A stretch of DNA of 64,000 bases. Origin: an uncultured Gammaproteobacteria bacterium (GTDB lineage: Bacteria; Patescibacteriota; Microgenomatia; Levybacterales; GWA1-39-11). The notes under the pieces were generated by a model. That model was not told the origin of the DNA and searched no databases. It worked only from the letters and a program-made list of their open reading frames with translations. The first letter of the stretch is position 1, and the number at the start of each line of letters is the position of its first letter. The stretch lies in NCBI GenBank assembly GCA_964406795.1, contig CAYOTA010000007.1, positions 5,898-69,897 of the forward strand, read 5' to 3'. Below are positions 1 through 64,000 of the stretch, piece after piece. Position numbers and translations under genes: made by a program.

Positions 1-1
1 A

Positions 2-1156
2 AATAAGGTAGGAAAAGACGGAATTGTAACTGTAGAAGAGGGAAAAGGAGTTGAATTTAGCATAGATTACAAAGAGGGAATGGAATTTGATAAGGGTTAC
101 GCGTCATCTTATTTTGTAACAAATACTGACCGCATGGAGGCTGAAATCAATGACGCATACATTTTAATAACTGACAAAAAAATTACAAACCTTTCAGAAT
201 TGCTTCCGTTCCTCGAAAGCTTTATTAAAGTTTCCAAAAATTTAGTTATCATTGCAGATGACATAGAAGGTGAAGCACTTGCCACCTTGGTACTCAACAA
301 ATTAAGAGGCTCATTTAATGTGTTAGCTCTTAAAGCACCTGGATTTGGTGACAGAAGAAAGGCAATGTTAGAAGATATCGCAGCACTAACTGGTGCAACT
401 GTTATTTCTGACGATTTAGGCCGCAAGTTTGACTCAGTAACTATTGAAGACTGTGGAAGAGCTGAAAAAGTAAAATCCACAAATGAAAATACTCAAATAA
501 TTGGAGGTAAGGGTGAAAAAACAATGGTTAATGCTCGTGTTGGGCAAATAAAAGCAGAATTAGAACGATCAACTTCAGAATTTGACCGCGAAAAACTTCA
601 GGAAAGACTTGCTAAATTATCAGGCGGAGCTGCAGTAATAAACGTAGGAGCAGCAACTGAGGTTGAGATGAAAGAGAAAAAAGAACGCGTTATTGATGCA
701 GTTGCGGCTACTAAAGCAGCACTTGAAGAAGGAATAGTTCCTGGTGGTGGAGTAACACTATTAAAAGCAAGTAAGGTTCTTCCTAAACTAAAAGCGTCAT
801 TAGCTTCTGATGACGAGAAACAAGGAGTACAAGTCTTATATGAAGCACTAGCTCAGCCTGCATCTTGGATTGTCAAAAATGCCGGAGAAGAGCCGGGAGT
901 TATCATGCGGGACCTAGAAGCGTCAAAAGAAGATGATTATGGATTTAATGTAATGACCATGAAATATGGCTCTATGATAGAGGCAGGAATTGTGGATCCG
1001 GCAAAAGTAACCCGCACCGCAGTTCAAAATTCAGCATCTGTTGCCATGATGGTACTCACCACAGAGGCACTTATTTCAGATATTCCAGAAAAGAAAGATT
1101 CTCCAGCAGGCGGAATGCCGGGCGGCATGCCAGGCATGGGCGGCATGGATTTCTAG
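2..1156 (+). CDS. groL: Chaperonin GroEL (60 kDa), 5-prime truncated by window edge
   Basis: The frame stays open from nt 2 and reads [33 protein letters not shown]..., matching the GroEL apical/intermediate region. The C-terminal [15 protein letters not shown] tail is typical of GroEL. Confidence 0.95.
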
Positions 1157-1198
1157 TTAATCCTCGTTTTTCATCTTCCAACAAGGTAAAATAAACAC

Positions 1199-2071
1199 AT
1201 GATAGATGTGCATTGCCATTTAAATTTCTACAAGTTTAATAATGATTACGATCAGGTAATTAAAGATGCATTAAACGCTGGTGTTTCAAAAATTGTGAAT
1301 ACCGGTACTTCTATTGAATCCAGTGCCAAAGCTGTGGAATTAGCCTCAAAATATCCAGAACTGTATGCAATTGTGGGAATCCACCCACACCATGCAGATA
1401 AGACCGAAGCTTCGTTCTTGCAGTCCTCGGCTGCGCCTGCGGGCTTAAAAACAGACGCAAAATATGAGGGGATTCCAGCTGAGAATTGGCTGGAACAACT
1501 AGAGATTTTGGCCAAAAAGCCAAAAGTAATTGGAATTGGAGAAATAGGCATGGACTATTTTAGATACAAGTCTAATGGAATAGTTGAGAAAAAACTTCAG
1601 GAAGACGCATTTAGAAAACAGATAGAATTATCAATAAAGCTTGGATTACCGCTTCAAATACACAATAGGTTGGCGTGGGATGATACTTTAAACATGCTTT
1701 TAGAATACAAAAATCAGTTACAAAGGGTTCCGGGAATGTTCCATTGCTATTCGGGAAGCATAGGATTTACCAGGAAAGTTTTGGATGCGGGATTTTACCT
1801 GGGCTTTGATGGAAATTCCACCTATCCGGGAATTCCTCCCGGTGAAAGTACGTCACTTTCAGATCTTATAAAGTATGCACCCATGGATCGGATCCTTACA
1901 GAAACGGATAGTCCGTTTTTATCCCCACAAGAACTTCGCGGGACTCGCAATGTTCCTCAAAATGTTATAATTGTAGGAGAGCACATAGGGCATCTTAAAG
2001 GTATCTCAAAAGACGAAGTAAAGGCCGCAACTGAGGCTAATTTTAAAGCAGTTTTTGGAAAACATATATGA
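1199..2071 (+). CDS. TatD-family metal-dependent hydrolase/DNase
   Basis: N-terminal IDVHCHLNF (HxH metal site), a GIGEIGMDY motif and C-terminal TETDSPF are TatD/YabD hallmarks. The stop overlaps the next start in an ATGA junction. Confidence 0.85.
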   Translation: MIDVHCHLNFYKFNNDYDQVIKDALNAGVSKIVNTGTSIESSAKAVELASKYPELYAIVGIHPHHADKTEASFLQSSAAPAGLKTDAKYEGIPAENWLEQLEILAKKPKVIGIGEIGMDYFRYKSNGIVEKKLQEDAFRKQIELSIKLGLPLQIHNRLAWDDTLNMLLEYKNQLQRVPGMFHCYSGSIGFTRKVLDAGFYLGFDGNSTYPGIPPGESTSLSDLIKYAPMDRILTETDSPFLSPQELRGTRNVPQNVIIVGEHIGHLKGISKDEVKAATEANFKAVFGKHI

Positions 2072-3567
2072 TTAACACGTATCTTAATAAGTTTTTTACC
2101 CGTTACCCCAGAAAATCAATTCGTCTTCTTGAAATACTACCTCCGTTAACAGCGTTATTTTTAATCAGTATTCCGTTCTGGGGAGCGCTCATTTTTCCTG
2201 TAGAGTTAGCTTATTTTATTATTTTTTTTGACATATATTGGCTTTATAAATCATTAAATCTTGCTATTTGTTCATTTACTGCATCCCGGAAAATTAAAAA
2301 GGCAGAGAACACTAATTACGCAGCATTAGCAGCCCTTCAGCCAGACTTTAAAAAAGTGCATCACGTGGTAGTAATTCCAACATATAAGGAATCTGTAAGT
2401 AAATTATCAGACACCATTGAAAGCTTAAAAGCTCAAACTCTGCCATTATCCCAAATTCACATATTTTTAGGATTTGAAGTTCGTGAAGAAGAAGCACATT
2501 CTAAAGCAGAAGAGTTGATTAGTAGTTATGGAAAGATATTTGGTACGGTTCATGCTTCTTACCATCCGGATATAGAAGGCGAGTTAAAAGGAAAAGCGTC
2601 TAATCAGGCTTTTGCGGCTCGTGAGGCATATGACATGCTTGTTACAAGGAAAAAAATGGACGTAGATTTTATGACTGTGTCCTCCGTTGACGCAGATTCT
2701 ATATTTGACCCTCAATACTTTGCATATCTTACCTATGAATTTTTAATCTCCCCGGAAAGACACTTAAGATTTTTCATGTCAGCAAATGTGTATTACAATA
2801 ACTTCTGGAAGGTTCCAGCTGGAACACGCGTGTTTGCGTTTTTTGGAAGCTTGGTAAGAACGTCTTTATTAGTTCAAGGAATTCGTTTAATTCCAAATTC
2901 CACGTATACGTTATCTTTTAAGCTTTTGCATGACATAGATTTTTGGGATACCGACGTTATACCTGAAGATTATAGAGTATTCTTTAAGGCTTTTTTTCAA
3001 AAAAAAGGTCGGGTATCTGTGGTTCCAATTTTTCTTAAAACCTCCATGGACTCTCCTCAATCCATGACGTATTTTGGAAGTCTTATGAATAAATATAATC
3101 AAGAAAGACGTTGGTCATGGGGAATTTCAGACGACGCAGTATTTATAAAGTGGTGGCTAACAGTAAAAGATGTACCATTTTTGAAAAAAACATTCTTAGT
3201 TTCCAACGTTATGATGGATCACATTTTGTGGCCTGTGAACTGGTTTTTAATTACAATATCTGCAAATTTAGTAGTATTTTTAAATCCGGAATTCTCACGT
3301 ACAGCGCTAGGATACACGCTTCCTCATTTGTCAGGTTTCATTTTAACTATTTGTTTATTTGCACTGTTTGTTCTTATTTACGTTGACTTTGATTTGCGCT
3401 CTAATAAATATGCGTCTCCTCCTAAAATGAAACAATTTATGTTTCCGCTAGAATTTGTATTAATGCCTATAGCCGGCCTGTTTTTATCCACAATTCCAGC
3501 GTTAATCTCTCACATACAATTAATTCGCGGAAAACGCCTAGAATATAAGGTCACCGAAAAGGTGTAA
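2068..3567 (+). CDS. Membrane-embedded processive family-2 glycosyltransferase (CesA/PgaC/NodC-like)
   Basis: N-terminal TM helices, then VVIPTYKE (GT2 nucleotide-binding start), a SSVDADS D-x-D motif and QERRWSWG (the QxxRW motif of processive beta-glycan synthases), followed by C-terminal TM helices. Confidence 0.7.
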   Translation: MINTYLNKFFTRYPRKSIRLLEILPPLTALFLISIPFWGALIFPVELAYFIIFFDIYWLYKSLNLAICSFTASRKIKKAENTNYAALAALQPDFKKVHHVVVIPTYKESVSKLSDTIESLKAQTLPLSQIHIFLGFEVREEEAHSKAEELISSYGKIFGTVHASYHPDIEGELKGKASNQAFAAREAYDMLVTRKKMDVDFMTVSSVDADSIFDPQYFAYLTYEFLISPERHLRFFMSANVYYNNFWKVPAGTRVFAFFGSLVRTSLLVQGIRLIPNSTYTLSFKLLHDIDFWDTDVIPEDYRVFFKAFFQKKGRVSVVPIFLKTSMDSPQSMTYFGSLMNKYNQERRWSWGISDDAVFIKWWLTVKDVPFLKKTFLVSNVMMDHILWPVNWFLITISANLVVFLNPEFSRTALGYTLPHLSGFILTICLFALFVLIYVDFDLRSNKYASPPKMKQFMFPLEFVLMPIAGLFLSTIPALISHIQLIRGKRLEYKVTEKV

Positions 3568-3573
3568 TACAAC

Positions 3574-5109
3574 GTGAAAAAACTTATTCATTCATTTTGC
3601 AGATTGGAAATTGCGCCTCACGCATATGACTTCTTTTTATTAGGAGCTGTATTTGTTTTTTCTTTGCTTAGAATCCCATCCCTAATAGAACCCGAATGGT
3701 ATGGTGATGAAGGGATATATCAAGTAATTGGGGCAGCGTTAAATCAAGGCAGTCTGTTGTACCGTGACATATGGGACAATAAGCCTCCGCTTTTATATGT
3801 GTATTACGCATTAGTTAATGGAGATTTATTTGCCATTAAATTTATGTCTTTACTGTTTGGACTTGCCGCAGTTATTTCATTTTTCTTCCTTGCAAAAAGT
3901 ATCTTCCAAAATAAAAAATTACCTACGTTTGTTTCGACCAGCGTATTTGTGTATTTATTTGGTGCGCCAGTTCTGGAGGGAAATGTAGCAAATGCAGAAA
4001 ATTTTATACTTTTCCCCATTATTCTGTCTCTTCTATTAATTACTAAACTTACTTCAAGGTCAAACTTTTTAATACCCGTAGTATCCGGACTGTTACTGTC
4101 AATTGCCTTTTTAACAAAGATAGTTGCAGTTTTTGATCTTACTGCATTTTTGGTTATTCTTTTTTGCTTAAGGTTTTATAACAAAAATATTTTAGACATA
4201 AAAAGACACGCATTGTCCAAGCCAAAGGAATTTCTAGTAGCTATCAAACAAGAATTGTTGATTTTGGGTGCGTTTATAATTCCTATTTTTCTTACCTGGT
4301 TATATTTTGTTTTTATGGGTTCGTCATCAGAATTTTTAAGTGCAACATTTTCAAATAACGTTGGATATGTTGGATGGAAAAATTATTTTGTCATGCAAGT
4401 AGGAACTATAAATATTTCAATTCCTCAAGGATTACTTATTATAAAAATTATCTTACTGATAATAAGCACGTTAGGAATAATTATTTACAGAAAGAAGTTT
4501 TCCATCACATCGTTAATTGTGTATACGTGGCTTATATTTAGTTTATTTAATGCGTTTTTCTCAGGGCGCCCTTACACACATTATGTATTAACATTTGTTC
4601 CGGCATTCAGTTTGCTTATAGGACTAATATTTCTTCAGCGAAAACGGTTTGTTGCGCACGCAATAGTTGCATTTCTTGTGTTACTTCTGGTACGTGAGAA
4701 TTTTGATATATATAAAAAGAATTTTGCATACTATGTAAATTATACTGATTTTGTAATGGGAGAAAAGTCGGTTTCAGATTATCAGAAATTTTTTGATGGA
4801 GATACTCCCAAAAATTATGCTATCGCAGAATTTATTAAAGACAATACAAGCATCAACGAAAACGTTTTTCTCGTATCAAATAGTTCTACTATTTATTATA
4901 TGGCAGGTAAGTTTCCTCCAGGCCGATATATTGTAGGCTACCATATAGAGTCTTATAAAGAAGCTGTTCTTGAGACACAAAAAGCTTTAGTAAAGTCTAA
5001 GCCAAAATATATAATAAGCACTAATGATAGTTTAGCCAAAAATTTTATTGACAATTATCAATTGCAGTATATACTCTACAATGTAAAGATTTATGAGAAG
5101 CAATTTTAA
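3574..5109 (+). CDS. GT-C fold glycosyltransferase, ArnT/PMT (GT39/GT83)-like polytopic membrane protein
   Basis: N-terminal YGDEGIY...IWDNKPPLLY loop-1 motif typical of dolichyl/undecaprenyl-phosphate-sugar dependent GT-C enzymes, about 11 TM segments, and a soluble C-terminal domain. Confidence 0.65.
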   Translation: MKKLIHSFCRLEIAPHAYDFFLLGAVFVFSLLRIPSLIEPEWYGDEGIYQVIGAALNQGSLLYRDIWDNKPPLLYVYYALVNGDLFAIKFMSLLFGLAAVISFFFLAKSIFQNKKLPTFVSTSVFVYLFGAPVLEGNVANAENFILFPIILSLLLITKLTSRSNFLIPVVSGLLLSIAFLTKIVAVFDLTAFLVILFCLRFYNKNILDIKRHALSKPKEFLVAIKQELLILGAFIIPIFLTWLYFVFMGSSSEFLSATFSNNVGYVGWKNYFVMQVGTINISIPQGLLIIKIILLIISTLGIIIYRKKFSITSLIVYTWLIFSLFNAFFSGRPYTHYVLTFVPAFSLLIGLIFLQRKRFVAHAIVAFLVLLLVRENFDIYKKNFAYYVNYTDFVMGEKSVSDYQKFFDGDTPKNYAIAEFIKDNTSINENVFLVSNSSTIYYMAGKFPPGRYIVGYHIESYKEAVLETQKALVKSKPKYIISTNDSLAKNFIDNYQLQYILYNVKIYEKQF

Positions 5110-5446
5110 AATAGTATTTGCCGACAGGGTTATTTTCTACGCATTGCTAATTTCCATATTGGGAATTTTGCTGCAAATTGCGCTATCCGGTTTTCAATTT
5201 TTAAACTTACCTCCTGTTATTCCGTTATTTAATAGTCTGTCATGGGGGCAAGAACGACTTATTCACAAAATCTTTTTATTTGGTGTTCCTCTATTTTTAT
5301 TACTTATTTTAATCTTAAATCTTTCATGGGCTGCAAAGCTGTATAAAAAAAATGCCTTGTTGTCTAGAGTTCTTGTATTCAACGTTCTATTGGGCGTTTT
5401 TCTTTCTTGTATTGCTCTTGTGCAAATATTTTTTCTTGTATTTTAA
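5093..5446 (+). CDS. Small polytopic membrane protein (3-4 TM), possible GtrA-like flippase accessory
   Basis: Strongly hydrophobic 117-aa ORF that overlaps the GT-C gene end by 17 nt and ends 2 nt before the WecA-like start. No diagnostic motif. Confidence 0.3.
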   Translation: MRSNFKIVFADRVIFYALLISILGILLQIALSGFQFLNLPPVIPLFNSLSWGQERLIHKIFLFGVPLFLLLILILNLSWAAKLYKKNALLSRVLVFNVLLGVFLSCIALVQIFFLVF

Positions 5447-5448
5447 AA

Positions 5449-6492
5449 ATGAATTTTTTAACTTTTTTTGCTCCTTTTTTAGTTGCACTTATTATAGCAC
5501 TTGTGTCCGTACCAATTACTATAAAGTTTGCCAACAAATTTAAGTTAGTGGACGATCCTAAGACTCATAAGCATCCTGCTATAATTCACAAGAAACCAAC
5601 TCCCAGAGCTGGTGGACTACCTATATATATAGCTGTTTTTGTATCTTCAATTATTTTTCTTCCTTATAGTTTTCAGCTCTCAATGATTTTACTTTCCGGC
5701 TTGGGCGTTATAACAGTTGGCTTACTAGATGATAAGTATGATCTGTCTCCCTACATTCGTTTTGGCACAAATATTTTATTTGCCGCTATTGTAGTTTTTT
5801 CAGGTATTACTATCCCCTTTGTAACAAATCCTTTTGGAGGTATTCTTCAATTTTCAAGCGCAGACCTATCTGCATTTTTCATTCCTCAAATACTTGCTAT
5901 CATTTGGATTGTCTGGGTCATGAACATGCTAAATTGGAGCAAAGGGGTAGATGGGCAGATGCCAGGAATCGCGACAATATCAGCGATTGTTATAGGGATT
6001 GCATCACTTCGTTTTCCAGCGCTAGCCGAAGGAAATATTGTTGTTGCAGAATTAGCATTTCTGACGGCAGGTGCCTCCTTAGGTTTTTTGTTTTTTAATT
6101 TTTACCCTGCAAAAATATTTCCCGGATATAGTGCAACTTTATTAGGATTTTTGATTGGTATCCTTTCCATATTGTCAGGTGTAAAGCTTGCAACTGCAGT
6201 GTTAGTGATGGGCATACCTACGGCAGATGCACTTTTTACAATCTTACGGCGGACTATGTCAAAAAAGTCCCCCTTTTGGCATGATAAAGGGCATTTACAT
6301 CACCTTCTCTTGCAGCTAGGCCTGTCTCAACGAAGTATAGCCATGTTTTATTGGTCTATGTCAGCTGTGTTAGGTGCTATAGCATTAACACTATCTAGTA
6401 AAGGTAAACTTTTTGCTATAATTTTATTAGTAGTCTTGGTTACTGGCGGAATATTGTTCTTGCGTTTTGTAGCACGAAAAAAAGCAGCATGA
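5449..6492 (+). CDS. Polyprenyl-phosphate sugar-1-phosphate transferase (WecA/MraY family, GT4)
   Basis: VDDPKTHKHP...RAGGLPIY, LLDDKYDL (DDxxD) and NMLNWSKGVDGQMPG are MraY/WecA signatures. The ATG at 5449 follows the upstream stop; the ORF-track start at 5407 is probably an over-extension. Confidence 0.85.
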   Translation: MNFLTFFAPFLVALIIALVSVPITIKFANKFKLVDDPKTHKHPAIIHKKPTPRAGGLPIYIAVFVSSIIFLPYSFQLSMILLSGLGVITVGLLDDKYDLSPYIRFGTNILFAAIVVFSGITIPFVTNPFGGILQFSSADLSAFFIPQILAIIWIVWVMNMLNWSKGVDGQMPGIATISAIVIGIASLRFPALAEGNIVVAELAFLTAGASLGFLFFNFYPAKIFPGYSATLLGFLIGILSILSGVKLATAVLVMGIPTADALFTILRRTMSKKSPFWHDKGHLHHLLLQLGLSQRSIAMFYWSMSAVLGAIALTLSSKGKLFAIILLVVLVTGGILFLRFVARKKAA

Positions 6493-7427
6493 CAAACTCT
6501 TTGGGTTTTTATATTTTTAAATTAATGCGTCCACGTCAGTGGATTAAAAACTTTGCATTATTTGCAGCTCCCATGTTTGGAGCGCAACTATTCGTAGAGG
6601 ACTTGCTGTTTAAAATCAGTATGGGTTTTATAGCATTTTGTTTATTGTCCTCATCAACATATATCATAAATGATTTGTTAGATGTTCAAAAAGATAAACT
6701 GCATCCGTTTAAGAAAATGAGGCCGATAGCCAGCGGACACGTTTCTGTAAACCAAGCAATAGTTGTATTTGCAATCTTAATATTTTCGTCCCTTTTTGTT
6801 TCATATCAAATATCCGTATTCTTTCTTTTAATTTCTATTCTGTATTTAATACTTCAACTCTCTTATTCATTACTTTTTAAAAGCTTAGTAGTTTTTGATA
6901 TTCTGTTTATAGCAGCAGGATATATATTACGTGTTTTAGCAGGAGAAGTTATTTCAGGGTATCACATTTCTGTATGGTTGCTGTTGACCACCGTATCTCT
7001 TTCACTGTTCTTGGCTGTTGGAAAACGTCGCTCAGAGTTAACGCTTTTAAGAAATCAAACTGGCGCACATATAGCCAATGTCAGGAAAAGCCTATCTCAT
7101 TATTCGGATCATTTGCTTGATGCGTACTCAATGATGTTTGCGACCACAACTTTGATTTTTTATTCATTATTTACGTTTCTTGAAAGTACGAGGAGTGTTC
7201 AGCTGCCGGAAATATTATTGCCTGAATTTTTGCCTGAATACCTTCAGCGTAAGTGGCTCATGATTACAATCTTGCCCGTAATTTATGGCGTCATGAGATA
7301 TTTACAGGATATATATGAAAAAAGTGAAGGAGAAAGTCCAGACCGAGTATTGCTTTCAGACAAAGCGCTTTTGGCGGCAGTTATTTTGTGGGGAATACTG
7401 GTTATGTTTGTAATTTACGTGTTATAG
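6489..7427 (+). CDS. UbiA-family prenyltransferase, decaprenyl-phosphate phosphoribosyltransferase (DPPR synthase)-like
   Basis: N-terminal MRPRQWIKNFALFAAPMFG and NDLLDVQKDKLHP (Asp-rich motif), with about 8 TM. Resembles Rv3806c-type UbiA enzymes. ATGA overlap with the upstream gene. Confidence 0.75.
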   Translation: MTNSLGFYIFKLMRPRQWIKNFALFAAPMFGAQLFVEDLLFKISMGFIAFCLLSSSTYIINDLLDVQKDKLHPFKKMRPIASGHVSVNQAIVVFAILIFSSLFVSYQISVFFLLISILYLILQLSYSLLFKSLVVFDILFIAAGYILRVLAGEVISGYHISVWLLLTTVSLSLFLAVGKRRSELTLLRNQTGAHIANVRKSLSHYSDHLLDAYSMMFATTTLIFYSLFTFLESTRSVQLPEILLPEFLPEYLQRKWLMITILPVIYGVMRYLQDIYEKSEGESPDRVLLSDKALLAAVILWGILVMFVIYVL

Positions 7428-8264
7428 CTTCTTTTCAGCAAAGCTGCTGCTTATCCAGCCTTCGACTCCATTTTTCAGTTGTATTTTATACCAATCATTT
7501 TCTTCAGCTACAAGTACCAATTCATCTTTAGGAAGCACTCTCCCAATTTCTAAAGACGCGATATTTGGTTCCTGCCGTACTCGCAAAAAGCCGGTAGGGG
7601 TTGCGAGTATGGTAACTAGCCGCTGAATGGTTGTAGGTGTTGGACTTGGGGAACCAAGGCTCCCGGGAAGCACCTCTTCTGCTTCTGGCTGTGTTCCCAA
7701 AAGTGCTTCAATAACAAGTTTGTAGCCGGGAATAGTTTTAACACGAATCGTCTTTTTTCCATACCCTCCTTTTTGCAGTTCTACTTCATGTTCGGATGAT
7801 GATATGGGTGTGATTAAGTTTGGTGTAGCACCTGTTTCATTCCCATCCACTGAAACGAGAGCGCCTGAAGGAAGGGATGACACAAAAAGTTGCGGGTCAG
7901 TACCTGATGCCTTTTCAAGCGTAAGAATATATGAGCTCGCATAGCTTCCTGGAAGAAATGTTCTATCTACAGCTGTTAGAACACCGCGTCCTATTTTTAT
8001 TTTTGTTGAAAACTTTTCAAAGCCTCCTTCGGGTATTAATTCAAGCGTATAGTTTCCCGCATCTACCCTGTCTACCTGTTCACACTTGCACAGTGGAGTT
8101 GTCCCAAGTGTTTTTCCATTTAACACTACTTTAGCAGGTACATTTGACGTAACCTGGAGAGCTCCAGTACCTTTAGGGATAAGTGTGCCAGCAACTCGAA
8201 AGAGAAGAAAAAACCCTATGAAGATAACGAGAATAGAAAGCATACTGACGAACTTTTTTCGCAT
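7422..8264 (-). CDS. PEGA-domain / SH3b-domain membrane-anchored protein
   Basis: N-terminal TM helix. ALQVTSNVPAKVVLNGKTLGTTP and a second PEGA-like beta unit are present, plus a C-terminal WYKIQLKNGVEGWISSSF SH3b-like motif. Start taken at MRKKF (8264) rather than the ORF-track 8333. Confidence 0.55.
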   Translation of the reverse strand: MRKKFVSMLSILVIFIGFFLLFRVAGTLIPKGTGALQVTSNVPAKVVLNGKTLGTTPLCKCEQVDRVDAGNYTLELIPEGGFEKFSTKIKIGRGVLTAVDRTFLPGSYASSYILTLEKASGTDPQLFVSSLPSGALVSVDGNETGATPNLITPISSSEHEVELQKGGYGKKTIRVKTIPGYKLVIEALLGTQPEAEEVLPGSLGSPSPTPTTIQRLVTILATPTGFLRVRQEPNIASLEIGRVLPKDELVLVAEENDWYKIQLKNGVEGWISSSFAEKKL

Positions 8265-8327
8265 GTCATTATAGTAGCAAACAACTACAATCTTCTCAAC
8301 ATGCCAAAGACTAAGTTCTTGACAAAT

Positions 8328-8354
8328 TAGCACTCAATGTGATAGAGTGATAAC
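8328..8354 (+). promoter_or_regulatory. CIRCE operator (HrcA binding site) overlapping the hsp20 promoter
   Basis: TTAGCACTC-aatgtgata-GAGTGATAA against the consensus TTAGCACTC-N9-GAGTGCTAA: left arm perfect, right arm one mismatch. A TTGACA -35 hexamer lies at 8320-8325. Confidence 0.75.
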
Positions 8355-8417
8355 ATATAAAACAAAGCCTTTTTGAATTGTATCTTATACGAAAAGTAAC
8401 GAAAGGAGGTGAGCAGT

Positions 8418-8858
8418 ATGGCAATAATCAGACTAAATCCTTGGAGCATTGACCGTATATTTGATGATGACTTTAATTTTCCTACTATTCATGGAGTATC
8501 CAAATTAATGGGTCAAGGAATAAACATTTACGAAACACAAGACTCAATAGTAGCAGAAACTGCTATCCCTGGACTTTCTGAAACAGATGTAGATGTAACT
8601 TTTGAGGACGGTGTTGTTAGAATAAGCGGGACAAAAGAGGAGAAACAGGAAGAAAAAGATAAAAGAAGGTACTTCATGTCTTCAATGATTGCATCATTTA
8701 ATTATTCATTTAGAATTCCACAAGGTGTTGTAAAAATACAAGAACCTAAGGCAGAACTTGAGGATGGTATTTTGAAGCTCACCTTCAGTAAGGTTGAGAA
8801 AAAAGAACCTAAAAGAATCAAGGTTTTTAAAAAAGCAAAAGTTAAAGCAATTTCATAA
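8418..8858 (+). CDS. Hsp20/alpha-crystallin small heat shock protein
   Basis: Alpha-crystallin domain (ETQDSIVAETAIPGL...VDVTFEDGVVRISG...SFRIPQGV). A GGAGGTGA SD sits 6 nt before the ATG at 8418; the ORF-track GTG at 8409 is unlikely. Confidence 0.85.
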   Translation: MAIIRLNPWSIDRIFDDDFNFPTIHGVSKLMGQGINIYETQDSIVAETAIPGLSETDVDVTFEDGVVRISGTKEEKQEEKDKRRYFMSSMIASFNYSFRIPQGVVKIQEPKAELEDGILKLTFSKVEKKEPKRIKVFKKAKVKAIS

Positions 8859-8881
8859 TGTTTTAATGTGCTTTTATAAAA

Positions 8882-8914
8882 TGTGCCCCTGTAAATTACA
8901 GGGGCACATTTGTT
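8882..8914. terminator. Bidirectional rho-independent terminator between convergent genes
   Basis: Perfect 10-bp stem TGTGCCCCTG / CAGGGGCACA with a 7-nt loop, A-rich 5-prime flank and TTTGTTT 3-prime flank. Confidence 0.7.
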
Positions 8915-8940
8915 TAAAATCATAATTACTAAGCAAGCAG

Positions 8941-10596
8941 TTATGGTTTCCAGTTGCCGAGTAGAATGGAGAGATCCAGTGTGTTAATTGTGCCATTGTT
9001 ATTTAAGTCGGCCAGCGCATCATTACTTCCCCATCGAGATAATAAAAAGGATAAGTCTTGTACGTTCACCTTGCCGTCACGGTTTATGTCACCAATCGCA
9101 AATAGTGGAGGTGTTGGTGTACTCGTGGGAGTAGGTGTGCTGGTAAGGAATATGATTGGTGAAGCAGTGATAGGGGCTATAGTTGCGGTTGCCGTGGGAG
9201 TATTGGTTATTGTGGGAGTTGGGCTTGTGCCGCCCGTTTGTGTACTTTCCCTTGACCAAATCGCAAAATCTTTAGCAAGATATGGCCAAGCACCATTGTA
9301 CCAACTGTCTTGTGAAAATCTTAATTTTACAGTCTGAGTTCCTGCAGGAATTGGCGTCCAATATGAAGAGAATTGACCTGGTCGATGTTGTCCGGTTGCT
9401 TCTACGCTACCCAGCTGACGTGATGCAGGAGCGTAGGTTGCCCCATTATTATAGGAGACTTCAACGGTGCCCACTGCTGAAAATCGGAGATTTGCGTTTT
9501 CTGGTGCGGGTAAGTTAAATTGTAAGGTTTCAGAGTTACTGCTTATAGTTCTCTTATTCGCCTTAATCATGGTGAAGGGAACAGAACTCGAGATTTGCAC
9601 ATTATCCCAATGCCATGTGTTTGGTTTACATGTTCCATCAGGTCCCGGATGATTTGCTACAGCACAATCTTTTGTAGGGTTGTACGAGTGATGTCCTAAT
9701 TGGACAACTCCCTGGGTCCAGTCTAATTCGGGAATATCAGTATCTACCCAATAAATAGATCTGTTAGAGGTGAGTGGTTGTGGAGGTATTCCAAATTTAA
9801 TGCGATTTCTTGAAAGTTGAAGCTCAAATGTTGCTCTGTCTCTGGGACTTGGGGTAAGTATGTCATCATATTTTGAAAATTGATTAGAGCTAATCTCAGT
9901 TTCAACATAATTCCTAATAATATATGTCTTAAATATACCTTGATCTTGTTTGATGTGAATCGCGTTTTTTGGTGTTCCTTGCAGGTCGGGAAGCCAATCG
10001 TCAAGTGGTAGCTGCATGTTATCCTCATAAGGTGTAATCCATAAATCAATCCAATCACGGCTTGTTGACCGATAAGTAGACACGTCAAATTTTAGAGTAG
10101 TTGTTCCATTTGAAATATCCATTAGACGGTTAGGCGTTAGATATATAACCGCGTAACCTTCTTCGTTTATAGCAGTCATTATGTGATCTTTACACATAAA
10201 GACCGCATCCTCATATATCCCGGTGGTGAGATGAGTAACTAAGTTGCCTGCAGTATCAAGTGGAGGAGTGCATCCTATACCATGATGTGCGTCTTGTTGA
10301 TTTAATTTCTGTAATGTATCTACATCCCGGGAGTGGATTGCTACATCCCATTCATTTTGGCCAGCTTGCGTGAATGGCTGTGGGGTTGTAGGGGAACCAT
10401 CAAAAGTTTCAGTAAAAGGAGTAGGTAAGTTTTCAGCTGCATAATTTCTTATATCCTGATTTTGGGTAAACAGAAAGTATGTCACAAAAAATGCTCCTGT
10501 AATAAATAGAACCAGCAAGACGGAAAGACTCTTTTTATTCTTAATCAGTTTAGTAATTTTTTCTCTTGCACTAATTTTAGGAATAATTTTAATCAC
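8941..10596 (-). CDS. Secreted/anchored protein with Thr/Pro linker and C-terminal type-I dockerin module
   Basis: N-terminal TM/signal, a large domain of unknown function, a TPTPT linker, then GDINRDGKVNVQDLSFLLSRWG and ADLNNNGTINTLDLSILLGNWKP. These are two canonical 12-residue Ca-binding loops plus helices. Confidence 0.6.
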   Translation of the reverse strand: MIKIIPKISAREKITKLIKNKKSLSVLLVLFITGAFFVTYFLFTQNQDIRNYAAENLPTPFTETFDGSPTTPQPFTQAGQNEWDVAIHSRDVDTLQKLNQQDAHHGIGCTPPLDTAGNLVTHLTTGIYEDAVFMCKDHIMTAINEEGYAVIYLTPNRLMDISNGTTTLKFDVSTYRSTSRDWIDLWITPYEDNMQLPLDDWLPDLQGTPKNAIHIKQDQGIFKTYIIRNYVETEISSNQFSKYDDILTPSPRDRATFELQLSRNRIKFGIPPQPLTSNRSIYWVDTDIPELDWTQGVVQLGHHSYNPTKDCAVANHPGPDGTCKPNTWHWDNVQISSSVPFTMIKANKRTISSNSETLQFNLPAPENANLRFSAVGTVEVSYNNGATYAPASRQLGSVEATGQHRPGQFSSYWTPIPAGTQTVKLRFSQDSWYNGAWPYLAKDFAIWSRESTQTGGTSPTPTITNTPTATATIAPITASPIIFLTSTPTPTSTPTPPLFAIGDINRDGKVNVQDLSFLLSRWGSNDALADLNNNGTINTLDLSILLGNWKP

Positions 10597-10636
10597 ACTT
10601 TATTTTACATTGAGCCATCCTAGCCGTGTCAATGAG

Positions 10637-12103
10637 CTAAGGAAGCCGTGGGAAAAGTGGTTGGCCGGAGCGGACTATACCTTGGTTAAATTGGCTGAGT
10701 ACTTTTTTGGCGGTTGTAGGCAAAAACGGTTGTAAGTCAAAACCAATTTGCGCAATGGTAATACATAATGCGGACAGAACAGACGTTAATTTTTCGCCTT
10801 CTTTTTCCCATGGTTTTTCTTCATTTATTAATTTGTCTGACTTTTTTATCTCATCCCATATATGTGATAATGCAGTATTAAAGTTATATTCATCAAGTGA
10901 TTTTTGAACATTTTGGCTAAATGTTTTCGGAGCATATTCATTGTGGAAATTAATTTTTTCACACAGTTTGGAAACACGTGCGGTTAAGTTCCCCAATCCA
11001 TTTGCAAGATCAGCGTTGTAAACTTCTTTAAAGCGCTCTTTTGTAAAATCCCCGTCCCCATCTGTTGGAATTTGAGATAACATAAAATATCTAAATCCTT
11101 CCAGTCCATACTCATCTGAAATCTCAAATGGGTCTATAACATTTCCAAGCGTTTTTGACATCTTTTGGCCGCCTGATTGAACAAATCCATGAACAAGAAT
11201 TAATTTAGGTAGGTGTAACCCCGCTGACATAAGCATTGCAGGCCAATATACAGTGTGAAATCTATTAATATCCTTTCCAATCACATGCACATCAGCAGGC
11301 CACCATTTTTCAAACATGCTTGTGTCAGTTCCATATCCAATTCCTGTTATATAAATTGCTAATGCATCAAACCAAACATACATAACTTGATTGGAGTCGG
11401 TTGGGACCGGTACTCCAACTCCTTTAGCCCGGTCTCTTGATCTTGAGATGCTAAAATCTTCCAGACCACTTTTAATAAACGAAACAATTTCATTCTTTTT
11501 ACTTACTGGTACAACCTGTAACGTATTGGATTTGAGAAGTTCTAATAATTTTTCTTGGTAATTTGAAAGTTTAAAGAAATAATTTTCTTCGGTTATTTTA
11601 TCAGGAATTGTTAAATGGTCTGGGCACTTTCTATCTATCAATTCTTTATCTGTTTTAAAACTTTCACATCCTACGCAATAAAGTCCCGTATATGATTTTT
11701 TATAAATATCTCCGTTTTTGGCGCATAATTCCCACAACTTTTGAACACCAGGGAAATGAGATTTTGTATCAGATCCGCGTTCAAACACATCAAGTTTTAC
11801 TCCAAGTTTTTCATATGCTTCTTTGAAAACTAATGAATTTTTATCTAAAAATTCCTGAACAGGAAGCCCCTCTTTTTCGGCGGCCTGTACATTTTTTAAA
11901 GCATTTTCGTCAGCACCGGATAACAAAAGTGTTTCTTGGCCTAAAATTTGGTGGTAGTTTCGTATGGTATCTGCCTGAAAATACTCAAGTGCGTGTCCAA
12001 TGTGTGGCTTTCCATTCACATACGGGATTGCCGTGGTAATATAAAACGTTTGCTTTGCAGTGCTCGGTTGCGACTGTGCTCCTAAAAATGGCTTAGTTGT
12101 CAT
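10637..12103 (-). CDS. metG: Methionyl-tRNA synthetase (short form without C-terminal tRNA-binding domain)
   Basis: PYVNGKPHIGHALEY (HIGH) and QKMSKTLGN (KMSKS), plus a CxxC zinc knuckle in the CP domain. Confidence 0.9.
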   Translation of the reverse strand: MTTKPFLGAQSQPSTAKQTFYITTAIPYVNGKPHIGHALEYFQADTIRNYHQILGQETLLLSGADENALKNVQAAEKEGLPVQEFLDKNSLVFKEAYEKLGVKLDVFERGSDTKSHFPGVQKLWELCAKNGDIYKKSYTGLYCVGCESFKTDKELIDRKCPDHLTIPDKITEENYFFKLSNYQEKLLELLKSNTLQVVPVSKKNEIVSFIKSGLEDFSISRSRDRAKGVGVPVPTDSNQVMYVWFDALAIYITGIGYGTDTSMFEKWWPADVHVIGKDINRFHTVYWPAMLMSAGLHLPKLILVHGFVQSGGQKMSKTLGNVIDPFEISDEYGLEGFRYFMLSQIPTDGDGDFTKERFKEVYNADLANGLGNLTARVSKLCEKINFHNEYAPKTFSQNVQKSLDEYNFNTALSHIWDEIKKSDKLINEEKPWEKEGEKLTSVLSALCITIAQIGFDLQPFLPTTAKKVLSQFNQGIVRSGQPLFPRLP

Positions 12104-12140
12104 GCCGTTAAGTATAACTTATGAGGCTATATATTACAAA

Positions 12141-12473
12141 TTACTTATTTCGAAACCCCAGCTCAACTAACACAATTATTGCAAGTAATATTCCAGCATA
12201 GAGCACATTTAAAAATCCTATAATTTTTAGAAAAAACAAAGATGTTAGGAAAAATGATGTAAGTATTCCCATTCTCAAATTTGTTGTTATAAAACTTGCA
12301 ACTGAAAAAAGAAAAATAAATAAAAGAATAAAAAAGAAAAATATCGGTGAAAATGTAAAAGACCCTAAGGGAGATGTTTTTTCAGGATCTACAAAAAACA
12401 CAAAAAATAGCAATGCACATAAAGAGGCAAAACCTATAAGTAGATAGGGGAGTACGTGTTTTCTTTTTCGCAT
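12141..12473 (-). CDS. Small membrane protein, function unknown
   Basis: 110 aa with 3 predicted TM helices and no motif. Confidence 0.3.
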   Translation of the reverse strand: MRKRKHVLPYLLIGFASLCALLFFVFFVDPEKTSPLGSFTFSPIFFFFILLFIFLFSVASFITTNLRMGILTSFFLTSLFFLKIIGFLNVLYAGILLAIIVLVELGFRNK

Positions 12474-12491
12474 GTAATTATTGTACCAGAC

Positions 12492-13313
12492 CTAGCGGAA
12501 AGAATTTATTTCATTCCGTAATTTTTGTGCTTCAGCTCTGGGTGAATTAGCAAGAATAATTCCCCTTGAGGAGTTAATTATAAGTCCTTTTCCCTGAGAG
12601 TTTTTTCCAGCTTTTACAAATGTTTCAACGCTTCCTCCCTGAGCTCCCACGCCAGGAACTAACATAGTCATCTCGCCAACTAGTTTTCTTATAGCTATCA
12701 GTTCTTCAGGATATGTCGCCCCAAAAAACATCATTGAGTTTGGATTTTCTCCGTGTGTCCGTATAAGCTCTTCTGCTACTTTTTGGTAAAGTAATTGTCC
12801 GTCTACTTTAAGTTCTTGGAATTCTTTTGCTCCTGGATTTGAAGAATGAACTCCTAAGATAATTCCTTTATCTTTATAATTATAAAACACTTCTAGGGAT
12901 TCTAAACCCATGTATGGCATAATAGTAATTGCGTCTCCTTGAAGATATTCAAAAACAAACTTAGCATATCCCTTATTTGTGTTTCCTATATCTCCTCGTT
13001 TTGCATCAATGATCACCGGAATTTCAGGATAATTTTGAGTCAGATAATCACATGTCATCTTAAGGTCTGTTATTCCATCAATTCCGCGAGATTCATAAAA
13101 TGCTGGGTTTGGTTTATATGCACAGACATATTCTGCAGTTTGATCAATAATAATTTTATTAAACTCAAATTGAGGATTTGGGTAAAGGCTAATGTTTGCG
13201 GGAATTCTCTCGAGTTCGGGATCAAGGCCTACACAAAGTAAAGAATTATTTTTTTTGATGGCAGCATCAAGTTTTTCAAAGAATGTCATGTTGCGTAAAG
13301 TATACCAAACCAC
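12492..13313 (-). CDS. pyrF: Orotidine-5-phosphate decarboxylase (long type-2 form)
   Basis: LCVGLDPE and DAKRGDIGNT motifs; about 273 aa, the size of the type-2 OMPdecase. Confidence 0.85.
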   Translation of the reverse strand: MVWYTLRNMTFFEKLDAAIKKNNSLLCVGLDPELERIPANISLYPNPQFEFNKIIIDQTAEYVCAYKPNPAFYESRGIDGITDLKMTCDYLTQNYPEIPVIIDAKRGDIGNTNKGYAKFVFEYLQGDAITIMPYMGLESLEVFYNYKDKGIILGVHSSNPGAKEFQELKVDGQLLYQKVAEELIRTHGENPNSMMFFGATYPEELIAIRKLVGEMTMLVPGVGAQGGSVETFVKAGKNSQGKGLIINSSRGIILANSPRAEAQKLRNEINSFR

Positions 13314-13351
13314 GTGCTTTATTGAAATGTTAAATATGGTATTATACTAGT

Positions 13352-14428
13352 GTGAAAACCCCTTTCTACGACCCATTAAAAACCTATGAAGAAAATTACG
13401 ACTATGGTCCTTTTGGAAGTTTTGCTAATCCAGAAAAATACCAATTAATGACAGACCTTTCACACGATTTTTTAGGTCATAAAGTAAATCTTCCTTTTGG
13501 CATTCCAGCAGGCCCACTTTTAAATAGTAAATTTGTAAAAGCGGCATTTGAAAAAGGATTTGATATACCCGTATATAAAACGGTGAGAAGTAAAACTTAT
13601 CAGACTCATCCATTTCCAAATGTGTTGGGTGTTCATGTAGATGGGGACTTAACACTTGAAAAAGCTCAGCAGCCACTTATTGCGGACGATAAATATGAAG
13701 ACCCAATCTCTATTACCAACTCCTTTGGTGTTCCTTCAAAAGATCCGAGTGTTTGGCAGGAAGACGCAAAAAAAGCTATTTCATATGCAGGAGTAGGGCA
13801 AGTAATGGTTTTAAGTTTTATGGGAACAGTTCAGCCAAATCAGACAGAGCAGGAATTGATTGAAGACTTTGCGCTGGCCGCGAGATTATCATTTGAAACA
13901 GGAGCTAAAATTTTGGAAGTGAATTTATCATGTCCTAATATTGGTAACGAGGGACTAGTTTGTTACAACTTGGACATGACAAAAAAAGTGTTAGAAGCCA
14001 TTAGAAGTAAAATTGAGAATGTTCCTCTTATCGTAAAGGTTGGATACTACAAAGAGGAAAAAGATTTGGAAAAGCTAGCTGAAATAGTGCCAGGGTATGC
14101 AAATTCTATTTCAGTAATTAATACTATCAGTGCGCCAATAGTTGATAAAGATGGAAATCAAGCACTTCCAGGAAATCCCGTTAGACTCAAAAGCGGTGTA
14201 TGTGGTGCTTGTATAAAATGGGCCGGGTTGGAGATGGTAAAAAAACTTAAAAGTATTCGGGAAAAACACAGTTATAAATTTTTCATAGATGGGGTGGGGG
14301 GAGTTACAAAACCACAAGATTATTTAGAATATAAAAATGCTGGAGCAGATGCTGTGTTTTCAGCGACTGGTGCTATGTGGAATCCAGAACTTGCAATTGA
14401 AATTAAAGAAAAAGTGAAAAACAGTTAA
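13352..14428 (+). CDS. pyrD: Dihydroorotate dehydrogenase, class-1 type (Cys active-site base) with N-terminal extension
   Basis: GIPAGP...KTV...GNP-like N-terminus, LEVNLSCPN active site, and a GVGGV FMN-binding C-terminus. Confidence 0.8.
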   Translation: MKTPFYDPLKTYEENYDYGPFGSFANPEKYQLMTDLSHDFLGHKVNLPFGIPAGPLLNSKFVKAAFEKGFDIPVYKTVRSKTYQTHPFPNVLGVHVDGDLTLEKAQQPLIADDKYEDPISITNSFGVPSKDPSVWQEDAKKAISYAGVGQVMVLSFMGTVQPNQTEQELIEDFALAARLSFETGAKILEVNLSCPNIGNEGLVCYNLDMTKKVLEAIRSKIENVPLIVKVGYYKEEKDLEKLAEIVPGYANSISVINTISAPIVDKDGNQALPGNPVRLKSGVCGACIKWAGLEMVKKLKSIREKHSYKFFIDGVGGVTKPQDYLEYKNAGADAVFSATGAMWNPELAIEIKEKVKNS

Positions 14429-15051
14429 GTTTTGTTTTTAAATTCGAGGAATTTTTTTCCGTGACCTACTGTTGTATTTACCGGTTTTCCCTCTTTACAT
14501 AACGGACACTTTTCAGCTGGCCATGTTTCAACCGGCAGCTCACCTAAGCTCATAAACGGTGCGCCTACCGTATCTCCATTAACTGTTTTAGGACTCCTGT
14601 TTACCATTACAATAACTGCCACAACTCGGCCGCCAGAAGCCTTTATGGTATCTACAACTTTTTTAACTGAGCCACCTGTAGTTGTTAAATCTTCTATAAC
14701 TAGTACATTTTTATTTGCTACATACTTATCATAATTTCTGGTAAACACTTGATTTTTTGATTCATCTTTCTCTGTGTAAATTCCTAAAATTTCTTTATTT
14801 TTTAATGATGACAGGTGATATGCCGTCCAGGTTGATAAAATAATTCCACCTAGTGCCGGGCCCACTACTACATCTACGTCCAAGTTTTGTGCTTTCTTAG
14901 CAAACAACATTCCTACTTGAGATGTTTCTTCAGTGTGCGGGTAAAGTGCATCTTTATTTATGTAGATAGGCATATGAAGGCCGGAAGTTCCTACAAAATG
15001 ATCATCTGTTAATACTGCTCCTACTTTTTTTAGAATTTCTAATACTTCCAT
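14425..15051 (-). CDS. pyrE: Orotate phosphoribosyltransferase with C-terminal Cys zinc-ribbon tail
   Basis: VLVIEDLTTTGGS PRPP-binding motif and a C-terminal CPLC...H cluster. Confidence 0.85.
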   Translation of the reverse strand: MEVLEILKKVGAVLTDDHFVGTSGLHMPIYINKDALYPHTEETSQVGMLFAKKAQNLDVDVVVGPALGGIILSTWTAYHLSSLKNKEILGIYTEKDESKNQVFTRNYDKYVANKNVLVIEDLTTTGGSVKKVVDTIKASGGRVVAVIVMVNRSPKTVNGDTVGAPFMSLGELPVETWPAEKCPLCKEGKPVNTTVGHGKKFLEFKNKT

Positions 15052-15059
15052 TGTATTTA

Positions 15060-16118
15060 TTATACCGCTGGCATAAGTACTCGTCCAGAGCCGGGTTTTG
15101 CAGTTATTTTTTCATTTTCAAAAACTATAGTATTTTCTAATGTGACTTTTTTAATTTTCCCCTGCATTTCACATCCGTTAAATGGTGACCACTTACATTT
15201 TGTAAATAATTTGTCATTTTCTATTTTGTATTTTTCATCCATATCTATTTCTACATTGGATTCTATATCTGGGATTTTTAAAATACTTTTAGGATTTGTG
15301 TAGCATAAGCGTTTAATATCTTCTATTGTTAACTTTTCTTGATTCACAGCGGTTAAAAGTAGTGGAAGTGTAGTTTCTAATCCAGGAACACCAAAGGGAG
15401 TTGGATGTAATTCTTTTTCCACTTTTGTATGCGGTGCGTGATCTGACTCAACCACATCTATATGTTCTAAATTTTCCCATAAATATGACACATCGTTTTT
15501 TGATTTTAAGTATGGTTTCATTTTCCCGTATGGTCCTAATTTTTGAGCATCTTCCTGGGTTAAAAATAAATGGTGAGGGGTAACACCGCATGTTATGGGA
15601 AGCCCTTCTTCTTTAGCGCTCATTATTTGTTCTAAGTCTGAGCGCAAACTTATATGGCAAAAGTGAGTAGGTTTCTTGGTGCGTTTAACATTTTTTATAA
15701 CTTCTGCTACTGCATCATCTTCTGCGTGAACTAGAATTGGCCCCCCATTCCATGCATCAAATATCTTTGAAAGCACATCTGCATTAATTAAAAAGTTTCC
15801 AGTAGTTTCATTCAGGTAAAGTTTTATCCCAAATACTTTTGATTTTACTTTTTCAAATTCGTCTAAATTTTCTCCCTGAGATCCAAAATAAAATCCAATA
15901 GTTGAGACAATTTGTAATTTCGCAAGTTCTATTTTTTCGTTGAGTAGTTCACTAGTTTTTATAGGAACAGTATTATTCGGCATATCTATAACTGTCACAA
16001 ATCCGCCCGCCAATGCTGCTGAAGTTCCTGATAAAAAATCTTCTTTTTGTGTTTGTCCAGGAGTTCGTAGGTGGACATGCATATCTATGAGTCCCGGTAG
16101 TGTAGTAATGTTAGACAT
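15060..16118 (-). CDS. pyrC: Dihydroorotase
   Basis: IDMHVHLRTPG metal-binding HxH, an amidohydrolase fold, and an 8-nt overlap with the carB stop. Confidence 0.85.
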   Translation of the reverse strand: MSNITTLPGLIDMHVHLRTPGQTQKEDFLSGTSAALAGGFVTVIDMPNNTVPIKTSELLNEKIELAKLQIVSTIGFYFGSQGENLDEFEKVKSKVFGIKLYLNETTGNFLINADVLSKIFDAWNGGPILVHAEDDAVAEVIKNVKRTKKPTHFCHISLRSDLEQIMSAKEEGLPITCGVTPHHLFLTQEDAQKLGPYGKMKPYLKSKNDVSYLWENLEHIDVVESDHAPHTKVEKELHPTPFGVPGLETTLPLLLTAVNQEKLTIEDIKRLCYTNPKSILKIPDIESNVEIDMDEKYKIENDKLFTKCKWSPFNGCEMQGKIKKVTLENTIVFENEKITAKPGSGRVLMPAV

Positions 16119-19100
16119 ATTCGTTCCAAGATTTGATTTCTAAGTCAGTTAATTTATACTCCGTAAGAGCCTTAACATACAAATCCGCGTTTTTTCTATT
16201 TGTGATAAGTCTGATATTGTGATCAATGGCCGCTCTTCTCATAATGTATCCGTCATCAATATCACGTCGTAACTTTGAGTCAACAATGTTTATTGCAAGA
16301 TCTACTTTTCCACGGGCAAAGTAATCAAGAACATTAGGGTTTTTCTTTTCATGTATCTTGTAAAGCCGTTTGGCCGCAATACCATGAAATTTTAAAAATC
16401 TTGCAGTTTTTTCAGTTGCATAAATTGGAACATTTAGTGTGTTTAATAGTAGTGCGGAATCCAAAAATCTAATTTTATTGTCATCAGTACCCAGTGAAAT
16501 AAATATTCCTTTTTTTGGAATAACACCCTCAACTGACAGTTCAGCTTTTAGAAATGCTTCTGCCAGTGTTTTCCCAAACGCAGCTGCTTCTCCGGTAGAC
16601 GCCATCTCTACTCGCAGTAGTGGGTCTGCACCTTCAAGTCGGGAGAATGAAAATTGCGGAACTTTTACTAAATACGAATTAGGATATTCTATTTTTTTGA
16701 CAACCCCTTTTTTGAAAAATGAGTCCACTATGATATGCGCAAGGTTAACTCCAGTCGCTTTAGAGATGAAAGGAAATGTTCTGGATGCGCGCAAATTTGC
16801 CTCAATAACATGCACCTGTCCTTCACGGGCTAAGAACTGAATATTGATAGGACCCGTAATTTGCAGTTCTTTTACAATTTTTTCGGCAATTGAAATAATT
16901 TCTTTTTCATAGTGAATATACAGTTGGTGAGGCGGATAAGAAATGGATGCGTCCCCTGAATGTACTCCTGCATTTTCTATGTGCTGGGAAATAGCATATG
17001 ACAAAAGTGTTCCTTCTTGGGCTACTCCATCCAATTCTATTTCGCGTGCATGCTCCACAAATTTACTAACGGTAATAGGATATTCATTGCTGAGAATGGT
17101 TGCCTTTTTAACAAATATTTCCAAATCATACTGGTTATAGCACACACTCATAGCATCCCCTGACAAAACATATGATGGTCGTATTAAGACAGGGTACCCA
17201 ACTTTTTTAGAGAACGAAATAGCATCTTGGAGATGTTTAAATTCTCTCCATTCAGGCTGGGAAATAGATAATGTGTCAAGTAGTTTTGAAAATGTATTTC
17301 TGTCTTCAGCCCGATCAATATTTTTAGGTGATGTTCCTAATATAGGAACTTTATATAGATCAAGTTTTTTAGATAAATTATTAGGTGTTTGTCCTCCAAC
17401 TGATACAACAACTCCAAATGATTTTTCAAAATCATAAATATCCAAAACGCGTTCGAGTGTTAACTCTTCAAAGTAAAGCCGTTCTGACATATCGTAATCA
17501 GTTGATACTGTTTCAGGATTACAGTTAATAATAATTGATTTCTTTTTATGCTTCTTAAGCGCATGTGCTGTGTTAACACATGTCCAGTCAAACTCAACAG
17601 AGGAGCCAATTCTATATGGTCCGGATCCTAACACAATTACACCGTCCTGTAAAAGTGGCCGCACATCATTATGATGTGCGTGATAGGTAGTGTATAAATA
17701 GTTTGTTTTTGCAGGAAACTCTCCTGCCAGTGTATCTATTTGTAAAATTGAAGGAGTAACTTCATTCTTAATTCTTAATTCTCTAACTTGTGACTCTGAC
17801 ATATTAACTAATGTTCCAATTCGCGCGTCAGCTATCCCTAATTTTTTATACGAAAGTAAAGACTCGCGGTCCAGTTTTTTATTTATTTGAAGTTTTTTTT
17901 CAGCGAGCACTATATTTTCTATAGCATATAAAAACCATGGATCAATTCCGGTAACTTTATTAATTTCAGAAATGGAACTTCCTGTTTTAAGCGCTTCAGC
18001 AATAGCAAAAACACGTTTTGGGGTGGGAACTTTTAAGAAATGCGCTATATTTTGTTTTACATTTAAGCCTTTTTGTTTGGGAATTGAATTATCAGACACT
18101 CCATTATTTTGCGTTCCTAGCATGCGGATTGCTTTTTGAAGTGCTTCCTCAAAACTCCTTCCAATACTCATTACTTCCCCCACAGACTTCATAGATGATC
18201 CTAATTTTTCCTCCACTCCTTTAAATTTTTCCAAATCCCATCTGGGAATTTTAACAACTAAATAATCAAGCGCGGGTTCAAATGCTGATTGGGTTACAAG
18301 TGTAACCTGATTTTTAATTTCCGTAAGCGCTTTGCCAAGTGCTAACTTGGCTGCAACATATGCCAATGGATATCCAGTCGCTTTAGAGGCAAGAGCTGAC
18401 GACCTTGAAAGTCTTGGGTTCATTTCAATTACTTCATATTCTAGCGGTGGATTGTCACCTTCTGTCTTTTTAGGTTTTACCTGCCCGCCGGTCAATTCAG
18501 CTTGCTGGTGTTGCGGGCGGGGATTGAGCGCAAATTGCACATTACATTCCCCAATGATATTAAGACTTCTGACAATTTTTATAGAAATGTCACGTAAATA
18601 TTGATATTCGTAATTAGTGAGAGTTTGGGACGGTGCAACTACAATAGACTCTCCGGTGTGAATTCCTAACGGATCCATATTCTCCATATTGCATACAGTT
18701 ATACAATTATCAAACGAGTCCCGAACAACCTCATATTCAATTTCTTTCCAGTGATGAAGATATTGTTCTACTAACACTTGCGGTGAGAAAGAAAGTGCTG
18801 CCTCAACACGTTCCTCAAATTCTTTTTCGGTATAACACACGCCTGACTTTTGCCCGCCCAGCGCAAATCCAGCTCGTACCATAACCGGAAGTCCTAATTT
18901 TTTCATGACTCTTTTGGCAGCTGCCATATTTCTTGCAGCGTGTGAAGTTGGGGTTTTTACGTGAATTTTTTTAAGGTGATTTGCAAACATTTGCCTGTCT
19001 TCCGCTATAATAACGCTTTCCACAGAAGTTCCAAGTACTGTTACGCCGTACTTTTGAAAAATCTTATTTTTATATAAATTCATCCCAGCATTAAGTGCTG

Positions 19101-19371
19101 TTTGTCCTCCAAATGAGAGGCTTATAGCATCCGGTTTTTCTTTTTTGATAATTTCTTCTATAAAGTATTCGTTGACAGGCAAGAAATATACCTTGTGTGC
19201 CATAAATTCAGAAGTTTGAATAGTTGCTATATTTGGATTGAGTAAAATTACCTCAATTCCCTCTTCTTTAAATGCTTTTATTGCTTGGGATCCGGAATAA
19301 TCAAATTCTCCAGCTTGTCCAATTTTTAACGCACCGGATCCTAACAGTAATACTTTTTTTATTTTTTTCAT
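16111..19371 (-). CDS. carB: Carbamoyl-phosphate synthase large subunit
   Basis: 1086 aa with duplicated ATP-grasp halves and an MGS-like C-terminus; unmistakable CarB. Confidence 0.95.
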   Translation of the reverse strand: MKKIKKVLLLGSGALKIGQAGEFDYSGSQAIKAFKEEGIEVILLNPNIATIQTSEFMAHKVYFLPVNEYFIEEIIKKEKPDAISLSFGGQTALNAGMNLYKNKIFQKYGVTVLGTSVESVIIAEDRQMFANHLKKIHVKTPTSHAARNMAAAKRVMKKLGLPVMVRAGFALGGQKSGVCYTEKEFEERVEAALSFSPQVLVEQYLHHWKEIEYEVVRDSFDNCITVCNMENMDPLGIHTGESIVVAPSQTLTNYEYQYLRDISIKIVRSLNIIGECNVQFALNPRPQHQQAELTGGQVKPKKTEGDNPPLEYEVIEMNPRLSRSSALASKATGYPLAYVAAKLALGKALTEIKNQVTLVTQSAFEPALDYLVVKIPRWDLEKFKGVEEKLGSSMKSVGEVMSIGRSFEEALQKAIRMLGTQNNGVSDNSIPKQKGLNVKQNIAHFLKVPTPKRVFAIAEALKTGSSISEINKVTGIDPWFLYAIENIVLAEKKLQINKKLDRESLLSYKKLGIADARIGTLVNMSESQVRELRIKNEVTPSILQIDTLAGEFPAKTNYLYTTYHAHHNDVRPLLQDGVIVLGSGPYRIGSSVEFDWTCVNTAHALKKHKKKSIIINCNPETVSTDYDMSERLYFEELTLERVLDIYDFEKSFGVVVSVGGQTPNNLSKKLDLYKVPILGTSPKNIDRAEDRNTFSKLLDTLSISQPEWREFKHLQDAISFSKKVGYPVLIRPSYVLSGDAMSVCYNQYDLEIFVKKATILSNEYPITVSKFVEHAREIELDGVAQEGTLLSYAISQHIENAGVHSGDASISYPPHQLYIHYEKEIISIAEKIVKELQITGPINIQFLAREGQVHVIEANLRASRTFPFISKATGVNLAHIIVDSFFKKGVVKKIEYPNSYLVKVPQFSFSRLEGADPLLRVEMASTGEAAAFGKTLAEAFLKAELSVEGVIPKKGIFISLGTDDNKIRFLDSALLLNTLNVPIYATEKTARFLKFHGIAAKRLYKIHEKKNPNVLDYFARGKVDLAINIVDSKLRRDIDDGYIMRRAAIDHNIRLITNRKNADLYVKALTEYKLTDLEIKSWNEYV

Positions 19372-20417
19372 TTTTTGTGTGCTTGAATCATATCCAAGAA
19401 TGTATCAAATAACCACTCTGTGTCATGCGGTCCCGGATAACTTTCAGGATGAAACTGTACTGACATAAAAGGAAGCGTTTTATGTCTTATCCCTTCATTT
19501 GTGTTGTCATTTGCATTAATAAACCATTCTGTAAATCCAGGCGGAATTTTTCCTACTGCAAATCCATGATTTTGAGTAGTTATAAAACATCGTTTTGTTC
19601 CAACCTGAATACAAGGTTGATTTTGGCTTCTATGTCCAAACTTTAATTTATACGTGTCTCCCCCGGCAGCTAATGCAAGTAATTGGTTTCCCAAGCAAAT
19701 CCCAAAAGTAGGTATTTTTAAATCTAGGACTTTTTTTATTATCTCAATAGTTTTGGCGGCCATTTTAGGATCCCCAGGACCATTTGAAATCATAACACCA
19801 TCCGGTTTTATTCCGTTTGCTAAAAAATCATAATCCCATGGGACTGTTGTAACAGTTGTATCTCGCTTTAATAAACTTCTTTCAATATTGCGCTTTGCCC
19901 CACAATCAATTAAAACAATTTTCTTTTTCCCTTTTCCTTTTGTTTGTGGGGTTGTGTTTGATACTTGCGCTACTAAATTTTCTAAATTTGGATCGTATTG
20001 CTTGACGTCCTTTCCAATAATAATTTTGCCTAACATAGTACCATGTTCACGTAATTTTTGGGCGATAAACCTAGTGTCAGATATTTCTAATGCCGGAATC
20101 CCTTCTTCTTTGAGCCAGGAAGACAAGCTCATATTTCCGTGCGGATGAGAGTATTTGTCCACATAGTTGCACACAATAATTCCTTTTACGTGAATTTTGC
20201 TGCTTTCAAAAAACTTTTTATCAAAGATTCCATAATTACCTATGAGAGGGTAGGTGAAAACTAAAATCTGTCCTGCATAAGAAGGGTCTGTCATACTCTC
20301 AGGATACCCTACCATACCGGTTGCAAATACAATTTCGCCGGATGTAGAAATATCTTTCCCAAAAGAAATTCCCTCCATTACTGTTCCGTCTTCAAAGAAT
20401 AATTTTCCTTTTGTCAT
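19368..20417 (-). CDS. carA: Carbamoyl-phosphate synthase small (glutaminase) subunit
   Basis: CarA N-domain plus class-I glutamine amidotransferase (GICLGNQLL catalytic Cys, HPE near the C-terminus). Confidence 0.95.
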   Translation of the reverse strand: MTKGKLFFEDGTVMEGISFGKDISTSGEIVFATGMVGYPESMTDPSYAGQILVFTYPLIGNYGIFDKKFFESSKIHVKGIIVCNYVDKYSHPHGNMSLSSWLKEEGIPALEISDTRFIAQKLREHGTMLGKIIIGKDVKQYDPNLENLVAQVSNTTPQTKGKGKKKIVLIDCGAKRNIERSLLKRDTTVTTVPWDYDFLANGIKPDGVMISNGPGDPKMAAKTIEIIKKVLDLKIPTFGICLGNQLLALAAGGDTYKLKFGHRSQNQPCIQVGTKRCFITTQNHGFAVGKIPPGFTEWFINANDNTNEGIRHKTLPFMSVQFHPESYPGPHDTEWLFDTFLDMIQAHKK

Positions 20418-21373
20418 GTTGTTTTTCCTAATAAAAGGGCAAGTAGCGCCATTCTAACATATACACCATTTTTCATTTGTGTTGAAAGATATAATGCATT
20501 AGGATTTTTATCAACGCGGGTATCTATTTCTCCAACTCTCGGCAACGGATGCATAAAATATGTATCTTTTGAAGCGTATGTCTTGATTAATTCAGGTGTT
20601 AGGACAAGAGAATGTTTGAGTTTTTCGTACTCTTTCTCATCTGTGAATCGTTCTTTTTGAACCCGTGTCCAATACCAGAAGTCAGCACTTTTTGGAATGT
20701 CTTTCGTGCTAGTAATCTCAATAAGCTTAATTGATTTTGAAAATGCTTCCAGTTCTACTTTTTTTATTTTTAGTTTTTCAGGAGATAATAAATACAATGT
20801 GTTATTGCTAAAAAGAGAAAGCCCGCGGATTAGGGATTTAACTGTTCTTCCATTTAGCATGTCGCCAGCTAATACTCCGGTTAAGTTATCCAATTTTTTA
20901 GAGCGCTCATAAATTGTATATAAATCTAATAACGTTTGAGTGGGGTGTTCATTTGTGCCGTCTCCAGCGTTAATTATTGGAATTGTGGCGGCGTCTGCTG
21001 CAATTTTTGCACTTCCTGCTTCTGGGTGTCTTATCACAATAAGATCGGAATAGCTTTCTAAAACATGAATCGTGTCTTCAAGACTTTCTCCCTTTGCAAC
21101 TGATGTATTTGAAATTCCGTGGATGGGTAAAATTCCCGCACCTAATTGTTGAGCTGCTGATGCAAAAGATGAAAAAGTTCTAGTGGATGGTTCGTAAAAT
21201 AAAAGGGATATTATTTTTCCTGAAAGAATATCAGAAGGTTTGCCAAATTCTCGCAAAGGTTTTAATTTTTTTGCAGTTTCTAAAACTTTCTTAATATCAG
21301 CTGACGAAAACTGGTCAAGGGAGAGTATGTGGGAGTTAATAAATTTTCCTGCAATTTTATTAGTTGTTACCAT
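20414..21373 (-). CDS. pyrB: Aspartate carbamoyltransferase catalytic subunit
   Basis: STRTFSSF (STRTR) and HPLP motifs. Likely start at MVTTNK (21373), giving about 319 aa; the ORF-track start at 21481 adds 36 non-conserved residues. Confidence 0.85.
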   Translation of the reverse strand: MVTTNKIAGKFINSHILSLDQFSSADIKKVLETAKKLKPLREFGKPSDILSGKIISLLFYEPSTRTFSSFASAAQQLGAGILPIHGISNTSVAKGESLEDTIHVLESYSDLIVIRHPEAGSAKIAADAATIPIINAGDGTNEHPTQTLLDLYTIYERSKKLDNLTGVLAGDMLNGRTVKSLIRGLSLFSNNTLYLLSPEKLKIKKVELEAFSKSIKLIEITSTKDIPKSADFWYWTRVQKERFTDEKEYEKLKHSLVLTPELIKTYASKDTYFMHPLPRVGEIDTRVDKNPNALYLSTQMKNGVYVRMALLALLLGKTT

Positions 21374-21485
21374 TATTTCTCTAAAGTATGCGTTTCTTGA
21401 ATCCAACTTTATCAAAAATAGGGTATTAATACAAGGTTTATTACATTGTTCAACAAATCTTATTGAATAACCTCTTGACAAGAAT

Positions 21486-21512
21486 TAGCAGTCATGTTAT
21501 ATTATTGCTAAG
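21486..21512 (+). promoter_or_regulatory. Degenerate CIRCE-like inverted repeat upstream of hrcA
   Basis: TTAGCAGTC-atgttatat-TATTGCTAA has 3 mismatches to the CIRCE consensus but the correct N9 spacing. Confidence 0.4.
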
Positions 21513-21594
21513 TTGCTGGAAGATAGAATGTTGAACATAGAATATTGATTTTTATTAAAAATTTCTACATTCTGCTTTCTACATTCTATATTCT

Positions 21595-22317
21595 ATGTAT
21601 GACTTAACGCCACGACAGGTAGACATTTTAAAACTGATCGTAAAAGAGTACATTGACAACGCAGAGCCAGTTGGGTCAGAAACACTTGAAAAAAAACATG
21701 ACATAGGTGTTTCTCCGGCAACCATTAGAAACGAAATGGCAAACATGGTAAAGCTTGGATATTTGTCCAAGCCGCATACATCTGCTGGAAGAATTCCCAC
21801 AACCAAAGCTTTAAAACTTTACATCAATGAATTGATGAAAGAAAAAGAAGTATCAGTTGCTGACGAAGTTCAGGCGCGTGAGCATGTGTGGGACTTACGT
21901 AAAACTGAAGATAAATTTTTGCGCGAAATAACACGGGATTTAGCCGCAAAAACACATTCTTTAGCGGTTACAACCACAGATGATGGAGACATATACTATG
22001 CAGGATACGCTCACATTTTAGAAATGCCTGAGTTTTATGATATAGACATTGCTAAAAATTTGTTAGCCATTTTAGATAACAGTTCACATTTTGAGATGAT
22101 TGCAAAAAAAATTGAAAACGATTTTGGAATTTTCTTAGGAGATGAACTGGAGCTGGAATTATTTAGACCGTACAGTTTTATCTTTTCACGATTTGACACA
22201 AAAAGTCATTGTGCTGGATCAATCGGAGTTGTAGGACCGGCTCGTGTTAAATATGATTCGCTTGTTCCAACAGTCAAATTTTTTGGAGGACTAATTGACG
22301 ATGTTGCTGAGTGGTAA
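21595..22317 (+). CDS. hrcA: Heat-inducible transcription repressor HrcA (short, about 240 aa)
   Basis: N-terminal wHTH LTPRQVDILKLIVKEYIDNAEPVGSETL is a classic HrcA signature. It is followed by grpE and dnaK. Confidence 0.85.
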   Translation: MYDLTPRQVDILKLIVKEYIDNAEPVGSETLEKKHDIGVSPATIRNEMANMVKLGYLSKPHTSAGRIPTTKALKLYINELMKEKEVSVADEVQAREHVWDLRKTEDKFLREITRDLAAKTHSLAVTTTDDGDIYYAGYAHILEMPEFYDIDIAKNLLAILDNSSHFEMIAKKIENDFGIFLGDELELELFRPYSFIFSRFDTKSHCAGSIGVVGPARVKYDSLVPTVKFFGGLIDDVAEW

Positions 22318-22354
22318 TGGGAAGAGGGAAAATTTGGAATACAGAATGTAGAAT

Positions 22355-22891
22355 ATGGACACAAAAGTAATAAAACAAAAAAAGGATGAAGAGATAGACA
22401 CGCAAGATTTAGAATTGGATGACAAAAATGCAGAAGAAGAGGTAATTGTAGAAGACGAAGAAAATGTAGTGCAGGATAATGCACTTGAGGAAAAGGTGAA
22501 AAGCTTGGAAGACCAGTTAAAACGAGCAGTTGCAGATTATAGAAATTTAGAAAACCGAAACAGAGAAGAACGGATAGAATTTGTAAAGTATGCAAATAAA
22601 AATTTGATAGAACAGTTGTTGCCGGCATTTGACACGTTGTTGTTGGCCGAAAAGTATACGGATGATCAAAACTTTAAAGTAACAGTGAAACACGTTTTGG
22701 AAGTTTTAAAGCAGGCGGGAATTGAACGGGTTGAAACGTCAGGGAAAAATTACAATCCGGTGACAATGGAAGCAATAGAAGTAGTAGAAGGAGATACAGA
22801 CAAAGTAGCTGAAGAGCTGCAGCCGGGATTCACTCTATTTGGTAAAACAATAAGACCTGCAAGAGTAAAAGTAGGCGGGAAAAAAGAGTAG
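22355..22891 (+). CDS. grpE: Nucleotide exchange factor GrpE
   Basis: Acidic N-terminus, a coiled coil, and a C-terminal GrpE beta-domain (FDP...AMEP-like motifs). Confidence 0.85.
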   Translation: MDTKVIKQKKDEEIDTQDLELDDKNAEEEVIVEDEENVVQDNALEEKVKSLEDQLKRAVADYRNLENRNREERIEFVKYANKNLIEQLLPAFDTLLLAEKYTDDQNFKVTVKHVLEVLKQAGIERVETSGKNYNPVTMEAIEVVEGDTDKVAEELQPGFTLFGKTIRPARVKVGGKKE

Positions 22892-22979
22892 TAAGTAGCA
22901 GGTATTATGTAGAAAGTATATCTTGAATTTTTTCTATACTTAATACATACTACTTAATACGTAATATATTTTTAAAAAT

Positions 22980-24917
22980 ATGAGCAAAATTATAGGAATT
23001 GATTTAGGAACAACAAATTCATGTGTAGCCGTTATGGAGGGTGGAGCGCCAAAGGTTATATTCTCTGCCGAAGGCCGAAATGTTACACCATCTGTTGTTG
23101 ATCCAGTTGACCGTGTGGTAGGTGACGTTGCAAAGCGCCAAATGGTCTTAAAGCCAAAGCGCATTCTCTTCTCCATCAAAAGACTTATGGGTAGACGTTT
23201 TAAGGATAAGTCTGTCCAAGATGATTTAAAACTTTTACCATACACAGTTAAAGAAGGAAAAGAAGGAACAGCAGTTGTAGAAGTGGACGGAAAAACTTAC
23301 ACGCCTCAAGAAGTGTCTGCTATGATTTTGCAAAAATTAAAAGCAGATGCTGAATCATACTTGGGTGACAAAGTAACTCAGGCAGTTATTACAGTTCCTG
23401 CATACTTTGATGACGCAGAGCGCCAAGCAACAAAACAGGCTGGAGAAATTGCCGGACTTGAAGTGTTACGTATTGTAAATGAACCTACAGCAGCAGCGCT
23501 AGCTTACGGGTTGGACAAAAAGCATGCGCATACTATTGCAGTATATGACATGGGAGGCGGAACATTTGATGTTTCCATTCTTGAACTGGGAGACGGCGTG
23601 TATGAAGTAAAAGCAACCAACGGAGATACTCATCTGGGTGGAGATGACTTTGACCAAAAAATAATAGGATATTTAGCTGACGAATTTAAAAAGGAAAACG
23701 GAATTGACTTACGATCTGATCCTCAAGCACTACAAAGACTGAAAGAATCTGCTGAAAAAGCAAAGATTGAATTATCCAGTTCAACAGAGGCAGAAATTAA
23801 CCAGCCATTTATAACTCAAGGTCCCAACGGTCCACTTCACTTAACTATGAAGTTAACACGCGCAAAGCTGGAAGATATTGTTGGAGATCTTATCACCAAA
23901 TCATTTAAACCTGCAGCAGACGCGCTAAAAGATGCAGGCCTTAAGGCAGCTGACATAAATGAAGTTATTTTGGTGGGTGGTATGACTAGAATGCCAAAGA
24001 TTGTTGAAGAAGTTGGAAAATTCTTTGGAAAAGAACCTAATAAGTCAGTTAATCCTGACGAGGTTGTAGCTATTGGTGCGGCAGTCCAAGCAGGAGTACT
24101 AGGTGGAGACGTTAAAGACGTATTACTTTTGGATGTGACCCCATTAACACTTGGAATTGAAACACTAGGCGGAGTAGCTACCCCACTTATTAATAGAAAT
24201 TCCACAATTCCTACCAAAAAATCACAAGTTTTCTCAACTGCAGCTGATAACCAAACTCAAGTAGAAATACATGTAACCCAGGGCGAGCGTCCTATGGCAG
24301 CAGATAACAAATCACTTGGCCGCTTTGTACTTGACGGGATTCCTCCGGCTCCTCGCGGAGTACCACAAGTTGAAGTTACTTTTGACATAGATGCGTCAGG
24401 AATACTGTCAGTAACTGCAAAAGACAATGCGAGTGGTAAAACTCAGAGTATTAAGATTACAGGAGGTACAGGTCTGTCTAAAGATGAAGTAGAAAGGATG
24501 ACAAAAGAGGCTGAGGCAAATGCCGAAGAAGATGAAAAGAAAAAGGAAATGATAGATGTTAGAAATAGGGCTGATTCACTTATTTTTACCGCTGAAAAGT
24601 CATTGAAAGATCTAGGAGATAAAGTTCCAGCTGAGATTAAGACTGATGTTGAGGCAAAAATAGTTGCTCTTAAAGAGGCTATAAAAGGAGAAGATAAAGC
24701 AGATATTGAGGCTAAAACAACAGAACTTTCAGACCATTTATCAAAAATAGGAGAGTCTATGCAGCAACAACAGCCAGGAGGACAGCCTGCAGGTGAGCAA
24801 CCAGGTGCAGAGTCATCAGCAGGTGAAACAGCGAGTGCCGATACAGGTGAAGAAGCGAAAGAGGAAAAAGATAAAAAAGCAAAAGAAGAAGCAGTTGAGG
24901 GAGAAGTAGTAAATTAA
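22980..24917 (+). CDS. dnaK: Hsp70 chaperone DnaK
   Basis: [14 protein letters not shown] and DMGGGTFD; full Hsp70 NBD plus SBD. Confidence 0.97.
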
Positions 24918-25152
24918 ATGAAGTAACTGCTTGGTATCGTTATAATATTTCTCTGTGGTCTGATTATAATCGCAGTTCGTTTGATTGGTGTTGTTTCAGG
25001 TGGGGATAGTTGGAGGGATTTTATAAAAAATAGTGCTTTTGGATTCGTTTTTTTGTCAATTGGTGGAGCATTTTTATCTCGAAAAAAGAAATAATTCATC
25101 TTAGACCTCTTTTATTTATTGAATTTATTTTCTCCTGTGGTAATATATTATT

Positions 25153-25395
25153 ATGAAGAAAAAAGCAGATGGATTGGATTTAGTTACCAAAGAATATTTA
25201 GACTTTACTCTTAGTACTAGGTTTGATGATTTTGAAGAAAAAATGAGGATCCTTTTTACTGAAAATAACAGTGTCATTTTTACTCGTATCGATCCATTAT
25301 TGTCTGAGCTAGAAGATAAAAGATTGGATAGAGAAATTACTACGCAAAAATTAGAAGAGCTTGATGCTCGAGTTACAAAACTTGAGAATAGTTAA
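25153..25395 (+). CDS. Small coiled-coil protein, unknown function
   Basis: 80-aa ORF with heptad-like charged repeats and no motif. Confidence 0.3.
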   Translation: MKKKADGLDLVTKEYLDFTLSTRFDDFEEKMRILFTENNSVIFTRIDPLLSELEDKRLDREITTQKLEELDARVTKLENS

Positions 25396-25552
25396 TTTTA
25401 TAGTATAATTATTAATATGAAATTTGCATCATTACCAATGCCTACGCGAGACATCCCTATGGGAATGGGATGTCATGTGCGTGGGAGACAGATGTAGCTA
25501 ATAACTACTAACTAATAACTGAAATAGGCCTCCCACAAAGGGGAGGTTTTTT
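25379..25552 (+). promoter_or_regulatory. Putative promoter plus structured leader ending in an intrinsic terminator 12 nt before the next start codon
   Basis: TTGAGA-16nt-TATAAT at 25379-25406. An 8-bp hairpin GACATCCC/GGGATGTC sits at about 25452-25479. The terminator stem CCTCCC-acaaag-GGGAGG plus T7 is at 25527-25552. TGGGAG at about 25490 could pair with the terminator arm CTCCCA as an antiterminator. Confidence 0.45.
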
Positions 25553-25564
25553 TGTGTTTAAAAT

Positions 25565-25936
25565 ATGACTACAAAAATTGAATTAGGAAGCTATACAACT
25601 ATTCGATTGAAAAACAATGGAGTAAGGTCTGAGGAGTACAGGATATCTTCCGAACGTACTCTTATGGGTAAAATTCCTGACGAGCCTGGCGAGTATGACA
25701 TAGTAGGAGGAAAAATTTCAATGGGGTTTAGCAGTGACAATAATGGGCATAAATTTGTTGATTTAGGATTAGAAGCTAATAATAACCTTGGGCGTTTCTT
25801 AAAGGGCGGAAAAGAGAGAAGCGTGTGCATTTCAAATAAAGGGGAAGGTCATATATTTCTTCCAAAAGGAAGAGTTTTATTTGTTGCAACACAAGCAGCT
25901 GCTGAAACATTTACGGTTATTGATAGGAAAAAATAA
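25565..25936 (+). CDS. Hypothetical protein
   Basis: 123-aa ORF directly downstream of the structured leader, with no motif. Confidence 0.35.
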   Translation: MTTKIELGSYTTIRLKNNGVRSEEYRISSERTLMGKIPDEPGEYDIVGGKISMGFSSDNNGHKFVDLGLEANNNLGRFLKGGKERSVCISNKGEGHIFLPKGRVLFVATQAAAETFTVIDRKK

Positions 25937-25948
25937 TACTTAGGAAAA

Positions 25949-26371
25949 TTATTTTAGTAATTCCATTTTTCCATTTAAAATAATTGGCTCCATGGCTGAG
26001 ATTTCATCATGGAATGGATCGGATTTAGGATATTTGTTCAGTATATACATCTTAATCCCGGCATTAAACGCTATTCCCATTTCCATGAGTGCGTTTCCAC
26101 CTATGTATCCTCTCATTCCATTTTTTGTATTATTTACAATTAAGATTAAATCTGACTGGGCTATTTTATCAAAGTGAAGCTTGATAAATTTTCCTTTGTC
26201 TTTGGGTTTTAGATTTTGCCTGAAATGTTTTGGGTCATAGTCATTTTTCTCCTTCATGATCAAGGCTGAGGCGGGGTAAAGCACTTTATACCCTTTTTTC
26301 TCAAGCTTATCTCCTATTTTTAGCACCTCTTTATAAAATGACATAGAGGAGCAAATCGTAATTGTCATCAT
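25949..26371 (-). CDS. Nucleoside 2-deoxyribosyltransferase-like (Rossmann-like) protein
   Basis: LILIVNN...GNALMEMGIAFNAGIKMYIL resembles the D.GTAFE.GYA.A.GKPV core of the Nuc_deoxyrib_tr superfamily. Tentative. Confidence 0.35.
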   Translation of the reverse strand: MMTITICSSMSFYKEVLKIGDKLEKKGYKVLYPASALIMKEKNDYDPKHFRQNLKPKDKGKFIKLHFDKIAQSDLILIVNNTKNGMRGYIGGNALMEMGIAFNAGIKMYILNKYPKSDPFHDEISAMEPIILNGKMELLK

Positions 26372-26427
26372 GAAGCTAGTATAGCTTAAAAAAGATTGTG
26401 TAGTGTAAGTTTTTTATGCTACTATAA

Positions 26428-26739
26428 GTGTATATGGCTGCAGGTGTGCCTTGCAAAATTAATGAAGTGCAGACAGATTTCGGTTGTTTACCAAATGAGC
26501 CTGTTCCGTTTATCGCAAAATTTTACGGAATAGGACTGGGTCTTATTGGAGGTATAGCTATATTGTTTCTCATCTACGGCGGGTATACGGTTATGACATC
26601 TGCAGGACGCCCTGATAGACTGCAAAAAGGTAAGGAATATATTTATTATTCTATTGCAGGTTTATTATTGGCTATTTTTGGATTTGTCTTTATAGAATTT
26701 ATTGCAGGACCGTTGCTGAGAATTCCCGGATTTTCATAG
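26428..26739 (+). CDS. Small two-TM hairpin protein, VirB2/TrbC-like T4SS pilin candidate
   Basis: 103 aa with an N-terminal Cys pair (CKINEVQTDFGC), then two hydrophobic helices separated by SAGRPDRLQKGKE, matching the TrbC/VirB2-like topology. It lies immediately upstream of the VirB6-like gene. Confidence 0.4.
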   Translation: MYMAAGVPCKINEVQTDFGCLPNEPVPFIAKFYGIGLGLIGGIAILFLIYGGYTVMTSAGRPDRLQKGKEYIYYSIAGLLLAIFGFVFIEFIAGPLLRIPGFS

Positions 26740-26742
26740 TAT

Positions 26743-29157
26743 ATGAAAAAATTTCTGCCCGTATTTATAAGTCTTTGTGCTTTTTTATTCCTTATTTTTT
26801 TAGTAAGTTCTCCTACCTTTGCATCAAATGGTGCGCCTACATTGGCACCCACAATCGCAGCTGGCCAGAAATTGGGTACTGATGCAACAGATAGATTTGT
26901 GCCTGATTCCAATGTTACATTCGTTGGGAAAACTGCAAGTAGAGCAGGTGATTTTTTAGACCTAACACTCAGAAATTATGACTGGGCATGTGTGACAAGA
27001 AATCCAGTAGATAATACCTGTGACAATAGAAACAATCCGCTAGCTGTATTTTGGGCCACTATCAGAAATATTATTTACGCAATTTTGGTAATCGTAGTGT
27101 TGGCCGCAGCCTTTATTATGATTGCAACTCGTGGAAGAAGTTTGACTATCACGCGCTTCATTCCCCGCTTTATACTCATAATTCTTTTAATAACATTTTC
27201 ATTTTCACTTGTTCAGTTTTTGTATCAAATTGCAGATATTATTCAGGGGTTTTTCCTGCGTACCGGAGAGGGGGCTGCTAGGCATATTATCTCAACTCGC
27301 GACCTCATATTTATAGGGTTTGATTACAAAAACTTTACAGGACTCAGGCTCCCGGGTCCGGAAAATGATGAGTCCGCATTTATGACACTTCTTTTAGTAC
27401 GACTTACCGCTGTTACTTATTACGTTATGACAGGAATTTTGATTGTGAGAAAAATTATCTTGTGGTTTTTTATAGTCTTGTCCCCAGTCTTTCCTCTTTT
27501 ATTGTTCTTTAAGATTATTAGAAATACAGCCAAAATTTGGATTGGTGAATTTTTCAGATGGCTGTTGTATGGTCCACTTTTTGCAATTTTCTTAAACGGT
27601 TTAGTTGTTTTATGGAGTAGCGGAAGTGAGACGAATCCTGGTATTCCGCTCGGGTTTACTATGGTAGGCGTAGGGGATCCAGGAAAAGTTATTTATCCAA
27701 CAGCCGTTAATATTTTGATTGGTGGACCTGGTCAAGCATTAGGTTTTAATAATTCAGTAAATACCCAAGACACATTTGCCTTGTATGTTGTAGCTCTCAT
27801 CATGTTATGGGTTGTTATGATTTTGCCGTTTATTCTGCTTAAGATTTTTCTTGACTTTGCCTCAGGATTGTCCATCCAAAACAACAGAGCATTTAAGCAG
27901 ATGTGGAATAAAGTTTCTCCCGTAACGCCTCCTCCGCCGTCTGGCCCACCACCTCCGGCAGGAGCTGGTTTGGCTATGAAAATGCCTTTTGGAGCCTCAA
28001 AAACTATTACTATGCCGGCTAGTACCTATACCAGTACAGGCTTAGCACGTGAGTTGCCGAGATCTGAAAATATTTCAAGATCAGTTCCAACGATTGCAAG
28101 AATTCCTGAAAATATGCGTATCTTACAGCAGGCAAACATAACAATTCCAAGACTAACGGATATTGCGCGTTTCGAAAAAACCATCGAAACACGTGACACA
28201 TCCAAAATTTCTGAAGTAACGCGCATGACAACTTCTCTGCAAAGAATTTCAAACCCTAGCTCAGTTTCCTCATCTGTTGAAAGAAGCAGGTATCAGCAGG
28301 TTAGAACAGAATTGGTGAAAGAACGCCAGAAGGGTAATGTGCTGGCTACATCTATTTTGAATGCAGCAAATGTTACAAACAACACAAATAATAACACTTC
28401 AAGTTCAAGAGTGGGTGGTTTGCATACTCAGTCAATTCAAAACAATTCATCCACAATAAATAATTCTCAAAGCTCAACTCTTAATAATTCACAGAGTTCT
28501 ACTGTTAATAACAGCCAGGTTTCAACAAGTATGTCAACGGGAGTTAAAAATGCATCAACAAATGTAGTAGGAGGCCAAGTTACAAGCGACGGAGTGCCAA
28601 AGACTGCGATGACAACTCCTTCCGCTGTTCATTTACCCGCAGTAAACAAAGTTCAGCAGGTAAGTATTGAGGATTATGAAGAGGTCAAGAAAATGTGGCT
28701 TGAAACATATGAAACATCCAGTCCTCCAACTGACTTAAATGGTAAAAAATCAACCCGGGATGAATGGATTACCAATGATATGAACAATATTAATCAAGCG
28801 GTGTCACTTTTGAATTCAGTGGATCCAATTAGAGTTAATGAGGGTATGAATATGGTCTCAAATATCCTTCCGTTTTTGATGGTTGGAGGATTTTCAAAAA
28901 CAGAGGTTGTTGCCTATCTTAAAGCAAAACTTGAAGCAGGAAAACAAGTAATGTCTTCCGGAACTAATAAAAAAGATGAGGATGACACGCTTCTTGACCG
29001 TAACACTCACACAACACAAGCAAGTAAGTATATGGAAGCACAACAAGCAGCTGCAATTCCAACTGATACGCCAGGCGCCCCAAGAGAAATGAGTGATGAA
29101 ATGTATAAAACTCCTACTGCTATTCAAAATAAGACTGAAGAATCAATTAAAAAATAG
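26743..29157 (+). CDS. VirB6/TrbL (TcpH-like) polytopic membrane protein with long low-complexity C-terminal tail
   Basis: Signal peptide and a Cys-containing exodomain, then 5-6 TM helices with VirB6-like spacing. The following roughly 400-aa tail is N/S/T/Q-rich with a PPPPSGPPPPAG segment. The architecture resembles Gram-positive conjugation TcpH. Confidence 0.45.
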   Translation: MKKFLPVFISLCAFLFLIFLVSSPTFASNGAPTLAPTIAAGQKLGTDATDRFVPDSNVTFVGKTASRAGDFLDLTLRNYDWACVTRNPVDNTCDNRNNPLAVFWATIRNIIYAILVIVVLAAAFIMIATRGRSLTITRFIPRFILIILLITFSFSLVQFLYQIADIIQGFFLRTGEGAARHIISTRDLIFIGFDYKNFTGLRLPGPENDESAFMTLLLVRLTAVTYYVMTGILIVRKIILWFFIVLSPVFPLLLFFKIIRNTAKIWIGEFFRWLLYGPLFAIFLNGLVVLWSSGSETNPGIPLGFTMVGVGDPGKVIYPTAVNILIGGPGQALGFNNSVNTQDTFALYVVALIMLWVVMILPFILLKIFLDFASGLSIQNNRAFKQMWNKVSPVTPPPPSGPPPPAGAGLAMKMPFGASKTITMPASTYTSTGLARELPRSENISRSVPTIARIPENMRILQQANITIPRLTDIARFEKTIETRDTSKISEVTRMTTSLQRISNPSSVSSSVERSRYQQVRTELVKERQKGNVLATSILNAANVTNNTNNNTSSSRVGGLHTQSIQNNSSTINNSQSSTLNNSQSSTVNNSQVSTSMSTGVKNASTNVVGGQVTSDGVPKTAMTTPSAVHLPAVNKVQQVSIEDYEEVKKMWLETYETSSPPTDLNGKKSTRDEWITNDMNNINQAVSLLNSVDPIRVNEGMNMVSNILPFLMVGGFSKTEVVAYLKAKLEAGKQVMSSGTNKKDEDDTLLDRNTHTTQASKYMEAQQAAAIPTDTPGAPREMSDEMYKTPTAIQNKTEESIKK

Positions 29158-29174
29158 ACATACTATCTTTCGTC

Positions 29175-29203
29175 TTGATTAGGTTTTAAAAGTTGCATAC
29201 AAT
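29175..29203 (+). promoter_or_regulatory. Sigma70-like promoter for the clpC-like gene, probably giving a leaderless mRNA
   Basis: TTGATT (29175-80), 17 nt, TACAAT (29198-203), and the ATG at 29210 is 7 nt after the -10. Confidence 0.35.
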
Positions 29204-29209
29204 AAATAT

Positions 29210-31927
29210 ATGTTCGGAAATTTATTTACTCCAAAAAAAGACGATGTGTTAAATGGTTTACCTCAAGATGCGCCTGTAGTGTCTACTGAATCACAAGAGA
29301 CTATGAGTATGGGGCAGCAGTCGGGTATATCCAGCTCAGATCAGGACATGAATGCCGGAGGAATAGATCCCCAAAAAAGGCAAAGTATGTCAGCTCTTTC
29401 CAAACTTGATCCTCGATCTTTGCAGGTTTTGCACCATGCTGAGCAAGAAACTAAACGCGTTCAAGCCTCTCAAATTGGCTCTGAACAGCTGCTTTTAGGA
29501 ATGTTTTATGACGGTGAGATTTTTCAACTTCTAGAAAGTTTCCAAGTGGATGTGGCAAAGCTGACACAGCAAATTCAAAGCAAAGAAAAACCTGGCGGAT
29601 TTACCGGACAGCCCACCATGAGTACTGCCGTAATTCAGATATTTGATGAGGGTTACAAAAGTGCAAAAAAAAGAGGCGCTTCCTTTGTCTCCCCGGAAGA
29701 TATATTGGTTGGATTCTTTGCGGATCCCGCAACAACCTCATTTTTAAAAGCATTTGGAATTGAAAAAGGAAAACTGGATGATAAACTTTCCAAAACAACT
29801 TCTTTTGCCCAATCATCTAGAAAATCAGTGTTGGAAAAATATGGAATTGATCTGACTCAGGAGGCAAAAGATGGAAAGCTTGACCCAGTTGTAGGCCGAG
29901 ACAAAGAAACAGAGCGTTTAATTCACATTTTATTAAGACGCACAAAAAATAACCCTATTATTATAGGTGAAGCTGGAGTTGGAAAAACGGCTATTGTTGA
30001 GGCACTTGCACAAAAAATAGTAGAAGGATCAGTTCCTCATGATCTACTAGACAAAAGAATTATTCAGCTTGAATTGTCATCCCTTGTGGCAGGTGCGTCT
30101 CACAGAGGTGAGTTTGAGGAGCGACTTCAGGATGTAATTCATGAAACCCAGGCTTCAAATGGGAAAATTATTTTGTTTATAGACGAGATACACACGCTCA
30201 TTGGCGCTGGAGACACGGGCGGAGCACTTGACGCGTCCAATATCATAAAGCCATATTTGGCCCGTGGACAGCTGCAACTTATCGGAACTACCACTACGGC
30301 CGAATACAGAAAGCATTTTGAAAAAGATAAGGCATTTGAAAGACGTTTCCAGTCAGTGTTAGTAGATGAACCTGAAGAAGAAGTAGCGCAGCAAATGTTG
30401 GACGTACTGCGTCCTAAATATGAAAAATTTCACTCTGTAGTTATAACCCCAGAAGCAATTGAGGCAGCAGTTCATTTGTCAAAAAAATATATTGGTGAGC
30501 GCTATCTTCCGGATAAGGGAGTTGACCTATTGGATGAGGCTGCCGCTGAGGTAAAACTTCAGCACACTGAGGGCAAGCGTGCAGATAATAATGTGGTGAA
30601 AGCTGACATTGAAAAAGTGGTTGCAGCTTGGACCGGAATTCCTATAACCAGACTTACTGAAGATGAAAGTCAAAAACTAATTCATTTGGAAGACACAATT
30701 CACAAGCGCTTTATAGATCAAGAAGAAGCTGTAGGATCAGTATCTGAGGCTGTAAGACGCGGAAGAATTGGACTCTCGGCCGCCAACAGACCCATTGCGT
30801 CATTTATTTTCCTAGGCCCTACGGGTGTAGGTAAAACAGAGTTAGCTAAAACGCTTGCTGAAATTTTATTTGGCCGCGATGACTTACTGGTCAGACTTGA
30901 TATGTCTGAATATATGGAAAAGCATGAGGTAGCAAAGCTTATAGGTGCACCTCCTGGGTATGTAGGATATGAGGAGGGTGGACAGTTAACGGAGGCGGTA
31001 CGTGCAAAACCCTATTCTATTGTGTTGCTGGATGAAATTGAAAAAGCTCATCCTGATGTGTTTAATATTCTTTTGCAGCTTTTGGAAGATGGTCGCTTAA
31101 CTGACAATAAAGGAAACACAATTTCATTTAAGAACACTATCATAATTGCGACTTCAAACATTGGAAGCTCAGTTATTCAGCAGACATTATTAACACAAGC
31201 ATCCAACGGAACGCAAGTAGTATCCCCGGAAGAAGAAGCTAAAAAGTATTCTGAACTGTCAGCAACCCTTATGGAAGAGTTGAGAAAATTCTTTAAACCG
31301 GAGCTGTTAAATCGTTTTGATGACATAGTTATGTTTAAACCCTTACGAATGCGCGATATGGCCCAAATTGCAAAATTGGGAATAGGAAAAACACAAAAAT
31401 TACTGGAAGAGCAAAAAATCCATTTGGAAATAACAGAGAAAGCAATTGGAATATTGGCAAAAGAAGGATACGATCCAGTTTATGGTGCGCGACCTTTAAG
31501 ACGCCTTGTCCAGACCGCAATTGAAAATCCCATTGCAGTTCTATTAATCAACAAAACATTTGTGCCGGGGGATATTATTAAAATCGATTATGATGATGCA
31601 AAGTCTGAGTTTACCTTTACAAAAGGTGTACCTGCGGTTGCAGGGCCTCAACCATCTATATCTGAGACAGCACAAAATCCAGTTGTTCAGCCTCAATACG
31701 TGAATCAAGCACCTCAAGCTTCAGGTGTGTCAGCTAATCCATCAGGTATTGCCCAACCGCAACAGACTCAGCCCATGAATGCTATGCCTCAGCAGCCAGT
31801 AGATGATCCAAATGCAGGAATTTTGTCACAGATTGCGCAGGAACACACAGTAACACCTATACCATCAGCACCAAATGGTACTGCTCCTCAGCCTGGAGTT
31901 GGCGGAACCATGATGCAACCCGCATAA
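29210..31927 (+). CDS. clpC: ClpC-like class-I AAA+ unfoldase (Clp_N, D1, short linker, D2) with disordered N- and Q/P-rich C-terminal extensions
   Basis: Two Clp_N repeats; D1 Walker [10 protein letters not shown] and Walker B ILFIDEIH; D2 [12 protein letters not shown] and LLDEIEKAH; GAR sensor-2. There is no long ClpB M-domain. No [LIV]G[FL] tripeptide occurs at the ClpP-loop position ([22 protein letters not shown]). Confidence 0.85.
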
Positions 31928-31949
31928 GTATTCCTTATAATAAGGAGGT

Positions 31950-33881
31950 ATGTGGAAAGAAAAGATTTTACCGTTTCTTAAAAAATATTACCCTTTTTTA
32001 CTCCTTATTCCCCTTGTAATACTCGCATTGTTTTTTGTTCTTAGAGTGTTTGCACGTGACATAGTGGTAAATCCTGGGGGAAATCCGTTTCCCAAAGGCT
32101 CCGAGTATTCAAATGACCAAATAATTGTGAAGTATAGAAAAGGACAGTCACCTGAAGAACTTAAAAAAGATGGAAGACTGGAACAGGAAAAGTCACTTGC
32201 AGATACGCTAGTAGCATTAGGTGTGGAGTCTCAGCAAAAACTATTTACCTCAGTGGATGATTTTTTGAAAAACTATTATTTACTGTACTTAAAGCAGGGA
32301 ACAAACATTCAAGATTTATATAAGAAATTGTCAGATGTTCCTGAGATAGACTCTATAACACCTGACTATATTTTAAAAACTGATAAGCCTGATAAGGAAA
32401 CAACTAATGTACCCAGTGTGCAGTCACCACCCATCAGTGATGAAGAACCAAACGACCCGTATTTTGTGGACGGGCAGCAATGGGATATGAATTCTATAGA
32501 TATGAAAAAAGCGTGGAATATAAAAAGAGCTGGAGCTGAAACTGTAGTAGCTGTGATCGACACAGGCGTTGATTATAATCATCCTGATTTGGTGGGGAAG
32601 GTAATAAAGGGAAAAAATTATATTAATAACACAGATGATCCAATGGATGATCATGGGCATGGAACTCATGTAGCAGGGACTATAGGCGCAATTACAAATA
32701 ACGGAATTGGTATTAGCAGCGTTTCATGGGGAGCCAAAATATTAGCAATTAAAGCGTGCGATAATAATGGGGATTGTATAACATCAAACGTAGTAAGAGG
32801 CATATCATACGCTTTAAGCCAAGGTGTTAAAGTTATTAATATTAGTATTGCGGGGGTTGGGTCATGTACACGCGAAAACTTTTTTGGGGGGGACCGTGTG
32901 TATGAAGACGTTATAAAAGAGGCAAATAGTAAGGGCGCAATTATGATAGTTGCTGCCGGAAATAATAACCAAGATGCGAAAAACGAAGTTCCTGGTGCAT
33001 GTGAAGGTGTTGTAGCGGTTGGAGCCACCAACCAATCAAATGAAAGGTGGGTAAGTAGTGACTCTACGGGATCTAATTTTGGAGACAAAATTGATTTATC
33101 GGCACCTGGGTCGCCCATTCTTTCAACAAGTGTCCAAAATGGGTACAGCATAAGAAATGGTACGTCTATGGCAGCTCCTCATGTTTCCGGTGTGGCTGCT
33201 TTATTATTATCATTTAATAAAAATTTGTCATCCAGTGAACTTAAAAAATGTATAGTTGAAAGTGCTGGAAAGATAGAATCTGACCGCTACATTGGTGGGC
33301 TTTTAAATGCGTACAATGCGCTTATGAGGTGTGGTGCAAGTAATCCTCAAAGTATATCTGCGCTAACACCCACATCTATCCCCTCAATTCTTCCAACCGC
33401 GCCAGACGAGATTATTGGAGGTAACAATATAGATAATTATTCTATCTCAGGCACTATATTTATAGATCAGAATAATAATGGTTTGTTTGACAGTTCTGAA
33501 AAAACTCTGGGTGGAGTGCAGGTACTAGTCTCCCCCACAGACCCTTCAACCAGTATACTTGCCAATCCGCGTGGATTTTATTTTTTTAATGACTTAGGCA
33601 GGCCGGATGATTATTTAGTGTCATTAGTAATTCCAGGAGTAAGCGCAGTTAATCTTCCCACCAGAACTGTTACGTTAAGTAACACAATTAAATCAGCACG
33701 TATAAATATTCCTGTATCTCCCTTGGCACTTCCCTCCCCTTCCCCGAGGCCTACAAATATGGCTCAAAATGGTGCTCCTTCTCCTACCTCATCTCAAAAT
33801 GTACCGCAAGGTTGCTACTATGATCCTGGATGTTTTAGTAGTAATCAGTCGGTTCAGGCATGCTCTTTTACGTGTGACTGA
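31950..33881 (+). CDS. Membrane-anchored subtilisin-like (S8) serine protease with C-terminal SdrD-B/CnaB-like domain and Cys-rich tail
   Basis: Catalytic triad motifs AVIDTGVDYNHPDL, HGHGTHVAGT and GTSMAAPHVSG. N-terminal TM plus propeptide. C-terminal ...GTIFIDQNNNGLFDSSEKTLGGVQV... B-type fold and a CYYDPGCFSSNQSVQACSFTCD tail. Confidence 0.85.
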   Translation: MWKEKILPFLKKYYPFLLLIPLVILALFFVLRVFARDIVVNPGGNPFPKGSEYSNDQIIVKYRKGQSPEELKKDGRLEQEKSLADTLVALGVESQQKLFTSVDDFLKNYYLLYLKQGTNIQDLYKKLSDVPEIDSITPDYILKTDKPDKETTNVPSVQSPPISDEEPNDPYFVDGQQWDMNSIDMKKAWNIKRAGAETVVAVIDTGVDYNHPDLVGKVIKGKNYINNTDDPMDDHGHGTHVAGTIGAITNNGIGISSVSWGAKILAIKACDNNGDCITSNVVRGISYALSQGVKVINISIAGVGSCTRENFFGGDRVYEDVIKEANSKGAIMIVAAGNNNQDAKNEVPGACEGVVAVGATNQSNERWVSSDSTGSNFGDKIDLSAPGSPILSTSVQNGYSIRNGTSMAAPHVSGVAALLLSFNKNLSSSELKKCIVESAGKIESDRYIGGLLNAYNALMRCGASNPQSISALTPTSIPSILPTAPDEIIGGNNIDNYSISGTIFIDQNNNGLFDSSEKTLGGVQVLVSPTDPSTSILANPRGFYFFNDLGRPDDYLVSLVIPGVSAVNLPTRTVTLSNTIKSARINIPVSPLALPSPSPRPTNMAQNGAPSPTSSQNVPQGCYYDPGCFSSNQSVQACSFTCD

Positions 33882-33887
33882 TAAAAC

Positions 33888-35417
33888 ATGCATAGATTAG
33901 GTAAAAAATATTTATTCCTTAAAGATCGAAAAGCGTTTATTTTAATTAGCGTGTTTTTGTTTTTAGGTATAGTTGTCTCTACGCTTTTCTTAAGTGCAAA
34001 ACATAGTACTAATGAGCAGGGTACAGCAGATGTTAAAAGTGGAACATGGGAAATAACAGTTGCATATAAAACAGAAACAAAAAAATTAGAACTTAAAAAA
34101 CTGCAGCTGCTATCTGAAAAAATTAATTCTGACAGCCGTACTGCATTATTTTCACCGTATACACTTTCTGTGATTGGAAAAAGTAACACAGTGCTTTATT
34201 CATCTCCGGTATTTATTGCAACAGAATACATATTTAGCATTTATGCCGGCTCGCGGGAATCACCAGGATTTAGCAGTTTTTCACAAGATGTTCCGCCAGT
34301 ACTTCCCAGGCCCCCAGCTGAGTTGGAGACTGTGTTATACGCGCCTTTAATTGCAGATTCATCTGAAATGGTAATTAAAAATGACGGAAAACAAGAATTA
34401 TCTATAAATTTGCCGGGTATAACAGGAATCTCTCAAAGCTCAAAAATTGCTCAGTCAGTATGCGGACCTTTACAGGTAGTGTTTATGAGTGACGGTTATA
34501 CTGATTTTCAAAAATTTCATCAAGATGTTGAGAGATTGAAGCAGACATTCTTATCAGCAGATCCGTATACTAAGAAACCAAATATGTTTGACTTCAAGAC
34601 AGTGGATAACGCACAAAGTCTTGGTTGCATGCAGAGCCTTGGATGTATTCGTAACCCAGATGTTCCCCGTATTGGTCGGCAAGCGTTTCCTCAGGCATCA
34701 AAATTTATAGTTATTGCAGATATTTCATATAATAATCCACCTCAGGGAGCCGCACTGGGAGTTATAAATGGGATAGGGGGGAATGTTATGGCTTTTCCAA
34801 GAAGTGCATATGTGCAGGGTCGCGAACTTGTAAATGAGATAGCAGTGCATGAATTTTTGGGTCATGGGGTTGGATTTTTGTACGATAGATACGTAGTAAA
34901 AAACAACACTCAGAGTGTAAAACGTAACTGTTCCAATAATCCAGCTGGGGAGTCGTTTTGGTCAGCGGCAGGTGTAACCCAAACTTACCCTGGGTGCTTT
35001 GCTGAGTCAAGATTTGCGCCAACCCCAAATGACTGTACGACCCCGGGACATCCAACACTCGTAAGTGGTGGTTCATTAAGTTCAGTTATGAGCGCAGGGG
35101 GATGTGGAGCAACACAATTTGATACCGTTGAAAAATATTGGATTGAAAACTATATTTTTCCAAAATATTCTAGCTGTAGTGATCCCACTACCACACTACG
35201 TCCTACGATGACAAACAGTCCAAGTGTTTCTCCAACTGGAGTTGTGGTGTGTAATCCGGACGGTGTAGGAGGGATTGATTTTGCTGATTTGCGCCTGGCA
35301 AGGCGTGAAATTGCTGGCATAGCTTCTACCTCACACGCCGCATGTATGACTGGTGGGCAGAGCACAGTATTTGCTGATTTGCGCAAAATACGGCGTATAA
35401 TTGCTGGTTTGGAATAG
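33888..35417 (+). CDS. Secreted zincin-like metallopeptidase candidate (M64/IgA-peptidase-like motif) with C-terminal dockerin-like repeats
   Basis: N-terminal [18 protein letters not shown] resembles the M64 HEFGHsfggLaDEY motif but with one extra residue (HExxxH). The C-terminus [23 protein letters not shown] ... [13 protein letters not shown] looks like a dockerin loop-helix duplication. Confidence 0.45.
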
Positions 35418-35464
35418 TAATTTTCCGCCCCATTTTTAAGGCTAAATTTGATAAAATATACAGT

Positions 35465-36331
35465 ATGGCAGCAAAAAAAGATTTTTATGAGACATTGGGT
35501 GTTTCAAAATCCTCAACTCCAGAAGAATTAAAACGAGCCTACAGAAAATTAGCGCTGGAGTATCATCCTGATAAAAATAAAACAAAAGAGGCTGAAGAGA
35601 AGTTTAAAGAAATAAACCAGGCATATGAAGTATTATCTGATCCTCAAAAGCGTACCACATATGATCAAGTTGGTCATGCTGGGTTTGAGGGAGGAGCAGG
35701 GGCTGGCGGCCCATTTGGCGGCCAGGGTGGGCAATATGGTCCATTTACTTACTCGTATTCGAATGGTGGAAACGCGTCCGGATTTGATTTTGGCCAGGGT
35801 GGTGCTGATCCATTTGAAATATTTGAGCAATTCTTTGGGGGTGGATTTGCCAAAAGAAAACCAAGATACAGTATTGCGATAGATTTTCTTGAAGCAGTCA
35901 AAGGGGTTACAAAAAATGTTTCAATTGACGGAAAACCACAAAACATAAAAATTCCGGCAGGAGTGGATAACGGCTCAAGGATACAATTTCCTGAGTATGA
36001 GGTTGTTGTGTCAGTAAGATCCAATAGTAAGTTTCACCGCGAGGGAAATGACATTTTAACTGAAAAGCAAATTTCATTGTCTCTCGCAATTTTAGGGGGT
36101 ACAGTAGATGTTGAGACTGTGCATGATACGGTAAAACTTAAAGTATCAGCTGGTACTCAGCCTGATTCGCTCATTCGTATCAAAGGAAAAGGCGTACCGC
36201 GCGTAAGAGGGGGTGGAAGCGGGGATCATTTTGTGCGAATTAAAGTTGTGATTCCTGCAAAAATTTCAGGAAGACAAAAAGAACTAATTGAAGAATTTGA
36301 TAAAGAAAGCAAAAAACGCACCTGGTTTTAA
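35465..36331 (+). CDS. dnaJ: J-domain co-chaperone, class B (DnaJ/CbpA-like, no zinc-finger domain)
   Basis: J-domain with HPD (YHPDKNK), a G/F-rich region and CTD I/II. The CxxCxGxG repeats are absent. Confidence 0.8.
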
Positions 36332-36378
36332 TCTTCTAAGCTTGATTTACGCGTCACCTCCCTCTACACTATATCTAT

Positions 36379-36705
36379 ATGGGTATTCTGCTCTATCCCT
36401 TTGTAGTGCTTTTATTTTGGTATAAAGATGGTCTCTTGTCTATCTTTTCATTTTTCGGATCACTTAATGATTATTCTCTAAGGCTATTCTCACTTCCCGG
36501 TCTTTTTGCCACATACTTCAGGCCGCTTAAAAACGAATACAGAAAAAACCTTATTTTGTTTTCAATTCTATTTGGAATGGTTGTTAAAACATTTCTTATC
36601 ATAGGTTCATTGACTATTTTTTCCATAATTTTACTGTGTGAACTAATCGTCATTAGCATATATTTAATTTTCCCGCTTTTGCCAATTATTTTATTTTTAG
36701 GATGA
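36379..36705 (+). CDS. Small 3-TM membrane protein, translationally coupled to the downstream membrane ClpC paralog
   Basis: 108 aa and hydrophobic, with an ATGA stop/start overlap with 36702. Confidence 0.4.
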   Translation: MGILLYPFVVLLFWYKDGLLSIFSFFGSLNDYSLRLFSLPGLFATYFRPLKNEYRKNLILFSILFGMVVKTFLIIGSLTIFSIILLCELIVISIYLIFPLLPIILFLG

Positions 36706-39071
36706 AACTATTTAATTATTACGACTTTTATAAGTTGTACTCTCTGGTACCCATGAGGGTTTTGCGTGTTTTAATTTTGTTGGGATTAGCTAGTCTTATA
36801 ATTCTTAACTATGAAGAGTTTTTATTGTTTAGACTTTTTCTCATAATTTATACACTCTTTCTTATTAACGAGATATTTATTTACTTTAAATTAAACAAGT
36901 CTTTCCCCCGATTTTTAGTTATAGATAATAAAGCAAATTTTGAAGGCTCCACTCTTTTTAAAACAAAGAAAATTATGTCAGGAAGGAATCTTTTCTCCAA
37001 TCTTCATGACTTATTCAAAGAAATAGACGTAGCATTTCTTATAGAAAGAATTGGCGGAACCATGCAAAGTTATGAGCAGGTAGATCTAAAAATCTTATAT
37101 GAAAAATCTTTAGAAGTGGCTCGGCGATCTGGGGGAAAATACATAACATCCGCCGATGTTGCGGTCGCATATTTACTTATCACGGAAGAAAAAACAAAAT
37201 ATTTGTTTCAGCAAGAAATAACAGAAAACGATTTATATGAAATACTTATGTGGGCACGTGGGAGGTATGGTTTAGATCGAGCTAAATCAAGCACATTGCA
37301 CTTCACCGGTTATGGGGTTTTTGACTTCTTTATTTATGGATGGGATACATTAATTAAAGAATATTCGTATGACATTTCTTTAAGTGTAATCAATAAACAT
37401 GAAACGCCAATTGTTGGCCGGGAAAAAGAGTTTCATGCAATGGTATCTATATTATCTAAAAATACAGCAAATAATGTTATTTTACTTGGGGAGCCAGGTG
37501 TTGGAAGATCGGCGTTAGTGCGCAAATTTGCACTTGAAGCATATAGAGACTCTCACTTTGTGCTGGCACACACAAAAGTATATGAGTTATTGGCAGACAG
37601 ACTACTTTCAGGAGTGCAAAACACGGGGGACCTAGAGTCTCGGTTATCTCTCTTGTTAGCTGAACTGGAGCATTCAGGGAATATTATTTTGTTTATTCAA
37701 AATATAGAAAATATATTTGGTGGCGGTGGGTTTAACTTTGATATGTCAGGTATTCTGTTTCAATACTTAAAAAGTGGGCGGGTGCAGATAATTGGAACAA
37801 CAACTCAATCTTTCTATAAAACCGTGCTTGAGAAAAAACCCAGCATATCTAATTTATTTGAAAAAATAAGAATTGAGGAGCCTGACCGGGCAAATATTTT
37901 CCAGATGATTGCTTCACATGTGGATATTATTGAGCATGAGTATCAACTGTCTGTCTCATATAAAGCAATTCATGAATCCGTTGAGTTATCTTCTACATAC
38001 ATGCCTGATTTATATCTTCCGGGAAAGGCAATAAATCTTTTATCTGATGTTGCGGCCCAAGCCAGAATGAATGGACAAAAAAATGTCTCCAAAGATGACG
38101 TAACGCGTGTTATTCAGGAGAAGACAAATATAATCCTTGAAAAGCCTACGGAAGAAGAGAAGAAAACGCTATTGTCGCTTGAGGCAGATTTACATAAAAG
38201 AGTTATTGGGCAAAATGAAGCAGTTGATGCTGTTGCAAAAGCCATCAGACGACTGCGTTCAGGATTTTCTCAGCATAACAGGCCCATTTCAGTATTTTTG
38301 TTTTTAGGCCCAACAGGGGTTGGAAAAACTGAGACAGCAAAAGCACTGGCTGCATTATATTTTGGCGATGAAAATTCCATGATCAGGCTTGATATGTCTG
38401 AGTATCAAACTCAAAATGAAGTAGAGCGTTTACTCGGTGGAATTCCTGGAGGGGAAGAACTTGCTAACTCATTGCCGGAAGCAGTAAGACAGCATCCATT
38501 TTCACTCCTTCTTTTAGATGAGTTTGAAAAAGCACATCCTCGTATTTTGGATATTTTTCTTCAAATTTTTGAAGATGGACGTCTTACTGATAACCAGGGT
38601 AAAACAGTTTCATTTAAAAACACAATTATTATTGCAACTTCCAACGCTGGATCAGAACTAATAAGACAAATGGTTAAAATGGGCCTAAACGGAGATAATA
38701 TGAAAAATGACTTGGTTGAGGCATTGCTTTCAAATGGCCAATTTAAACCAGAATTACTTAATAGATTTGATGACGTTATCGTGTTTAAACCGCTTACTGT
38801 TGAAGAAGCTTCTCAAATAGCCGGTCTATTGCTCTCACATTCACTAAAAACATTAGAAGATGATCAAATATATCTTACATTTGATGCAAGTGTTATCGAA
38901 AAGATAGTAAGGGAGTCTTATGACCAGGAGGCAGGAGCACGTAATATGAGAAGGTATATAGGTTCTACAATCGAGGATTTTATATCTAAACTTATTCTTG
39001 AGAATAAACTCGCTCGAGGAACACACGCAGTAATTGGTACTGATGTAAACGGAAATTATATACTACAATAA
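36702..39071 (+). CDS. Membrane-anchored ClpC paralog with degenerate (pseudo-ATPase) D1 and intact D2
   Basis: Two N-terminal TM helices and a Clp_N-like repeat. The D1 Walker A is GEPGVGRSA (K to R, T to S), the Walker B is ILFIQNIEN (DE to QN), and the Arg-finger region is altered. D2 is intact ([26 protein letters not shown]). An MGL tripeptide sits at the ClpP-loop position (KMGLNGDN aligned to ClpC KHLGFNVQD). Confidence 0.75.
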   Translation: MKLFNYYDFYKLYSLVPMRVLRVLILLGLASLIILNYEEFLLFRLFLIIYTLFLINEIFIYFKLNKSFPRFLVIDNKANFEGSTLFKTKKIMSGRNLFSNLHDLFKEIDVAFLIERIGGTMQSYEQVDLKILYEKSLEVARRSGGKYITSADVAVAYLLITEEKTKYLFQQEITENDLYEILMWARGRYGLDRAKSSTLHFTGYGVFDFFIYGWDTLIKEYSYDISLSVINKHETPIVGREKEFHAMVSILSKNTANNVILLGEPGVGRSALVRKFALEAYRDSHFVLAHTKVYELLADRLLSGVQNTGDLESRLSLLLAELEHSGNIILFIQNIENIFGGGGFNFDMSGILFQYLKSGRVQIIGTTTQSFYKTVLEKKPSISNLFEKIRIEEPDRANIFQMIASHVDIIEHEYQLSVSYKAIHESVELSSTYMPDLYLPGKAINLLSDVAAQARMNGQKNVSKDDVTRVIQEKTNIILEKPTEEEKKTLLSLEADLHKRVIGQNEAVDAVAKAIRRLRSGFSQHNRPISVFLFLGPTGVGKTETAKALAALYFGDENSMIRLDMSEYQTQNEVERLLGGIPGGEELANSLPEAVRQHPFSLLLLDEFEKAHPRILDIFLQIFEDGRLTDNQGKTVSFKNTIIIATSNAGSELIRQMVKMGLNGDNMKNDLVEALLSNGQFKPELLNRFDDVIVFKPLTVEEASQIAGLLLSHSLKTLEDDQIYLTFDASVIEKIVRESYDQEAGARNMRRYIGSTIEDFISKLILENKLARGTHAVIGTDVNGNYILQ

Positions 39072-39075
39072 ATAT

Positions 39076-40077
39076 ATGGAAAAAATTGCGGTTTTTGAAA
39101 TAGAAGAGTGGGAAAAGGAATTTATAAAAAATGCGCTTCCTCAAAAAGAGTTTATATTTTTTGATCGTCCGTTGCGACTTGAGGATGTAGGTGCGATAAA
39201 AGACATTAGTGGGCTTGTTGTATTTATTTATTCTCAAGTTACAAAAGAAGTTATAGATGCGCTTCCAAATCTAAAATTTGTAACAACCATGTCCACAGGT
39301 TTTGACCACATTGACCTAGAAACATGTAGGCAAAGACAAATAACCGTATGTAATGTTGCTGGGTACGGAGAGATTACTGTTGCAGAGCACACGTTTGCGC
39401 TTCTTCTGGCTATTTCCAGACGACTTATTGAGTCATATACCAGGGTTAAAGATGGATATTTTTCACCAGAAAATCTAACGGGTTTTGATTTGAATGGAAA
39501 AACATTAGGAGTAGTTGGCGTAGGAAGTATAGGTGCACACGTAATTAAAATTGCGCATGGTTTTGGGATGAATGTAATAGCATACAAAAGAACACCTGAT
39601 CCCGAGTTGGAAAAAAAACTAGATTTTAAAATTGTAGATCTTGATACGCTTTATAACACATCAGATGTGGTGTCATTGCATGTTCCCTATACAAAGGAAA
39701 ATCATCATATGATTAATGCAGAAGCAGTTTCAAAAATGAAAAAAGGTGTAGTTATTCTTAATACATCTCGCGGTCCGTTAATTGATACAACCGCTTTATT
39801 AAAATTTCTTGAAGAAGGAAAAATTGGTGGAATTGGCTTAGATGTTTGTGAGAACGAACCTATGTTACGAGAGGAAAAGCAGATATTATCAAAAGAGTTT
39901 AATAAGGAAGACTTATTGTGTTTGCTTGAAGAAAAGATGCTTTTAAATTATAAAAACGTGATCGTTACTCCTCATAACGCATTTAATAGCCGCGAAGCGC
40001 TGCAGAAAATTTTAACAACCACTATTGAAAACATTAACACATGTTTAAAAGGAAGTCCTCAAAATGTAGTTTCTTAG
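39076..40077 (+). CDS. D-isomer-specific 2-hydroxyacid dehydrogenase (D-lactate/phosphoglycerate dehydrogenase family)
   Basis: GVVGVGSIGAHV NAD-binding Rossmann motif and a catalytic R...E...H arrangement (TSRGPLID, TPHNAF). Confidence 0.8.
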   Translation: MEKIAVFEIEEWEKEFIKNALPQKEFIFFDRPLRLEDVGAIKDISGLVVFIYSQVTKEVIDALPNLKFVTTMSTGFDHIDLETCRQRQITVCNVAGYGEITVAEHTFALLLAISRRLIESYTRVKDGYFSPENLTGFDLNGKTLGVVGVGSIGAHVIKIAHGFGMNVIAYKRTPDPELEKKLDFKIVDLDTLYNTSDVVSLHVPYTKENHHMINAEAVSKMKKGVVILNTSRGPLIDTTALLKFLEEGKIGGIGLDVCENEPMLREEKQILSKEFNKEDLLCLLEEKMLLNYKNVIVTPHNAFNSREALQKILTTTIENINTCLKGSPQNVVS

Positions 40078-40421
40078 TTTTTGCCGGGAGTTATTAAAAG
40101 ACTTAAGAACCAGTTCACAATTGACACAATTATACTAAAGAATAACGCTGATAAAAATCCGTTTACAAAAAATCCAGGGACAATAACTGACGCAAGTAAA
40201 ATTATCAAAGCGTTTAATACAAAGATAAATAGGCCTAACGTTATAATTGTGATAGGTAATGTCAACAAAACAAGAATTGGTTTTAATATGGTGTTTAGTA
40301 TCCCAAGAACTATAGCCAGAACAAAGACAGTTATCGCACTTTCCACAACAATTCCTGGAACAATGTATGCCGCTACAAAAATTGATACACAACTTACTAA
40401 AAGATATATAAGTAATCTCAT
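40074..40421 (-). CDS. 4-TM membrane protein, phage-holin-family-IV/YvlD-like
   Basis: 115 aa with four hydrophobic helices resembling the Phage_holin_4_2 superfamily. Last gene of the sortase operon. Confidence 0.45.
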   Translation of the reverse strand: MRLLIYLLVSCVSIFVAAYIVPGIVVESAITVFVLAIVLGILNTILKPILVLLTLPITIITLGLFIFVLNALIILLASVIVPGFFVNGFLSALFFSIIVSIVNWFLSLLITPGKN

Positions 40422-40439
40422 GAGTTAAGGATAATATTT

Positions 40440-41036
40440 TTAGCGCGGCTTGTCAACCTTGGGCACAGCAAATACTAAAAGACGCTGTAGTGACGTACCA
40501 ATGGGAGTACATGTTTGCAAAATAAGTTGGGTTTTTTGAGTGTTTTGAAGATAAGAAACTTCATTTGGCCACACTGTTTTTTTATCACTCACTATATACT
40601 TGTATTTTTTACCATTCTTAATAAGCATAATTTCATCGTTTTTTTGAAGCTCACCTAATCTATAGAATGCACTATTTTGTCTTGTGATTCTCCACGGTAA
40701 GTCGTATGAATGAGCAAAAAGGAATATAGTACCACTGGTGGATGCAATAGTTGCTGTTCCTTTTGCATGAGCTACTCCTTTTTTTAACTCTTTTTGATAC
40801 TCTGCTTCATTCCACGGATTTACATTTTCTATAATGGGCGCTTGAGCCTGAATTTTTGGTATTTCTATAAATACACCTTTTTTGGGTGAAGCTTTGATAG
40901 CAGGTGGATTAACATACACAAACAATAGTGGATAATAAATATAAAGCAATACAAGAATGGGAATTAACATCAAAGTATTTCCGATATTTTTTATGATATT
41001 TAGTTTTTGTTTTTTTGTGAGCTTGAGATTTGTCAT
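40440..41036 (-). CDS. Sortase (transpeptidase), class-E-like
   Basis: N-terminal TM anchor, a His loop (GVAHAKGTA), and a LILQTCTP catalytic-Cys TLxTC motif. It lies directly downstream of an LPXTG protein. Confidence 0.7.
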   Translation of the reverse strand: MTNLKLTKKQKLNIIKNIGNTLMLIPILVLLYIYYPLLFVYVNPPAIKASPKKGVFIEIPKIQAQAPIIENVNPWNEAEYQKELKKGVAHAKGTATIASTSGTIFLFAHSYDLPWRITRQNSAFYRLGELQKNDEIMLIKNGKKYKYIVSDKKTVWPNEVSYLQNTQKTQLILQTCTPIGTSLQRLLVFAVPKVDKPR

Positions 41037-41086
41037 GTGGGTATTATGCGTGAGAAGAGCGTGAAAGTCAAACGTTTACAAATACT

Positions 41087-42190
41087 TTATTTTCCAGGAG
41101 CAATCCCAGAGCGATAGCGCAGATACCAACCTGAGAAGAATGTTATTAGACTTGCCAAAGTAATGAAATACAAAAGATATGATCCGGTTGCCGGAAGAAC
41201 ATCTCCACCACTAGCAGCACTGGACGCTGATGCTCCCCCTACAGATCCGCTTGAAGGATGGCAATTTTCAATACATGGCTTAGGGGACGGAGCAGGAGTT
41301 ATGGTAGGTGTTGGAGACGGGTTTTCTGGTTTTTCACAATCACAATCAGCATATAAAAAATTACTGTTTGCTGAATTATTTATTTCAATAAGGGACAATA
41401 TTCCGCCTGTTTTAATATAGACGTCACCCGTATTTCCTTTTGCTGTATTTTTCCCTGTGTTGAGCAATGACATAATATTATTTGTTATAAATGAATTGTT
41501 TGAGGATGTAGAAGCTAATGTCTTAGGGTCGGAGTAAAACATTTTATTAATTGAATCAGCTGCATTATTATGAATCGCAAGCACAACTGCTTTTTGTCCA
41601 AATGACAAGTGCTGGACAGAAGAGTTAATATTTGAGTTATCTAGTTGAATACTTGAAGTAATACTTCCTGTATTTATCACCACATGTCCATTGTTGTAAC
41701 TTGCAGTATTACTTCCGGTATTTGCTTTGACGGTAATATTATTAGTAATTACAGTGTTGTTGTTTTGGTTGGAATTAACTGTCTGAGAAGTTTGAGAGTT
41801 AATAATGTTATTAGATTCGGCACCATTGTTTTCAATTTTTATAGTTGTTTCTGAATTTGTGCAGCAAGGGTTGTTAGTAGCTACGTTCGCATTTATATTT
41901 TCATTTGAAATGTTTACTTCAGATGATGTGTCACCGGTTTTGATAGCCGTATCCCCTTGGTTACTATTTGAAGTATTGTCGCCAGTATTTGCATTAGAGT
42001 CTACATTATTTTGAATCTCTGAGCTATTGTCTTGGTGTACGGCAGTGTTTTGGTTTGATTCAACACTTACTTCATTTTGGGAGTTCGCCCCGTTTCCTGA
42101 TATTACAATTTCTTCAGCGTATGCTTGTGTGAAAATCTGCAGTTGTAGTGCTACGCAAAGAGTGAGTGATACAAAAATCTTTTTTGACAT
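41087..42190 (-). CDS. LPXTG cell-wall-anchored surface protein with Asn/Thr-rich repeats
   Basis: Signal peptide, ISGNGANSxNEV...TGDN...IKTGD repeat modules with CC/CDC motifs, a PSPTPT linker, and a C-terminal LPATG plus hydrophobic stretch plus RYRSG sorting signal. Confidence 0.7.
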   Translation of the reverse strand: MSKKIFVSLTLCVALQLQIFTQAYAEEIVISGNGANSQNEVSVESNQNTAVHQDNSSEIQNNVDSNANTGDNTSNSNQGDTAIKTGDTSSEVNISNENINANVATNNPCCTNSETTIKIENNGAESNNIINSQTSQTVNSNQNNNTVITNNITVKANTGSNTASYNNGHVVINTGSITSSIQLDNSNINSSVQHLSFGQKAVVLAIHNNAADSINKMFYSDPKTLASTSSNNSFITNNIMSLLNTGKNTAKGNTGDVYIKTGGILSLIEINNSANSNFLYADCDCEKPENPSPTPTITPAPSPKPCIENCHPSSGSVGGASASSAASGGDVLPATGSYLLYFITLASLITFFSGWYLRYRSGIAPGK

Positions 42191-42226
42191 GTATTTGGGG
42201 CAAGAGTAGGCAGGGGAACAATTTAG

Positions 42227-44455
42227 CTATTTGTGGGGCAGGTATTTAATAGCTTGTGAAAGTCTTTTTTTGAATGCAAATAGTGCAATTGCTGGAATTA
42301 AAAGTAATGCCCATGCGAGATTTAAAGTAACTGCTTTTGGTATCTCTGATTTAGCAGACACACCTGCAACCATTTTTGATATTCCAGTATCATACCCTTG
42401 TGCTAGCAGTTTGGTATTCGATTTATTATTAGAATTAGCACCGGTTGTTGATGCTACTGCAGCATGTGCAGTTTTAGGTGTATTAGTTGGAGTAGCTACT
42501 GTATTAATGTTGTTGGCTTGAGCAGTTTGATTTGATGAAGAAGCACTCGTATTAGTTTTTTCTTGTCCACCTCTGTGCGATTCGTTAGATGTATTTTGTG
42601 CAACACTTTTTTCTGCTTTCTTTTGTCCTGGCATTATCAAATCCCCCATCCAGTTACCAAATACATTAACTACTGTTACCATGAGTTTTCCTCCACCTGC
42701 TACGTTGTTATTCACAAAGTTAACAAGATTTGCAACAATCTGTGCGTCTCCTGTTTTTATAACATTATCTTCACCAATGTTGTCATTAACCTGATTATTT
42801 CCTGTATTAGCTGTAAGATCCAATGTATTAGATACTTTAGCTGTATTATTTTGAACTGTTGTATTGTTTTCCGTATTGTTAATAGTAGTGTTGTTGGTAG
42901 ATCCTTCACCATTTCCGCTAGTATTAATAGCTGTTATAGTTCCATCGTCATTCACAATAAATTCTGTACCAGCACTTCCTGCCATGGTAGAACCGTCAGG
43001 ACTGCCCATTATTTTACCAACCCATTTTCCGGCTTGATTAACAATAGCCAACCACCATGTACCATCAGACGCAATGTTTGAGTTTGCAATATTTAATACA
43101 TTCGCGGTTATGTCAGTGTTTCCTGTTTGAATAAATGCTGTTCCTTTTCCGCCATTTCTCATTGCTTCGTTGCCGCCAGTGTTTCCGTCAAGAATCAAAT
43201 TATTTTCAATTACAGTGTCATTATTTTGGAATGTTAAATCATTTTGCGCGTTATTAACTGTTGTATTGTTTTGGGAATTTGCTCCATTATTAGAAGTATT
43301 TGCAGCTGTTCCATTGGCACATGTTGCACATTGAAATGCACTTTCAGGAATAATGATGTCGCCGATTAAGTTTCCAAATATATTTACAAAATTTAAGGCT
43401 ACATTTCCAGCGATGTTATTATTAACAAATGTTAATGCATTAGCTGCTACATTAGCGTCTCCCGTTTCTACATATGAGTTACCACCGCCATTTCTGTTTG
43501 CCTCATTATATCCACTGTTTGCTGCAAGAGTTAATGTAGCATCTATATCTGCACTATTTGTTTGGAATGTATTGTTACTAACTGTGTTGTTAACATCAGT
43601 ATTGTTGGTAGAATTTGCCCCGTTATTTGTGTTCGCTACCGTTGTGCCACCATTGCCGCCACACCCGATGATGCAGCTTGCTCCAAAGTCTAAGATGATG
43701 TCTCCAGTGTGATCGTCTAGTACGTTGAATTCTGAAACTGCAACCCCATCAACATTTGTATTAACACCGGTTATAACTGTTCCCGTTGTGTTTGCATTAC
43801 CTGTTTTAATGGTGGCATCTCCCATATTGTCATTGGTTGTGTTGTATCCTGTGTTGCTTGCAAGCTCCAAAGAGCTTGCTACTTGCGCGTCATTAGTTTG
43901 AATGCTGTTATTGTTAGTAGTGTTTCCGACAGAAGCGCTATTGTTAGATCCAGCAAGATTTCCCGAATTAATTACCCCAACTGATCCGCCATCCGGAGCG
44001 GTTGTGCTGGTATTATTGTTTCCTAATGTGGTTATCGCCCCTGTTTCAGTTGCGTTTCCTGTTTGAACAGTTGCATCTCCGATTTGAGCATTTTGGGAAG
44101 TACCTTGTTGTGTTGCTGGTGTTGGAGTAGGTATTGTTTGTACCTTGTTTGTTTGTTGTGTCTGACTATTATTTTCTTGGTTTTCCTGTCTTTGTTCATC
44201 TCTATTTTTTTCACGAGGAGTGCGTGTTGGCTCAGGTGTACTAGTTGGTTCACCAAAAGATGGAGAAGTTGGAGCATTTGGAGCTGTTGGTGCAGCTGGA
44301 GCTTGAGGAGTACTTGGCGCACTTGGCGCAGATGGCGCTTCAGGAGCGCTTGGCGCTTCTTGAGCAAGTGTTATAGGTGCACTTTGAGTCACAAGTAATG
44401 ACAATAATACTAAAATTACTATTCCTTTTTTAATTTTTTCTGTTATCCTGTTCAT
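42227..44455 (-). CDS. Large surface repeat protein (same repeat family) with Pro/Ala-rich N-terminal linker and C-terminal TM anchor
   Basis: Signal peptide, (A/S)P(S/T/E)AP tandem repeats, then about 8 copies of a 75-aa module (GANSxN..V.N...TGxNxA..N.G...I.TG.A...AN..NFVNNN). The C-terminal hydrophobic helix plus KKRL has no LPXTG. Confidence 0.6.
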   Translation of the reverse strand: MNRITEKIKKGIVILVLLSLLVTQSAPITLAQEAPSAPEAPSAPSAPSTPQAPAAPTAPNAPTSPSFGEPTSTPEPTRTPREKNRDEQRQENQENNSQTQQTNKVQTIPTPTPATQQGTSQNAQIGDATVQTGNATETGAITTLGNNNTSTTAPDGGSVGVINSGNLAGSNNSASVGNTTNNNSIQTNDAQVASSLELASNTGYNTTNDNMGDATIKTGNANTTGTVITGVNTNVDGVAVSEFNVLDDHTGDIILDFGASCIIGCGGNGGTTVANTNNGANSTNNTDVNNTVSNNTFQTNSADIDATLTLAANSGYNEANRNGGGNSYVETGDANVAANALTFVNNNIAGNVALNFVNIFGNLIGDIIIPESAFQCATCANGTAANTSNNGANSQNNTTVNNAQNDLTFQNNDTVIENNLILDGNTGGNEAMRNGGKGTAFIQTGNTDITANVLNIANSNIASDGTWWLAIVNQAGKWVGKIMGSPDGSTMAGSAGTEFIVNDDGTITAINTSGNGEGSTNNTTINNTENNTTVQNNTAKVSNTLDLTANTGNNQVNDNIGEDNVIKTGDAQIVANLVNFVNNNVAGGGKLMVTVVNVFGNWMGDLIMPGQKKAEKSVAQNTSNESHRGGQEKTNTSASSSNQTAQANNINTVATPTNTPKTAHAAVASTTGANSNNKSNTKLLAQGYDTGISKMVAGVSAKSEIPKAVTLNLAWALLLIPAIALFAFKKRLSQAIKYLPHK
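44255..44365 (-). repeat. Imperfect tandem 9-15 nt DNA repeats encoding an (A/S)P(S/T/E)AP linker
   Basis: Reiterated ggcgc(a/t)cttggcgc units on the plus strand, translating on the minus strand to APSAPEAPSAPSAPSTPQAPAAPTAPNAP. Confidence 0.5.
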
Positions 44456-44490
44456 ATTTGTCAGTTTGTTTATTTTTATTTTCTAATTTA

Positions 44491-44540
44491 AGCTGTAGGG
44501 TGTCTTGAATTAGGTGCCCTTCAAGTGCACCCTACAACTT
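44491..44540 (-). terminator. Intergenic nested hairpin (possible terminator/attenuator) between two repeat-protein genes
   Basis: GTAGGGTG...CACCCTAC 8-bp outer stem enclosing a GGTGC...GCACC inner stem. There is no clean U-tract, so its function is uncertain. Confidence 0.3.
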
Positions 44541-44549
44541 AATGAAGTT

Positions 44550-45809
44550 TTAGAGACCTAAAACTCTTAAAAGATCTGAAAGATCAAAATTAAGAGATAA
44601 ATCTACATTAACTCCTGGTACGTGAACACTTGGCATTTGTGTAGCTCCGAAAACATTAACGTTTCCTTCGTTGGAAACTTTAGTCCATGAATCTGCGTTT
44701 CCAGTCTTGATAGATGGATCATCATATTCTGTTCCTCCGTTTCTGTTTGCGTCGTTGTCTCCAGTTTTAGCGTTTCCGTCTACATCATTGTAAAGTTTTG
44801 CGTTGTTTCCAGCGCCTTCTCCTCCTTGGTAAACTTCTGTGTCATTGCCGAGTTTAGCTTTGATTTTATTTTCAGAATCAACAAGATTCTGTGAGATCTT
44901 AGCTGTAACATCTGTTTCACATTCGCATCCAACTTCAGCCATGTTGAAATTAACTGAATTGTCAACTTCTACTTCTGATTCTGCATTTCCTGTATCTATC
45001 ATTACAGTTCCTCCAATGTTGTCATTGGCATCATTGTATCCAGTTTTTGCATCTGAATCGATTTCGTTTTTAACTTTGGCGTCGTTGTCTTGCACAACTA
45101 ATACGTCATTGTCTAATCGTGCGTCGATACTGTTGTCTGTATAAGCACCGTTTCCAGTGATCATAAGCTTAAGTGATCCAGCGTCACCATTTCCTCCAAC
45201 TGTTGCAGAATTAACATTTGCGGTTGTTGAAACAGTAACTTCAGATGTGGCGTTTCCGGTTTTAATGGATACGTCACCACTTCCGTTTCTGTTTGCATCG
45301 TTTCCGCCAGTTTTAGTGTTAGAGTCTACGTTATTTTTAACATTAGCTTTGTTGTCTTGGTAGACAGCAGTCTCGTTACTGTTAGAATTACGTCCACTGT
45401 TAAGCTGAACTTTGTTGTCAGATCCTGCTAGGTTTCCAGAGATTTTAACTTCTGTATCCTCTGCACAATCGCAGTTGTTAACATCTGCTACGTTTTTGTT
45501 AAGGTCATTAGCAATATTTGTAGTAGATGTTGCATCACCAGTTTCGATTCTCACTTCACCTGTGATGTTGTCATTTGCTTTATTTCCTCCAGTTGAAGAA
45601 TTAGATGTAACATTATTTGTTACAACTGCGTTATTATTCTGAGTAACAGTTGTGTTGCTTGAATTATTAACTTTTACTTCATTGTTGGAATTTGCTCCAT
45701 TGCCTGTTATTTCAAGCATTGTTTCTGCGTGCGCTAATGGCGCAAATACGTTTAATAGCATTGCTGATGTTGCAACAGCTGTTGCAACTCTTTTATGTAA
45801 GTTTGTCAT
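44550..45809 (-). CDS. Secreted Asn/Thr-rich repeat protein (four 95-aa modules; CDC/CEC motif in alternate modules)
   Basis: A strong SD GGAGGAGGTGA sits 7 nt upstream. Signal peptide ...APLAHA. Repeats I[TS]GNGA..N......TG.NDAN.N.G...I.TGNA.SEV.V, with no sorting signal. Confidence 0.6.
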   Translation of the reverse strand: MTNLHKRVATAVATSAMLLNVFAPLAHAETMLEITGNGANSNNEVKVNNSSNTTVTQNNNAVVTNNVTSNSSTGGNKANDNITGEVRIETGDATSTTNIANDLNKNVADVNNCDCAEDTEVKISGNLAGSDNKVQLNSGRNSNSNETAVYQDNKANVKNNVDSNTKTGGNDANRNGSGDVSIKTGNATSEVTVSTTANVNSATVGGNGDAGSLKLMITGNGAYTDNSIDARLDNDVLVVQDNDAKVKNEIDSDAKTGYNDANDNIGGTVMIDTGNAESEVEVDNSVNFNMAEVGCECETDVTAKISQNLVDSENKIKAKLGNDTEVYQGGEGAGNNAKLYNDVDGNAKTGDNDANRNGGTEYDDPSIKTGNADSWTKVSNEGNVNVFGATQMPSVHVPGVNVDLSLNFDLSDLLRVLGL

Positions 45810-45921
45810 ATATTTAATTCACCTCCTCCCTTTTGTTCCCCGTAAAACGGGAAAGCACCTTGGAAATTCGAACTATGTCCGTTTTTTCCGTTTTCTTCCT
45901 GCCTAAACGGTTAAAAAGAAA

Positions 45922-45977
45922 ACAAAAAAAAACGGAGGCCTCTCTATCTAATTAGCTTAGATACAGACGCCTCCGTT
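45922..45977 (-). terminator. Rho-independent terminator (minus strand)
   Basis: 9-bp stem AACGGAGGC / GCCTCCGTT with a 29-nt loop. A9 lies on the plus strand upstream, which is a U9 tract after the stem on the minus strand. Confidence 0.6.
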
Positions 45978-46125
45978 TACGGTCAGCTCGTTTATTAAAT
46001 TGTCAAGGTTTCAAGTACTTTCATATTTACTATTCATCTGTCTACGAACACTAGTATAGTGTTGTAATAGCAAATCTAATATAATACACATCAAACTTCA
46101 ATGTCAATGGGTCAATATAGATCAG

Positions 46126-46290
46126 TTATGTTTTTTTCTCAGACATTTTCTTAATACTTCTTTCAGTAATTTGGACTACCATGGAATCCTGTACAAAAAT
46201 TTCAATACTTCCCCATTTGATTGTAGACAAGGCTTTTTTTATTTCGTCCAATAATTCAGTATTGGCTGTATTTGTAGAATATGCTTTCAT
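46126..46290 (-). CDS. YezD/DUF2292-like small protein (54 aa), missed by the 60-aa ORF track cutoff
   Basis: Translates to MKAYSTNTANTELLDEIKKALSTIKWGSIEIFVQDSMVVQITERSIKKMSEKKT. The pattern L..I..AL..IK.GS..I.VQD..VVQIE...K matches the YezD family. Confidence 0.4.
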   Translation of the reverse strand: MKAYSTNTANTELLDEIKKALSTIKWGSIEIFVQDSMVVQITERSIKKMSEKKT

Positions 46291-46308
46291 GAGTATCTAG
46301 AGATGAGA

Positions 46309-47028
46309 TTAGAAAGAAATTTTGATAGTTTCTTTTTTGCCGTTTATTTCTCCCACTTTTAATTCCAAATTTTTATCAGTTTCATTAATTGGAAATCCAA
46401 TTCTTGTTTGTTTTGTTGAGATTGCCTGCACCTCAACTGGGTCATTGTGAATGTCAGCTGCTACAAGTTCTTCACTGTTTCCGTTTACGGAAAGTCTAAT
46501 GTAGTCCTTACTGCTTATTTGAATACCTTGATTAAATGTATTTGTAATTTTTAAGTCTAATATAAGGAATGTTCTTCCTTGAATTGCTCGTGCACGTTGT
46601 CCTTTTACCAATATTTCATCTTGAAGTGATGCAGACTGAACAAGATATTTAATTTCACTTAACTCTTTATTGTTCTGGTCTTTAATAGGGAAGCTAAACT
46701 CTTTATTTATAACTTTTTTATTTTTAACAACTGGAGCTGCAGGTTTTTCACTACTTGCAGTCGTTGCAGTAGTAGTTTGTGTATTTTTAACAAGAACAAT
46801 TATTCCTCCTACAACCAATAGTAGAATACCAATTATAAGAAATTTAGGTGATAAGGGATTTTTGAAGTTTGTTTTTTTAGAAATAGCTGATTTAAAATTA
46901 TTCACCTGAGAAAATTTGGATCCTGTGAAGGAAAAAAGATATGTAGAGAGTGATAATGCCCTAGTTTTCATAAATTGTACTTTGGGCAGAAGTGTTGTGA
47001 TATTATCACAGGTGAAATTTACTGTCAA
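46309..47028 (-). CDS. Membrane-anchored hypothetical protein (single N-terminal TM, beta-rich ectodomain)
   Basis: Hydrophobic helix LIIGILLLVVGGIIVLV, a T-rich linker, and no motif. Confidence 0.4.
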   Translation of the reverse strand: MTVNFTCDNITTLLPKVQFMKTRALSLSTYLFSFTGSKFSQVNNFKSAISKKTNFKNPLSPKFLIIGILLLVVGGIIVLVKNTQTTTATTASSEKPAAPVVKNKKVINKEFSFPIKDQNNKELSEIKYLVQSASLQDEILVKGQRARAIQGRTFLILDLKITNTFNQGIQISSKDYIRLSVNGNSEELVAADIHNDPVEVQAISTKQTRIGFPINETDKNLELKVGEINGKKETIKISF

Positions 47029-47045
47029 GTAACTTTTGTAAGAAA

Positions 47046-47537
47046 TTAATTGAGCTTGATGGTGGTTTTGCTATCCCCTGAGTTTTTTGTTATTTCTACG
47101 TGTAACTTTTCAACACCATTATCAGCTGCCAAAACGTTTTTGACATTATCATTTGTATTAGTTGTAACGACAGAAGTAGTGTTCATATTTTTATCCTTTA
47201 TAAAGTTTTTATACCAATCTGTGACAGCTTGAGGACTGTCAGTGCTTTGATAGCTATTCTCCCCAATTGCAGTTGAATTTGGGTAAACGATATTTTGAGA
47301 ACTTGAGCTGTTTGGCGTATGAGTAATTTCTACACGTACCTCAGAATTTCCTAATTCTTTTAAGGTGTTTGTAGGTGTAGTAGTGGGAATTGAAGTTGAA
47401 TTGGCAGGAATTGTAGGGCTTATAGATTCATTTGTTCCAAGGACATCATCTTTTAGAGGTGAAGCTTTGATTGAAATATTTGTCACAACAAGTGCAGTGA
47501 TAATGAACAGAGGAACAAGTAAATTCATTATTTGCAT
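47046..47537 (-). CDS. Secreted hypothetical protein
   Basis: Signal peptide MQIMNLLVPLFIITALVVTNISIKA, Ser/Thr-rich, no motif. Confidence 0.4.
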   Translation of the reverse strand: MQIMNLLVPLFIITALVVTNISIKASPLKDDVLGTNESISPTIPANSTSIPTTTPTNTLKELGNSEVRVEITHTPNSSSSQNIVYPNSTAIGENSYQSTDSPQAVTDWYKNFIKDKNMNTTSVVTTNTNDNVKNVLAADNGVEKLHVEITKNSGDSKTTIKLN

Positions 47538-47565
47538 TGTAGACTTCTTTTATGAGTAATGCAAG

Positions 47566-48609
47566 TTATTTAATATACATCCCATCTCCAAATGAAAAAA
47601 ATCTAAAGTTATTTTTCTTTGCATGCTCATATAGTTCAAATAATTTATTTCTTCCAATAAAGGCCGCAATCAACATAAGCAGGCTTGACTTGGGTACATG
47701 AAAATTAGTTATCACAGAGTTAACAAATTTTAGTGTGTAGCTTTCTGTTATGAAAAGATCAGTTGTGCCAGTTAGTTTTTCAAGCATTCCATCGCCGTTA
47801 ACTGCTGATTCAAGTGTTCTTACTACCGTTGTTCCCACAGGAATTATGGTCCTTCCATTTTTTTTGGCATCATTTAGTGCAACGGCCGTATCTTGTGAAA
47901 TTTCAAAATATTCTTCATGAAGTTTCATTTTTTCAATATGTTCTTGTGTAAGTTTTGCAAAAGTCCCTAAATTTACATGGAGTGTTACAAAAATTATTTC
48001 ATGTCCTGCATTTTTTATTTCTTCCAATAATTTGTTTGTAAAATGTAGGGAAGCAGTAGGAGCTGCCACAGATCCTTTTTCTTTTGCAAATACTGTTTGG
48101 TACTCACGACGTAAAACATTTTCAGTTTGTGAGTTATGTTTGATATATGGAGGAATAGGAGTCGTGCCGTGTTTTTCTAAAATTTCAAAAAGTTCTGATA
48201 CATCAAATGATGGTTTTAAGATATATTCAGCTTCTTGTTTTTCTAAAACATCAAAGTTAATTGTATTATTTAATGTAAGTATTGTGTTTATGGCTAGTTT
48301 TGTATTCGCCAGTACACGGATATTTTTTTCTTCTTTTTGAAGAAACAGTATTTCTACGTTTCCACCCGTAGGTTTTTTTACATGTATTCGTGCAGGAATT
48401 ACTTTTGTTTCATTAAAGACCAATACTGATTTTGCAGGTAGATATTTGGTGATATTTTTATACGTATCAATGTCTATTTTCTTTGAATCTTTATTAAAAA
48501 TGAGAAGTTTTGCAGAGTCTCTTGGATTTGCTGGCGTTTGAGCTATAAAACTTTCAGGAAGTTCATAATCATACTCTTCTAGCGTTTTTTCAAAACTAGA
48601 TTTTGCCAT
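47566..48609 (-). CDS. queA: S-adenosylmethionine:tRNA ribosyltransferase-isomerase
   Basis: HGTTPIPPYIKH, IIPVGTTVVRTLES and a LLMLIAAF-type C-terminus; it overlaps tgt by 14 nt. Confidence 0.85.
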   Translation of the reverse strand: MAKSSFEKTLEEYDYELPESFIAQTPANPRDSAKLLIFNKDSKKIDIDTYKNITKYLPAKSVLVFNETKVIPARIHVKKPTGGNVEILFLQKEEKNIRVLANTKLAINTILTLNNTINFDVLEKQEAEYILKPSFDVSELFEILEKHGTTPIPPYIKHNSQTENVLRREYQTVFAKEKGSVAAPTASLHFTNKLLEEIKNAGHEIIFVTLHVNLGTFAKLTQEHIEKMKLHEEYFEISQDTAVALNDAKKNGRTIIPVGTTVVRTLESAVNGDGMLEKLTGTTDLFITESYTLKFVNSVITNFHVPKSSLLMLIAAFIGRNKLFELYEHAKKNNFRFFSFGDGMYIK

Positions 48610-49747
48610 TTAGAATATCCTCTCTAATTTTTGTCACTTGCTGCTGAAAAAAATATAAATTGTGGAATGATAAAAGAGTTAGCGGGGTTATTTCATGGGC
48701 TTTTAACATGTGTGCTAGATATGAAGTTTTATATTCTTGGCAAACAAAACATAAACAGTTTTTGTCCAGTGGCTCGTTATTTTTAAGTGCTTCAGCTTTT
48801 CTCATGTTTACTCTGCCTGCGGAGGTAAATACCATTCCGTGTCTGGCGTAGTGAGTTGGCGCTATACAGTCAAATGTGTCAACACCCTCATTGACGATTG
48901 GTAAGAAGTCATCAGGATGGCCAATTCCCAGTAAGTGTCTTGGCTTATTATCATCTAAATTCGGCATAACCCATGAAAGCATTTCTGTTAATGTTTTTTT
49001 GTCGTCTCCAAATTCTCCGCCAATTCCATAGCCATTAAATCCCATGCTGTTAATTGCCTTTGCACTTTCGACTCGTAAATCTTTAAACTTTCCGCCTTGT
49101 ACAATTCCATAAATTGCCTGATCAGATTTTTTAACATCAATACAAACTCTCGCCCATCTGTGGGTTTTTTCCATGGATTTTTTTGTATACTCGTAGTCAG
49201 CTACTGGGGACGTGCATTCGTCAAATGCATTAATAATATCAGCACCTAAATCTTCTTGGATTTTTATACTTTCGCGTGGACCTATAAAAACTTTTTTGCC
49301 GTCTACTGGAGATCTGAATTCTACCCCGTCTTCTGTTATTATTATTTTTTGCGGTTGTTGGCCTTCTGTAATTTTTAAATCAGACTTTTCTTTTAATATT
49401 TTTCCTACTCCGTGGTCTTCACCAAAACCTAGAGAAAAAACCTGAAACCCACCAGAGTCAGTCATAATAGGTTTTTTCCAATTTGAAAATTCATGAAGTC
49501 CACCGGCAGCTTTGACAATTTTTTCACCCGGCTTTAAATGAAGATGAAATGCGTTTTCAATTAATACTTGAGTATTTGTTTGCTCCACTAGGTCCCAAGT
49601 TAATGCTTTCATGGTTGCTTGAGTTGCAACTCCCACTAACGTAGGTGTTTCTATTTCTCCATGTGGAGTTTTGAGGATGCCAGCCCGCGCACGGGAAGAT
49701 TTGGACTTTTTAATAACATCAAATGAAATCATATTGTATTTTACCAT
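48596..49747 (-). CDS. tgt: Queuine/preQ1 tRNA-guanine transglycosylase
   Basis: TIM-barrel TGT with DSGGFQ and a C-terminal Zn site CLCFVCQEY...H. Confidence 0.9.
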   Translation of the reverse strand: MVKYNMISFDVIKKSKSSRARAGILKTPHGEIETPTLVGVATQATMKALTWDLVEQTNTQVLIENAFHLHLKPGEKIVKAAGGLHEFSNWKKPIMTDSGGFQVFSLGFGEDHGVGKILKEKSDLKITEGQQPQKIIITEDGVEFRSPVDGKKVFIGPRESIKIQEDLGADIINAFDECTSPVADYEYTKKSMEKTHRWARVCIDVKKSDQAIYGIVQGGKFKDLRVESAKAINSMGFNGYGIGGEFGDDKKTLTEMLSWVMPNLDDNKPRHLLGIGHPDDFLPIVNEGVDTFDCIAPTHYARHGMVFTSAGRVNMRKAEALKNNEPLDKNCLCFVCQEYKTSYLAHMLKAHEITPLTLLSFHNLYFFQQQVTKIREDILNGKI

Positions 49748-49822
49748 AGATTGAAGCTGAGTTGTATAAATTTAGCTTCATTGCTCTTGATATGGAATAT
49801 TTTACATGCTATAAATGCATTT

Positions 49823-50074
49823 ATGAACGAAAGATTAAAGGGTAATAAGCCAGAAAAAAGGACAAGGATTAATCTGGTTGTTAACGAGAGGTTGATGTCT
49901 GATGTAGGGAAGCTTGCTCATGATAATAATACAACGCCAAGTGAGGAGGTAAGAAGTGCGTTACTACTAAGACTTTACCTGGAGGAACTTAAAGGGCAAG
50001 GTTACTATTTAACTAGAGCACCAATTGAAGGACAAATTACCCCAGTAATTCCAGTTGAGAATTTATTGAGATAA
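49823..50074 (+). CDS. Possible ribbon-helix-helix (CopG/Arc-like) small DNA-binding protein
   Basis: From MNERL: a beta-strand RINLVV, then helices ERLMSDVGKLA and SEEVRSALLL. The ORF-track start at 49751 adds a non-coding-looking N-terminus. Confidence 0.3.
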   Translation: MNERLKGNKPEKRTRINLVVNERLMSDVGKLAHDNNTTPSEEVRSALLLRLYLEELKGQGYYLTRAPIEGQITPVIPVENLLR

Positions 50075-50079
50075 TGTCT

Positions 50080-50868
50080 TTATAAACCTAGTCCGTGTTG
50101 TTCTGACTGCTTGTTATCTTTTTTTATTTTTGGCATTTGTTCTTTAGCAAACTTACAATAATCGCATCCAAAATTATATTCCGGTGTAATGTCTGACGTA
50201 AGCAATATTCTTATTTGTGCCAATGTATCAAAAATCCAAGACGTATCACCTGCATATGGGATAATGGATAATTCAAATTCCAATTTCCCGTCAAATGTAT
50301 CTCTGTTCTTGCCTGCATTTGCAAAAACAAAATATCCGGTTCGGGATACTTTATATCCTGAGTTTCTAAATATCCATTGGTAAATTTCCATTTGTTTTTT
50401 ATAGCTACTTTTATATTCATCATTTAAATTTATATCGCGGTCAGTGCTTGTCGCCTTATAGTCCACAATCATAAGTTCCTTTTGAGGGTTTTGCCATATA
50501 TCATCAATTGCGCCAGTTACTATGAAATTATTTTCCCTTTCAAAATATTCCTTTCCTTTAAAATTTTCGCGCCACCTGTTTATTTCAGGATGTTGAAACG
50601 GAATAACGTCAATTTTATATTTCTCAAATAAAACGTGCTTCTCGCCTTTGAGACGCAATAAGTCAAATTCTTTTTTAAGTAAAAGGTCAACTGTATTATT
50701 TAGCGTAAATGATGGGATAGAGGGGCGAACAATTCCCAGCCTTCTATCTAAATAAAAACATCTGGGACACTGAAGAAATAAGTCTATTTTAGAACGAGAT
50801 AGTTTGTATGGTTCTTTACTTTCCGGGTCAAACAGAGGGGAGAAGCGGTATTTTAAATCTTTTTGCAT
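50080..50868 (-). CDS. PD-(D/E)XK nuclease superfamily protein with Cas4/RecB-like Cys pairs
   Basis: N-terminal CPRCFY, a central D...IVDYK (D/ExK) motif, and C-terminal CDYCKF. No CRISPR array or cas genes are nearby. Confidence 0.5.
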   Translation of the reverse strand: MQKDLKYRFSPLFDPESKEPYKLSRSKIDLFLQCPRCFYLDRRLGIVRPSIPSFTLNNTVDLLLKKEFDLLRLKGEKHVLFEKYKIDVIPFQHPEINRWRENFKGKEYFERENNFIVTGAIDDIWQNPQKELMIVDYKATSTDRDINLNDEYKSSYKKQMEIYQWIFRNSGYKVSRTGYFVFANAGKNRDTFDGKLEFELSIIPYAGDTSWIFDTLAQIRILLTSDITPEYNFGCDYCKFAKEQMPKIKKDNKQSEQHGLGL

Positions 50869-50896
50869 AAGAAAAAATTATAACAAAAACAGTTTG

Positions 50897-51721
50897 CTAT
50901 TTAGCAGGTATAAATGGATTTTTAGTAGGCGGTTTGGGAATCTCAGGATAAATTCTCCTCAGTGGTTTGTCTTTTTTGCCTAGATAAAGTGTTAATCCAT
51001 ACTCTTTTGACGCAAGCTTGTTCAACTTATCATAGTTTGGAGCACCTTTTCCTGGTTTGCCCATCTCACCTTTATCATCTTCACATCCTAAAAATTCCCA
51101 ATTATTTTTTCTCATCCAAGTTTCTTGAAATTGCTTTTGACTTTTTGCTGCGGTGTTAATTGACTGCGCAGTTCTTACTGCAAACACATTATCGTCCCCA
51201 TCTACAACTCCCATAATTGAATCATTAGACCCCCGGTGTACTAAGGTATAGAAATCCCCCAAGGAGAAATGTCCTGGGCCAGAATCTACAAGTCTGTCCA
51301 GAGGTCTTATCGTTTTTATTCTTGGATGAGAGTGTATATCGCCAATTCTTCCAGTTTGTTTTCCGCTAATTTGTTCCATTATGCTTCCAAACTGAAGTGC
51401 GTTGGACGTTACGCTACCAGTTGCGCTTACGAGGGGTTTATTCCTTAACCATAATCCACTTTTGTCATCCTTGTATCCAATACCTGTCCATCTTTCTCTG
51501 CCATCCTGTGCGGTGCCATCCCTCATGGTGTCAAGTGTCTCATGCCACTCAGGACTTAATTGAATCTCTGCTGGCATCTGATCCATGGGTAGTCTAAATT
51601 CCTTACCTCTGGACATTGCAAGGAGGTAGTCTTTAAAAGTTTGGTAGTCCCATTTATCCGGAAGTGTGGTTGTGGGTTTTTCGGCTGTACTAAGTTTATC
51701 CTTTACAATTGAGTCCGTCAT
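50897..51721 (-). CDS. Hypothetical protein
   Basis: 274-aa ORF containing IGDIHSHP, with no family assigned. ATGA overlap with the upstream small membrane ORF. Confidence 0.35.
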   Translation of the reverse strand: MTDSIVKDKLSTAEKPTTTLPDKWDYQTFKDYLLAMSRGKEFRLPMDQMPAEIQLSPEWHETLDTMRDGTAQDGRERWTGIGYKDDKSGLWLRNKPLVSATGSVTSNALQFGSIMEQISGKQTGRIGDIHSHPRIKTIRPLDRLVDSGPGHFSLGDFYTLVHRGSNDSIMGVVDGDDNVFAVRTAQSINTAAKSQKQFQETWMRKNNWEFLGCEDDKGEMGKPGKGAPNYDKLNKLASKEYGLTLYLGKKDKPLRRIYPEIPKPPTKNPFIPAK

Positions 51722-51954
51722 ATTTTTGGTTTTTCGCCGGTGAAGTAGCAGATAAAGGAGAGAATAATAGTAATAATTAAAAACTGTACTATGAAGTTAA
51801 AAAGAAAATCTATAACAGTGCCAGATCTATAAAATACCCATAAAAATGAAGCTATAACAGATACAAAATAAAGAAAAACAATAAGCCAGCCTTGCCAGGT
51901 GGCAGGTTTCCAGCCTATACCTCTATTAAGCGACGCAAACCATCTTTTTCCCAT
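51718..51954 (-). CDS. Small 2-TM membrane protein
   Basis: 78 aa, hydrophobic, translationally coupled to 50897-51721. Confidence 0.3.
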   Translation of the reverse strand: MGKRWFASLNRGIGWKPATWQGWLIVFLYFVSVIASFLWVFYRSGTVIDFLFNFIVQFLIITIILSFICYFTGEKPKI

Positions 51955-51975
51955 ATGCTACAATACTATCAATAA

Positions 51976-52599
51976 ATGAAACACTCTGTCAAAGAAGCAC
52001 TTTCTCATTTTAAAAAGGCAGATCCTATTTTATATAAAGTTGCAATAAGACTGGAGTTACAGGACTTAACTCCTCATGATAATTACTTTTTAGAATTATA
52101 TGATTCCATTGTAAGCCAGCAATTATCAGTTAAAGCAGCGGGGACTATTATGGAGAGGCTTAAAAAGCTATACCCCAAAGAAGAAATCACACCGGAATAT
52201 ACGTTAAAGTTAGATGACCAGAAAATGAGGGATGCAGGAAATTCTTTTGCAAAAATAAAATATCTTAAAGACTTGTCACAAAGAGTAGCGGATGGAAGAT
52301 TAAAATTGGACAAGTTTAAAGATTTGCCGGAAGATGAGATCATGAAAGAATTACTGGAAGTTAAAGGAATAGGTCCGTGGACTGCTGAAATGTTTATGAT
52401 GTGGTCCCTTGGACGTCCGGATTTATTTTCCTATGGTGATCAGGGTCTAAAAAATGCCATAAAAGCAATTTATAAATTATCAGACCGGCCAACACTGCAG
52501 GAAGCACTTGCCATATCTGCTAAATGGAGTCCTTATAGAACGTATGCATGTAAAATACTCTGGAAGTCGCTTGATAACACCCCGTTAATCAGTCCCTGA
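51976..52599 (+). CDS. DNA-3-methyladenine glycosylase II (AlkA-like HhH-GPD)
   Basis: HhH motif LLEVKGIGPWTAEMFMM followed by a GDQGL catalytic Asp loop. Confidence 0.75.
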   Translation: MKHSVKEALSHFKKADPILYKVAIRLELQDLTPHDNYFLELYDSIVSQQLSVKAAGTIMERLKKLYPKEEITPEYTLKLDDQKMRDAGNSFAKIKYLKDLSQRVADGRLKLDKFKDLPEDEIMKELLEVKGIGPWTAEMFMMWSLGRPDLFSYGDQGLKNAIKAIYKLSDRPTLQEALAISAKWSPYRTYACKILWKSLDNTPLISP

Positions 52600-53724
52600 T
52601 TCCAGTAGATCAAGTCCTTTTATTTCAGGAAGCGCGCTTCCCATAATTCCTTTTAAATCTCCTTGCATGCCAAACGTGTTATCTATTACTTGACGTATGT
52701 TTTTTTCATCCCGAGACCATTTATTTGCAAAATAGCGTTTTTCTTTTTCTATTTCTCCCTGCATGCTGGTAAAAGATTCCACAATCGCTTCAACGCGTTG
52801 TCTAAATTCTGTTCCAGTTAAATACGTATACAAGATATCCATTTTCTCATTTTTTCCCTCAAGCGACCTTTTGGCCATTGCGACTTGGATAAGATCCATT
52901 CGAAGAGCTGAGGCAAGACCTACGACAAATAAGCGTTTTGTAATCCAAATTCCTTTATAGAACTTTGCACTTGTTACATTGTCGGGGGTTGCTTCTGAAA
53001 TAATAATTCCAAATTCTGCAACAATATGTCTTTGGTCGGCTTTAAGTTTGTCTACCCACAAATCACTCCAAAGTTTTGTATTTTTGAGTTCCCAAAGTAA
53101 TTTTCCGCATGAATTTCCCTTGCTATCAACTACTTCCTGGACTATGTCACCACCCCGCGTTCCCTTGGCGACTTCCGAAATAATGTCATTAGGAAATTCA
53201 CGTTTTAATAAATCTTCAAACTCTAGCTCAAATGCTTCTCCTTGGGTTTGTTGAGAACCTTGGTTTGCTTTGCGTTGTGCATCATCTAAGGCCTTTTTCA
53301 AATCTTCTATAACTTTTTCTTTCTCTAAATCTTTTAAGTGATGTTTTTCTTCTTGGGATTTAAATACTTGCTCTTCAATTTTCTTCTTTTCTTCATCTAT
53401 CTTTCTTTCAACAGATAATTCTAATTCCTTTTCTTTTTCTTCCAGTCTTCTTTTTTCTTCCCGGAGTTCTAATTCCTTTTCTCTAAATTCATCATTTTTC
53501 TTTTTTTGTTCTCCCACCTGCTTTTGGAGATCTAGGAGTTCTGTTTTGTTTTTGTCTTCTAACTCCTTGGATATTTTATCTGTGGTTTCTTGTCTTACTT
53601 TTTCAAGTTCTTTTTTATATTCTTCTTCTGTTTGTTTTTTAATATCTGCTTCTACCTGATGGCGGAATACTTCATCTATTTGGAAATCTATTTTACAGTG
53701 GGGGCACGTTATTGTGTTTTGCAT
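52585..53724 (-). CDS. DUF2130-like coiled-coil protein with N-terminal zinc ribbon
   Basis: ITCPHCKIDF zinc ribbon, a long E/K-rich coiled coil, and a conserved C-terminal globular domain. Confidence 0.55.
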   Translation of the reverse strand: MQNTITCPHCKIDFQIDEVFRHQVEADIKKQTEEEYKKELEKVRQETTDKISKELEDKNKTELLDLQKQVGEQKKKNDEFREKELELREEKRRLEEKEKELELSVERKIDEEKKKIEEQVFKSQEEKHHLKDLEKEKVIEDLKKALDDAQRKANQGSQQTQGEAFELEFEDLLKREFPNDIISEVAKGTRGGDIVQEVVDSKGNSCGKLLWELKNTKLWSDLWVDKLKADQRHIVAEFGIIISEATPDNVTSAKFYKGIWITKRLFVVGLASALRMDLIQVAMAKRSLEGKNEKMDILYTYLTGTEFRQRVEAIVESFTSMQGEIEKEKRYFANKWSRDEKNIRQVIDNTFGMQGDLKGIMGSALPEIKGLDLLESGTD

Positions 53725-53753
53725 GTGACTTATTGTAGCAGATTAGTGAAAAT

Positions 53754-54323
53754 TTATCTGGGGACTGATTCACCGTTTGGGCAATATCCGCCGTTTATCA
53801 AAACTCCTCTTACAGACCAGGGTCCCCAATTTGCTCCGCCATCACTAATTCTTATGGCTGCTGCTACATTTCCTTCTGGGTCATATGTTGCGTCTGGGTG
53901 AACCCAAGGATTAATTTGAAACCAGCCTTTTTCTCCAATTGATCCTGTCGCGTTTTGATCCCATTTACTTTCACAAAATGAAACAGCACAGCCAGCATAT
54001 CCAAGAGCTCGAGAAATAATAACAGGACAACCAGGCATAAGTACTTCCGGCTCGGGAGCAGGTTGACGAACTGTTTCAAGTGGTCCAATGCTTACACCTG
54101 TTACCGCAATCCCATCGTGAGAAGCAGCGACAAAAAGCTTGTAAGGATGGCTATCTGCTTGTGACACTACGTTAGGAATTGGAATAGAATTGGGGTTAAG
54201 CGGGCCTTCTGCATGTGAAGGTTTTGCAAACGGGAGCATCATTACTCCTGAAGTAATTACGCCCATCGCTATTTTGTTAAATTTGTTAGGTTTTCTACTT
54301 CCTACAGATGCTTCTTTATTCAT
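53754..54323 (-). CDS. Secreted transglycosylase-like (Rpf/lysozyme-like) domain protein
   Basis: Signal peptide, then CESKWDQNATGSIGEKGWFQINPW, matching the Rpf-type motif CESggnW..n..tG..GlfQf...W. Confidence 0.5.
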   Translation of the reverse strand: MNKEASVGSRKPNKFNKIAMGVITSGVMMLPFAKPSHAEGPLNPNSIPIPNVVSQADSHPYKLFVAASHDGIAVTGVSIGPLETVRQPAPEPEVLMPGCPVIISRALGYAGCAVSFCESKWDQNATGSIGEKGWFQINPWVHPDATYDPEGNVAAAIRISDGGANWGPWSVRGVLINGGYCPNGESVPR

Positions 54324-54531
54324 AGTTACGAAAATACCTCAGAAAATTCAGAGGTCTATACATTATAGGGTAGCGTTCGTAAAATTACAAGCTCAAAAGT
54401 GTATAATTATAGGAGATATTTACTTGGAATCAATTAATTTAAGGAACACAGCGAATGTAATGAGCGAGTACCGCAAGATCATTGAGTATCAATGAGCTTT
54501 AGGAATGCAAGGTTTACTTGCATGACGCAAG

Positions 54532-55824
54532 TTAGTTGTTGTCAACTAACTTATATCCGCGGGTTTTAACAGTCACAATTTCAAAATTTGAATTCTGTTG
54601 TTTGAGCTTCACTCGTAAGCGCGCAACTAATCTATCTATTGCCCAGTCTGAAACTCCAAGTAATTCTGCTTCCGGCCAAACACTTTCAATGATTTCTTCG
54701 CGCTCGCATACATCATTTTTGTGTTTTTCCAGATATGTTAAAAGTACATGTTCTTTTTTTGATAACTCAAGTATATGATTGTCCTTTTTTTCGTTTGGAA
54801 TTTTCTCAGATAAATATGTTTCAAAAAGTGGGCTGAAAATAGAATTATTTTCTTTGATAAGTCCGGTATTAAATAAATAGTTTCCTTTTTCAGTGTCATC
54901 TGCAGTGAGTTTAGTTTTTTGAAGTATTTTTTTGAGTACTTCCTGCTCGTCTGCTGTGAGGGAATCAAGAAGCTCCTCTGACTGAAGAAGTATTCGCTCA
55001 TCTGATAACAAAAGTGTTGAAAGATCTTGCCCCTTGGAGTCTTTATTTTGCTCATGAAGCGCAATGAGTGCAAACTGAAGATACTGATTGTAACCGTCAA
55101 CAAGTGTTAACAAATCATCTTTTGAGTTATTTGAAATTTCCATATCATACTCCTTATCTGTTGTTTTAAAAATAATTTCCACATCTTCTTTTTTTGCGGG
55201 CTTAATATATAAAGTATCTGCAAATACAGATAGCGCATGTTTGGTAAAAATCTCAGAAGAAAGACTGTCAAGCGGTCTAACACTTGTAAATACAAAGCTT
55301 AATTTTCTATCCGTTGCATCAATTAGCCCCTGGAAGTTGCCAAAGAAAGTGTGTGTAGCTGATTCAATAATTCTATCAAAACGGACAAAAAATAGAGTCG
55401 GCTTATATCCAGATTCGGTTAAGAGTGTCAGGCTTTTTCTGATACCATCTATTGTTAAAAACAAATCTTGTGTTTGTATACTGTCTAAGAACAGTTGAGA
55501 TACACGTTTTTTAATCTCATTATCTTCAATAGTTTCATCCACAAAATCTGAAATCCTTTTAAAAGTAAGTATCCAAAATGGGAAAATTTCACGTTCAACA
55601 AGATCATTTAAGTCAACGGTAATAAATAGATGATTCGTGTCTTTAATGTAATGCTCTTTAATTTCTTTGTGATTGAGAAAGAATCTTAAAAAATTGCTAA
55701 TTCCTACACGTTTCATTCCAACCAGCACTACAGATCTTCTATTTTTAAGAAGTTGTCCTAATTTTTCAGAATCTTCCTGCCTAAAGGTTATGGGATATTC
55801 TGCTTCAATAATTGTTGTCCTCAT
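54532..55824 (-). CDS. Transcriptional regulator with C-terminal OmpR/PhoB-type winged-helix DNA-binding domain and large N-terminal domain of unknown function
   Basis: C-terminal LTYLEKHKNDVCEREEIIESVWP...DRLVARLRVKL...VKTRGYKLV is a trans_reg_C signature. There is no receiver domain. The N-terminal 330 aa contain a P-loop-like GMKRVGIS segment but no clear Walker A. Confidence 0.55.
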   Translation of the reverse strand: MRTTIIEAEYPITFRQEDSEKLGQLLKNRRSVVLVGMKRVGISNFLRFFLNHKEIKEHYIKDTNHLFITVDLNDLVEREIFPFWILTFKRISDFVDETIEDNEIKKRVSQLFLDSIQTQDLFLTIDGIRKSLTLLTESGYKPTLFFVRFDRIIESATHTFFGNFQGLIDATDRKLSFVFTSVRPLDSLSSEIFTKHALSVFADTLYIKPAKKEDVEIIFKTTDKEYDMEISNNSKDDLLTLVDGYNQYLQFALIALHEQNKDSKGQDLSTLLLSDERILLQSEELLDSLTADEQEVLKKILQKTKLTADDTEKGNYLFNTGLIKENNSIFSPLFETYLSEKIPNEKKDNHILELSKKEHVLLTYLEKHKNDVCEREEIIESVWPEAELLGVSDWAIDRLVARLRVKLKQQNSNFEIVTVKTRGYKLVDNN

Positions 55825-55934
55825 GCCCCTATTTTACCTGTATGTTAAGTTATTATCAAATTTGTCAGGAATATGTCACGGAGAGCGTGTAATCCAGTCA
55901 AGCTAGTGATTCACTGAAGTTATACTATAGTAGT

Positions 55935-56219
55935 ATGCCAGTTGATAGGTATTATTACAGAAACATTCAGGAACAGAGGGAACAGCCCAGTTATAAACGT
56001 GTGGTAATTGAAAAAGAGCCGCAAGAAACTCCGCCTGATCTCCTTGTAGCTTACGTAGAAAGTATAAGAGGTGGAAATGAACAAAAACTTGAAGAGTTTA
56101 GAGCAGGATATAAATCAAAGCGTGATGCTTGGAATAATTCTAGTGCAAGCACTAGGCCTTCAACCCGTGAAAGAATTTTGGCTAAATTTCGTCAGGGGCG
56201 CCAGCCTTCAAAAGCGTAG
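55935..56219 (+). CDS. Hypothetical small basic protein
   Basis: 94-aa ORF convergent with and slightly overlapping the CAP gene. Low support. Confidence 0.2.
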   Translation: MPVDRYYYRNIQEQREQPSYKRVVIEKEPQETPPDLLVAYVESIRGGNEQKLEEFRAGYKSKRDAWNNSSASTRPSTRERILAKFRQGRQPSKA

Positions 56220-56782
56220 TAGTCACCAGATCTTGCGACACAAATGAAGGGTGTGTCTTTTCGCATATTTTCTTCGTGGCCTGGGGATGCAATCCATCTC
56301 TTAACAACATCAGTATAATCTGTGTTATAGGCAATATTTTCTGTTACCTCTTGGTAAGAGGGGTATGGTAAATTCTTGTCAGTTACTCTTTTATTAAATC
56401 CATCATGTGTAAAGCTGTTTGAAATTTCCTCAGCTCTCACTTTTGCAAAACTGCATGTTTCTGTATTTGAAGATACCCTAGACAAGCCCTTTGTCTGTCT
56501 GTAACTATTTATTTCATCCAAAATATAGTTCAATGGGGAAAATGATGGGTTAGGTGCTAGTCGTGCTTTTTTTATACCAATGGATGGGGTGGGGGTTAAC
56601 GTGCTTGTAGGAGAAGGGTTACTTATTATGATGGCTGTTGGTGTTAAAGTTATGTTAATCGTTTTTGCAGCAAGTACTTGTTGTGACGTACCAGAGCTTG
56701 CATTGTCCCACAGAAAGAAAACTGCAGCTATTGAAATGATGGGAAAGATAAAGAGCACTAACAAAATTCTGCCTTTTTGCAT
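56192..56782 (-). CDS. CAP/SCP/PR-1 superfamily protein (YkwD-like), membrane anchored
   Basis: N-terminal TM, a Pro/Thr linker, and a CAP domain with SPGHEENM (SxGHxxNxL) and a C-terminal YYA...GW. Confidence 0.6.
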   Translation of the reverse strand: MQKGRILLVLFIFPIISIAAVFFLWDNASSGTSQQVLAAKTINITLTPTAIIISNPSPTSTLTPTPSIGIKKARLAPNPSFSPLNYILDEINSYRQTKGLSRVSSNTETCSFAKVRAEEISNSFTHDGFNKRVTDKNLPYPSYQEVTENIAYNTDYTDVVKRWIASPGHEENMRKDTPFICVARSGDYYAFEGWRP

Positions 56783-56854
56783 GAGTTATAGTTTTAAACT
56801 ATTTTGAAATATTTTGTCAAGAAATTTAAAGATTTTGAGGCTAATTTGCTACAT

Positions 56855-57649
56855 TTAGTTAAGAAAAATATATTCTGTTTTTATCTTTATAAATTTTTCT
56901 TTCTCAAGTTGTGCGGTGGCCGTTGAAAAATGTTCTGAGTTAATTTGTTTTTCAAGTTCTGTAATTTTCATTTTAGGATTTTTTATAAGTTGTTTTAAAA
57001 TTTTTCCTCTGACTTGTCGCACTGATCCTTCAAACTTACTTTGCTTAGTATAATGTTTACTTTTTCTGTTAGGATTTATTTCTATTTTTGAAAGAAATGC
57101 GCCGTAGTCCATAAGTGCATAATACCAATCACGCGAATTTTCGTGATCAAGAGTTGTTCCAACTAGCTGTAAGATTTCCTTATCAGTAACGCTTTTTGTA
57201 TTTTTAAAAAACTCATGAATCAAAACACGTCGTATGTTTGTCTCTATAAATACGAAAGGTTTGTTATAAGAAAATACAAAAATAGCACCAGCTGTATTTT
57301 TTCCAATACCTTTAATCTTTACTAAATTTTCCACACTAAAATCGGGATGAGTATTTAATTCTTCTGCCGCATTTTTTAAATATAAAGCACGTCTGTTATA
57401 TCCTAGTCCACTCCACAGTTTTAAAACATCGATAGTATTACCCTTTGCTAAGGATACAAGTGTAGGGAACTTTTTTATAAACTCCTCGTACTTTGAAATT
57501 ACCCGAGAAGTTTGAGTTTGCTGCAGCATAAATTCTGAAACCATAATTTTATATGGGTCGGAAATATCTCTCCAAGGGAATATGCGTTTGTTAGTTTTAT
57601 AAAAACTTAAAATCTTTTCTTGGAATTTTTTTATCTTTTCTTTTGTCAC
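56855..57649 (-). CDS. HhH-GPD DNA glycosylase, endonuclease-III-like without Fe-S cluster
   Basis: MLQQTQ motif and an HhH IKGIGKNTAGAI with Lys at the Nth catalytic position. There is no C-terminal Cys4 cluster. Confidence 0.7.
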   Translation of the reverse strand: MTKEKIKKFQEKILSFYKTNKRIFPWRDISDPYKIMVSEFMLQQTQTSRVISKYEEFIKKFPTLVSLAKGNTIDVLKLWSGLGYNRRALYLKNAAEELNTHPDFSVENLVKIKGIGKNTAGAIFVFSYNKPFVFIETNIRRVLIHEFFKNTKSVTDKEILQLVGTTLDHENSRDWYYALMDYGAFLSKIEINPNRKSKHYTKQSKFEGSVRQVRGKILKQLIKNPKMKITELEKQINSEHFSTATAQLEKEKFIKIKTEYIFLN

Positions 57650-57668
57650 AAAAAGATTATAACAGTCT

Positions 57669-60600
57669 TTAGTTTTTCTTTTTTAAATTTGCAGGAGTAA
57701 ACCAGGAGTAATACACAACCGGTATAAAAAGCAGCATGATGGTTCCTGAAAAGAAAAGGCCTGCGATAATTGCGCCCCCTAGCCCTCTCCAGAGAGGGTC
57801 AGAGAGTGTAATAGGTATTAACCCCATGATTGTTGCAAATGATGTAAGCGCAATAGGTTCAAGCCGTGATTCAGTTGCATCAACTATTCCTGCAACGAAT
57901 GGCATATTTTGTTTTTCATTAGCAGTTATTTTGTCCACAATTAGGATTGAGTTTTTAACAACAATTCCAAATAATGCCAAAATTCCAATAAGTGCCGGGA
58001 AAGAAAGTGGGGTTGCAGATATAGCAAACAAAATAAATACTCCCGAAATAGATAGGGGAATAACCAACATAACTATAATTGCTTTTCTGAATGAGGCAAA
58101 TTGAATTACCATTGTGGCTAAAATTAATACGAATGACAGAAGCATTGCTTGAAGCATGGAATTAACTGATTGTTGGTTCTCTTCATTTACGCCTCCGGTT
58201 TTCCATGAATATCCAGCAGGTAAGTTTAATCCTGAATTTGCATACTCTTCAAGCCCAGCATTTACCTCTGTAGTAGTGGCACCTCCCGTTACTTTGGCGG
58301 AAACAGACACGGTACGTTGCCCATCCTCGCGCGAAATAAGTGTAGGATTTGGTTTTAGTTCAAATCTTCCAAGAGCAGTTAGGGGAACATTGCCTGTTTG
58401 TGTAAGGATAGAAAGACTATATAGATCTTCTATGTTTTGTTCTCCTGTTCCAAGCCGCAAGGTTATGTCTTGTTCTTCATTTTTGTCGCCTGTAATTTTT
58501 GCATCATCTAACTTCATTCCTGATGCAAATGTTCTCATCCAAAGACCTAAGCTGTCTGAAGTAATACCATATGAAGTCATAATCTCAGCGTTTGGGACAA
58601 AAGATACTTTTGAAGTTCCTTCTTTTATAGATTTTTTGGCATCAATTACACCTTCTTGGGATTTAAGGTATGAAACTATTTTATTAGCATAGGTATCAAG
58701 TACCGATAAATCTTCTCCTAGTAATTTAATTTGGATATCTGCTCCTGCAGGAGGTCCTCCACTTACTTCCGTTACTGTAATTGTACCCTTTTTGTAATCA
58801 GAAAGATTATCCCGTAAGTCTTGTGCAATTGTAATTGAGTCTTTTGAACGCTCAGATCTTTCAGGAAGAGTAATTGAGAAAAGAACATTATTGCCTCCTG
58901 CTCCTGCACTTCCACCCATATCTGACATTGCCTGTCCAACGTCTGCCGTAATATAGAGAAGTTCAGGTACTTTTCTCAATTTCTCGAGTATGGCCTGAGC
59001 TTCATTTTCTGTAGTAGTGCTATTTGTTCCGGCGGGAAGTTCAAGAGAAACATATAGGTTATTTTGATCGCTACCCGGGAAAAATTCATTTTTTACAAAT
59101 CCAAATGGAACAAGTAAGTATGAGAAAATTGAGAACAAAACAACCATTACAATAACCCGCCTTCTGTTTGTTTTACTATCTAAAATACGCTCTAAAATTC
59201 GTTCATAACGCGCTCCAATTTTTTCAAAACTGATAAACCCGTGATCTATGTAGTAAGGGATTTTTTTGAATAATGGATTTTTTTGGCCTCTTTTTTGAAA
59301 CACAGCTTTTGAATTTGCAACAAGCGTTAGCCATACAATAGTAGTTATAAATACAGCTGCCAACAGTGCCATAATTGAGAAGATTAAAAATATTCCTTTT
59401 GGGGCAACTACAAAGAACACTATAAGGAGAACTACAAAAAGTAAGATTTTAAGAAATATGGAAACGCGTTTAGGAATTTCTGGTTTTAATAAAAATACCA
59501 TGAATGGAAGGGTTAAAAACATAGCAACAAAGAATGATGCAATAAGCGTGCTTGATACCACAATTGGGATTGATTTAATAAACTCACCGATAAGTCCGCT
59601 GGCAAGTAAAAGTGGTAAAAATGCCCATACGGTAGTTAATGTTGTAGTTAAGATTACCACTAAAAAATCTTTCCATACTAAAATTCCTGTTTGAAGTGGG
59701 GTAAATTTTCCCGATCTAAAATATGAAGTCATGGCAGAAATTACTACAATCGCATCATCCACTAATAGTCCAAGGGACAAAAGAAGGGAGAACATGGACA
59801 AAAAGTTAAGAGACAATCCGCTCAGGCTCATAACGGTAAATGAAATAAGAAATGTTAATGGCACTGCAAAGAAGGATACAATTGCCTGCCTTAGTCCTAG
59901 AAAGATAAATAATACAGCAAATACTAAAATAATTGTGAACGTAAAGTCCTTAAATAAGTTACTGAATTCTTCATCAATTTGTTCTGCAGAATTTTGAATA
60001 CTTCTTGTGTAAAACGAATTACTGTGCGGCTCTACAGTTTCGGCTACCACTTCTTCTGCATCGTTTGCTGCCTTATCTATATTTGTTGCGTTTGTTTTAT
60101 ATACTTCAAATAAAATAGCTTTTGTTGTTTTTTGATTATTAGAGGCAAAATATGTGGCCCGAGAGTCTGGTTTTGATCGTTCTGAAATGGAGGCAACTGC
60201 TGAAAGTGGAACAATTTGATTATTTATCTGAAGCTTTAAATCCCTCAGATCCTCTATGGAGTTAACCTGGCTGTCAATTGACAGTGTAAATGATGAATTC
60301 TCTGTTCTAATTGTTCCTGATGGGAATGAAGATAGGGATCTACTTACAAGTTGGGACAGAGTAAATGGATTAATGCCGTACGCTGCTGCTGTGGTAGGGT
60401 CAATGAGTACACTTATTTCCTGAGTATCTAGTCCTCCGGTTCTGACTTTATCAATTGTAGGGAGCTCTTCAAGTTTATCGGTAAGTGTTTTTGATAGACG
60501 GGCAATACTCGCGTAGTCTCCCGTTCCAATTAACACAAATGACCAGACTGGAGCATTTTCAAAATCAATTTTTTGAACCTGCGGATTTAGTGCGTCCTCT

Positions 60601-61007
60601 GGAAGTGCTACGGAGTCAATCGCGCCTTGCACGTCAGTTTTTGCTTTTTCTGGGTCAACGCGTGACGAGAACTCAATTTGGATAATGGATGCATTGTCTT
60701 GTGAAGTTGACGTAACAGTATTTACATTATCCAAGGATCTAACAGTGTTTTCCAGCGGAACAGTAACTAAGCTTTCCACGTCCGCTGGTCCTGCTCCTGG
60801 AAGTATAGTGGACACAATAACAAGTGGAATTTTAACTTCGGGGTTAAGGCGTCTTGGAAGGTTAATATAACTTATAACACCAATTCCAACAACCAGTATA
60901 AGCAGCAAAAGAGCAAGCCGAGGATTACTAATATATTTTGCAATCCACGAATTCTCTAATTTTGGATCAAACTTTAATTTGTGAAGATATGATAAGGTTT
61001 TTTTCAT
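57669..61007 (-). CDS. RND-family efflux transporter permease (AcrB-like, 12 TM, two large extracytoplasmic loops)
   Basis: 1112 aa with a duplicated 6-TM architecture and large loops after TM1 and TM7. It is adjacent to an adaptor gene. Confidence 0.85.
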   Translation of the reverse strand: MKKTLSYLHKLKFDPKLENSWIAKYISNPRLALLLLILVVGIGVISYINLPRRLNPEVKIPLVIVSTILPGAGPADVESLVTVPLENTVRSLDNVNTVTSTSQDNASIIQIEFSSRVDPEKAKTDVQGAIDSVALPEDALNPQVQKIDFENAPVWSFVLIGTGDYASIARLSKTLTDKLEELPTIDKVRTGGLDTQEISVLIDPTTAAAYGINPFTLSQLVSRSLSSFPSGTIRTENSSFTLSIDSQVNSIEDLRDLKLQINNQIVPLSAVASISERSKPDSRATYFASNNQKTTKAILFEVYKTNATNIDKAANDAEEVVAETVEPHSNSFYTRSIQNSAEQIDEEFSNLFKDFTFTIILVFAVLFIFLGLRQAIVSFFAVPLTFLISFTVMSLSGLSLNFLSMFSLLLSLGLLVDDAIVVISAMTSYFRSGKFTPLQTGILVWKDFLVVILTTTLTTVWAFLPLLLASGLIGEFIKSIPIVVSSTLIASFFVAMFLTLPFMVFLLKPEIPKRVSIFLKILLFVVLLIVFFVVAPKGIFLIFSIMALLAAVFITTIVWLTLVANSKAVFQKRGQKNPLFKKIPYYIDHGFISFEKIGARYERILERILDSKTNRRRVIVMVVLFSIFSYLLVPFGFVKNEFFPGSDQNNLYVSLELPAGTNSTTTENEAQAILEKLRKVPELLYITADVGQAMSDMGGSAGAGGNNVLFSITLPERSERSKDSITIAQDLRDNLSDYKKGTITVTEVSGGPPAGADIQIKLLGEDLSVLDTYANKIVSYLKSQEGVIDAKKSIKEGTSKVSFVPNAEIMTSYGITSDSLGLWMRTFASGMKLDDAKITGDKNEEQDITLRLGTGEQNIEDLYSLSILTQTGNVPLTALGRFELKPNPTLISREDGQRTVSVSAKVTGGATTTEVNAGLEEYANSGLNLPAGYSWKTGGVNEENQQSVNSMLQAMLLSFVLILATMVIQFASFRKAIIVMLVIPLSISGVFILFAISATPLSFPALIGILALFGIVVKNSILIVDKITANEKQNMPFVAGIVDATESRLEPIALTSFATIMGLIPITLSDPLWRGLGGAIIAGLFFSGTIMLLFIPVVYYSWFTPANLKKKN

Positions 61008-61022
61008 GAGTTAACATATTGT

Positions 61023-62477
61023 TTACGGCATCACTTCAATTTTCTGCCCTTCTACGACATTTCTGTTGACAATAACTTTGTCTCCGTTTTTGATTCCGGA
61101 AGTTATCTCTACATAATTTCCATATACCTCACCAAGTTTTATATTTCGTACTTTTGCCTTATTTTTTTCAGCCACAAAAACATATGAATTAGTTTGTGAC
61201 TGGAATACACTGTCAATCGGAATAAATGGAACTGACGCAAGCGTATCAGCGTAACCAACTGGAACCTCAATGGATATAAAGCTGTTATTTGCGACTTTTG
61301 AAATATATTCTTCCGGAATGTTATAGGTTATCGAGTAAAGTAGTTTATTGGTTGCAACAGTTGAAACATATGAAGGCACAACTTTAACTTCTTTCCCATT
61401 AATGTGAAGCGTACTTGGCTCAGTTCGGGATACACCTTGTGCAATATTTTGAGGAATGAGTACATTTAGTGTAGCCTTTGGATTATTACTTGAGACAACT
61501 GCAAGTACTGTTCCTGGATTTACATTTTGTCCAGGAGACACTAATACTCGTTCTACCGTTCCGTTAAATGGTGATGCTGGGTTCATAAGGGAGGCTTGTA
61601 CTAGTGCTAAGTTATACTGGATTTTAGAAACCTCTTTAGATAATTCTAGCGCTCTGCCTTGAACATCTAGCTGTTTTAAAGAAATATCTTTTTGAAGATT
61701 TGCAAGAGCGGTTGGTGGGTTATCTGTATTTGTAGAATACTCTAAGCCTCTCAACGCCCCTCTTAATTGATTAACTCCGGCTTGAACCTGTGCAACTGCG
61801 CCTTGTGCTTGCAAAACTTCTTGTGGGGTCGAAGCAGGATTTTGCTTTACCGACTCTAGCCCACTTCTTAACGTGTCGAGCATTGATTCATTTAAGCTAA
61901 GAAGGCTAGATGTGTCTCCCTCTGCTTTATCTGATATTTTTCGTAGTTCTTCTGTGTTGTTGCCAGTTTTTTCAGCAATTTCGCGCTGCTTTCCAATTAT
62001 TTCTTTCTGAGTATCAAATGTGTCTTTTACATTTTTATATTGTGTATAAGCTAGTTGTGCTTGAAGCCCCGGTGCATTTCCGCCTTGATAGTTGGAAGAT
62101 AAGGACACAATTGTGCTTCCGGCTCCTACCTGTTGGCCTTCATACACGTGAACATTTTGTACAATTCCTGGAGTTTGGGCAACTATCTCAATTACCCCTT
62201 CTTGATTTACTTCTGCTTGTAAGGAAACTGTTGGAGATGTCCCTATAGAGTACGTTTTAACTTGTGCAACAGCCTCTTTTACGACCGGGGTAGTTTTTGA
62301 AAAGCTGGAGATAACCTGACCAAGTAGTATGACTAGCAAGAGGAGGCCTAATGCACTAAAAAATGCAGCATAGGGATGAGCTTTTAAATATGCTGAAGTT
62401 TTTTTATACCTTCTGCTTTTTAAAGGATTCCTGGTTGCGTAAGTTTTTTGAATAGACTTTTTTACACGATTAAACAT
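61023..62477 (-). CDS. Efflux periplasmic adaptor (membrane fusion protein, HlyD family)
   Basis: N-terminal TM, a long coiled-coil hairpin, a lipoyl/beta-barrel region and a C-terminal GDKVIV...G motif. Confidence 0.7.
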   Translation of the reverse strand: MFNRVKKSIQKTYATRNPLKSRRYKKTSAYLKAHPYAAFFSALGLLLLVILLGQVISSFSKTTPVVKEAVAQVKTYSIGTSPTVSLQAEVNQEGVIEIVAQTPGIVQNVHVYEGQQVGAGSTIVSLSSNYQGGNAPGLQAQLAYTQYKNVKDTFDTQKEIIGKQREIAEKTGNNTEELRKISDKAEGDTSSLLSLNESMLDTLRSGLESVKQNPASTPQEVLQAQGAVAQVQAGVNQLRGALRGLEYSTNTDNPPTALANLQKDISLKQLDVQGRALELSKEVSKIQYNLALVQASLMNPASPFNGTVERVLVSPGQNVNPGTVLAVVSSNNPKATLNVLIPQNIAQGVSRTEPSTLHINGKEVKVVPSYVSTVATNKLLYSITYNIPEEYISKVANNSFISIEVPVGYADTLASVPFIPIDSVFQSQTNSYVFVAEKNKAKVRNIKLGEVYGNYVEITSGIKNGDKVIVNRNVVEGQKIEVMP

Positions 62478-62691
62478 ACATGAGGGGCAGGTGAGAGAAT
62501 GGCAGAGTTGAGAGTATATAGTATGTAGGTGTGATAAGTCAACCTATAATTATTCGTAACGGGTTTATCTCCTATATGGTAGTTGGTATAATTTGAATAC
62601 ATTGTATTTCGTCCATTGGTCCTAAAAGACCGCGTGCTCACTTGTTATGGCTTTGTGCATGGTGTATAATAGGGAAAGTAAAAGAAGTTTT

Positions 62692-62720
62692 GAGGTGGGA
62701 CGAAAAGCCCACCTTTTTTT
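62692..62720 (+). terminator. Intrinsic terminator-like hairpin in the nusA leader (possible autoregulatory attenuator)
   Basis: AGGTGGG-acgaaaag-CCCACCT followed by T7, ending 28 nt before the nusA ATG at 62749. There is no plus-strand gene upstream. Confidence 0.5.
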
Positions 62721-62748
62721 AAGCAAATGGTTCTTTTATCAACATATT

Positions 62749-63813
62749 ATGGCAGTCGTACAAAGATCAGAATTCGCATTAGCGCTTAATCAAATTGCCT
62801 CCGAACGGGGAGTTGATGCTTCTGTGATTATAGACACCATGAAGGGCGCTATTCTAGCTGCCTTTCGAAAAGATAATCCCTCTGACGAAGAAGACGATGT
62901 TTTCTCAGTAAGTTTAAATGATAACACCGGTGAAACACGCATTATTAAAGACGGAAAAGATATAACACCTCCTGGATTTGGACGTATTGCAGCGCAAACC
63001 GCAAAACAAGTTTTGCTTCAAAAAATTCGCGAAAAGGAAAAAGACGCAATTATTGACGAATACACAAAGAGAGTTGGAACAGTGGTAAATGGTATGATTT
63101 TGCGTTTTGCAGGCCAAAATATCATCGTTGATATTGGAAAAGCCGAGGCAATTTTGCCTTCTTCTCAAAGAATTCCTAATGAGCAATATTTCTTAAACAA
63201 GAAAATGCCTGTATATATTATGGAAATTTCAGAAGAAAAAGGCCGTGAGGTTTTAGTATCACGTGCAAGTATTGGGCTAATTGAAGGGTTATTAAAGCGT
63301 GAGGTACCGGAAATTGCCTCAGGTGCGGTTGTTATTGATAAAATTGTACGTGAGCCAGGAAGTAGAACAAAGATCTCAGTTTCATCTAAGCAATCAGGAA
63401 TTGATCCGGTTGGTTCTTGCGTAGGACAAAAGGGAGTACGTATTCAGGCCGTTATTGATGCACTTGATGGGCTTGAAAAAATTGATGTAATCCAAGGAAG
63501 TACAGACACCGTAAAGCTTATAACAAATGCTCTGTCTCCTGCAAAAAACCTTGAAGTTGTAGTTGATGAAAAAGAAAAAATTGCTCATGTTACAGCTCCA
63601 AAAGAAGAATTACCGCTGATTATTGGCCGTGAAGGACAGAACGTGAGGCTTGCGTCAAAACTTACCGGTTATAATATTGAAGTAAAAGATATTGCACCAG
63701 TTGAGGTAATTGAAGAAGTTGAACCAGTTGTTGAAGAAACTGCTGAAACACTTGAAAATCCTGAGCCAGAAGTGGTTAAGGAATCAGAAAATGAGCCTAA
63801 AGCTTCAGAATAA
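62749..63813 (+). CDS. nusA: Transcription termination/antitermination factor NusA
   Basis: NusA N-terminal domain, S1 and KH1/KH2 (GSCVGQKGVRIQAV, IGREGQNVRLA), and an acidic C-terminal tail. Start taken at MAVVQ. Confidence 0.9.
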   Translation: MAVVQRSEFALALNQIASERGVDASVIIDTMKGAILAAFRKDNPSDEEDDVFSVSLNDNTGETRIIKDGKDITPPGFGRIAAQTAKQVLLQKIREKEKDAIIDEYTKRVGTVVNGMILRFAGQNIIVDIGKAEAILPSSQRIPNEQYFLNKKMPVYIMEISEEKGREVLVSRASIGLIEGLLKREVPEIASGAVVIDKIVREPGSRTKISVSSKQSGIDPVGSCVGQKGVRIQAVIDALDGLEKIDVIQGSTDTVKLITNALSPAKNLEVVVDEKEKIAHVTAPKEELPLIIGREGQNVRLASKLTGYNIEVKDIAPVEVIEEVEPVVEETAETLENPEPEVVKESENEPKASE

Positions 63814-63839
63814 TATACTTATGAGAAGCTATTTTTACT

Positions 63840-64000
63840 ATGAGTACAGATCAAAAGAATCAAGAACAAGCCGCTTTATCTAATTTCCCCCCTGTTGTCT
63901 CTGTTTTGGGACATGTTGATCACGGTAAAACCTCACTTTTAGACGCAATCCGTAAAACAGATATTGCCTCAAGCGAGCACGGCGGAATTACCCAGCGTAT
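63840..64000 (+). CDS. infB: Translation initiation factor IF-2 (short N-terminus), 3-prime truncated by window edge
   Basis: MSTDQKNQ... then [25 protein letters not shown]...GGITQR, which is the IF2 G-domain G1 motif. Its position after nusA matches the conserved nusA-infB order. Confidence 0.85.

Follow-up and report, generated by a model that had tools for sequence, protein, structure and literature searches.

A pilin of the VirB2 type and an 804-aa protein of the VirB6/TrbL type (VirB6L), encoded by adjacent genes in the 64 kb window (i.e. the whole stretch of DNA analysed), are best explained as the core of a chromosomal Levybacteria module that includes a neighboring ClpC-like Hsp100, and that is paralogous to but separate from the canonical type IV secretion system (T4SS) of Patescibacteria. 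This explanation is put forward tentatively, at a little less than even confidence. The pair itself is well beyond chance, with more than 600 homologues and an arrangement that recurs in 80 species-level genomes. Functional coupling of the module to ClpC, and its independence of VirB4, are judged from the gene and protein sequences to be close to an even prospect. The features of the locus are given in Table 1.

Table 1. Features of the pilin–VirB6L–ClpC locus and its surroundings (positions are those of the window).
Feature	Position (nt)	Strand	Basis or remarks
CIRCE-like operator over best sigma-70-like promoter, then hrcA-grpE-dnaK	21485..24917	+	chaperone operon always preceding module
Extended -10 promoter-like element TGcTACTAT	26417..26425	+	8 nt 5' of pilin ATG
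VirB2-like pilin, T4SS_pilin family	26434..26739	+	101 aa from ATG 26434; PF18895, NF045849
Extended VirB6/TrbL-like polytopic membrane protein, 804 aa (VirB6L)	26743..29157	+	begins 3 nt past pilin stop codon
VirB6-like transmembrane core, residues ~99-375	27037..27867	+	near-invariant motif RNTAKIW.GEFFRW; AF2 helices pLDDT 70-90
Tail mid-domain, one copy of ~50-aa 'ANP...ER.RF...KGN.LA..IL' repeat	28090..28410	+	HMM from VirB6L alignment
Tail C-terminal helical domain EDYE..KKMW...LPFL.GGFS.TE..AYLKAK	28648..28992	+	invariant columns; pLDDT 85-96
Atypical ClpC-like Hsp100, 905 aa	29210..31927	+	Clp_N + two AAA+ modules (Pfam); N- and C-terminal extensions of low complexity
Secreted S8 subtilase (643 aa) + M64-like secreted protein (509 aa)	31950..35417	+	Pfam; variable cargo
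dnaJ	35465..36331	+	translation; in many relatives upstream of pilin instead
108-aa membrane protein + membrane-anchored ClpB-like AAA+ (789 aa)	36379..39071	+	second Clp-like gene starts 36702

The VirB2-like assignment of the small ORF made in the preliminary description is borne out by its score of 28.9 bits against Pfam T4SS_pilin (PF18895), above the gathering cut-off of 26.6. Its best NCBIfam match is NF045849 (Mbov_0395 pilin-like conjugal transfer protein), which covers positions 9–78 of the 80 in the profile and, at 33.4 bits, falls under the cut-off of 40. A profile search recovered 944 homologues, the best 120 of which are all orthologues and mostly carry a precomputed PF18895 match. 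The N-terminal Cys pair (C9/C20 in 103-aa numbering) and the two hydrophobic helices described previously are present, as is the basic loop between them, which the sequence and the orthologue alignment place at SAGRPDRLQKGKE and which is predicted to be cytoplasmic. The length of 103 aa was not upheld, as translation most likely starts at ATG 26434 rather than at the listed GTG 26428. Four related loci have this ATG without variation, shortly downstream of a conserved extended -10 element, which is itself invariant across the window and loci L001, L003 and L005. With this element, the transcript that would open the pilin–VirB6L–ClpC unit should be leaderless or nearly so. A cleavable N-terminal signal or leader peptide, expected for VirB2-TrbC pilins, is absent from the pilin, because a stop codon lies directly 5' of the start; the first Cys is preceded by 12 or fewer residues in 54 of 68 orthologues. 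Polymerization of this protein into an extracellular fibre is a prediction by analogy.

Against Pfam TrbL (PF04610), the 804-aa protein scores 19.8 bits (E 7.4e-4), below the cut-off of 25.9. The same family is matched by 26 of 35 of its homologues (E<=0.01; best E 8.3e-7), and several homologues have a precomputed PF04610 match; 619 homologues were found in all. A Foldseek search of the PDB with its AF2 model gave TrwI/VirB6 structures for all of the top five matches (prob 0.82–1.0, E 0.13–0.74, TM 0.44–0.48 on the target), the best being R388 TrwI/VirB6 (8rt9_F; prob 1.0, E 0.13, TM 0.48), which provides moderate support for a VirB6 fold. Both lines of evidence agree with the VirB6-like assignment proposed earlier, for which a Foldseek comparison had been suggested. 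The architecture described for the protein was partly confirmed: it has a signal peptide, an exodomain with Cys C83 and C93 (kept across 48 homologues), five to six hydrophobic helices and a tail of ~430 aa, the core being defined by invariant alignment columns, hydrophobicity and loop charges. The tail is more than the low-complexity sequence it had been taken for, as two helical domains (residues ~450–556 and ~636–750, pLDDT 80–96) are conserved within it. Relatives carry 1–9 copies of the repeat of the first domain, with as many as ~25 matched stretches among representative-library members, and 1–3 copies of the C-terminal domain, which is confined to VirB6L ORFs. No known fold was found for the C-terminal domain (Foldseek against the PDB, best E 0.5), a PDB sequence-profile search with the VirB6L alignment returned designed helical proteins only, and neither tail domain has a match in Pfam or NCBIfam. 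Disordered segments and helical domains of a docking type are mixed in this tail.

The sidedness of the tail depends on the number of spans. Hydrophobicity alone gives six segments, compatible with an extracellular tail, but AF2 models residues 206–253 as one long helix, and five spans are therefore preferred. The topology of Agrobacterium tumefaciens VirB6 has been published as N-out/C-in. Since the same repeat is found in cytoplasmic ClpC (below), a C-in arrangement is favored for VirB6L as well, and we infer that the tail is cytoplasmic with the N-domain outside.

The ClpC-like gene begins 52 nt past the VirB6L gene, and a second Clp-like gene follows further downstream (Table 1), so that the pair does lie directly upstream of AAA+ unfoldases, as had been reported. 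The ClpC-like protein matches ClpC in the PDB with an E-value of 4.5e-210, and its PDB relatives include the HSP101 PTEX entries 6e10/6e11, while it falls under all NCBIfam equivalog cut-offs (ClpB 884 vs 1232, ClpA 719 vs 993, ClpV 693 vs 885). Alignment to Staphylococcus aureus ClpC (6em8/6em9) shows it to be ~51 residues short and to lack the M domain (MecA/adaptor control); where S. aureus ClpC has a Walker A spacing of 334, a value of ~283 is seen for 51 of 57 orthologues. The ClpP-docking (I/V/A)GF loop is absent by comparison with 6em8 and in all 57 orthologues. The extension of the ClpC-like protein has no match in Pfam or NCBIfam.

An HMM of the VirB6L tail repeat matches the C-terminal extension of the adjoining ClpC in 14 loci, with 3–5 copies in each (i-E down to 1e-10), and did not find the repeat in the ClpC-like protein of the window. 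The ClpC copies are seen in one subclade only. A reciprocal HMM, built solely from the ClpC repeats, matches 87 VirB6L ORFs (E 1.5e-11 for that of the window) and nothing else, with zero shuffled decoys, which rules out compositional noise. Among 1.84e9 representatives the repeat is carried by 174 proteins, the best 150 of which comprise 105 VirB6L proteins with the transmembrane core, 29 VirB6L tail fragments, 2 ClpC-like proteins and 14 unclassified proteins. Nearly all of the unclassified carriers are short fragments resembling VirB6L or ClpC. ClpC repeats of different genomes are orthologous and 67% identical, whereas only 37% identity is seen with VirB6L repeats from their own genome; recent gene conversion is ruled out by these values, which indicate an ancient acquisition under selection.

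The module was detected in at least 122 Levybacteria-type species genomes by a VirB6-like profile scan of genome contigs, and complete chromosomes carrying it include OZ246394.1 and OY970292.1. All module loci come from one lineage. For gene order, 82 non-redundant loci were assembled from the genome scan and contig look-ups, and 73 of these were readable. The order pilin, VirB6-like, ClpC-like is found in 70 of the 73, which settles the earlier question of whether the same pair is adjacent to clp genes in relatives. Of these loci, 62 have ClpC directly 3' of VirB6L (gap 2–160 nt, median 47.5), 8 have one gene in between, and 3 lack ClpC at this place; between pilin and VirB6L the median gap is 4 nt. 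The intervening gene of the 8 loci encodes a secreted protein with no Pfam or NCBIfam match. At two of the 3 loci without an adjoining ClpC, groES-groEL is found ~7 kb or less downstream (directly after VirB6L in L087), and at the third there is neither; the two cases point partly to a chaperone or co-regulation theme and not to ClpC specifically. The dnaJ, S8 and M64-like genes and the flanks move between loci, and so the trio has been kept through rearrangement. Identity between module members drops to 36–40%, and the many invariant alignment columns indicate strong purifying conservation. A tblastn search of the pilin and VirB6L against 72,556 plasmids gave no match, leaving a plasmid or ICE origin unsupported, and no mobile-element genes were found near the module.

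The preliminary description had noted no VirB4, VirD4 or relaxase in the 64 kb, and this was confirmed: among window ORFs of at least 150 aa a Walker A motif occurs only in the two Clp-type ATPases, barring incidental matches in GrpE and a 2-hydroxyacid dehydrogenase, and Pfam scans of the remaining ORFs found none of the three proteins. Nor was VirB4 found within 10 kb on either side in 88 module loci. Canonical VirB4 loci do exist in related contigs, where they were reached via a paralogous pilin from locus L008. These loci (L089, L090 and L092, presumed Levybacteria) lie near dnaA and carry VirB4, PrgI, a TraC-like protein, four pilins and their own TrbL paralogue (531–562 aa), which has neither the tail domains nor the repeat shared with ClpC. 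Of the 44 Levybacteria assemblies in Table S1 of PMC12102498, 20 are scored as having VirB4 and 24 as lacking it, while ~85–90% of the Magasanikbacteria and Kaiserbacteria of the same project have it; the same survey found VirB6 to be 'scarce' in Microgenomatia.

These data allow the pair to be viewed as dispersed T4SS parts, which would serve the VirB4/TrsD/PrgI system near dnaA and sit beside ClpC only as a result of insertion into a chaperone operon that HrcA controls and that is highly expressed; the repeat would then stem from a local duplication long ago or from a third partner that both proteins share. Besides the VirB4 loci, the 20 VirB4-positive assemblies and the scarcity of VirB6, this view can draw on the occurrence of the module in an assembly scored VirB4 'Yes' and on the groES-groEL genes at two of the 3 ClpC-less loci. 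Because the module lies inside an hrcA-grpE-dnaK-dnaJ cluster with CIRCE before hrcA, the ClpC adjacency could indeed reflect an old heat-shock operon with a one-time insertion of the pair. We nevertheless consider dispersed parts an unlikely reading, if the least unlikely of the alternatives. The canonical loci have their own TrbL and pilins, and the module occurs in two assemblies (L030, L035) scored VirB4 'No' in the same Table S1, where 'No' scores represent incomplete MAGs; the pair is therefore not regarded as a spare part, and the proposal that a complete T4SS elsewhere would account for it as such is weakened. In addition, the module appears far commoner than VirB4, its tail domains and ClpC-shared repeat have no counterpart in the canonical locus, and the trio stays intact while its neighbors move. 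The pair was also considered as 'the missing VirB6' of the Levybacteria T4SS, which was rejected because a TrbL paralogue is already present in the canonical loci.

The genes around the pair suggest a further alternative. An opposite-strand gene and a terminator-like hairpin (25526–25549) part the pilin unit from dnaK. A promoter-like site occurs between the VirB6L and ClpC genes, so that co-transcription of pilin, VirB6L and ClpC is only putative. Downstream, the S8 subtilase and M64-like genes are present in only some related loci, and the 108-aa membrane protein, for which Pfam and NCBIfam gave no match, forms with the ClpB-like protein (D1 Walker A degenerate, GVGRS) a pair that is conserved at the cluster end and is a single fused gene in L067. 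Genes for hsp20 and groEL are also seen near the module. We also considered a T7SS-like reading, given AAA+ proteins, a mycosin-like S8 and a small helical hairpin, and discarded it, as there is no FtsK-type EccC and the S8 subtilase is variable and, at 184 bits against the NCBIfam mycosin-like family, under the cut-off. Given a supercluster of hrcA, grpE, dnaK, dnaJ, two Hsp100s and secreted proteases, with hsp20 and groEL nearby, VirB6L and a small hairpin partner might instead anchor ClpC, and perhaps the ClpB-like protein, at the membrane as an envelope proteostasis device that extracts or remodels misfolded membrane or secreted proteins under stress, with no pilus or secretion. A ClpC without a protease partner site and a tail of disordered segments and docking-type domains would suit such a device, but an extracellular structure is better in keeping with the strict membership in the pilin family and with the Cys-bonded exodomains conserved in both proteins, and a dedicated CIRCE operator was looked for before the pilin gene and is absent, the CIRCE sites preceding hrcA. 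We also know of no proteostasis role for VirB6 proteins, and hold this reading to be improbable. A last alternative is that there is no functional link at all: the pair would be left over from an ancient conjugative element, and phylogenetic inertia in a single order would account for its place beside ClpC. The single lineage of the loci and the repeat-free ClpC of the window fit this view, but it is very improbable given that the trio persists at identities down to 36–40% among varying flanks and inserted genes, with strong purifying conservation, a conserved ClpC-shared repeat, and neither plasmid relatives nor mobile-element genes in the vicinity.

In the preferred explanation of a separate, ClpC-associated module, VirB6L would reside in the cytoplasmic membrane, with its disulfide-bonded N-domain facing outward and the ~430-aa tail in the cytoplasm, and by analogy with TrwI/VirB6 would form an oligomeric platform that recruits membrane-embedded pilin. 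A ClpC hexamer, free of ClpP docking and the M domain, would be recruited to the tail; in one subclade, the tail-repeat copies of ClpC would be carried on the extension leaving its D2 (exit) face. ClpC would then provide an ATP-driven pulling force, the role of VirB4 in T4SS, and mobilize the pilin to give a short surface fibre or conduit. We infer both the contact of ClpC with the tail and its motor role; that ClpC is specifically the motor of pilin or fibre assembly is possible but doubtful. The earlier suggestion that a ClpC-type ATPase substitutes as the energizing component has gained from the adjacency in 70 of 73 loci, the repeat common to both proteins in 14 loci, and the missing ClpP loop and M domain, evidence that is genomic throughout. 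An Hsp100-driven translocon, in which the ClpC exit face on the VirB6L tail would thread unfolded proteins through the VirB6L oligomer and a VirB2-like conduit, either out of the cell or into a host bacterium and without VirB4, is a speculative extension of low probability. If true, prokaryotes would have a counterpart of Plasmodium PTEX, working on a secretion principle distinct from types I–XI.

VirB4 is regarded as the sole universal signature of type IV secretion, and to our knowledge VirB6 and VirB2 have no precedent for working without it. The module would be the first VirB2/VirB6 module kept order-wide apart from the canonical VirB4 locus, also in genomes scored VirB4-negative, and tied to a ClpP-independent Hsp100 through gene order and a unique repeat common to both; if the proposal is true, it would be the first T4SS sub-assembly given another motor. 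It would also explain the 'scarce' VirB6 of the Microgenomatia survey (PMC12102498), offer in its tail domains a function-bearing handle on 'extended VirB6' proteins, which have so far lacked an explanation, and represent a candidate route to surface structures or protein export in ultra-small, host-dependent bacteria.

Among known systems, the Patescibacteria T4SS (MPF-FATA-related; Quinonero-Coronel et al. 2025, PMC12102498) resembles the module in its PF18895 pilins and TrbL/VirB6 protein, its chromosomal location in monoderm CPR, and the lack of a relaxase. Its defining components are VirB4 with PrgI/VirB3 and TrsD, as a rule encoded close to dnaA, whereas the module has none of these in the 64 kb of the window or within 10 kb in 82 loci and differs in its one pilin without a signal peptide, its VirB6 with a 430-aa tail, and its ClpC-type ATPase. 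A system of this kind has been described for Southlakia epibionticum (Wang et al. 2023, as cited in PMC12857230). The best structural match of the VirB6L model is the TrwI/VirB6–VirB2 platform of R388 (PDB 7o3v, 8rt9, 8rtd), at a sequence identity of 14% (Foldseek E 0.13, TM 0.48). The R388 system is diderm, with VirB3/4/5/8 and an outer-membrane core, while the module is without VirB5 and a different motor is proposed for it. The function proposed here takes as its template the model of fibre growth through recruitment of membrane VirB2 by VirB6 (PMC12857230). Like VirB6L, the 'extended VirB6' proteins, including TcpH of pCW3, have at least five hydrophobic helices and a large C-proximal hydrophilic domain, the role of which is unknown in general (PMC12857230). 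Unlike theirs, the tail domains of VirB6L have detectable relatives only in their own family and in the neighboring ClpC (representative library; Foldseek against the PDB). The pilin-like proteins of Mycoplasma ICEs (NF045849, Mbov_0395) are the nearest NCBIfam match of the pilin, but they belong to VirB4-containing conjugative elements. Hsp100-coupled membrane machines are known from the PTEX of Plasmodium (HSP101-EXP2), the Hsp93/ClpC at the Tic translocon of chloroplasts, and the ClpV of T6SS. Their membrane components are not homologous to those of the module, and they serve as analogies, not as members of one family: in each, as may be the case for the module, a ClpB/ClpC-type unfoldase bypasses ClpP and works solely for a membrane or secretion apparatus.

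The window contig is of the Candidatus Levybacteria type (class Microgenomatia, Patescibacteria/CPR), and the closest homologues of its 804-aa VirB6-like protein (VirB6L) are annotated as Levybacteria or Levyibacteriota. Taxon labels are unreliable in this group: many Levybacteria-type MAG contigs among the related loci (prefix L; here L009–L087) were deposited as 'uncultured Gammaproteobacteria bacterium', and a few as Limnocylindrales, Sulfotelmatobacter, Saccharimonadales or Xanthomonadales. The VirB6L gene is preceded, after 3 nt, by a small pilin gene and followed, after 52 nt, by a clpC-like gene. The preliminary description had read the first two as an orphan VirB2-like pilin and a VirB6/TcpH-like protein beside AAA+ unfoldases. 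Both genes are real and are confirmed as VirB2-like and VirB6-like, with corrections to the start codon of the pilin and to the nature of the VirB6L tail.

Features of the window and their positions
Feature	Position (nt)	Strand	Remarks
CIRCE-like inverted repeat	8327–8353		1 mismatch; just 5' of hsp20
hsp20	8409–8858
De novo pyrimidine genes	12492–21481		full set
CIRCE-like operator and promoter	21475–21511	+	before hrcA
CIRCE-like inverted repeat	21485–21511		within the preceding entry; 3 mismatches; overlaps best promoter-like site before hrcA
hrcA, grpE, dnaK		+	downstream of operator/promoter
Terminator-like hairpin	25526–25549		after dnaK
Two small ORFs, one opposite-strand gene			between hairpin and pilin
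Pilin	26428/26434–26739	+
VirB6L	26743–29157	+
ClpC-like	29210–31927	+
S8 subtilase, M64-like protein, dnaJ		+	in this order, downstream of ClpC-like
108-aa membrane protein, ClpB-like ATPase	36379–39071	+	after dnaJ; 4-nt overlap; ClpB-like at 36702–39071
Sortase, three surface proteins	40440–45809	-
SLT_3 (PF18896) VirB1-like lysozyme, 430-aa protein	53754–55824	-	adjoining; C-terminal Trans_reg_C in 430-aa protein
AcrB-family RND transporter, HlyD-like membrane-fusion protein	57669–62477	-	transporter of 1112 aa

The pilin scores 28.9 bits against Pfam T4SS_pilin (cut-off 26.6) and 33.4 bits against the Mycoplasma ICE pilin-like family NF045849 (cut-off 40). A stop codon lies immediately 5' and ATG 26434 is invariant, 8 nt past a conserved extended -10 element, so that the protein is predicted to have 101 aa and no signal peptide, and its transcript is probably leaderless. 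No more than 12 residues precede the first Cys in 54 of 68 orthologues.

VirB6L itself reaches 19.8 bits against Pfam TrbL (cut-off 25.9), and 26 of 35 family members match this profile (E ≤ 0.01; best 8.3e-7). For an AF2 model from 48 homologues (pLDDT 67.6 overall, 70–90 in the membrane core), the five best Foldseek matches in the PDB are all R388 TrwI/VirB6 (probability 0.82–1.0, E 0.13–0.74, TM 0.44–0.48), and the protein agrees with what has been published on 'extended VirB6' proteins (PMC12857230). Hydrophobicity indicates six segments, but residues 206–253 are modelled with good confidence as one unbroken 48-residue helix, giving five spans. Loop charges (+2.9 after TM1, negative in the exodomain and large loops) are compatible with N-out/C-in, the topology of A. 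tumefaciens VirB6. From these charges, the AF2 helix and the occurrence of a tail repeat in ClpC, necessarily a cytoplasmic protein, we infer that the tail is cytoplasmic. Disordered low-complexity stretches alternate there with folded helical domains, so that an AAA+ pore could plausibly grip the tail. Two helical domains of the tail (residues 450–556 and 636–750) are conserved, and neither has relatives in Pfam, NCBIfam or among PDB folds.

An alignment of the ClpC-like protein with S. aureus ClpC covers its whole length (E 4.5e-210) and shows that about 51 residues are missing at the position of the M domain, as is the (A/V)GF ClpP-docking loop. The spacing between the two Walker A motifs is 282–285 in 52 of 57 such proteins across loci, none of the 57 has the ClpP-loop motif, and the window protein does not reach the cut-off of the NCBIfam profiles for ClpB, ClpA or ClpV. 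It would thus be a ClpP-independent unfoldase without the adaptor domain, with a long extension predicted on its D2 (exit) face. At its start is a near-invariant M(F/L)GN(L/I)F (56 of 63, variants otherwise; window 29210–29400, orthologues L001–L085), separated from Clp_N by a low-complexity linker whose length varies widely. This resembles the MFGRF... start of canonical ClpC, as though a disordered insert had split the motif from the N-domain. The ClpB-like protein further downstream carries TM helices at its N-terminus; of its two Walker A motifs the first is degenerate (GVGRS) and the second intact. It is a membrane-anchored Hsp100 without family assignment. In most of the related loci the cluster ends with this protein and its three-helix 108-aa partner, and in L067 the two form one 872-aa gene.

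More than 600 proteins belong to the VirB6-like family. When one genome per species was scanned, at least 122 relatives came up, of which 80 loci were kept, or 82 non-redundant loci with contig look-ups. Complete Levybacteria chromosomes with the module include OZ246394.1, OY970292.1 and CAZDOJ010000001.1 (1.32 Mb). The pilin precedes VirB6L (median gap 4 nt). The ClpC-like gene follows directly in 62 loci (gap 2–160 nt, median 47.5), is separated by one inserted gene for a secreted protein of about 450–540 aa in eight, and is absent from three (L080, L086, L087). The cluster is always attached to hrcA-grpE-dnaK, yet dnaJ may stand ahead of the pilin or behind the proteases, the S8 and M64-like genes are variably present, and the outer flanks vary: one side has pyrimidine genes or metG/tatD, the other a dehydrogenase or nusA/infB. 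With identity among family members down to 36–40%, the trio of pilin, VirB6L and ClpC has thus been preserved through rearrangement. That the adjacency is pure inertia is unlikely given this conservation pattern.

Secreted or anchored proteins of 450–700 aa without Pfam match (16 ORFs in 15 loci) lie inside or beside the module, between VirB6L and ClpC in L024, L026, L030, L038, L053, L054, L067 and L078 and upstream of the pilin in L018, L040, L041, L049 and L083; they could be a substrate, a tip or a wall-processing factor. In the window, three repetitive surface proteins rich in Asn, Thr and Ser (367, 742 and 419 aa) come after the sortase gene; none has a Pfam match, and the first ends in LPATG and a hydrophobic anchor. 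The RND transporter and its HlyD-like partner are present in a bacterium presumed to have a single membrane. The pyrimidine set (OMP decarboxylase, dihydroorotate dehydrogenase, an amidohydrolase/dihydroorotase-like gene, carB, carA and aspartate carbamoyltransferase) is of note because Patescibacteria are usually described as lacking nucleotide biosynthesis.

The strongest new result is a repeat that VirB6L has in common with the adjacent ClpC alone. An HMM of the first tail domain (residues 450–556) describes a unit of about 50 aa, L..IANP..v.s..ER.RF..l..KL..e.qKGN.lA..IL, and in 14 loci it finds 3–5 copies of this unit in the C-terminal extension of the ClpC next door (i-E down to 1e-10); in the window, ClpC has an extension rich in Gln and Pro but lacks the repeat. 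The reciprocal HMM, made from ClpC copies only, recovers 87 VirB6-like ORFs including that of the window (E 1.5e-11), and neither a shuffled decoy nor any other ORF in the approximately 1.6 Mb of loci plus the window. Among 1.84 billion representative proteins only 174 carry the repeat at E ≤ 1e-3; the best 150 comprise 105 VirB6-like proteins with the membrane core, 29 tail fragments, 2 ClpC-like proteins and 14 unclassified, nearly all of these short fragments like VirB6-like or ClpC. ClpC copies are closest to ClpC copies of other genomes in 38 of 39 cases (mean identity 67.5%), against only 37% to the VirB6-like copies of the same genome, which indicates that the ClpC extension is old and maintained by selection rather than a recent conversion artefact.

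As the preliminary description had stated, the 64-kb window holds no VirB4, VirD4 or relaxase: among ORFs of at least 150 aa, Walker A motifs occur in the two Clp ATPases and incidentally in GrpE and a 2-hydroxyacid dehydrogenase, and Pfam finds only housekeeping genes in the remaining ORFs. Nor is there a VirB4-like P-loop ORF within 10 kb of the module in any of 88 loci examined. Canonical T4SS loci were reached from a paralogous pilin 5' of hrcA in L008, in three contigs of presumed Levybacteria (L089, L090, L092). Their order is a TrbL-like gene (531–562 aa), a large opposite-strand ORF, a Trans_reg_C protein, four T4SS_pilin genes, PrgI/VirB3, TraC-like and VirB4, followed in L089 and L092 by dnaN and dnaA; it agrees with the arrangement outlined for Microgenomatia in PMC12102498. 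The TrbL paralogue matches the VirB6L membrane-core HMM (E ~1e-9) and has neither tail domain. Because these loci carry a VirB6 and pilins of their own, the window pair appears to be a second, paralogous set.

Several further loci carry related parts. In the long-ClpC clade a second, divergently encoded T4SS_pilin protein (151–459 aa, pilin domain C-terminal) lies 5' of hrcA (L007 4122–5285(-), L008 4206–4661(-); similarly L033, L034, L036, L060, L063, L068, L070, L077, L082 and L084); it and the first pilin in the VirB4-linked arrays belong to one family. In L091 (1–3050, labelled Levybacteria) a four-pilin array is split by an AbiEii/DUF6922 toxin-antitoxin pair and a 23S_rRNA_IVP-family gene, and a gene for a 2290-aa protein-kinase-domain protein stands in place of PrgI-TraC-VirB4. 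The window's 430-aa Trans_reg_C protein shares 23–24% identity along its entire length with the regulator directly 5' of the L089/L090 arrays; no pilin array or VirB4 lies beside it, and this may be a paralogue or what remains of a T4SS locus since lost.

The pair may instead serve the VirB4 system, its adjacency to ClpC reflecting operon history. The chaperone context supports this: CIRCE stands before hrcA (such sites precede hrcA in at least 39 related loci, and groES in L087), and of the three loci that lack ClpC, two carry groES-groEL downstream at a distance of up to about 7 kb, in L087 immediately behind VirB6L. L086 has S8 genes too. We consider it fairly unlikely, as the canonical locus owns its TrbL and pilins, the module occurs in assemblies scored VirB4-negative and the repeat is found in both VirB6L and ClpC. 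Of 44 Levybacteria assemblies listed in Table S1 of PMC12102498, 20 are scored there as having VirB4 and 24 as lacking it; in Magasanikbacteria and Kaiserbacteria assemblies of the same project it is present in about 85–90%. Two assemblies scored 'No' there, RIFCSPLOWO2_01_FULL_38_21 (L030) and RIFCSPHIGHO2_01_FULL_37_33 (L035), contain the module, as does CG2_30_37_29, scored 'Yes'. Since these scores come from incomplete MAGs, independence from VirB4 is likely rather than proven.

The module may also be a proteostasis device that takes Hsp100s to the membrane. This suits the cluster, with its second, membrane-anchored Hsp100 and the small membrane partner fused to it in L067, but leaves the conserved extracellular Cys-bonded domains unexplained, and we regard it as improbable.

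We therefore prefer, at close to even confidence, a module functionally coupled to ClpC and independent of VirB4. A VirB2-like hairpin and a VirB6-like platform are translationally coupled, an atypical Hsp100 has been kept beside them, and in 14 loci the platform tail and the Hsp100 exit-face extension have a unique repeat in common. In R388, VirB6 recruits membrane VirB2 for fibre growth and VirB4 supplies the force (PMC12857230). By analogy, the VirB6-like oligomer would recruit the pilin, and ClpC, tethered to the cytoplasmic tail, would provide the ATP-driven pulling that is VirB4's role elsewhere; that ClpC is the motor for a pilin or fibre is a tentative, rather unlikely proposal. More boldly, ClpC might thread unfolded proteins through the platform. 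Such export may be likened to PTEX (HSP101-EXP2) or to Hsp93-Tic of chloroplasts, but for this module we think it doubtful.

Searches of full texts turned up no paper that connects VirB6 or T4SS pilins with Clp ATPases in Patescibacteria, and none in the library searched names Levybacteria together with type IV secretion; in the 2025 survey (PMC12102498) VirB6 is described as scarce in Microgenomatia. The finding, based on comparative genomics only, should clearly interest those who work on T4SS and CPR. Its parts are of known families (T4SS_pilin, TrbL/VirB6 and Hsp100), but whereas a T4SS is defined by a linked VirB4 and ClpC by its M domain and ClpP loop, the present combination does without the former and its ClpC without the latter two.

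Follow-up and report, generated by a model that had tools for sequence, protein, structure and literature searches.

The window, the stretch of 64,000 nucleotides that was analysed, encodes a soluble two-ring Hsp100 of 905 residues at positions 29210-31927, here given the working name Clp905. The explanation that accounts best for the findings, with a probability of about one half, is a lineage-specific Hsp100 of the Patescibacteria that is independent of ClpP, driven by its D2 ring and the partner of an envelope module. Clp905 is very probably an unfoldase that acts without ClpP and without Hsp70 coupling through an M-domain; its cooperation with the VirB2/VirB6-like envelope module encoded beside it is a tentative proposal. 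The features are listed in Table 1.

Table 1. Clp905, its parts and the neighbouring features of the window
Feature	Position	Strand	Basis and remarks
CIRCE-like operator and hrcA-grpE-dnaK operon	21485..24917	+	Gene calls, operator search
2-TM VirB2-like small protein (T4SS_pilin family)	26428..26739	+	PF18895, 28.9 bits against a cut-off of 26.6
VirB6/TrbL-like polytopic membrane protein	26743..29157	+	Signal peptide and ~6 TM; directly upstream of Clp905; TrbL, Foldseek
Promoter-like TTGATT-17-TACAAT	29175..29203	+	Sequence; fits a leaderless mRNA
CDS of Clp905	29210..31927	+	ORF call, Pfam, HMMER, TM prediction
N-terminal decapeptide, consensus M[FL]GNLF[NST][QST][KR][KR]	29210..29239	+	Conserved; homologue comparison
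Disordered low-complexity spacer, residues 11-63	29240..29398	+	Variable length; pLDDT, family comparison
Clp_N double-repeat N-domain, residues 64-205	29399..29824	+	PF02861 in two stretches; aligned with ClpA/B/C N-domains
D1 AAA+ module, residues 206-454	29825..30571	+	Walker A GEAGVGKT, Walker B ILFIDEIH, arginine fingers FERRFQ intact
D1 pore loop, His298 where Tyr is canonical	30089..30118	+	Alignment, homologue count
29-residue D1-D2 linker in place of the coiled-coil M-domain of ClpB/ClpC/ClpL	30542..30628	+	Length comparison
D2 AAA+ module and D2-small, residues 474-806	30629..31627	+	Walker A GPTGVGKT, Walker B, pore loop GYVGY, sensor 2 GARPLRR intact
Segment at the ClpP-docking-loop position, residues 660-669	31187..31216	+	No x-G-F/L tripeptide
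Disordered Q/P-rich C-tail, residues 807-905	31628..31924	+	Short motif and terminal GGTMMQPA; pLDDT, composition
Exported S8 subtilase	31950..33881	+	Directly downstream of Clp905; PF00082; N-terminal signal/anchor
Exported M64-like putative metallopeptidase	33888..35417	+	Weak PF09471; signal/anchor
U1, TM protein of ~108 aa	36379..36705	+	Directly upstream of the second Clp gene; 31 loci; no Pfam match
Clp789, membrane-anchored degenerate Hsp100 paralogue	36702..39071	+	Motif panel, tree

Architecture of Clp905

The original prediction described a soluble Clp-type unfoldase, and the reading frame is indeed real, with no TM segment predicted in its product. Pfam matches to Clp_N, AAA (D1), AAA_lid_9, AAA_2 (D2) and ClpB_D2-small, together with the motif panel and the fold matches to ClpC and ClpB, place Clp905 in class 1 of the Hsp100/Clp proteins, those with two AAA+ rings. 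In the AlphaFold model, helices extend over residues 54-203. The Walker A and B motifs, the arginine fingers, sensor 2 and the GYVG pore loop of D2 are canonical in the motif panel. The earlier statement that the D1 and D2 motifs are canonical thus holds for the ATPase motifs and the D2 pore loop, but not for the D1 pore loop, where histidine replaces tyrosine.

This histidine is found in 117 of the 120 homologues listed; metagenome loci were left out of the count since the search pattern used for them itself contained GASHRGEF. The corresponding loop reads KYRGEFE in ClpA, ClpB and ClpC, the tyrosine is also present in ClpK and ClpL, and E. coli TssH has a valine at this position. In ClpL, a mutant of the pore-1 tyrosine is partly active and a pore-2 mutant is dead (PMC11006417), which makes a D2-driven motor plausible for Clp905. 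The hexamer would then thread its substrates mainly with D2, and D1, gripping them less firmly, would contribute assembly and ATPase activity.

Measured over the same alignment columns, the linker between D1 and D2 has 29 residues in Clp905, 27 in ClpA, 75 in ClpL, 84 in ClpC and ClpK, 115 in TssH and 145-148 in ClpB. It is 29 residues long in 113 of the 120 listed homologues of Clp905, and the family also includes subtypes with linkers of 55-59 or 84 residues; cultivable Saccharibacteria have an orthologue with an M-domain. The AlphaFold model of Clp905 contains no coiled coil. The M-domain is wholly absent, in line with the proposed lack of the ClpB M-domain; the linker is short and unlike that of ClpB, but its description as ClpC-like does not hold, as its length resembles that of ClpA. 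The single coiled-coil M-domain of ClpC (~84 residues) binds MecA and forms the resting state. Without an M-domain, Clp905 would have neither a resting state of the ClpC type nor Hsp70 docking of the ClpB type, and its targeting would have to come from Clp_N and from tethered motifs, namely the N-terminal MFGNLF..KK and the C-terminal GTxMQP. Against this reading, every characterised ClpP-independent Hsp100 (ClpB, ClpG, ClpL and ClpV) keeps the M-domain (PMC11006417 and motif panel).

The lack of a ClpP-docking loop, also part of the original prediction, was confirmed in several ways. Residues 660-669 align to the VGF/LGF of ClpC and the IGL of ClpA, both with HMMER against S. aureus ClpC and in a MAFFT alignment that included ClpA of E. 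coli and three ClpC proteins, and contain no hydrophobic-Gly-aromatic motif. In the AlphaFold model, the site is a turn of seven residues between helices 653-665 and 673-694. Among the 120 homologues listed, the site is hydrophilic, hypervariable and 35-141 residues long, and no [LIVM]-G-[FL] was found there save for two chance matches.

Both ends of the protein are flexible, with pLDDT values below 50 at residues 1-54 and 809-905. The N-terminal 63 residues contain 14% Ser, 11% Gln and 9.5% Asp, in agreement with the disordered Ser/Gln/Asp-rich leader of 60 residues that had been described. The C-tail is disordered and rich in Gln (15.7%) and Pro (17.6%), also as described, but measures about 100 residues instead of 130. 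The N-terminal hexapeptide type, MFGNLF in Clp905, starts 116 of the 120 listed homologues, which have Lys or Arg at position 9 in 78% and at position 10 in 85% of cases. Across the family, motif and spacer together extend over 4-212 residues ahead of Clp_N. Synonymous codons vary across the motif among orthologues, so selection acts on the peptide; a conserved signal at the 5' end of the mRNA was ruled out, since these codons vary freely. At the other end, a terminal G[TASV]x[ML]x[PKS] occurs in 53 and GILxDIAxEH in 17 of the 120 listed homologues. Short conserved motifs set in variable disordered sequence lend support to the earlier suggestion that the tails may serve as interaction handles.

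As for expression, a leaderless promoter had been proposed upstream of the gene. The boxes TTGATT (29175-29180) and TACAAT (29198-29203) are present with a spacer of 17 nt, 6 nt separate the -10 box from the ATG, and no Shine-Dalgarno sequence was found ahead of it. The strength of the consensus is uninformative: the promoter scores 9/12, and 54 such sites occur against 58 +/- 9 in shuffled sequences, i.e., at chance level. A positional test was used instead of the match to the sigma-70 consensus. TAnAAT ends 5-8 nt ahead of the start codon in 11 of 47 genes of the window, with about 0.5 expected, and it is this position that supports the promoter. Moreover, many orthologues of Clp905 have a CACAATAAAT-like box ahead of the ATG.

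Relationship to the known Hsp100 families

Where a source name is given, the close homologues listed all come from Patescibacteria, the closest relatives being Levybacteria. Complete CPR genomes with a member of the family include GCA_026004395.1 (contig BPJB01000001.1) and GCA_964452165.1. In a distance tree with bootstrap, Clp905 and its paralogue Clp789 fall in a clade of Patescibacteria outside ClpA, ClpB, ClpC, ClpK, ClpL and ClpV; as the deep nodes are poorly supported, the claim is limited to a clade of its own that is not nested in known clades. The outgroup panel (profile scan of genome contigs and family alignment, generic motif DMSEYME) consisted mostly of ordinary ClpC of other phyla among the matches listed. 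Clp905 scores below every NCBIfam Clp cut-off. Literature searches on ClpB or ClpP in Patescibacteria/CPR, on Hsp100s without an M-domain and on Clp of Southlakia found nothing on this family, and the clp genes of a TM7x transcriptome study bear locus tags of the host.

The best sequence and fold matches of Clp905 are ClpC, followed by ClpB, and descent from an ancestor of the ClpC/ClpB type is proposed. S. aureus ClpC is the best match among solved structures by sequence (703 bits) and also by fold. ClpC shares the Clp_N double repeat, D1, D2 and D2-small, with a core identity of 54-56%, but has an M-domain of 84 residues, the x-G-F loop and the D1 tyrosine, whereas Clp905 has the short linker, no loop and histidine. 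The mcsB/mcsA/ctsR context of ClpC (Bacillota; ClpC1 in Actinomycetota) is absent at Clp905. ClpA of the Pseudomonadota resembles Clp905 in having no M-domain and is the sole reference that aligns with it as one unbroken stretch. In contrast, it carries the IGL loop and the D1 tyrosine, and the core identity is only 44%. Clp905 reaches 719 bits against a cut-off of 993 with TIGR02639, has no clpS neighbour and lies on a separate branch of the tree.

ClpB/Hsp104 likewise has no ClpP loop, shares a core identity of 54-57% and gives the top NCBIfam bit score (TIGR03346, 883.6 against a cut-off of 1232.1, in two stretches); the position of the Clp905 gene beside dnaK was counted as a further likeness. 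The differences are the Hsp70-docking M-domain of 145-148 residues and the D1 tyrosine. ClpV/TssH lacks both the ClpP loop and the D1 pore tyrosine (AGASVRGEFE in TssH), and its gene lies within a conserved cluster for an envelope machine, as that of Clp905 does. Nevertheless, it has an M-domain of 115 residues and a core identity of 41%, Clp905 scores 692.6 against a cut-off of 884.95 with TIGR03345, and the neighbours of Clp905 are not T6SS genes.

ClpL and ClpG/ClpK also have no ClpP loop. They target autonomously through N-terminal elements, and ClpG carries a disordered extension at its C-terminus (PMC11006417). Unlike Clp905, they have M-domains of 75-84 residues and the D1 tyrosine, their core identity is 48-53%, and they are encoded by plasmid or island genes instead of core genes. 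Clp905 reaches 694 and 674 bits against a cut-off of 1900 with the ClpK/ClpG models NF033606 and NF033607 and lacks the M-domain that, together with an extra N1 domain, marks that class. ClpL had been suggested as the closest analogue. This suggestion was not upheld: ClpL has a 75-residue M-domain, a ClpL-specific N-terminal domain takes the place of Clp_N, and Clp905 is not nested with ClpL. Neither a [LIVM]G[FL] loop nor a grouping with ClpL or ClpB, the two results that the original prediction had named as speaking against it, was obtained. Its central statement, that the protein fits neither the canonical ClpP partners nor the canonical ClpB disaggregases, agrees with the missing loop, the missing M-domain and the separate clade.

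Gene neighbourhood and candidate functions

The gene neighbourhood is the most informative functional clue for Clp905. The survey of contexts covered 77 unique loci, 30 of them with at least 8 kb upstream; 39 loci were used for downstream counts. A VirB6-like gene was found in 29 and dnaK in 21 of the 30 loci. In eight loci, the VirB6-like gene is present without dnaK, and in six of these eight the gene is in divergent orientation. The VirB2-like family U0 has 81 members and occurs in 50 of the 77 loci, mostly directly 5' of the VirB6-like gene. The VirB6-like protein of the window (AlphaFold pLDDT 84.8) has TrwI/VirB6 as its top four Foldseek matches in the PDB, with probabilities of 0.93-0.99 and weak E-values (0.03-0.16). 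Many of its orthologues match Pfam TrbL at 16-26 bits, two of them above the cut-off of 25.9, and homology is only probable for the VirB6-like proteins of the divergent group (hhalign 87%). Downstream of the Clp gene, an S8 or M64-like peptidase is encoded in 21 and a Clp789-like protein in 23 of the 39 loci. Clp789 has lost the D1 Walker B motif and arginine fingers and has no aromatic residue in either pore loop; its D2 ATPase site is intact. In one Saccharibacteria relative, the neighbourhood was not found within 10 kb upstream.

The flanks of the Clp module are housekeeping genes (MetRS, CPSase and the dnaK operon). Neither VirB4 nor VirD4 turned up in the window ORFs scanned or in those large, unlabelled neighbours that were scanned at related loci, so the module is not a recognisable T4SS. 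In such systems, VirB4 is clustered with VirB6, VirB3 and VirB8, and only the VirB2-like and VirB6-like proteins are present here. A mobile element or a complete T4SS locus was ruled out, there being no VirB4, VirD4 or relaxase and no GC anomaly. Furthermore, a terminator-like hairpin (25526-25549) lies between the dnaK operon and the Clp module, and no CIRCE operator was found at Clp905, whereas hsp20 and hrcA have one. Nothing visible thus places Clp905 in the HrcA regulon.

Given this conserved neighbourhood, the main partners or clients of Clp905, as an ATP-driven and ClpP-independent unfoldase, may be the VirB2-like pilin, the VirB6-like protein, the S8/M64-like peptidases and Clp789. The latter could be a membrane receptor for Clp905 or a co-assembling subunit. 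E. coli TssH/ClpV, an Hsp100 dedicated to secretion that is likewise without the D1 tyrosine, was counted by analogy in favour of the envelope role. A bolder proposal makes Clp905 and Clp789 the cytoplasmic motor of a minimal conduit of VirB6-like channel and VirB2-like pilin in Microgenomates-type CPR. The two would replace the VirB4/VirD4 ATPases, and the machine would unfold and export, or else assemble, proteins of the surface such as the neighbouring S8/M64-like peptidases or the pilin. This proposal is a long shot; if true, it would represent a previously unknown secretion or pilus system powered by an Hsp100, with a bearing on the epibiotic way of life of these bacteria.

The main rival, although itself unlikely, is a general cytosolic stand-alone disaggregase resembling ClpL and ClpG. 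Such a protein would bind aggregates directly through its tethered aromatic N-terminal motif and would need neither ClpP nor Hsp70 for the refolding of proteins, and the envelope genes would reflect inherited gene order. The IGL/F motif is missing in all known disaggregases, as in Clp905, and ClpL reaches aggregates through aromatic residues of its dynamic N-terminal domain (PMC11006417). MFGNLF and the disordered C-tail of Clp905 parallel these aromatics and the C-terminal extension of ClpG, respectively. Among the Hsp100s of the window, Clp905 is also the only one with intact pore loops. A housekeeping role is suggested by how very common the family is in tiny CPR genomes, and hrcA-grpE-dnaK-dnaJ is found beside the gene in the 21 loci mentioned above. 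Core identity among the syntenic loci is 75-79%, as against 64-69% when ClpB or ClpC is compared between phyla or classes; with divergence this moderate, part of the synteny may be plain inheritance. Nonetheless, all characterised disaggregases keep the M-domain that Clp905 lacks, the D1 pore tyrosine is lost, and no CIRCE operator precedes the gene. The VirB6-like link is, moreover, steadier than that to dnaK and survives rearrangement, which favours the envelope-module partner.

An Hsp70-coupled equivalent of ClpB in CPR appears quite improbable. Here, the substrate-binding domain of DnaK would grasp MFGNLFxx[KR][KR] and thereby recruit the Hsp100 to aggregates coated with DnaK. The N-terminal motif combines a hydrophobic core and a basic flank, the make-up of a classical DnaK-binding peptide. 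The prevalence of the motif, with selection at the level of the peptide, the adjoining dnaK operon in most loci and the highest bit score for ClpB point in the same direction. So does the subgroup sister to Clp905, which keeps the M-domain, starts with MADYFDFI and is not located beside dnaK. However, this coupling is deduced from sequence, and no Hsp100 is known to couple to Hsp70 by a tethered N-terminal peptide. It also leaves the linkage to the envelope genes and the histidine of the pore loop unexplained, and the transcription units of dnaK and Clp905 are separate.

Non-canonical docking of Clp905 to ClpP, through a motif of the C-tail or an adaptor, is hardly tenable. Its homologues bear database names such as 'ATP-dependent Clp protease ATP-binding subunit' or ClpC, but these stem from automatic annotation; ClpC as the best match among solved structures and the conserved motif at the end of the flexible C-tail, which might be compared with the C-terminal tails through which proteasomal ATPases dock, stand against the loop site described above and the absence of a conserved IGL- or LGF-like motif from both tails of the family. 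A tblastn search with ClpP, ClpX and Lon of E. coli as queries detected ClpP neither in the window nor in 1.18 Mb of DNA from CPR neighbourhoods, a weak test with too little power for genome-wide absence.

Significance for the Patescibacteria

The Clp905 family appears to be a large, Patescibacteria-wide Hsp100 design without earlier characterisation. Patescibacteria, which make up a large share of bacterial diversity, possess minimal proteostasis toolkits, and the main Hsp100 among them appears to lack a ClpP loop and often an M-domain, to have a histidine in the D1 pore loop and to carry conserved peptide motifs on flexible tethers. The finding also matters for annotation: thousands of proteins of the family go by the name 'Clp protease ATP-binding subunit' or by ClpC/ClpB, and neither label is supported by the sequence.

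T4SS genes have been reported to be essential for the epibiotic growth of Patescibacteria (PMC12102498). The conserved place of Clp905 beside VirB2/VirB6-like envelope proteins and a pseudo-Hsp100 anchored in the membrane suggests that protein unfolding is linked to the cell surface. If the protein is active, targeting and regulation of an Hsp100 would be possible without the two elements that the field regards as coupling devices.

Motor and coupling elements of Clp905

Clp905, a soluble two-ring Hsp100 in which no TM segments were found, has the Pfam order Clp_N, AAA (D1), AAA_lid_9, AAA_2 (D2) and ClpB_D2-small. It was compared with a panel of E. coli ClpA, ClpB and TssH, three ClpC-type proteins, ClpK and ClpL. 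The original prediction of canonical D1/D2 catalytic motifs holds for Walker A and B, the D1/D2 arginine fingers and sensor 2, and the D2 pore loop is the canonical GYVG. It does not extend to the D1 pore loop, where Clp905 and 117/120 homologues listed have a His instead of the Tyr of ClpA, B, C, K and L; E. coli TssH/ClpV has a Val.

In identical alignment columns, the D1-D2 linker, the place of the coiled-coil M-domain, measures 29 residues in Clp905 (as in 113/120 homologues listed), 27 in ClpA, 75 in ClpL, 84 in ClpC and ClpK, 115 in TssH and 145-148 in ClpB. The linker is thus short and not ClpB-like, but the likeness to ClpC claimed for it is lost. Given this length and an AlphaFold model in which no coiled coil was found, the M-domain is absent, as in ClpA.

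At the site of the ClpA IGL and ClpC VGF, LGF or TGF docking tripeptides, alignment confirmed that Clp905 has no hydrophobic-Gly-aromatic tripeptide. Across 120 homologues listed, this ClpP-loop site spans 35-141 residues and is both hydrophilic and hypervariable, and a docking-type tripeptide occurs in only two of the homologues, which is chance level. The AlphaFold model places a 7-residue turn joining two helices there. With both elements absent, Clp905 is, as proposed, neither a canonical ClpP partner nor a canonical ClpB disaggregase.

Some family members (L155-L160, L163 and L169; P0024, P0097 and P0110) have C-tails as long as 440-527 aa, or else an insert of low complexity (100-336 aa) that sits precisely at the former ClpP-loop site. 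This surface position therefore accepts large insertions.

Termini and promoter region

In the AlphaFold model, pLDDT is below 50 at residues 1-54 and 809-905. The N-terminal leader, described as Ser/Gln/Asp-rich, is thus disordered but not merely low-complexity, as it holds a conserved motif. An MFGNLF-type hexapeptide starts 116/120 homologues listed, with K or R at positions 9 and 10 in 78% and 85%, followed in the family by a spacer of variable length and a conserved entry to Clp_N. Synonymous codons vary across the motif (four Gly, five Leu, both Phe and both Asn codons are used), so the peptide, rather than the mRNA 5' end, is under selection. The conservation of the motif also validates the annotated start codon of Clp905. 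The C-terminal tail is Q/P-rich as predicted (Q 15.7%, P 17.6%), but about 100 aa long rather than 130. A terminal GTxMQP-type motif is found in 53/120 homologues listed, and a GILxDIAxEH motif in the C-tails of the closest subclade.

The predicted promoter TTGATT-17-TACAAT is present, but its consensus match (9/12) is no better than that of shuffled sequence. The site is supported by its position instead: of the 47 window genes, 11 carry a TAnAAT whose end lies 5-8 nt upstream of the start codon (peaking sharply at 6-7 nt), where chance would give about 0.5. Few Shine-Dalgarno motifs occur among the 47 genes, and leaderless transcription seems to be usual in this genome. Of two CIRCE operators, one is near-perfect (1 mismatch) and lies upstream of hsp20; the other is degenerate (3 mismatches) and shares sequence with the best promoter-like site ahead of hrcA. 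None was found near either Clp gene of the window.

Family and descent

The traits of Clp905 extend to a large, uncharacterised, Patescibacteria-specific family, which belongs to Hsp100/Clp and is not a new kind of system. Among the matches listed, all source-named close homologues are from Patescibacteria (CPR), the closest being Levybacteria (Microgenomates group); their labels are generic (Clp ATP-binding subunit, ClpC or ClpB). Clp905 reaches no NCBIfam Clp equivalog cut-off, scoring 884 against 1232 for ClpB, 719 against 993 for ClpA, 693 against 885 for TssH and about 690 against 1900 for ClpK and ClpG. By sequence and by fold, ClpC is the top solved-structure match, followed by ClpB, with ClpA far lower. 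Core identity is 54-57% with ClpB and ClpC, 48% with ClpL and 44% with ClpA. In a bootstrapped distance tree (542 core columns, deep nodes weakly supported), the family and Clp789, the second, membrane-anchored Hsp100 of the window, form their own clade. The family does not fall within ClpA, B, C, K, L or TssH, and the alternative grouping with ClpL or ClpB that the original prediction had considered was not recovered.

The His pore loop, the missing ClpP loop and the missing M-domain are separable traits. Hsp100s without M-domain are not rare outside CPR: at least 9/150 cluster representatives lack it but have an LGF-type loop. Since single losses occur elsewhere, the family is marked by its trait combination and by how widely this occurs in the lineage, not by any one loss. 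Hsp100s with neither M-domain nor ClpP loop are found at L052 (Fervidobacterium MAG, 10031-12250) and L011 (C. botulinum plasmid pCBG, 3001-5241). Both have Clp_N, 737-746 aa and a D1 pore Phe, and are apparently uncharacterised; the L011 gene is flanked by metK and a gene for a MATE transporter.

Within CPR, the L162-L178 group and L087, a Saccharibacteria MAG, keep a ClpC-length M-domain, yet have the His and no ClpP loop, and a few family members have linkers of 55-59 residues. These relatives suggest a stepwise reduction. The L087 Hsp100 (9899-12277), with an 84-residue M-domain, a GSKHRGDFE pore loop and no ClpP loop, suggests that ClpP-loop loss and the Tyr-to-His change preceded M-domain loss. 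The L162-L178 metagenome loci make up a divergent subgroup. Its members have an M-domain of 84 residues, an aromatic N-terminus of another type (MADYFDFI), housekeeping flanks (EF-G, RpoC) and no dnaK operon nearby. A gene divergently oriented 2-3 genes upstream of the Hsp100 encodes a membrane protein that is, by profile comparison, a probable homologue of the VirB6-like protein (hhalign 87%).

Neighbourhood and proposed function

In the window, a CIRCE-like operator, hrcA-grpE-dnaK, a terminator-like hairpin and the VirB2-like and VirB6/TrbL-like genes precede Clp905; exported S8 and M64-like peptidases, dnaJ, a 108-aa TM protein and Clp789 follow.

Coordinates of features in the window
Feature	Position	Strand	Remarks
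CIRCE, near-perfect	8327-8353
hsp20 gene	8409-8858
CIRCE, degenerate	21485-21511
VirB2-like small TM protein	26428-26739	+	Pfam T4SS_pilin family, above cut-off
VirB6/TrbL-like polytopic protein	26743-29157	+	Pfam TrbL, T4SS_pilin neighbour, AlphaFold/Foldseek
Clp905 ORF	29210..31927	+	905 aa
108-aa TM protein	36379-36705	+	no Pfam match
Clp789, second Hsp100	36702-39071	+	789 aa

Related loci comprised 80 from metagenomes (D1-only alignment search) and those of three named homologues, 77 being unique; neighbour classes were assigned with iterated HMMs. Where at least 8 kb upstream was available (30 of the 77), a VirB6-like gene is present in 29/30 and dnaK in 21/30; eight have the VirB6-like gene without dnaK, six of them in divergent orientation. 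With at least 3.5 kb (42 loci), the VirB6-like gene is directly upstream in 23 and within two genes in 30. Downstream (at least 6 kb, 39 loci), a Clp789-like gene is found in 23 and an S8 or M64-like peptidase is next in 21. The syntenic loci are only moderately divergent (core identity 75-79% vs 64-69% for ClpB/ClpC across phyla or classes). The neighbourhood is absent from the Saccharibacteria relative, where neither a VirB6-like gene nor dnaK was found within 10 kb upstream. In L017 (12730-12733) and L016 (10604-10638), the gene for the exported S8 or M64-like peptidase begins within reach of the Clp gene and overlaps its stop codon; in some relatives, translation of a cytosolic unfoldase may thus be coupled to that of a secreted protease.

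The 26 unique sequences of Clp789 orthologues share a pair of TM helices at the N-terminus and an intact D2 ATPase site. Their D1 is without the Walker B acidic pair and the arginine fingers, both lost, and no aromatic residue is present in either pore loop. A TM protein of about 108 aa directly precedes the Clp789-like gene in the 31 loci holding that protein family.

Three results underlie the VirB6 label. Pfam TrbL matches the same TM core in many VirB6-like orthologues (16-26 bits, two above cut-off), and the neighbouring protein is of the T4SS_pilin family, above its cut-off. With the confident AlphaFold model (pLDDT 84.8), the top four and seven of the top ten Foldseek PDB matches are TrwI/VirB6 of plasmid R388, the top four having probabilities of 0.93-0.99 and E-values of only 0.03-0.16. 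At its C-terminus, the VirB6-like protein of the window carries a further conserved domain, about 110 aa long (…GGFSKTEVIAYLKAKLEA…). Neither VirB4 nor VirD4 was found near Clp905-family genes, in scanned window ORFs or scanned large unlabelled neighbours of related loci. VirB6 is difficult to detect in Microgenomatia (PMC12102498), and the same 2025 survey of Patescibacteria T4SS makes no mention of Clp, chaperones or DnaK.

The functions of Clp905 and the module are read here from sequence and context. Both ATPase rings of Clp905 are intact and its D2 pore loop is canonical; it is devoid of ClpP loop, M-domain and D1 Tyr, and bears conserved motifs on disordered tethers. A ClpP-independent unfoldase without M-domain coupling is the preferred reading (probability about 0.8), and D2 would be its main drive. 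Among ClpL mutants, one in the pore-1 Tyr is partly active and one in pore 2 is dead (PMC11006417); by analogy, a D2-driven motor is plausible. Given the absent M-domain, Clp905 would have neither the ClpC resting state nor ClpB-style Hsp70 docking, and targeting would therefore have to go through Clp_N together with the motifs at the two termini.

The main rival, less likely, is a general disaggregase that stands alone in the manner of ClpL/ClpG. Still less probable is a disaggregase coupled to Hsp70 through binding of the MFGNLF..KK peptide by DnaK. Alignments, the 120 homologues and the AlphaFold turn leave no concealed docking loop, and non-canonical docking to ClpP is highly improbable.

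For the preferred ClpP-independent unfoldase, gene context speaks most consistently for the envelope module of VirB2/VirB6-like proteins and for the paralogue anchored in the membrane. Both may hint at partners, the link of Clp905 to the envelope module being tentative. For AAA+ research, the interest lies in an Hsp100 without either coupling element. The conserved pairing of Clp905 with a pseudo-Hsp100 and VirB2/VirB6-like proteins gives work on the CPR cell surface a lead that can be tested.

Follow-up and report, generated by a model that had tools for sequence, protein, structure and literature searches.

What does an Hsp100 ring do when its canonical grip is impossible? The question is raised by a two-gene module in the stretch of DNA analyzed here (the window, 64 kb), in which the gene of a small predicted membrane protein (the miniprotein) overlaps that of an Hsp100-like ATPase. 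The Hsp100/Clp proteins are soluble threading machines, defined in mechanical terms by two elements: tyrosine pore loops and the hydrolysis of ATP in each ring. The clade of the present ATPase appears to have lost the catalysis of the first ring (D1) and the aromatic pore residues of both rings, and to have gained a membrane anchor and an obligate partner, with the engine of the second ring (D2) perfectly conserved. The module can thereby serve as a natural "D1-dead" system to separate assembly from motor functions. The first-pass annotation had regarded such a protein as undescribed, and no description of one was found in the searchable literature, where searches for membrane-anchored or D1-dead Hsp100s, or for Clp proteins in CPR, surfaced only ClpI, Torsin, FtsH, and Msp1. 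The ATPase–miniprotein module has apparently never been studied. The coordinates of its features are collected in Table 1.

Table 1. Positions of the module, its motifs, and the neighboring genes in the window
Feature	Position	Strand	Remarks
Soluble Hsp100 paralog	29210..31927	+	905 aa; internal control
dnaJ	35465..36331	+	Pfam; 47 nt upstream of the miniprotein gene
Miniprotein gene	36379..36705	+	108 aa; predicted integral membrane protein
ATGA overlap, ATPase start codon on miniprotein stop codon	36702..36705	+	4 nt; junction sequence AGGATGAAA
Hsp100/Clp class-I ATPase, predicted membrane-anchored	36702..39071	+	789 aa; Pfam, PDB sequence and fold matches, AF2
Conserved cytoplasmic leader (MK..NY..FY+FYN)	36702..36752	+	17 residues; family N-terminal alignment
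TM hairpin	36747..36893	+	TM1 aa 16-35, TM2 aa 40-64; hydropathy, AF2, family alignment
N-domain, all-helical, distantly Clp_N-like (one repeat)	36939..37271	+	aa 80-190; AF2, hhalign
Aromatic motif FTGYGVFDFFIYGW between N-domain and D1	37302..37343	+	family-specific
D1 AAA+ module, predicted non-hydrolyzing	37398..38075	+	alignment, family census
D1 Walker A GEPGVGRSA	37488-37514	+	alignment
D1 pore loop SGVQNTGDLE	37608-37637	+	alignment
D1 Walker B ILFIQNIEN	37686-37712	+	alignment
D1 Arg-finger site SISNLFEKI	37842-37868	+	alignment
D2 AAA+ module, catalytically complete	38172..39068	+	alignment, family census
D2 Walker A	38307-38333	+	intact
D2 pore loop, YV deleted	38430-38480	+	alignment
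D2 Walker B LLLLDEFEK	38505-38540	+	intact
D2 sensor-1 ATSN	38625-38654	+	intact
MGL tripeptide	38679-38687	+	aligns with S. aureus ClpC AGF
D2 Arg finger LNRFDD	38748-38774	+	intact; R688 invariant in family
D2 sensor-2 GAR	38934-38942	+	intact
D-2-hydroxyacid dehydrogenase gene	39076..40077	+	Pfam; 4 nt downstream of the ATPase gene

Architecture and membrane anchor of the ATPase

The ATPase has the class-I Clp/Hsp100 fold, with an N-domain, D1, and D2, and without an M-domain. The Pfam domains AAA_2 (PF07724, E 1.8e-48), ClpB_D2-small (PF10431, E 6.5e-16), and AAA_lid_9 (PF17871, E 4.4e-10) are recognized, and the AF2 model (mean pLDDT 84.7) gives Foldseek TM-scores of 0.80-0.85 against the D1+D2 chains of ClpC, ClpB, and ClpA, the best matches in the PDB by both sequence and structure being ClpC chains. 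With these scores D1 is a genuine AAA+ fold, and the alignment and Foldseek together rule out that a misaligned non-AAA domain has been taken for it. In the alignment and the model, the D1 lid (aa 396-458) carries no inserted M-domain, and the linker between D1 and D2 comprises about 30 residues.

The leader that precedes TM1 is conserved across the family, and ATG 36702 is therefore taken as the true start of the ATPase. The public annotation of the same protein (P0001, 772 aa) begins at M18, so that the overlap with the miniprotein gene is lost; at least one record thus places the ATPase start 17 codons downstream of the true one, and both the gene pairing and the overlap are obscured by this. 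The two N-terminal TM helices of the first-pass annotation are borne out by hydropathy and by the AF2 model, in which the corresponding hydrophobic helices have a pLDDT of ~90. TM2 ends in the conserved motif L(I/V)NE(I/L)FI with the invariant E57, and P69 is likewise invariant in the family alignment. The hairpin is thus predicted to hold the ATPase at the cytoplasmic face of the membrane and, because this anchor is N-terminal, the D1 (substrate-entry) face would be membrane-proximal, as in FtsH. A cleavable signal peptide in place of an anchor is unlikely, since there are two hydrophobic helices with a conserved cytoplasmic leader before the first of them and since the ATP-dependent domains must remain cytoplasmic.

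The likeness to FtsH lies in the two N-terminal TM helices, which place the hexameric AAA+ ring beneath the membrane so that its entry side looks to the bilayer. FtsH, however, belongs to another AAA+ clade and has a single ring, with an M41 zinc peptidase fused to the AAA module and a pore loop that is aromatic; the ATPase has neither, and there is almost no extracytoplasmic loop between its TM helices. No peptidase domain was found in the Pfam scan of the ATPase, so membership in the FtsH family can be dismissed and only the membrane topology is analogous.

The "Clp_N-like repeat" that had been proposed behind the TM helices finds moderate support: hhalign relates the N-domain to canonical N-domains with a probability of 68% (E 4.9e-5) over one repeat only, but Pfam Clp_N gives no match in the ATPase. 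The alignment of the ClpA model TIGR02639 to the ATPase begins at aa 122. In the FTGYGVFDFFIYGW motif W214 is invariant and G203, G205, F207, and D208 are near-invariant, and a pattern search of genome contigs with this motif pulled out the ATPase family specifically.

The two AAA+ modules across the family

The window's ATPase is no one-off; it belongs to a conserved two-gene module of CPR/Patescibacteria. The close family comprises about 65 clusters in Levybacteria. The wider clade was sampled through the top 150 representatives at 50% identity, 66 of which have an N-terminal TM segment. Members of the family are assigned to Levybacteria, Berkelbacteria, the Parcubacteria group, and the Patescibacteria group. 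In a neighbor-joining tree built on the D1+D2 columns only, 56 of 58 full-length TM-type sequences fall into one clade.

The motifs were read against S. aureus ClpC (6em8) and against the soluble paralog of the window, with which the ATPase shares 36% identity over 703 residues. Both rings of this paralog are catalytic and its D2 has the GYVG pore motif, while an M-domain and a ClpP tripeptide are both lacking. In D1 of the ATPase, the replacement of the Walker A lysine by arginine (K269R) and of the Walker B DE by QN, both reported in the first-pass annotation, are found as described. The reported loss of the Arg finger also stands, but the segment then given as its replacement (EKIRIE) is wrong by a register of about four residues: ALERRFQ aligns with ISNLFEK, the two arginines becoming NL. 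An additional change that had been missed is that of KYR to QNT in the pore loop, with which the aromatic residue is gone.

The census extends these observations to the family. Among the 65 close clusters the Walker B pair is QN in 50, PN in 9, and EN in 5, with asparagine at the glutamate position in 62; arginine occupies the finger positions in none, and the aromatic pore residue is absent from all. Among the 66 TM-type representatives the Walker B DE is retained in only 6, and the RR of the finger is absent in 61. As judged from these alignments, the catalytic glutamate of D1 and its pair of Arg fingers are missing from almost the entire clade. As to the Walker A lysine, 56/65 close and 55/66 distant members keep it, which rules out K-to-R as a family trait; the hallmark of the family is the loss of Walker B and the Arg finger. 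The arginine at position 269 is a recent, lineage-specific change, a 78%-identical relative keeping the lysine. D1 probably still binds nucleotide in most family members; for the window's own protein this is uncertain, because the P-loop lysine is replaced.

D1 is nevertheless strongly conserved (mean 0.63 vs 0.73 for D2), with 34 of 163 columns conserved at 90% or more, and FIQNIENIFGGGGF is a family signature within it. The alignments support D1 as a putative non-hydrolyzing module under clear purifying selection, which agrees with a scaffolding or assembly role of this ring in an Hsp100 that is tethered to the membrane. To this extent the earlier proposal of D1 as a scaffold is supported.

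The losses of several catalytic and pore residues, and the further lineage-specific loss of the D1 P-loop lysine, might also be expected if the ATPase gene were a copy of the soluble Hsp100 gene that has lost its function and is decaying. We regard this as extremely improbable, given that more than 100 sequence clusters from several CPR phyla retain the ORF at full length, with many invariant columns, a perfectly conserved D2, and a conserved partner gene, in genomes that are small and streamlined. Because the module is retained in several CPR phyla with such genomes, it is likely to be physiologically important.

D2 retains Walker A, Walker B, and the GAR sensor-2, as had been noted, and its sensor-1 and Arg finger are intact as well; all five elements are invariant across the 65 close clusters, and the Walker B DE is present in 57/57 distant TM-type members. 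The pore loop of D2, which had escaped attention, reads GGIPG--GEELAN in the window's ATPase, the YV of GYVG being deleted. The same deletion is found in 65/65 close clusters, and GYVG is absent in 57/57 distant members. Together with the missing D1 aromatic, this speaks against the conventional unfoldase that had been envisaged.

The first-pass annotation had further suggested a membrane-tethered unfoldase that docks ClpP through MGL and feeds it with membrane-proximal substrates. MGL does align with the AGF docking tripeptide of S. aureus ClpC, the soluble paralog does lack a G[FL] tripeptide at that site, and the closest matches of the ATPase are ClpC chains. A hydrophobic-Gly-hydrophobic tripeptide is found at the site, however, in only 2/65 family members, compared to 32/44 canonical relatives; the site reads SGI in the 78%-identical relative and EGK or QKT in others. 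In the AF2 model MGL (residues 660-662) is a three-residue turn between helices 651-660 and 664-677 rather than a protruding loop, and the ATPase has none of the pore-loop tyrosines by which a substrate would be threaded into ClpP. The presence of MGL in the window's ATPase is put down to coincidence, and docking of ClpP through it is rejected on its low conservation and on the structural model. A tblastn search with E. coli ClpP (an approximate query) found no clpP in the window or in three related 22-kb loci (L001-L003), which is weak evidence and uninformative on whole genomes. We consider ClpP feeding very unlikely.

With respect to established families, the ATPase shares with ClpC and ClpA the N-domain, D1, D2, and the AAA_2, AAA_lid_9, and ClpB_D2-small domains at ~29-37% identity, and like ClpA it has no long M-domain. 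It differs from both in its TM hairpin, dead D1, lack of pore aromatics and of a conserved [LIV]G[FL] loop, and obligate small partner gene, and from ClpC also in lacking the short coiled-coil M-domain of the D1 small domain (MecA/adaptor control). The ClpA equivalog scores are 445 bits against a cut-off of 993 (TIGR02639) and 318 against 1350 (PRK11034), and IGL is not conserved. The best NCBIfam match is ClpB (TIGR03346), with 467 bits against a cut-off of 1232, in two stretches from which the M-domain region is missing; the ClpV score lies far below its cut-off. ClpC, ClpB, and ClpA are thus rejected as identities on the M-domain, the ClpP loop, and/or the equivalog scores. Of the class-I Hsp100 features, the tandem AAA+ modules with D2-small are present, and catalysis at both sites and the pore aromatics are not.

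The miniprotein gene and the genomic neighborhood

The miniprotein gene lies directly upstream of the ATPase gene in 41/41 loci (36/36 of the Levybacteria type and 5/5 distant). In the window both ORFs and their overlap are as first described, and among the 36 related loci the same 4-nt overlap recurs in 20, with overlaps of 8-32 nt in 8 and gaps of 0-9 nt in 7. Such an arrangement points to translational coupling of the two proteins. For several miniprotein and ATPase clusters the longest contigs are equal in size. The homologues form 87 clusters of ~108-110 residues; the miniprotein is often missed by annotation pipelines, which leave its position without a gene in L001, L002, L038, and L042.

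The AF2 model of the miniprotein (pLDDT 91) consists of helices 3-36 and 39-44 and one 52-residue hydrophobic helix, 56-107, and the "3-TM" label previously attached to it is not established by this model. Invariant in the homologue alignment are a cytoplasmic loop, F(K/R)P(L/W)KNEYR, and the intramembrane residues K70 and E88. The protein has no match in Pfam, NCBIfam, PHROG, or PADLOC, and Foldseek against the PDB returned nothing below E=3.

Downstream, the dehydrogenase gene follows in 32/36 Levybacteria-type loci; three others (L010, L019, L036) end inside the ATPase gene, which leaves L013 as the sole exception reaching past it. The gene is probably co-transcribed with that of the ATPase, and it is absent from the distant loci (L038-L042). 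DnaJ is encoded upstream in about half of the Levybacteria loci, being frequent and not universal, and terminator prediction gave no site between dnaJ and the dehydrogenase gene. The Levybacteria context comprises GroEL, Hsp20, HrcA-GrpE-DnaK, the soluble Hsp100, and DnaJ. Four distant loci (L038-L041) have neither DnaJ nor the soluble paralog, and the chaperone neighborhood is lineage-specific. Control of the module by HrcA/CIRCE is rejected, since the only CIRCE elements precede hsp20 (8327-8353) and hrcA (21485-21511), and neither dnaJ nor the miniprotein gene is preceded by one.

A role in anti-phage defence was also considered and discarded: the PADLOC match to DolB, the ClpB-like ATPase of the Dodola system (E 5.7e-40), spans the generic D2 only, and there is no DolA-like neighbor. 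The PHROG match of the ATPase is the generic "ATP-dependent protease", and in the defence-model scan the dehydrogenase gave only a marginal E1-E2 match (E 0.0071) and the miniprotein none.

Possible functions of the module

The reading that we favor, with a probability of roughly 0.5, is an Hsp100 complex specific to CPR and independent of ClpP, tethered to the membrane and accompanied by a small integral membrane protein, D1 being the assembly ring and D2 the sole motor. In such a complex D1 would bind nucleotide without hydrolyzing it, and D2 alone would drive the cycle. From gene order and overlap, the miniprotein would be a membrane subunit produced in stoichiometric amount through translational coupling; it would pack against the TM hairpin of the ATPase, possibly via the invariant intramembrane charges (K70 and E88 of the miniprotein, E57 of the ATPase). 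The complex would work without ClpP, using ATP hydrolysis in D2 to remodel, extract, or release membrane-proximal client proteins, and in Levybacteria it would act within the DnaK/DnaJ/Hsp100 proteostasis gene cluster.

One non-catalytic ring is also found in NSF and PEX1/PEX6, where one ring (D2 of NSF, D1 of PEX1/PEX6) binds ATP without hydrolyzing it for hexamer assembly and the other is the motor. These proteins differ in belonging to the classic AAA clade, in being soluble or peripherally recruited, and in keeping aromatic pore loops in the active ring. The proposed independence of ClpP and the DnaK/DnaJ neighborhood in Levybacteria recall ClpB/Hsp104, from which the ATPase differs by its predicted membrane anchor, its inactive D1, and the lack of pore tyrosines and of the coiled-coil M-domain, which in ClpB is the DnaK-docking element.

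Without pore tyrosines, the complex must engage its clients in a way other than canonical hand-over-hand threading, and this engagement is best read as non-canonical. The "remodel/extract" step is accordingly the weakest link of the favored reading, because the absence of aromatic pore loops from D1 and D2 alike speaks against threading-type extraction. The same absence is found in the Torsins, which are related to Clp/Hsp100 D2, membrane-associated, and served by a dedicated membrane cofactor, LAP1/LULL1 (PMC5425593). By analogy, the D2 cycle might act as a non-processive switch that moves no polypeptide but assembles, disassembles, or regulates a specific partner in the membrane, which might be the miniprotein itself or else a complex of the cell envelope. 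The dedicated small membrane partner fits such a switch, to which we nevertheless assign a low probability: in contrast to Torsin, D2 has an Arg finger of its own along with the full set of catalytic motifs and would therefore require no activator subunit, and the full double-ring architecture with D2-small is more than a switch would need. Membership in the Torsin family is ruled out by the invariant R688 and the two rings. Torsin is a single-ring, lumenal protein whose cofactor supplies the Arg finger, while the ATPase is predicted to be cytoplasmic, has a second (dead) ring, and is paired with a partner that is small and helical, not AAA-like.

The ATPase might alternatively power or gate a channel or translocase in the membrane, in which six hairpins and six miniproteins would form a ring of ~30 or more membrane helices. 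The conduit would be lined by polar residues: on the miniprotein side K70, E88, and, in most members, D77, which share one helix face, and on the ATPase side N56-E57. The double ring would drive or gate the passage of cargo by concerted conformational change rather than by threading. Bcs1, a TM-anchored AAA protein that moves folded cargo in a concerted cycle, provides a precedent (PMC10567702, PMC7994207). Invariant charged residues within the hydrophobic helices of both proteins, the clade-wide loss of aromatic pore loops in both rings, and the obligate adjacency of the miniprotein gene are all consistent with this. We nonetheless judge it unlikely: the miniprotein has no Foldseek relatives in the PDB, no conserved cargo or secretion genes adjoin the module in the distant loci (L038-L042), and with the anchor on the D1 side the route from cytoplasm to membrane would run opposite to the canonical D1-to-D2 direction. 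A more specific form, a hexameric channel of miniproteins and TM hairpins opened, closed, or driven by the double ring as an ATP-powered translocase or extractor unique to CPR, is rather improbable. If true, such a channel would be previously unrecognized and perhaps important for the episymbiotic, membrane-centered lifestyle of CPR.

Finally, a third class of double-ring Clp unfoldases, ClpI, has recently been defined in Actinomycetota (Jiang and Schmitz 2023, PMC10149685). Its N-domain varies, and the ClpP motif is present in some of its sub-classes and missing from others. Unlike the present family, the ClpI proteins are soluble and actinobacterial; their ATPase modules and translocation motifs are intact, and their M-domain resembles that of ClpC.

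Fold and motifs of the ATPase

The Pfam matches of the ATPase (AAA_2, E 1.8e-48; ClpB_D2-small; AAA_lid_9) are Hsp100-specific, and in a Foldseek comparison its two AAA+ rings, D1 and D2, match chains of ClpC, ClpB, and ClpA (TM-scores 0.80-0.85). The protein is thus a member of the Hsp100 superfamily by fold, and these scores rule against D1 being some other domain. The top NCBIfam models score far below their curated cut-offs (ClpB, 467 against 1232 bits; ClpA, 445 against 993; ClpV, 397 against 885). The coordinates of the genes and sites considered here are collected in the table below.

Genes and sites in the window
Feature	Position	Strand	Product
CIRCE-like inverted repeat	8327-8353
hsp20	8409
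Pyrimidine biosynthesis cluster	12492-21481
CIRCE-like inverted repeat	21485-21511
hrcA	21595	+
TrbL-like gene	26743-29157	+	804 aa
Soluble Hsp100 paralog	29210-31927	+	905 aa
Miniprotein gene	36379-36705	+	ORF, 108 aa
ATPase gene	36702-39071	+	ORF, 789 aa
2-Hydroxyacid dehydrogenase gene	39076-40077	+
Holin-family, sortase, and surface protein genes	40074-42190	-

An AlphaFold2 model of the ATPase was built from a 54-sequence family alignment (mean pLDDT 84.7). It has N-terminal helices at residues 16-35 and 40-64, which coincide with the hydropathy peaks and support the membrane anchor proposed by the first-pass annotation, followed by an all-helical N-domain (80-190), D1, and D2; a coiled-coil M-domain is absent from the model. 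The double ring is accordingly tethered by a predicted N-terminal hairpin, an arrangement in which D1 would face the membrane.

The motifs were compared with those of S. aureus ClpC (6em8) and of the soluble paralog, to which the ATPase is 36% identical over 703 residues. The alignments reproduce the two D1 substitutions noted earlier, namely K269R in Walker A (GEPGVGRSA) and DE to QN in Walker B (ILFIQNIEN), and likewise an intact D2, with Walker A, Walker B, sensor-1, the Arg finger, and sensor-2 all in place. The loss of the D1 Arg fingers also stands, but the register given for it has to be corrected, as ALERRFQ pairs with ISNLFEK (RR to NL) and not with EKIRIE. Two further changes had gone unremarked: the D1 pore loop has QNT in place of KYR and has lost its aromatic residue, and the D2 pore loop reads GGIPG--GEELAN, the YV of GYVG being deleted. 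Judged from these motifs, D1 appears incapable of ATP hydrolysis, and D2 is complete; D1 is nonetheless conserved.

The first-pass annotation had also noted MGL at the position of the ClpP-docking loop of ClpC and suggested that the ATPase perhaps feeds ClpP. MGL does align with the AGF of S. aureus ClpC, which speaks for a model in which the ATPase docks ClpP and feeds it substrates. Docking itself is not borne out: a hydrophobic-Gly-hydrophobic tripeptide occurs at this segment in just 2 of 65 family members vs 32 of 44 canonical relatives, and residues 660-662 form a tight turn joining two helices in the AlphaFold2 model. We therefore consider the feeding of ClpP very unlikely. No clpP gene was found within the 64-kb window or three 22-kb related loci, which is weak evidence because the coverage comprises these regions alone. 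The ATPase lacks both the aromatic pore loops and the ClpP loop.

Distribution and place among the Hsp100s

Among the 5.8 billion proteins searched, about 65 ATPase clusters were found, with 41-100% identity, some 99% query coverage, and lengths of 770-798 aa. They are separated by a gap in bit score from ordinary Hsp100s, which reach at most 434, the weakest near-full-length members scoring 563-633 and a 600-aa fragment 486. All named close members are Candidatus Levybacteria (Levyibacteriota; Microgenomates group, Patescibacteria). In a census of 65 members, the D1 Walker B reads QN in 50, PN in 9, and EN in 5, the Glu being replaced by Asn in 62; Arg is found at the D1 finger positions in none, the D1 pore aromatic is missing and the D2 YV deleted in all 65, and the D2 catalytic motifs are invariant. 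The D1 Walker A lysine is retained in 56 of the 65 and also in a relative 78% identical to the window's protein, whose K-to-R change is, on this comparison, a recent minority state. Further signatures of the family are FIQNIENIFGGGGF, the aromatic motif G(V/A)FD(F/S)(F/L)(V/I)YGW on the N-terminal side of D1, and GARN in sensor-2.

The mean majority-residue fraction is 0.63 in D1 and 0.73 in D2, and 34 of 163 and 83 of 205 columns, respectively, are at least 90% conserved. Such column statistics indicate that selection is clearly acting on D1, and the idea that the gene is a pseudogene is highly implausible.

The wider clade was explored by an exhaustive HMMER search with residues 1-460 against 1.84 billion 50%-identity representatives, the best 150 hits being considered. 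An N-terminal TM segment together with alignment from about residue 5 is found in 66 of these 150. Among these TM-type hits the D1 Walker B DE is retained in 6/66, the D1 RR is missing in 61/66, and the D1 pore aromatic in 64/66, while GYVG is missing and Walker B intact in D2 in 57/57. A neighbour-joining tree based on D1 and D2 columns only unites 56 of the 58 full-length TM-type sequences, plus one N-terminally truncated sequence, in a single clade. Four distant TM-type members (P0242, P0243, P0269, and P0288) keep the D1 Walker B DE and have lost the Arg fingers and pore tyrosines, and may represent stages on the way to a degenerate D1.

Distant members carry the names Levybacteria, Berkelbacteria, 'Parcubacteria group', 'Patescibacteria group', and bacterium ADurb.Bin212; one lies on a 2.8-kb contig labelled Nitrososphaerota, which is probably mis-binned. 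Scanning 185,579 species-representative genomes with patterns derived from the family-specific D1 motifs gave 33 family loci, and the informatively named ones are all Levybacteria or Patescibacteria. The Levybacteria-type module and its synteny also occur in many species-representative MAG records titled 'uncultured Gammaproteobacteria bacterium' (loci L006, L008-L011, L014-L020, L022-L028, L030, L031, and L034); the title looks like a placeholder or mislabel.

The ATPase fails the tests that define ClpC, ClpB, and ClpA (M-domain, ClpP loop, and equivalog scores), and it differs from Hsp100s generally in having neither dual catalysis nor tyrosine pore loops. The latest additional class of Clp proteins to be described, ClpI, is soluble with intact ATPase modules (PMC10149685), whereas the present protein has a dead D1, as read from its motifs, and a membrane anchor. 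The literature searched contained no account of a bacterial Hsp100 that is membrane-anchored or D1-dead, and to that extent the earlier suggestion of an undescribed protein is upheld. Together with its partner, the ATPase is a distinct, CPR-specific Hsp100 subfamily.

The miniprotein and a possible mechanism

The miniprotein and ATPase ORFs overlap by four bases (...AGGATGAAA). The miniprotein gene lies directly 5' of the ATPase gene on the same strand in 36/36 Levybacteria-type loci. The two genes overlap by 4 nt in 20 of these loci and by more in 8, and are 0-9 nt apart in 7, in agreement with the translational coupling proposed for the pair. A homologue also lies immediately 5' of the ATPase in five distant CPR loci (L038-L042; hmmsearch E 2e-45 to 5.5e-5), drawn from assemblies that include the Parcubacteria and Patescibacteria groups. 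Since the remaining neighbours there are unlike those of Levybacteria-type loci, the core module consists of the miniprotein and the membrane-anchored Hsp100. The former is an obligate and probably translationally coupled partner.

The pair is hidden in public records: the miniprotein gene is uncalled in several assemblies (L001, L002, L038, and L042), and on this contig the ATPase start is placed too late. The public annotation of the window's ATPase (772 aa) begins at M18, 17 codons too short, and so misses the overlap; the 17-residue leader is conserved in the family alignment, which identifies the ATG at 36702 as the real start.

The miniprotein has no match in Pfam, NCBIfam, PHROG, or PADLOC and no PDB relative by Foldseek. 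Its homologues form 87 clusters of about 108-110 aa, with W14, S38, P49, K51-N-E-Y-R55, L58, K70, E88, and P99 invariant; K70 and E88 sit within hydrophobic helices. The AlphaFold2 model (pLDDT 91) consists of helices 3-36 and 39-44, the basic KNEYR loop, and a 52-residue hydrophobic helix, 56-107. It is thus a membrane protein, as first described, but with these helices the count of three spans is not established.

We propose that D1 would serve as an assembly ring, probably with nucleotide bound in most members, this being uncertain for the R269 variant of the window, and that D2 would be the only motor. The miniprotein would be a membrane subunit of the complex, which would work without ClpP on membrane-proximal clients that it may engage in a non-canonical mode. 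A Bcs1-like channel or translocase motor (PMC10567702, PMC7994207) is conceivable but unlikely, and a Torsin-like switch (PMC5425593) is improbable to a similar degree.

Proteostasis neighbourhood

The window encodes a GroEL fragment, Hsp20, HrcA-GrpE-DnaK, a TrbL-like membrane protein, the soluble Hsp100 paralog, two secreted peptidases, DnaJ, the miniprotein and ATPase, and a D-2-hydroxyacid dehydrogenase, every gene from hrcA through the dehydrogenase lying on the plus strand. Relatives at 44-69% identity share the block running from the soluble paralog through peptidase, DnaJ, miniprotein, and ATPase to the dehydrogenase. Terminator prediction gave nothing between dnaJ and the dehydrogenase gene. 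CIRCE-like inverted repeats, with 1 and 3 mismatches to TTAGCACTC-N9-GAGTGCTAA (about 0.01 matches expected by chance), lie just 5' of hsp20 and hrcA and of those genes only.

In the soluble paralog and its orthologues (L001-L008, L018, L020, and L033) both rings are catalytic and the D2 GYVG is present; they have no M-domain, a D1-D2 linker of about 35 aa, a conserved His that replaces the tyrosine of the D1 pore (SHR; A(S/A)HRGEFE), and, at the C-terminus, a long tail of low complexity that is rich in Q and P. The ClpP tripeptide is lacking in the paralog, as reported earlier, and in the orthologues as well. By the usual criteria this protein is neither ClpB nor ClpC. Directly 5' of it, an arrangement conserved in L001-L003, is the gene of a multi-pass membrane protein that matches TrbL/VirB6 weakly (E 7e-4) and carries a long tail rich in Ser, Asn, and Thr. 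Secreted S8 or M4/M28 peptidases follow the paralog; these genes may form a second conserved unit.

The D-isomer-specific dehydrogenase gene lies a few bases 3' of the ATPase in 32/36 Levybacteria-type loci; three of the four others end inside the ATPase gene, and the distant CPR loci are without it. The pyrimidine cluster comprises pyrF, pyrD, a phosphoribosyltransferase, an amidohydrolase/pyrC-like gene, carB, carA, and pyrB, and is to our knowledge unusual in CPR genomes, where de novo nucleotide synthesis is commonly absent. The minus-strand genes encode a 4-TM protein of the holin family (PF04020), a sortase, and a surface protein of 367 aa that is rich in Asn and Ser. The C-terminus of the surface protein is that of a sortase substrate, LPATG being followed by a hydrophobic tail and then a basic terminus.
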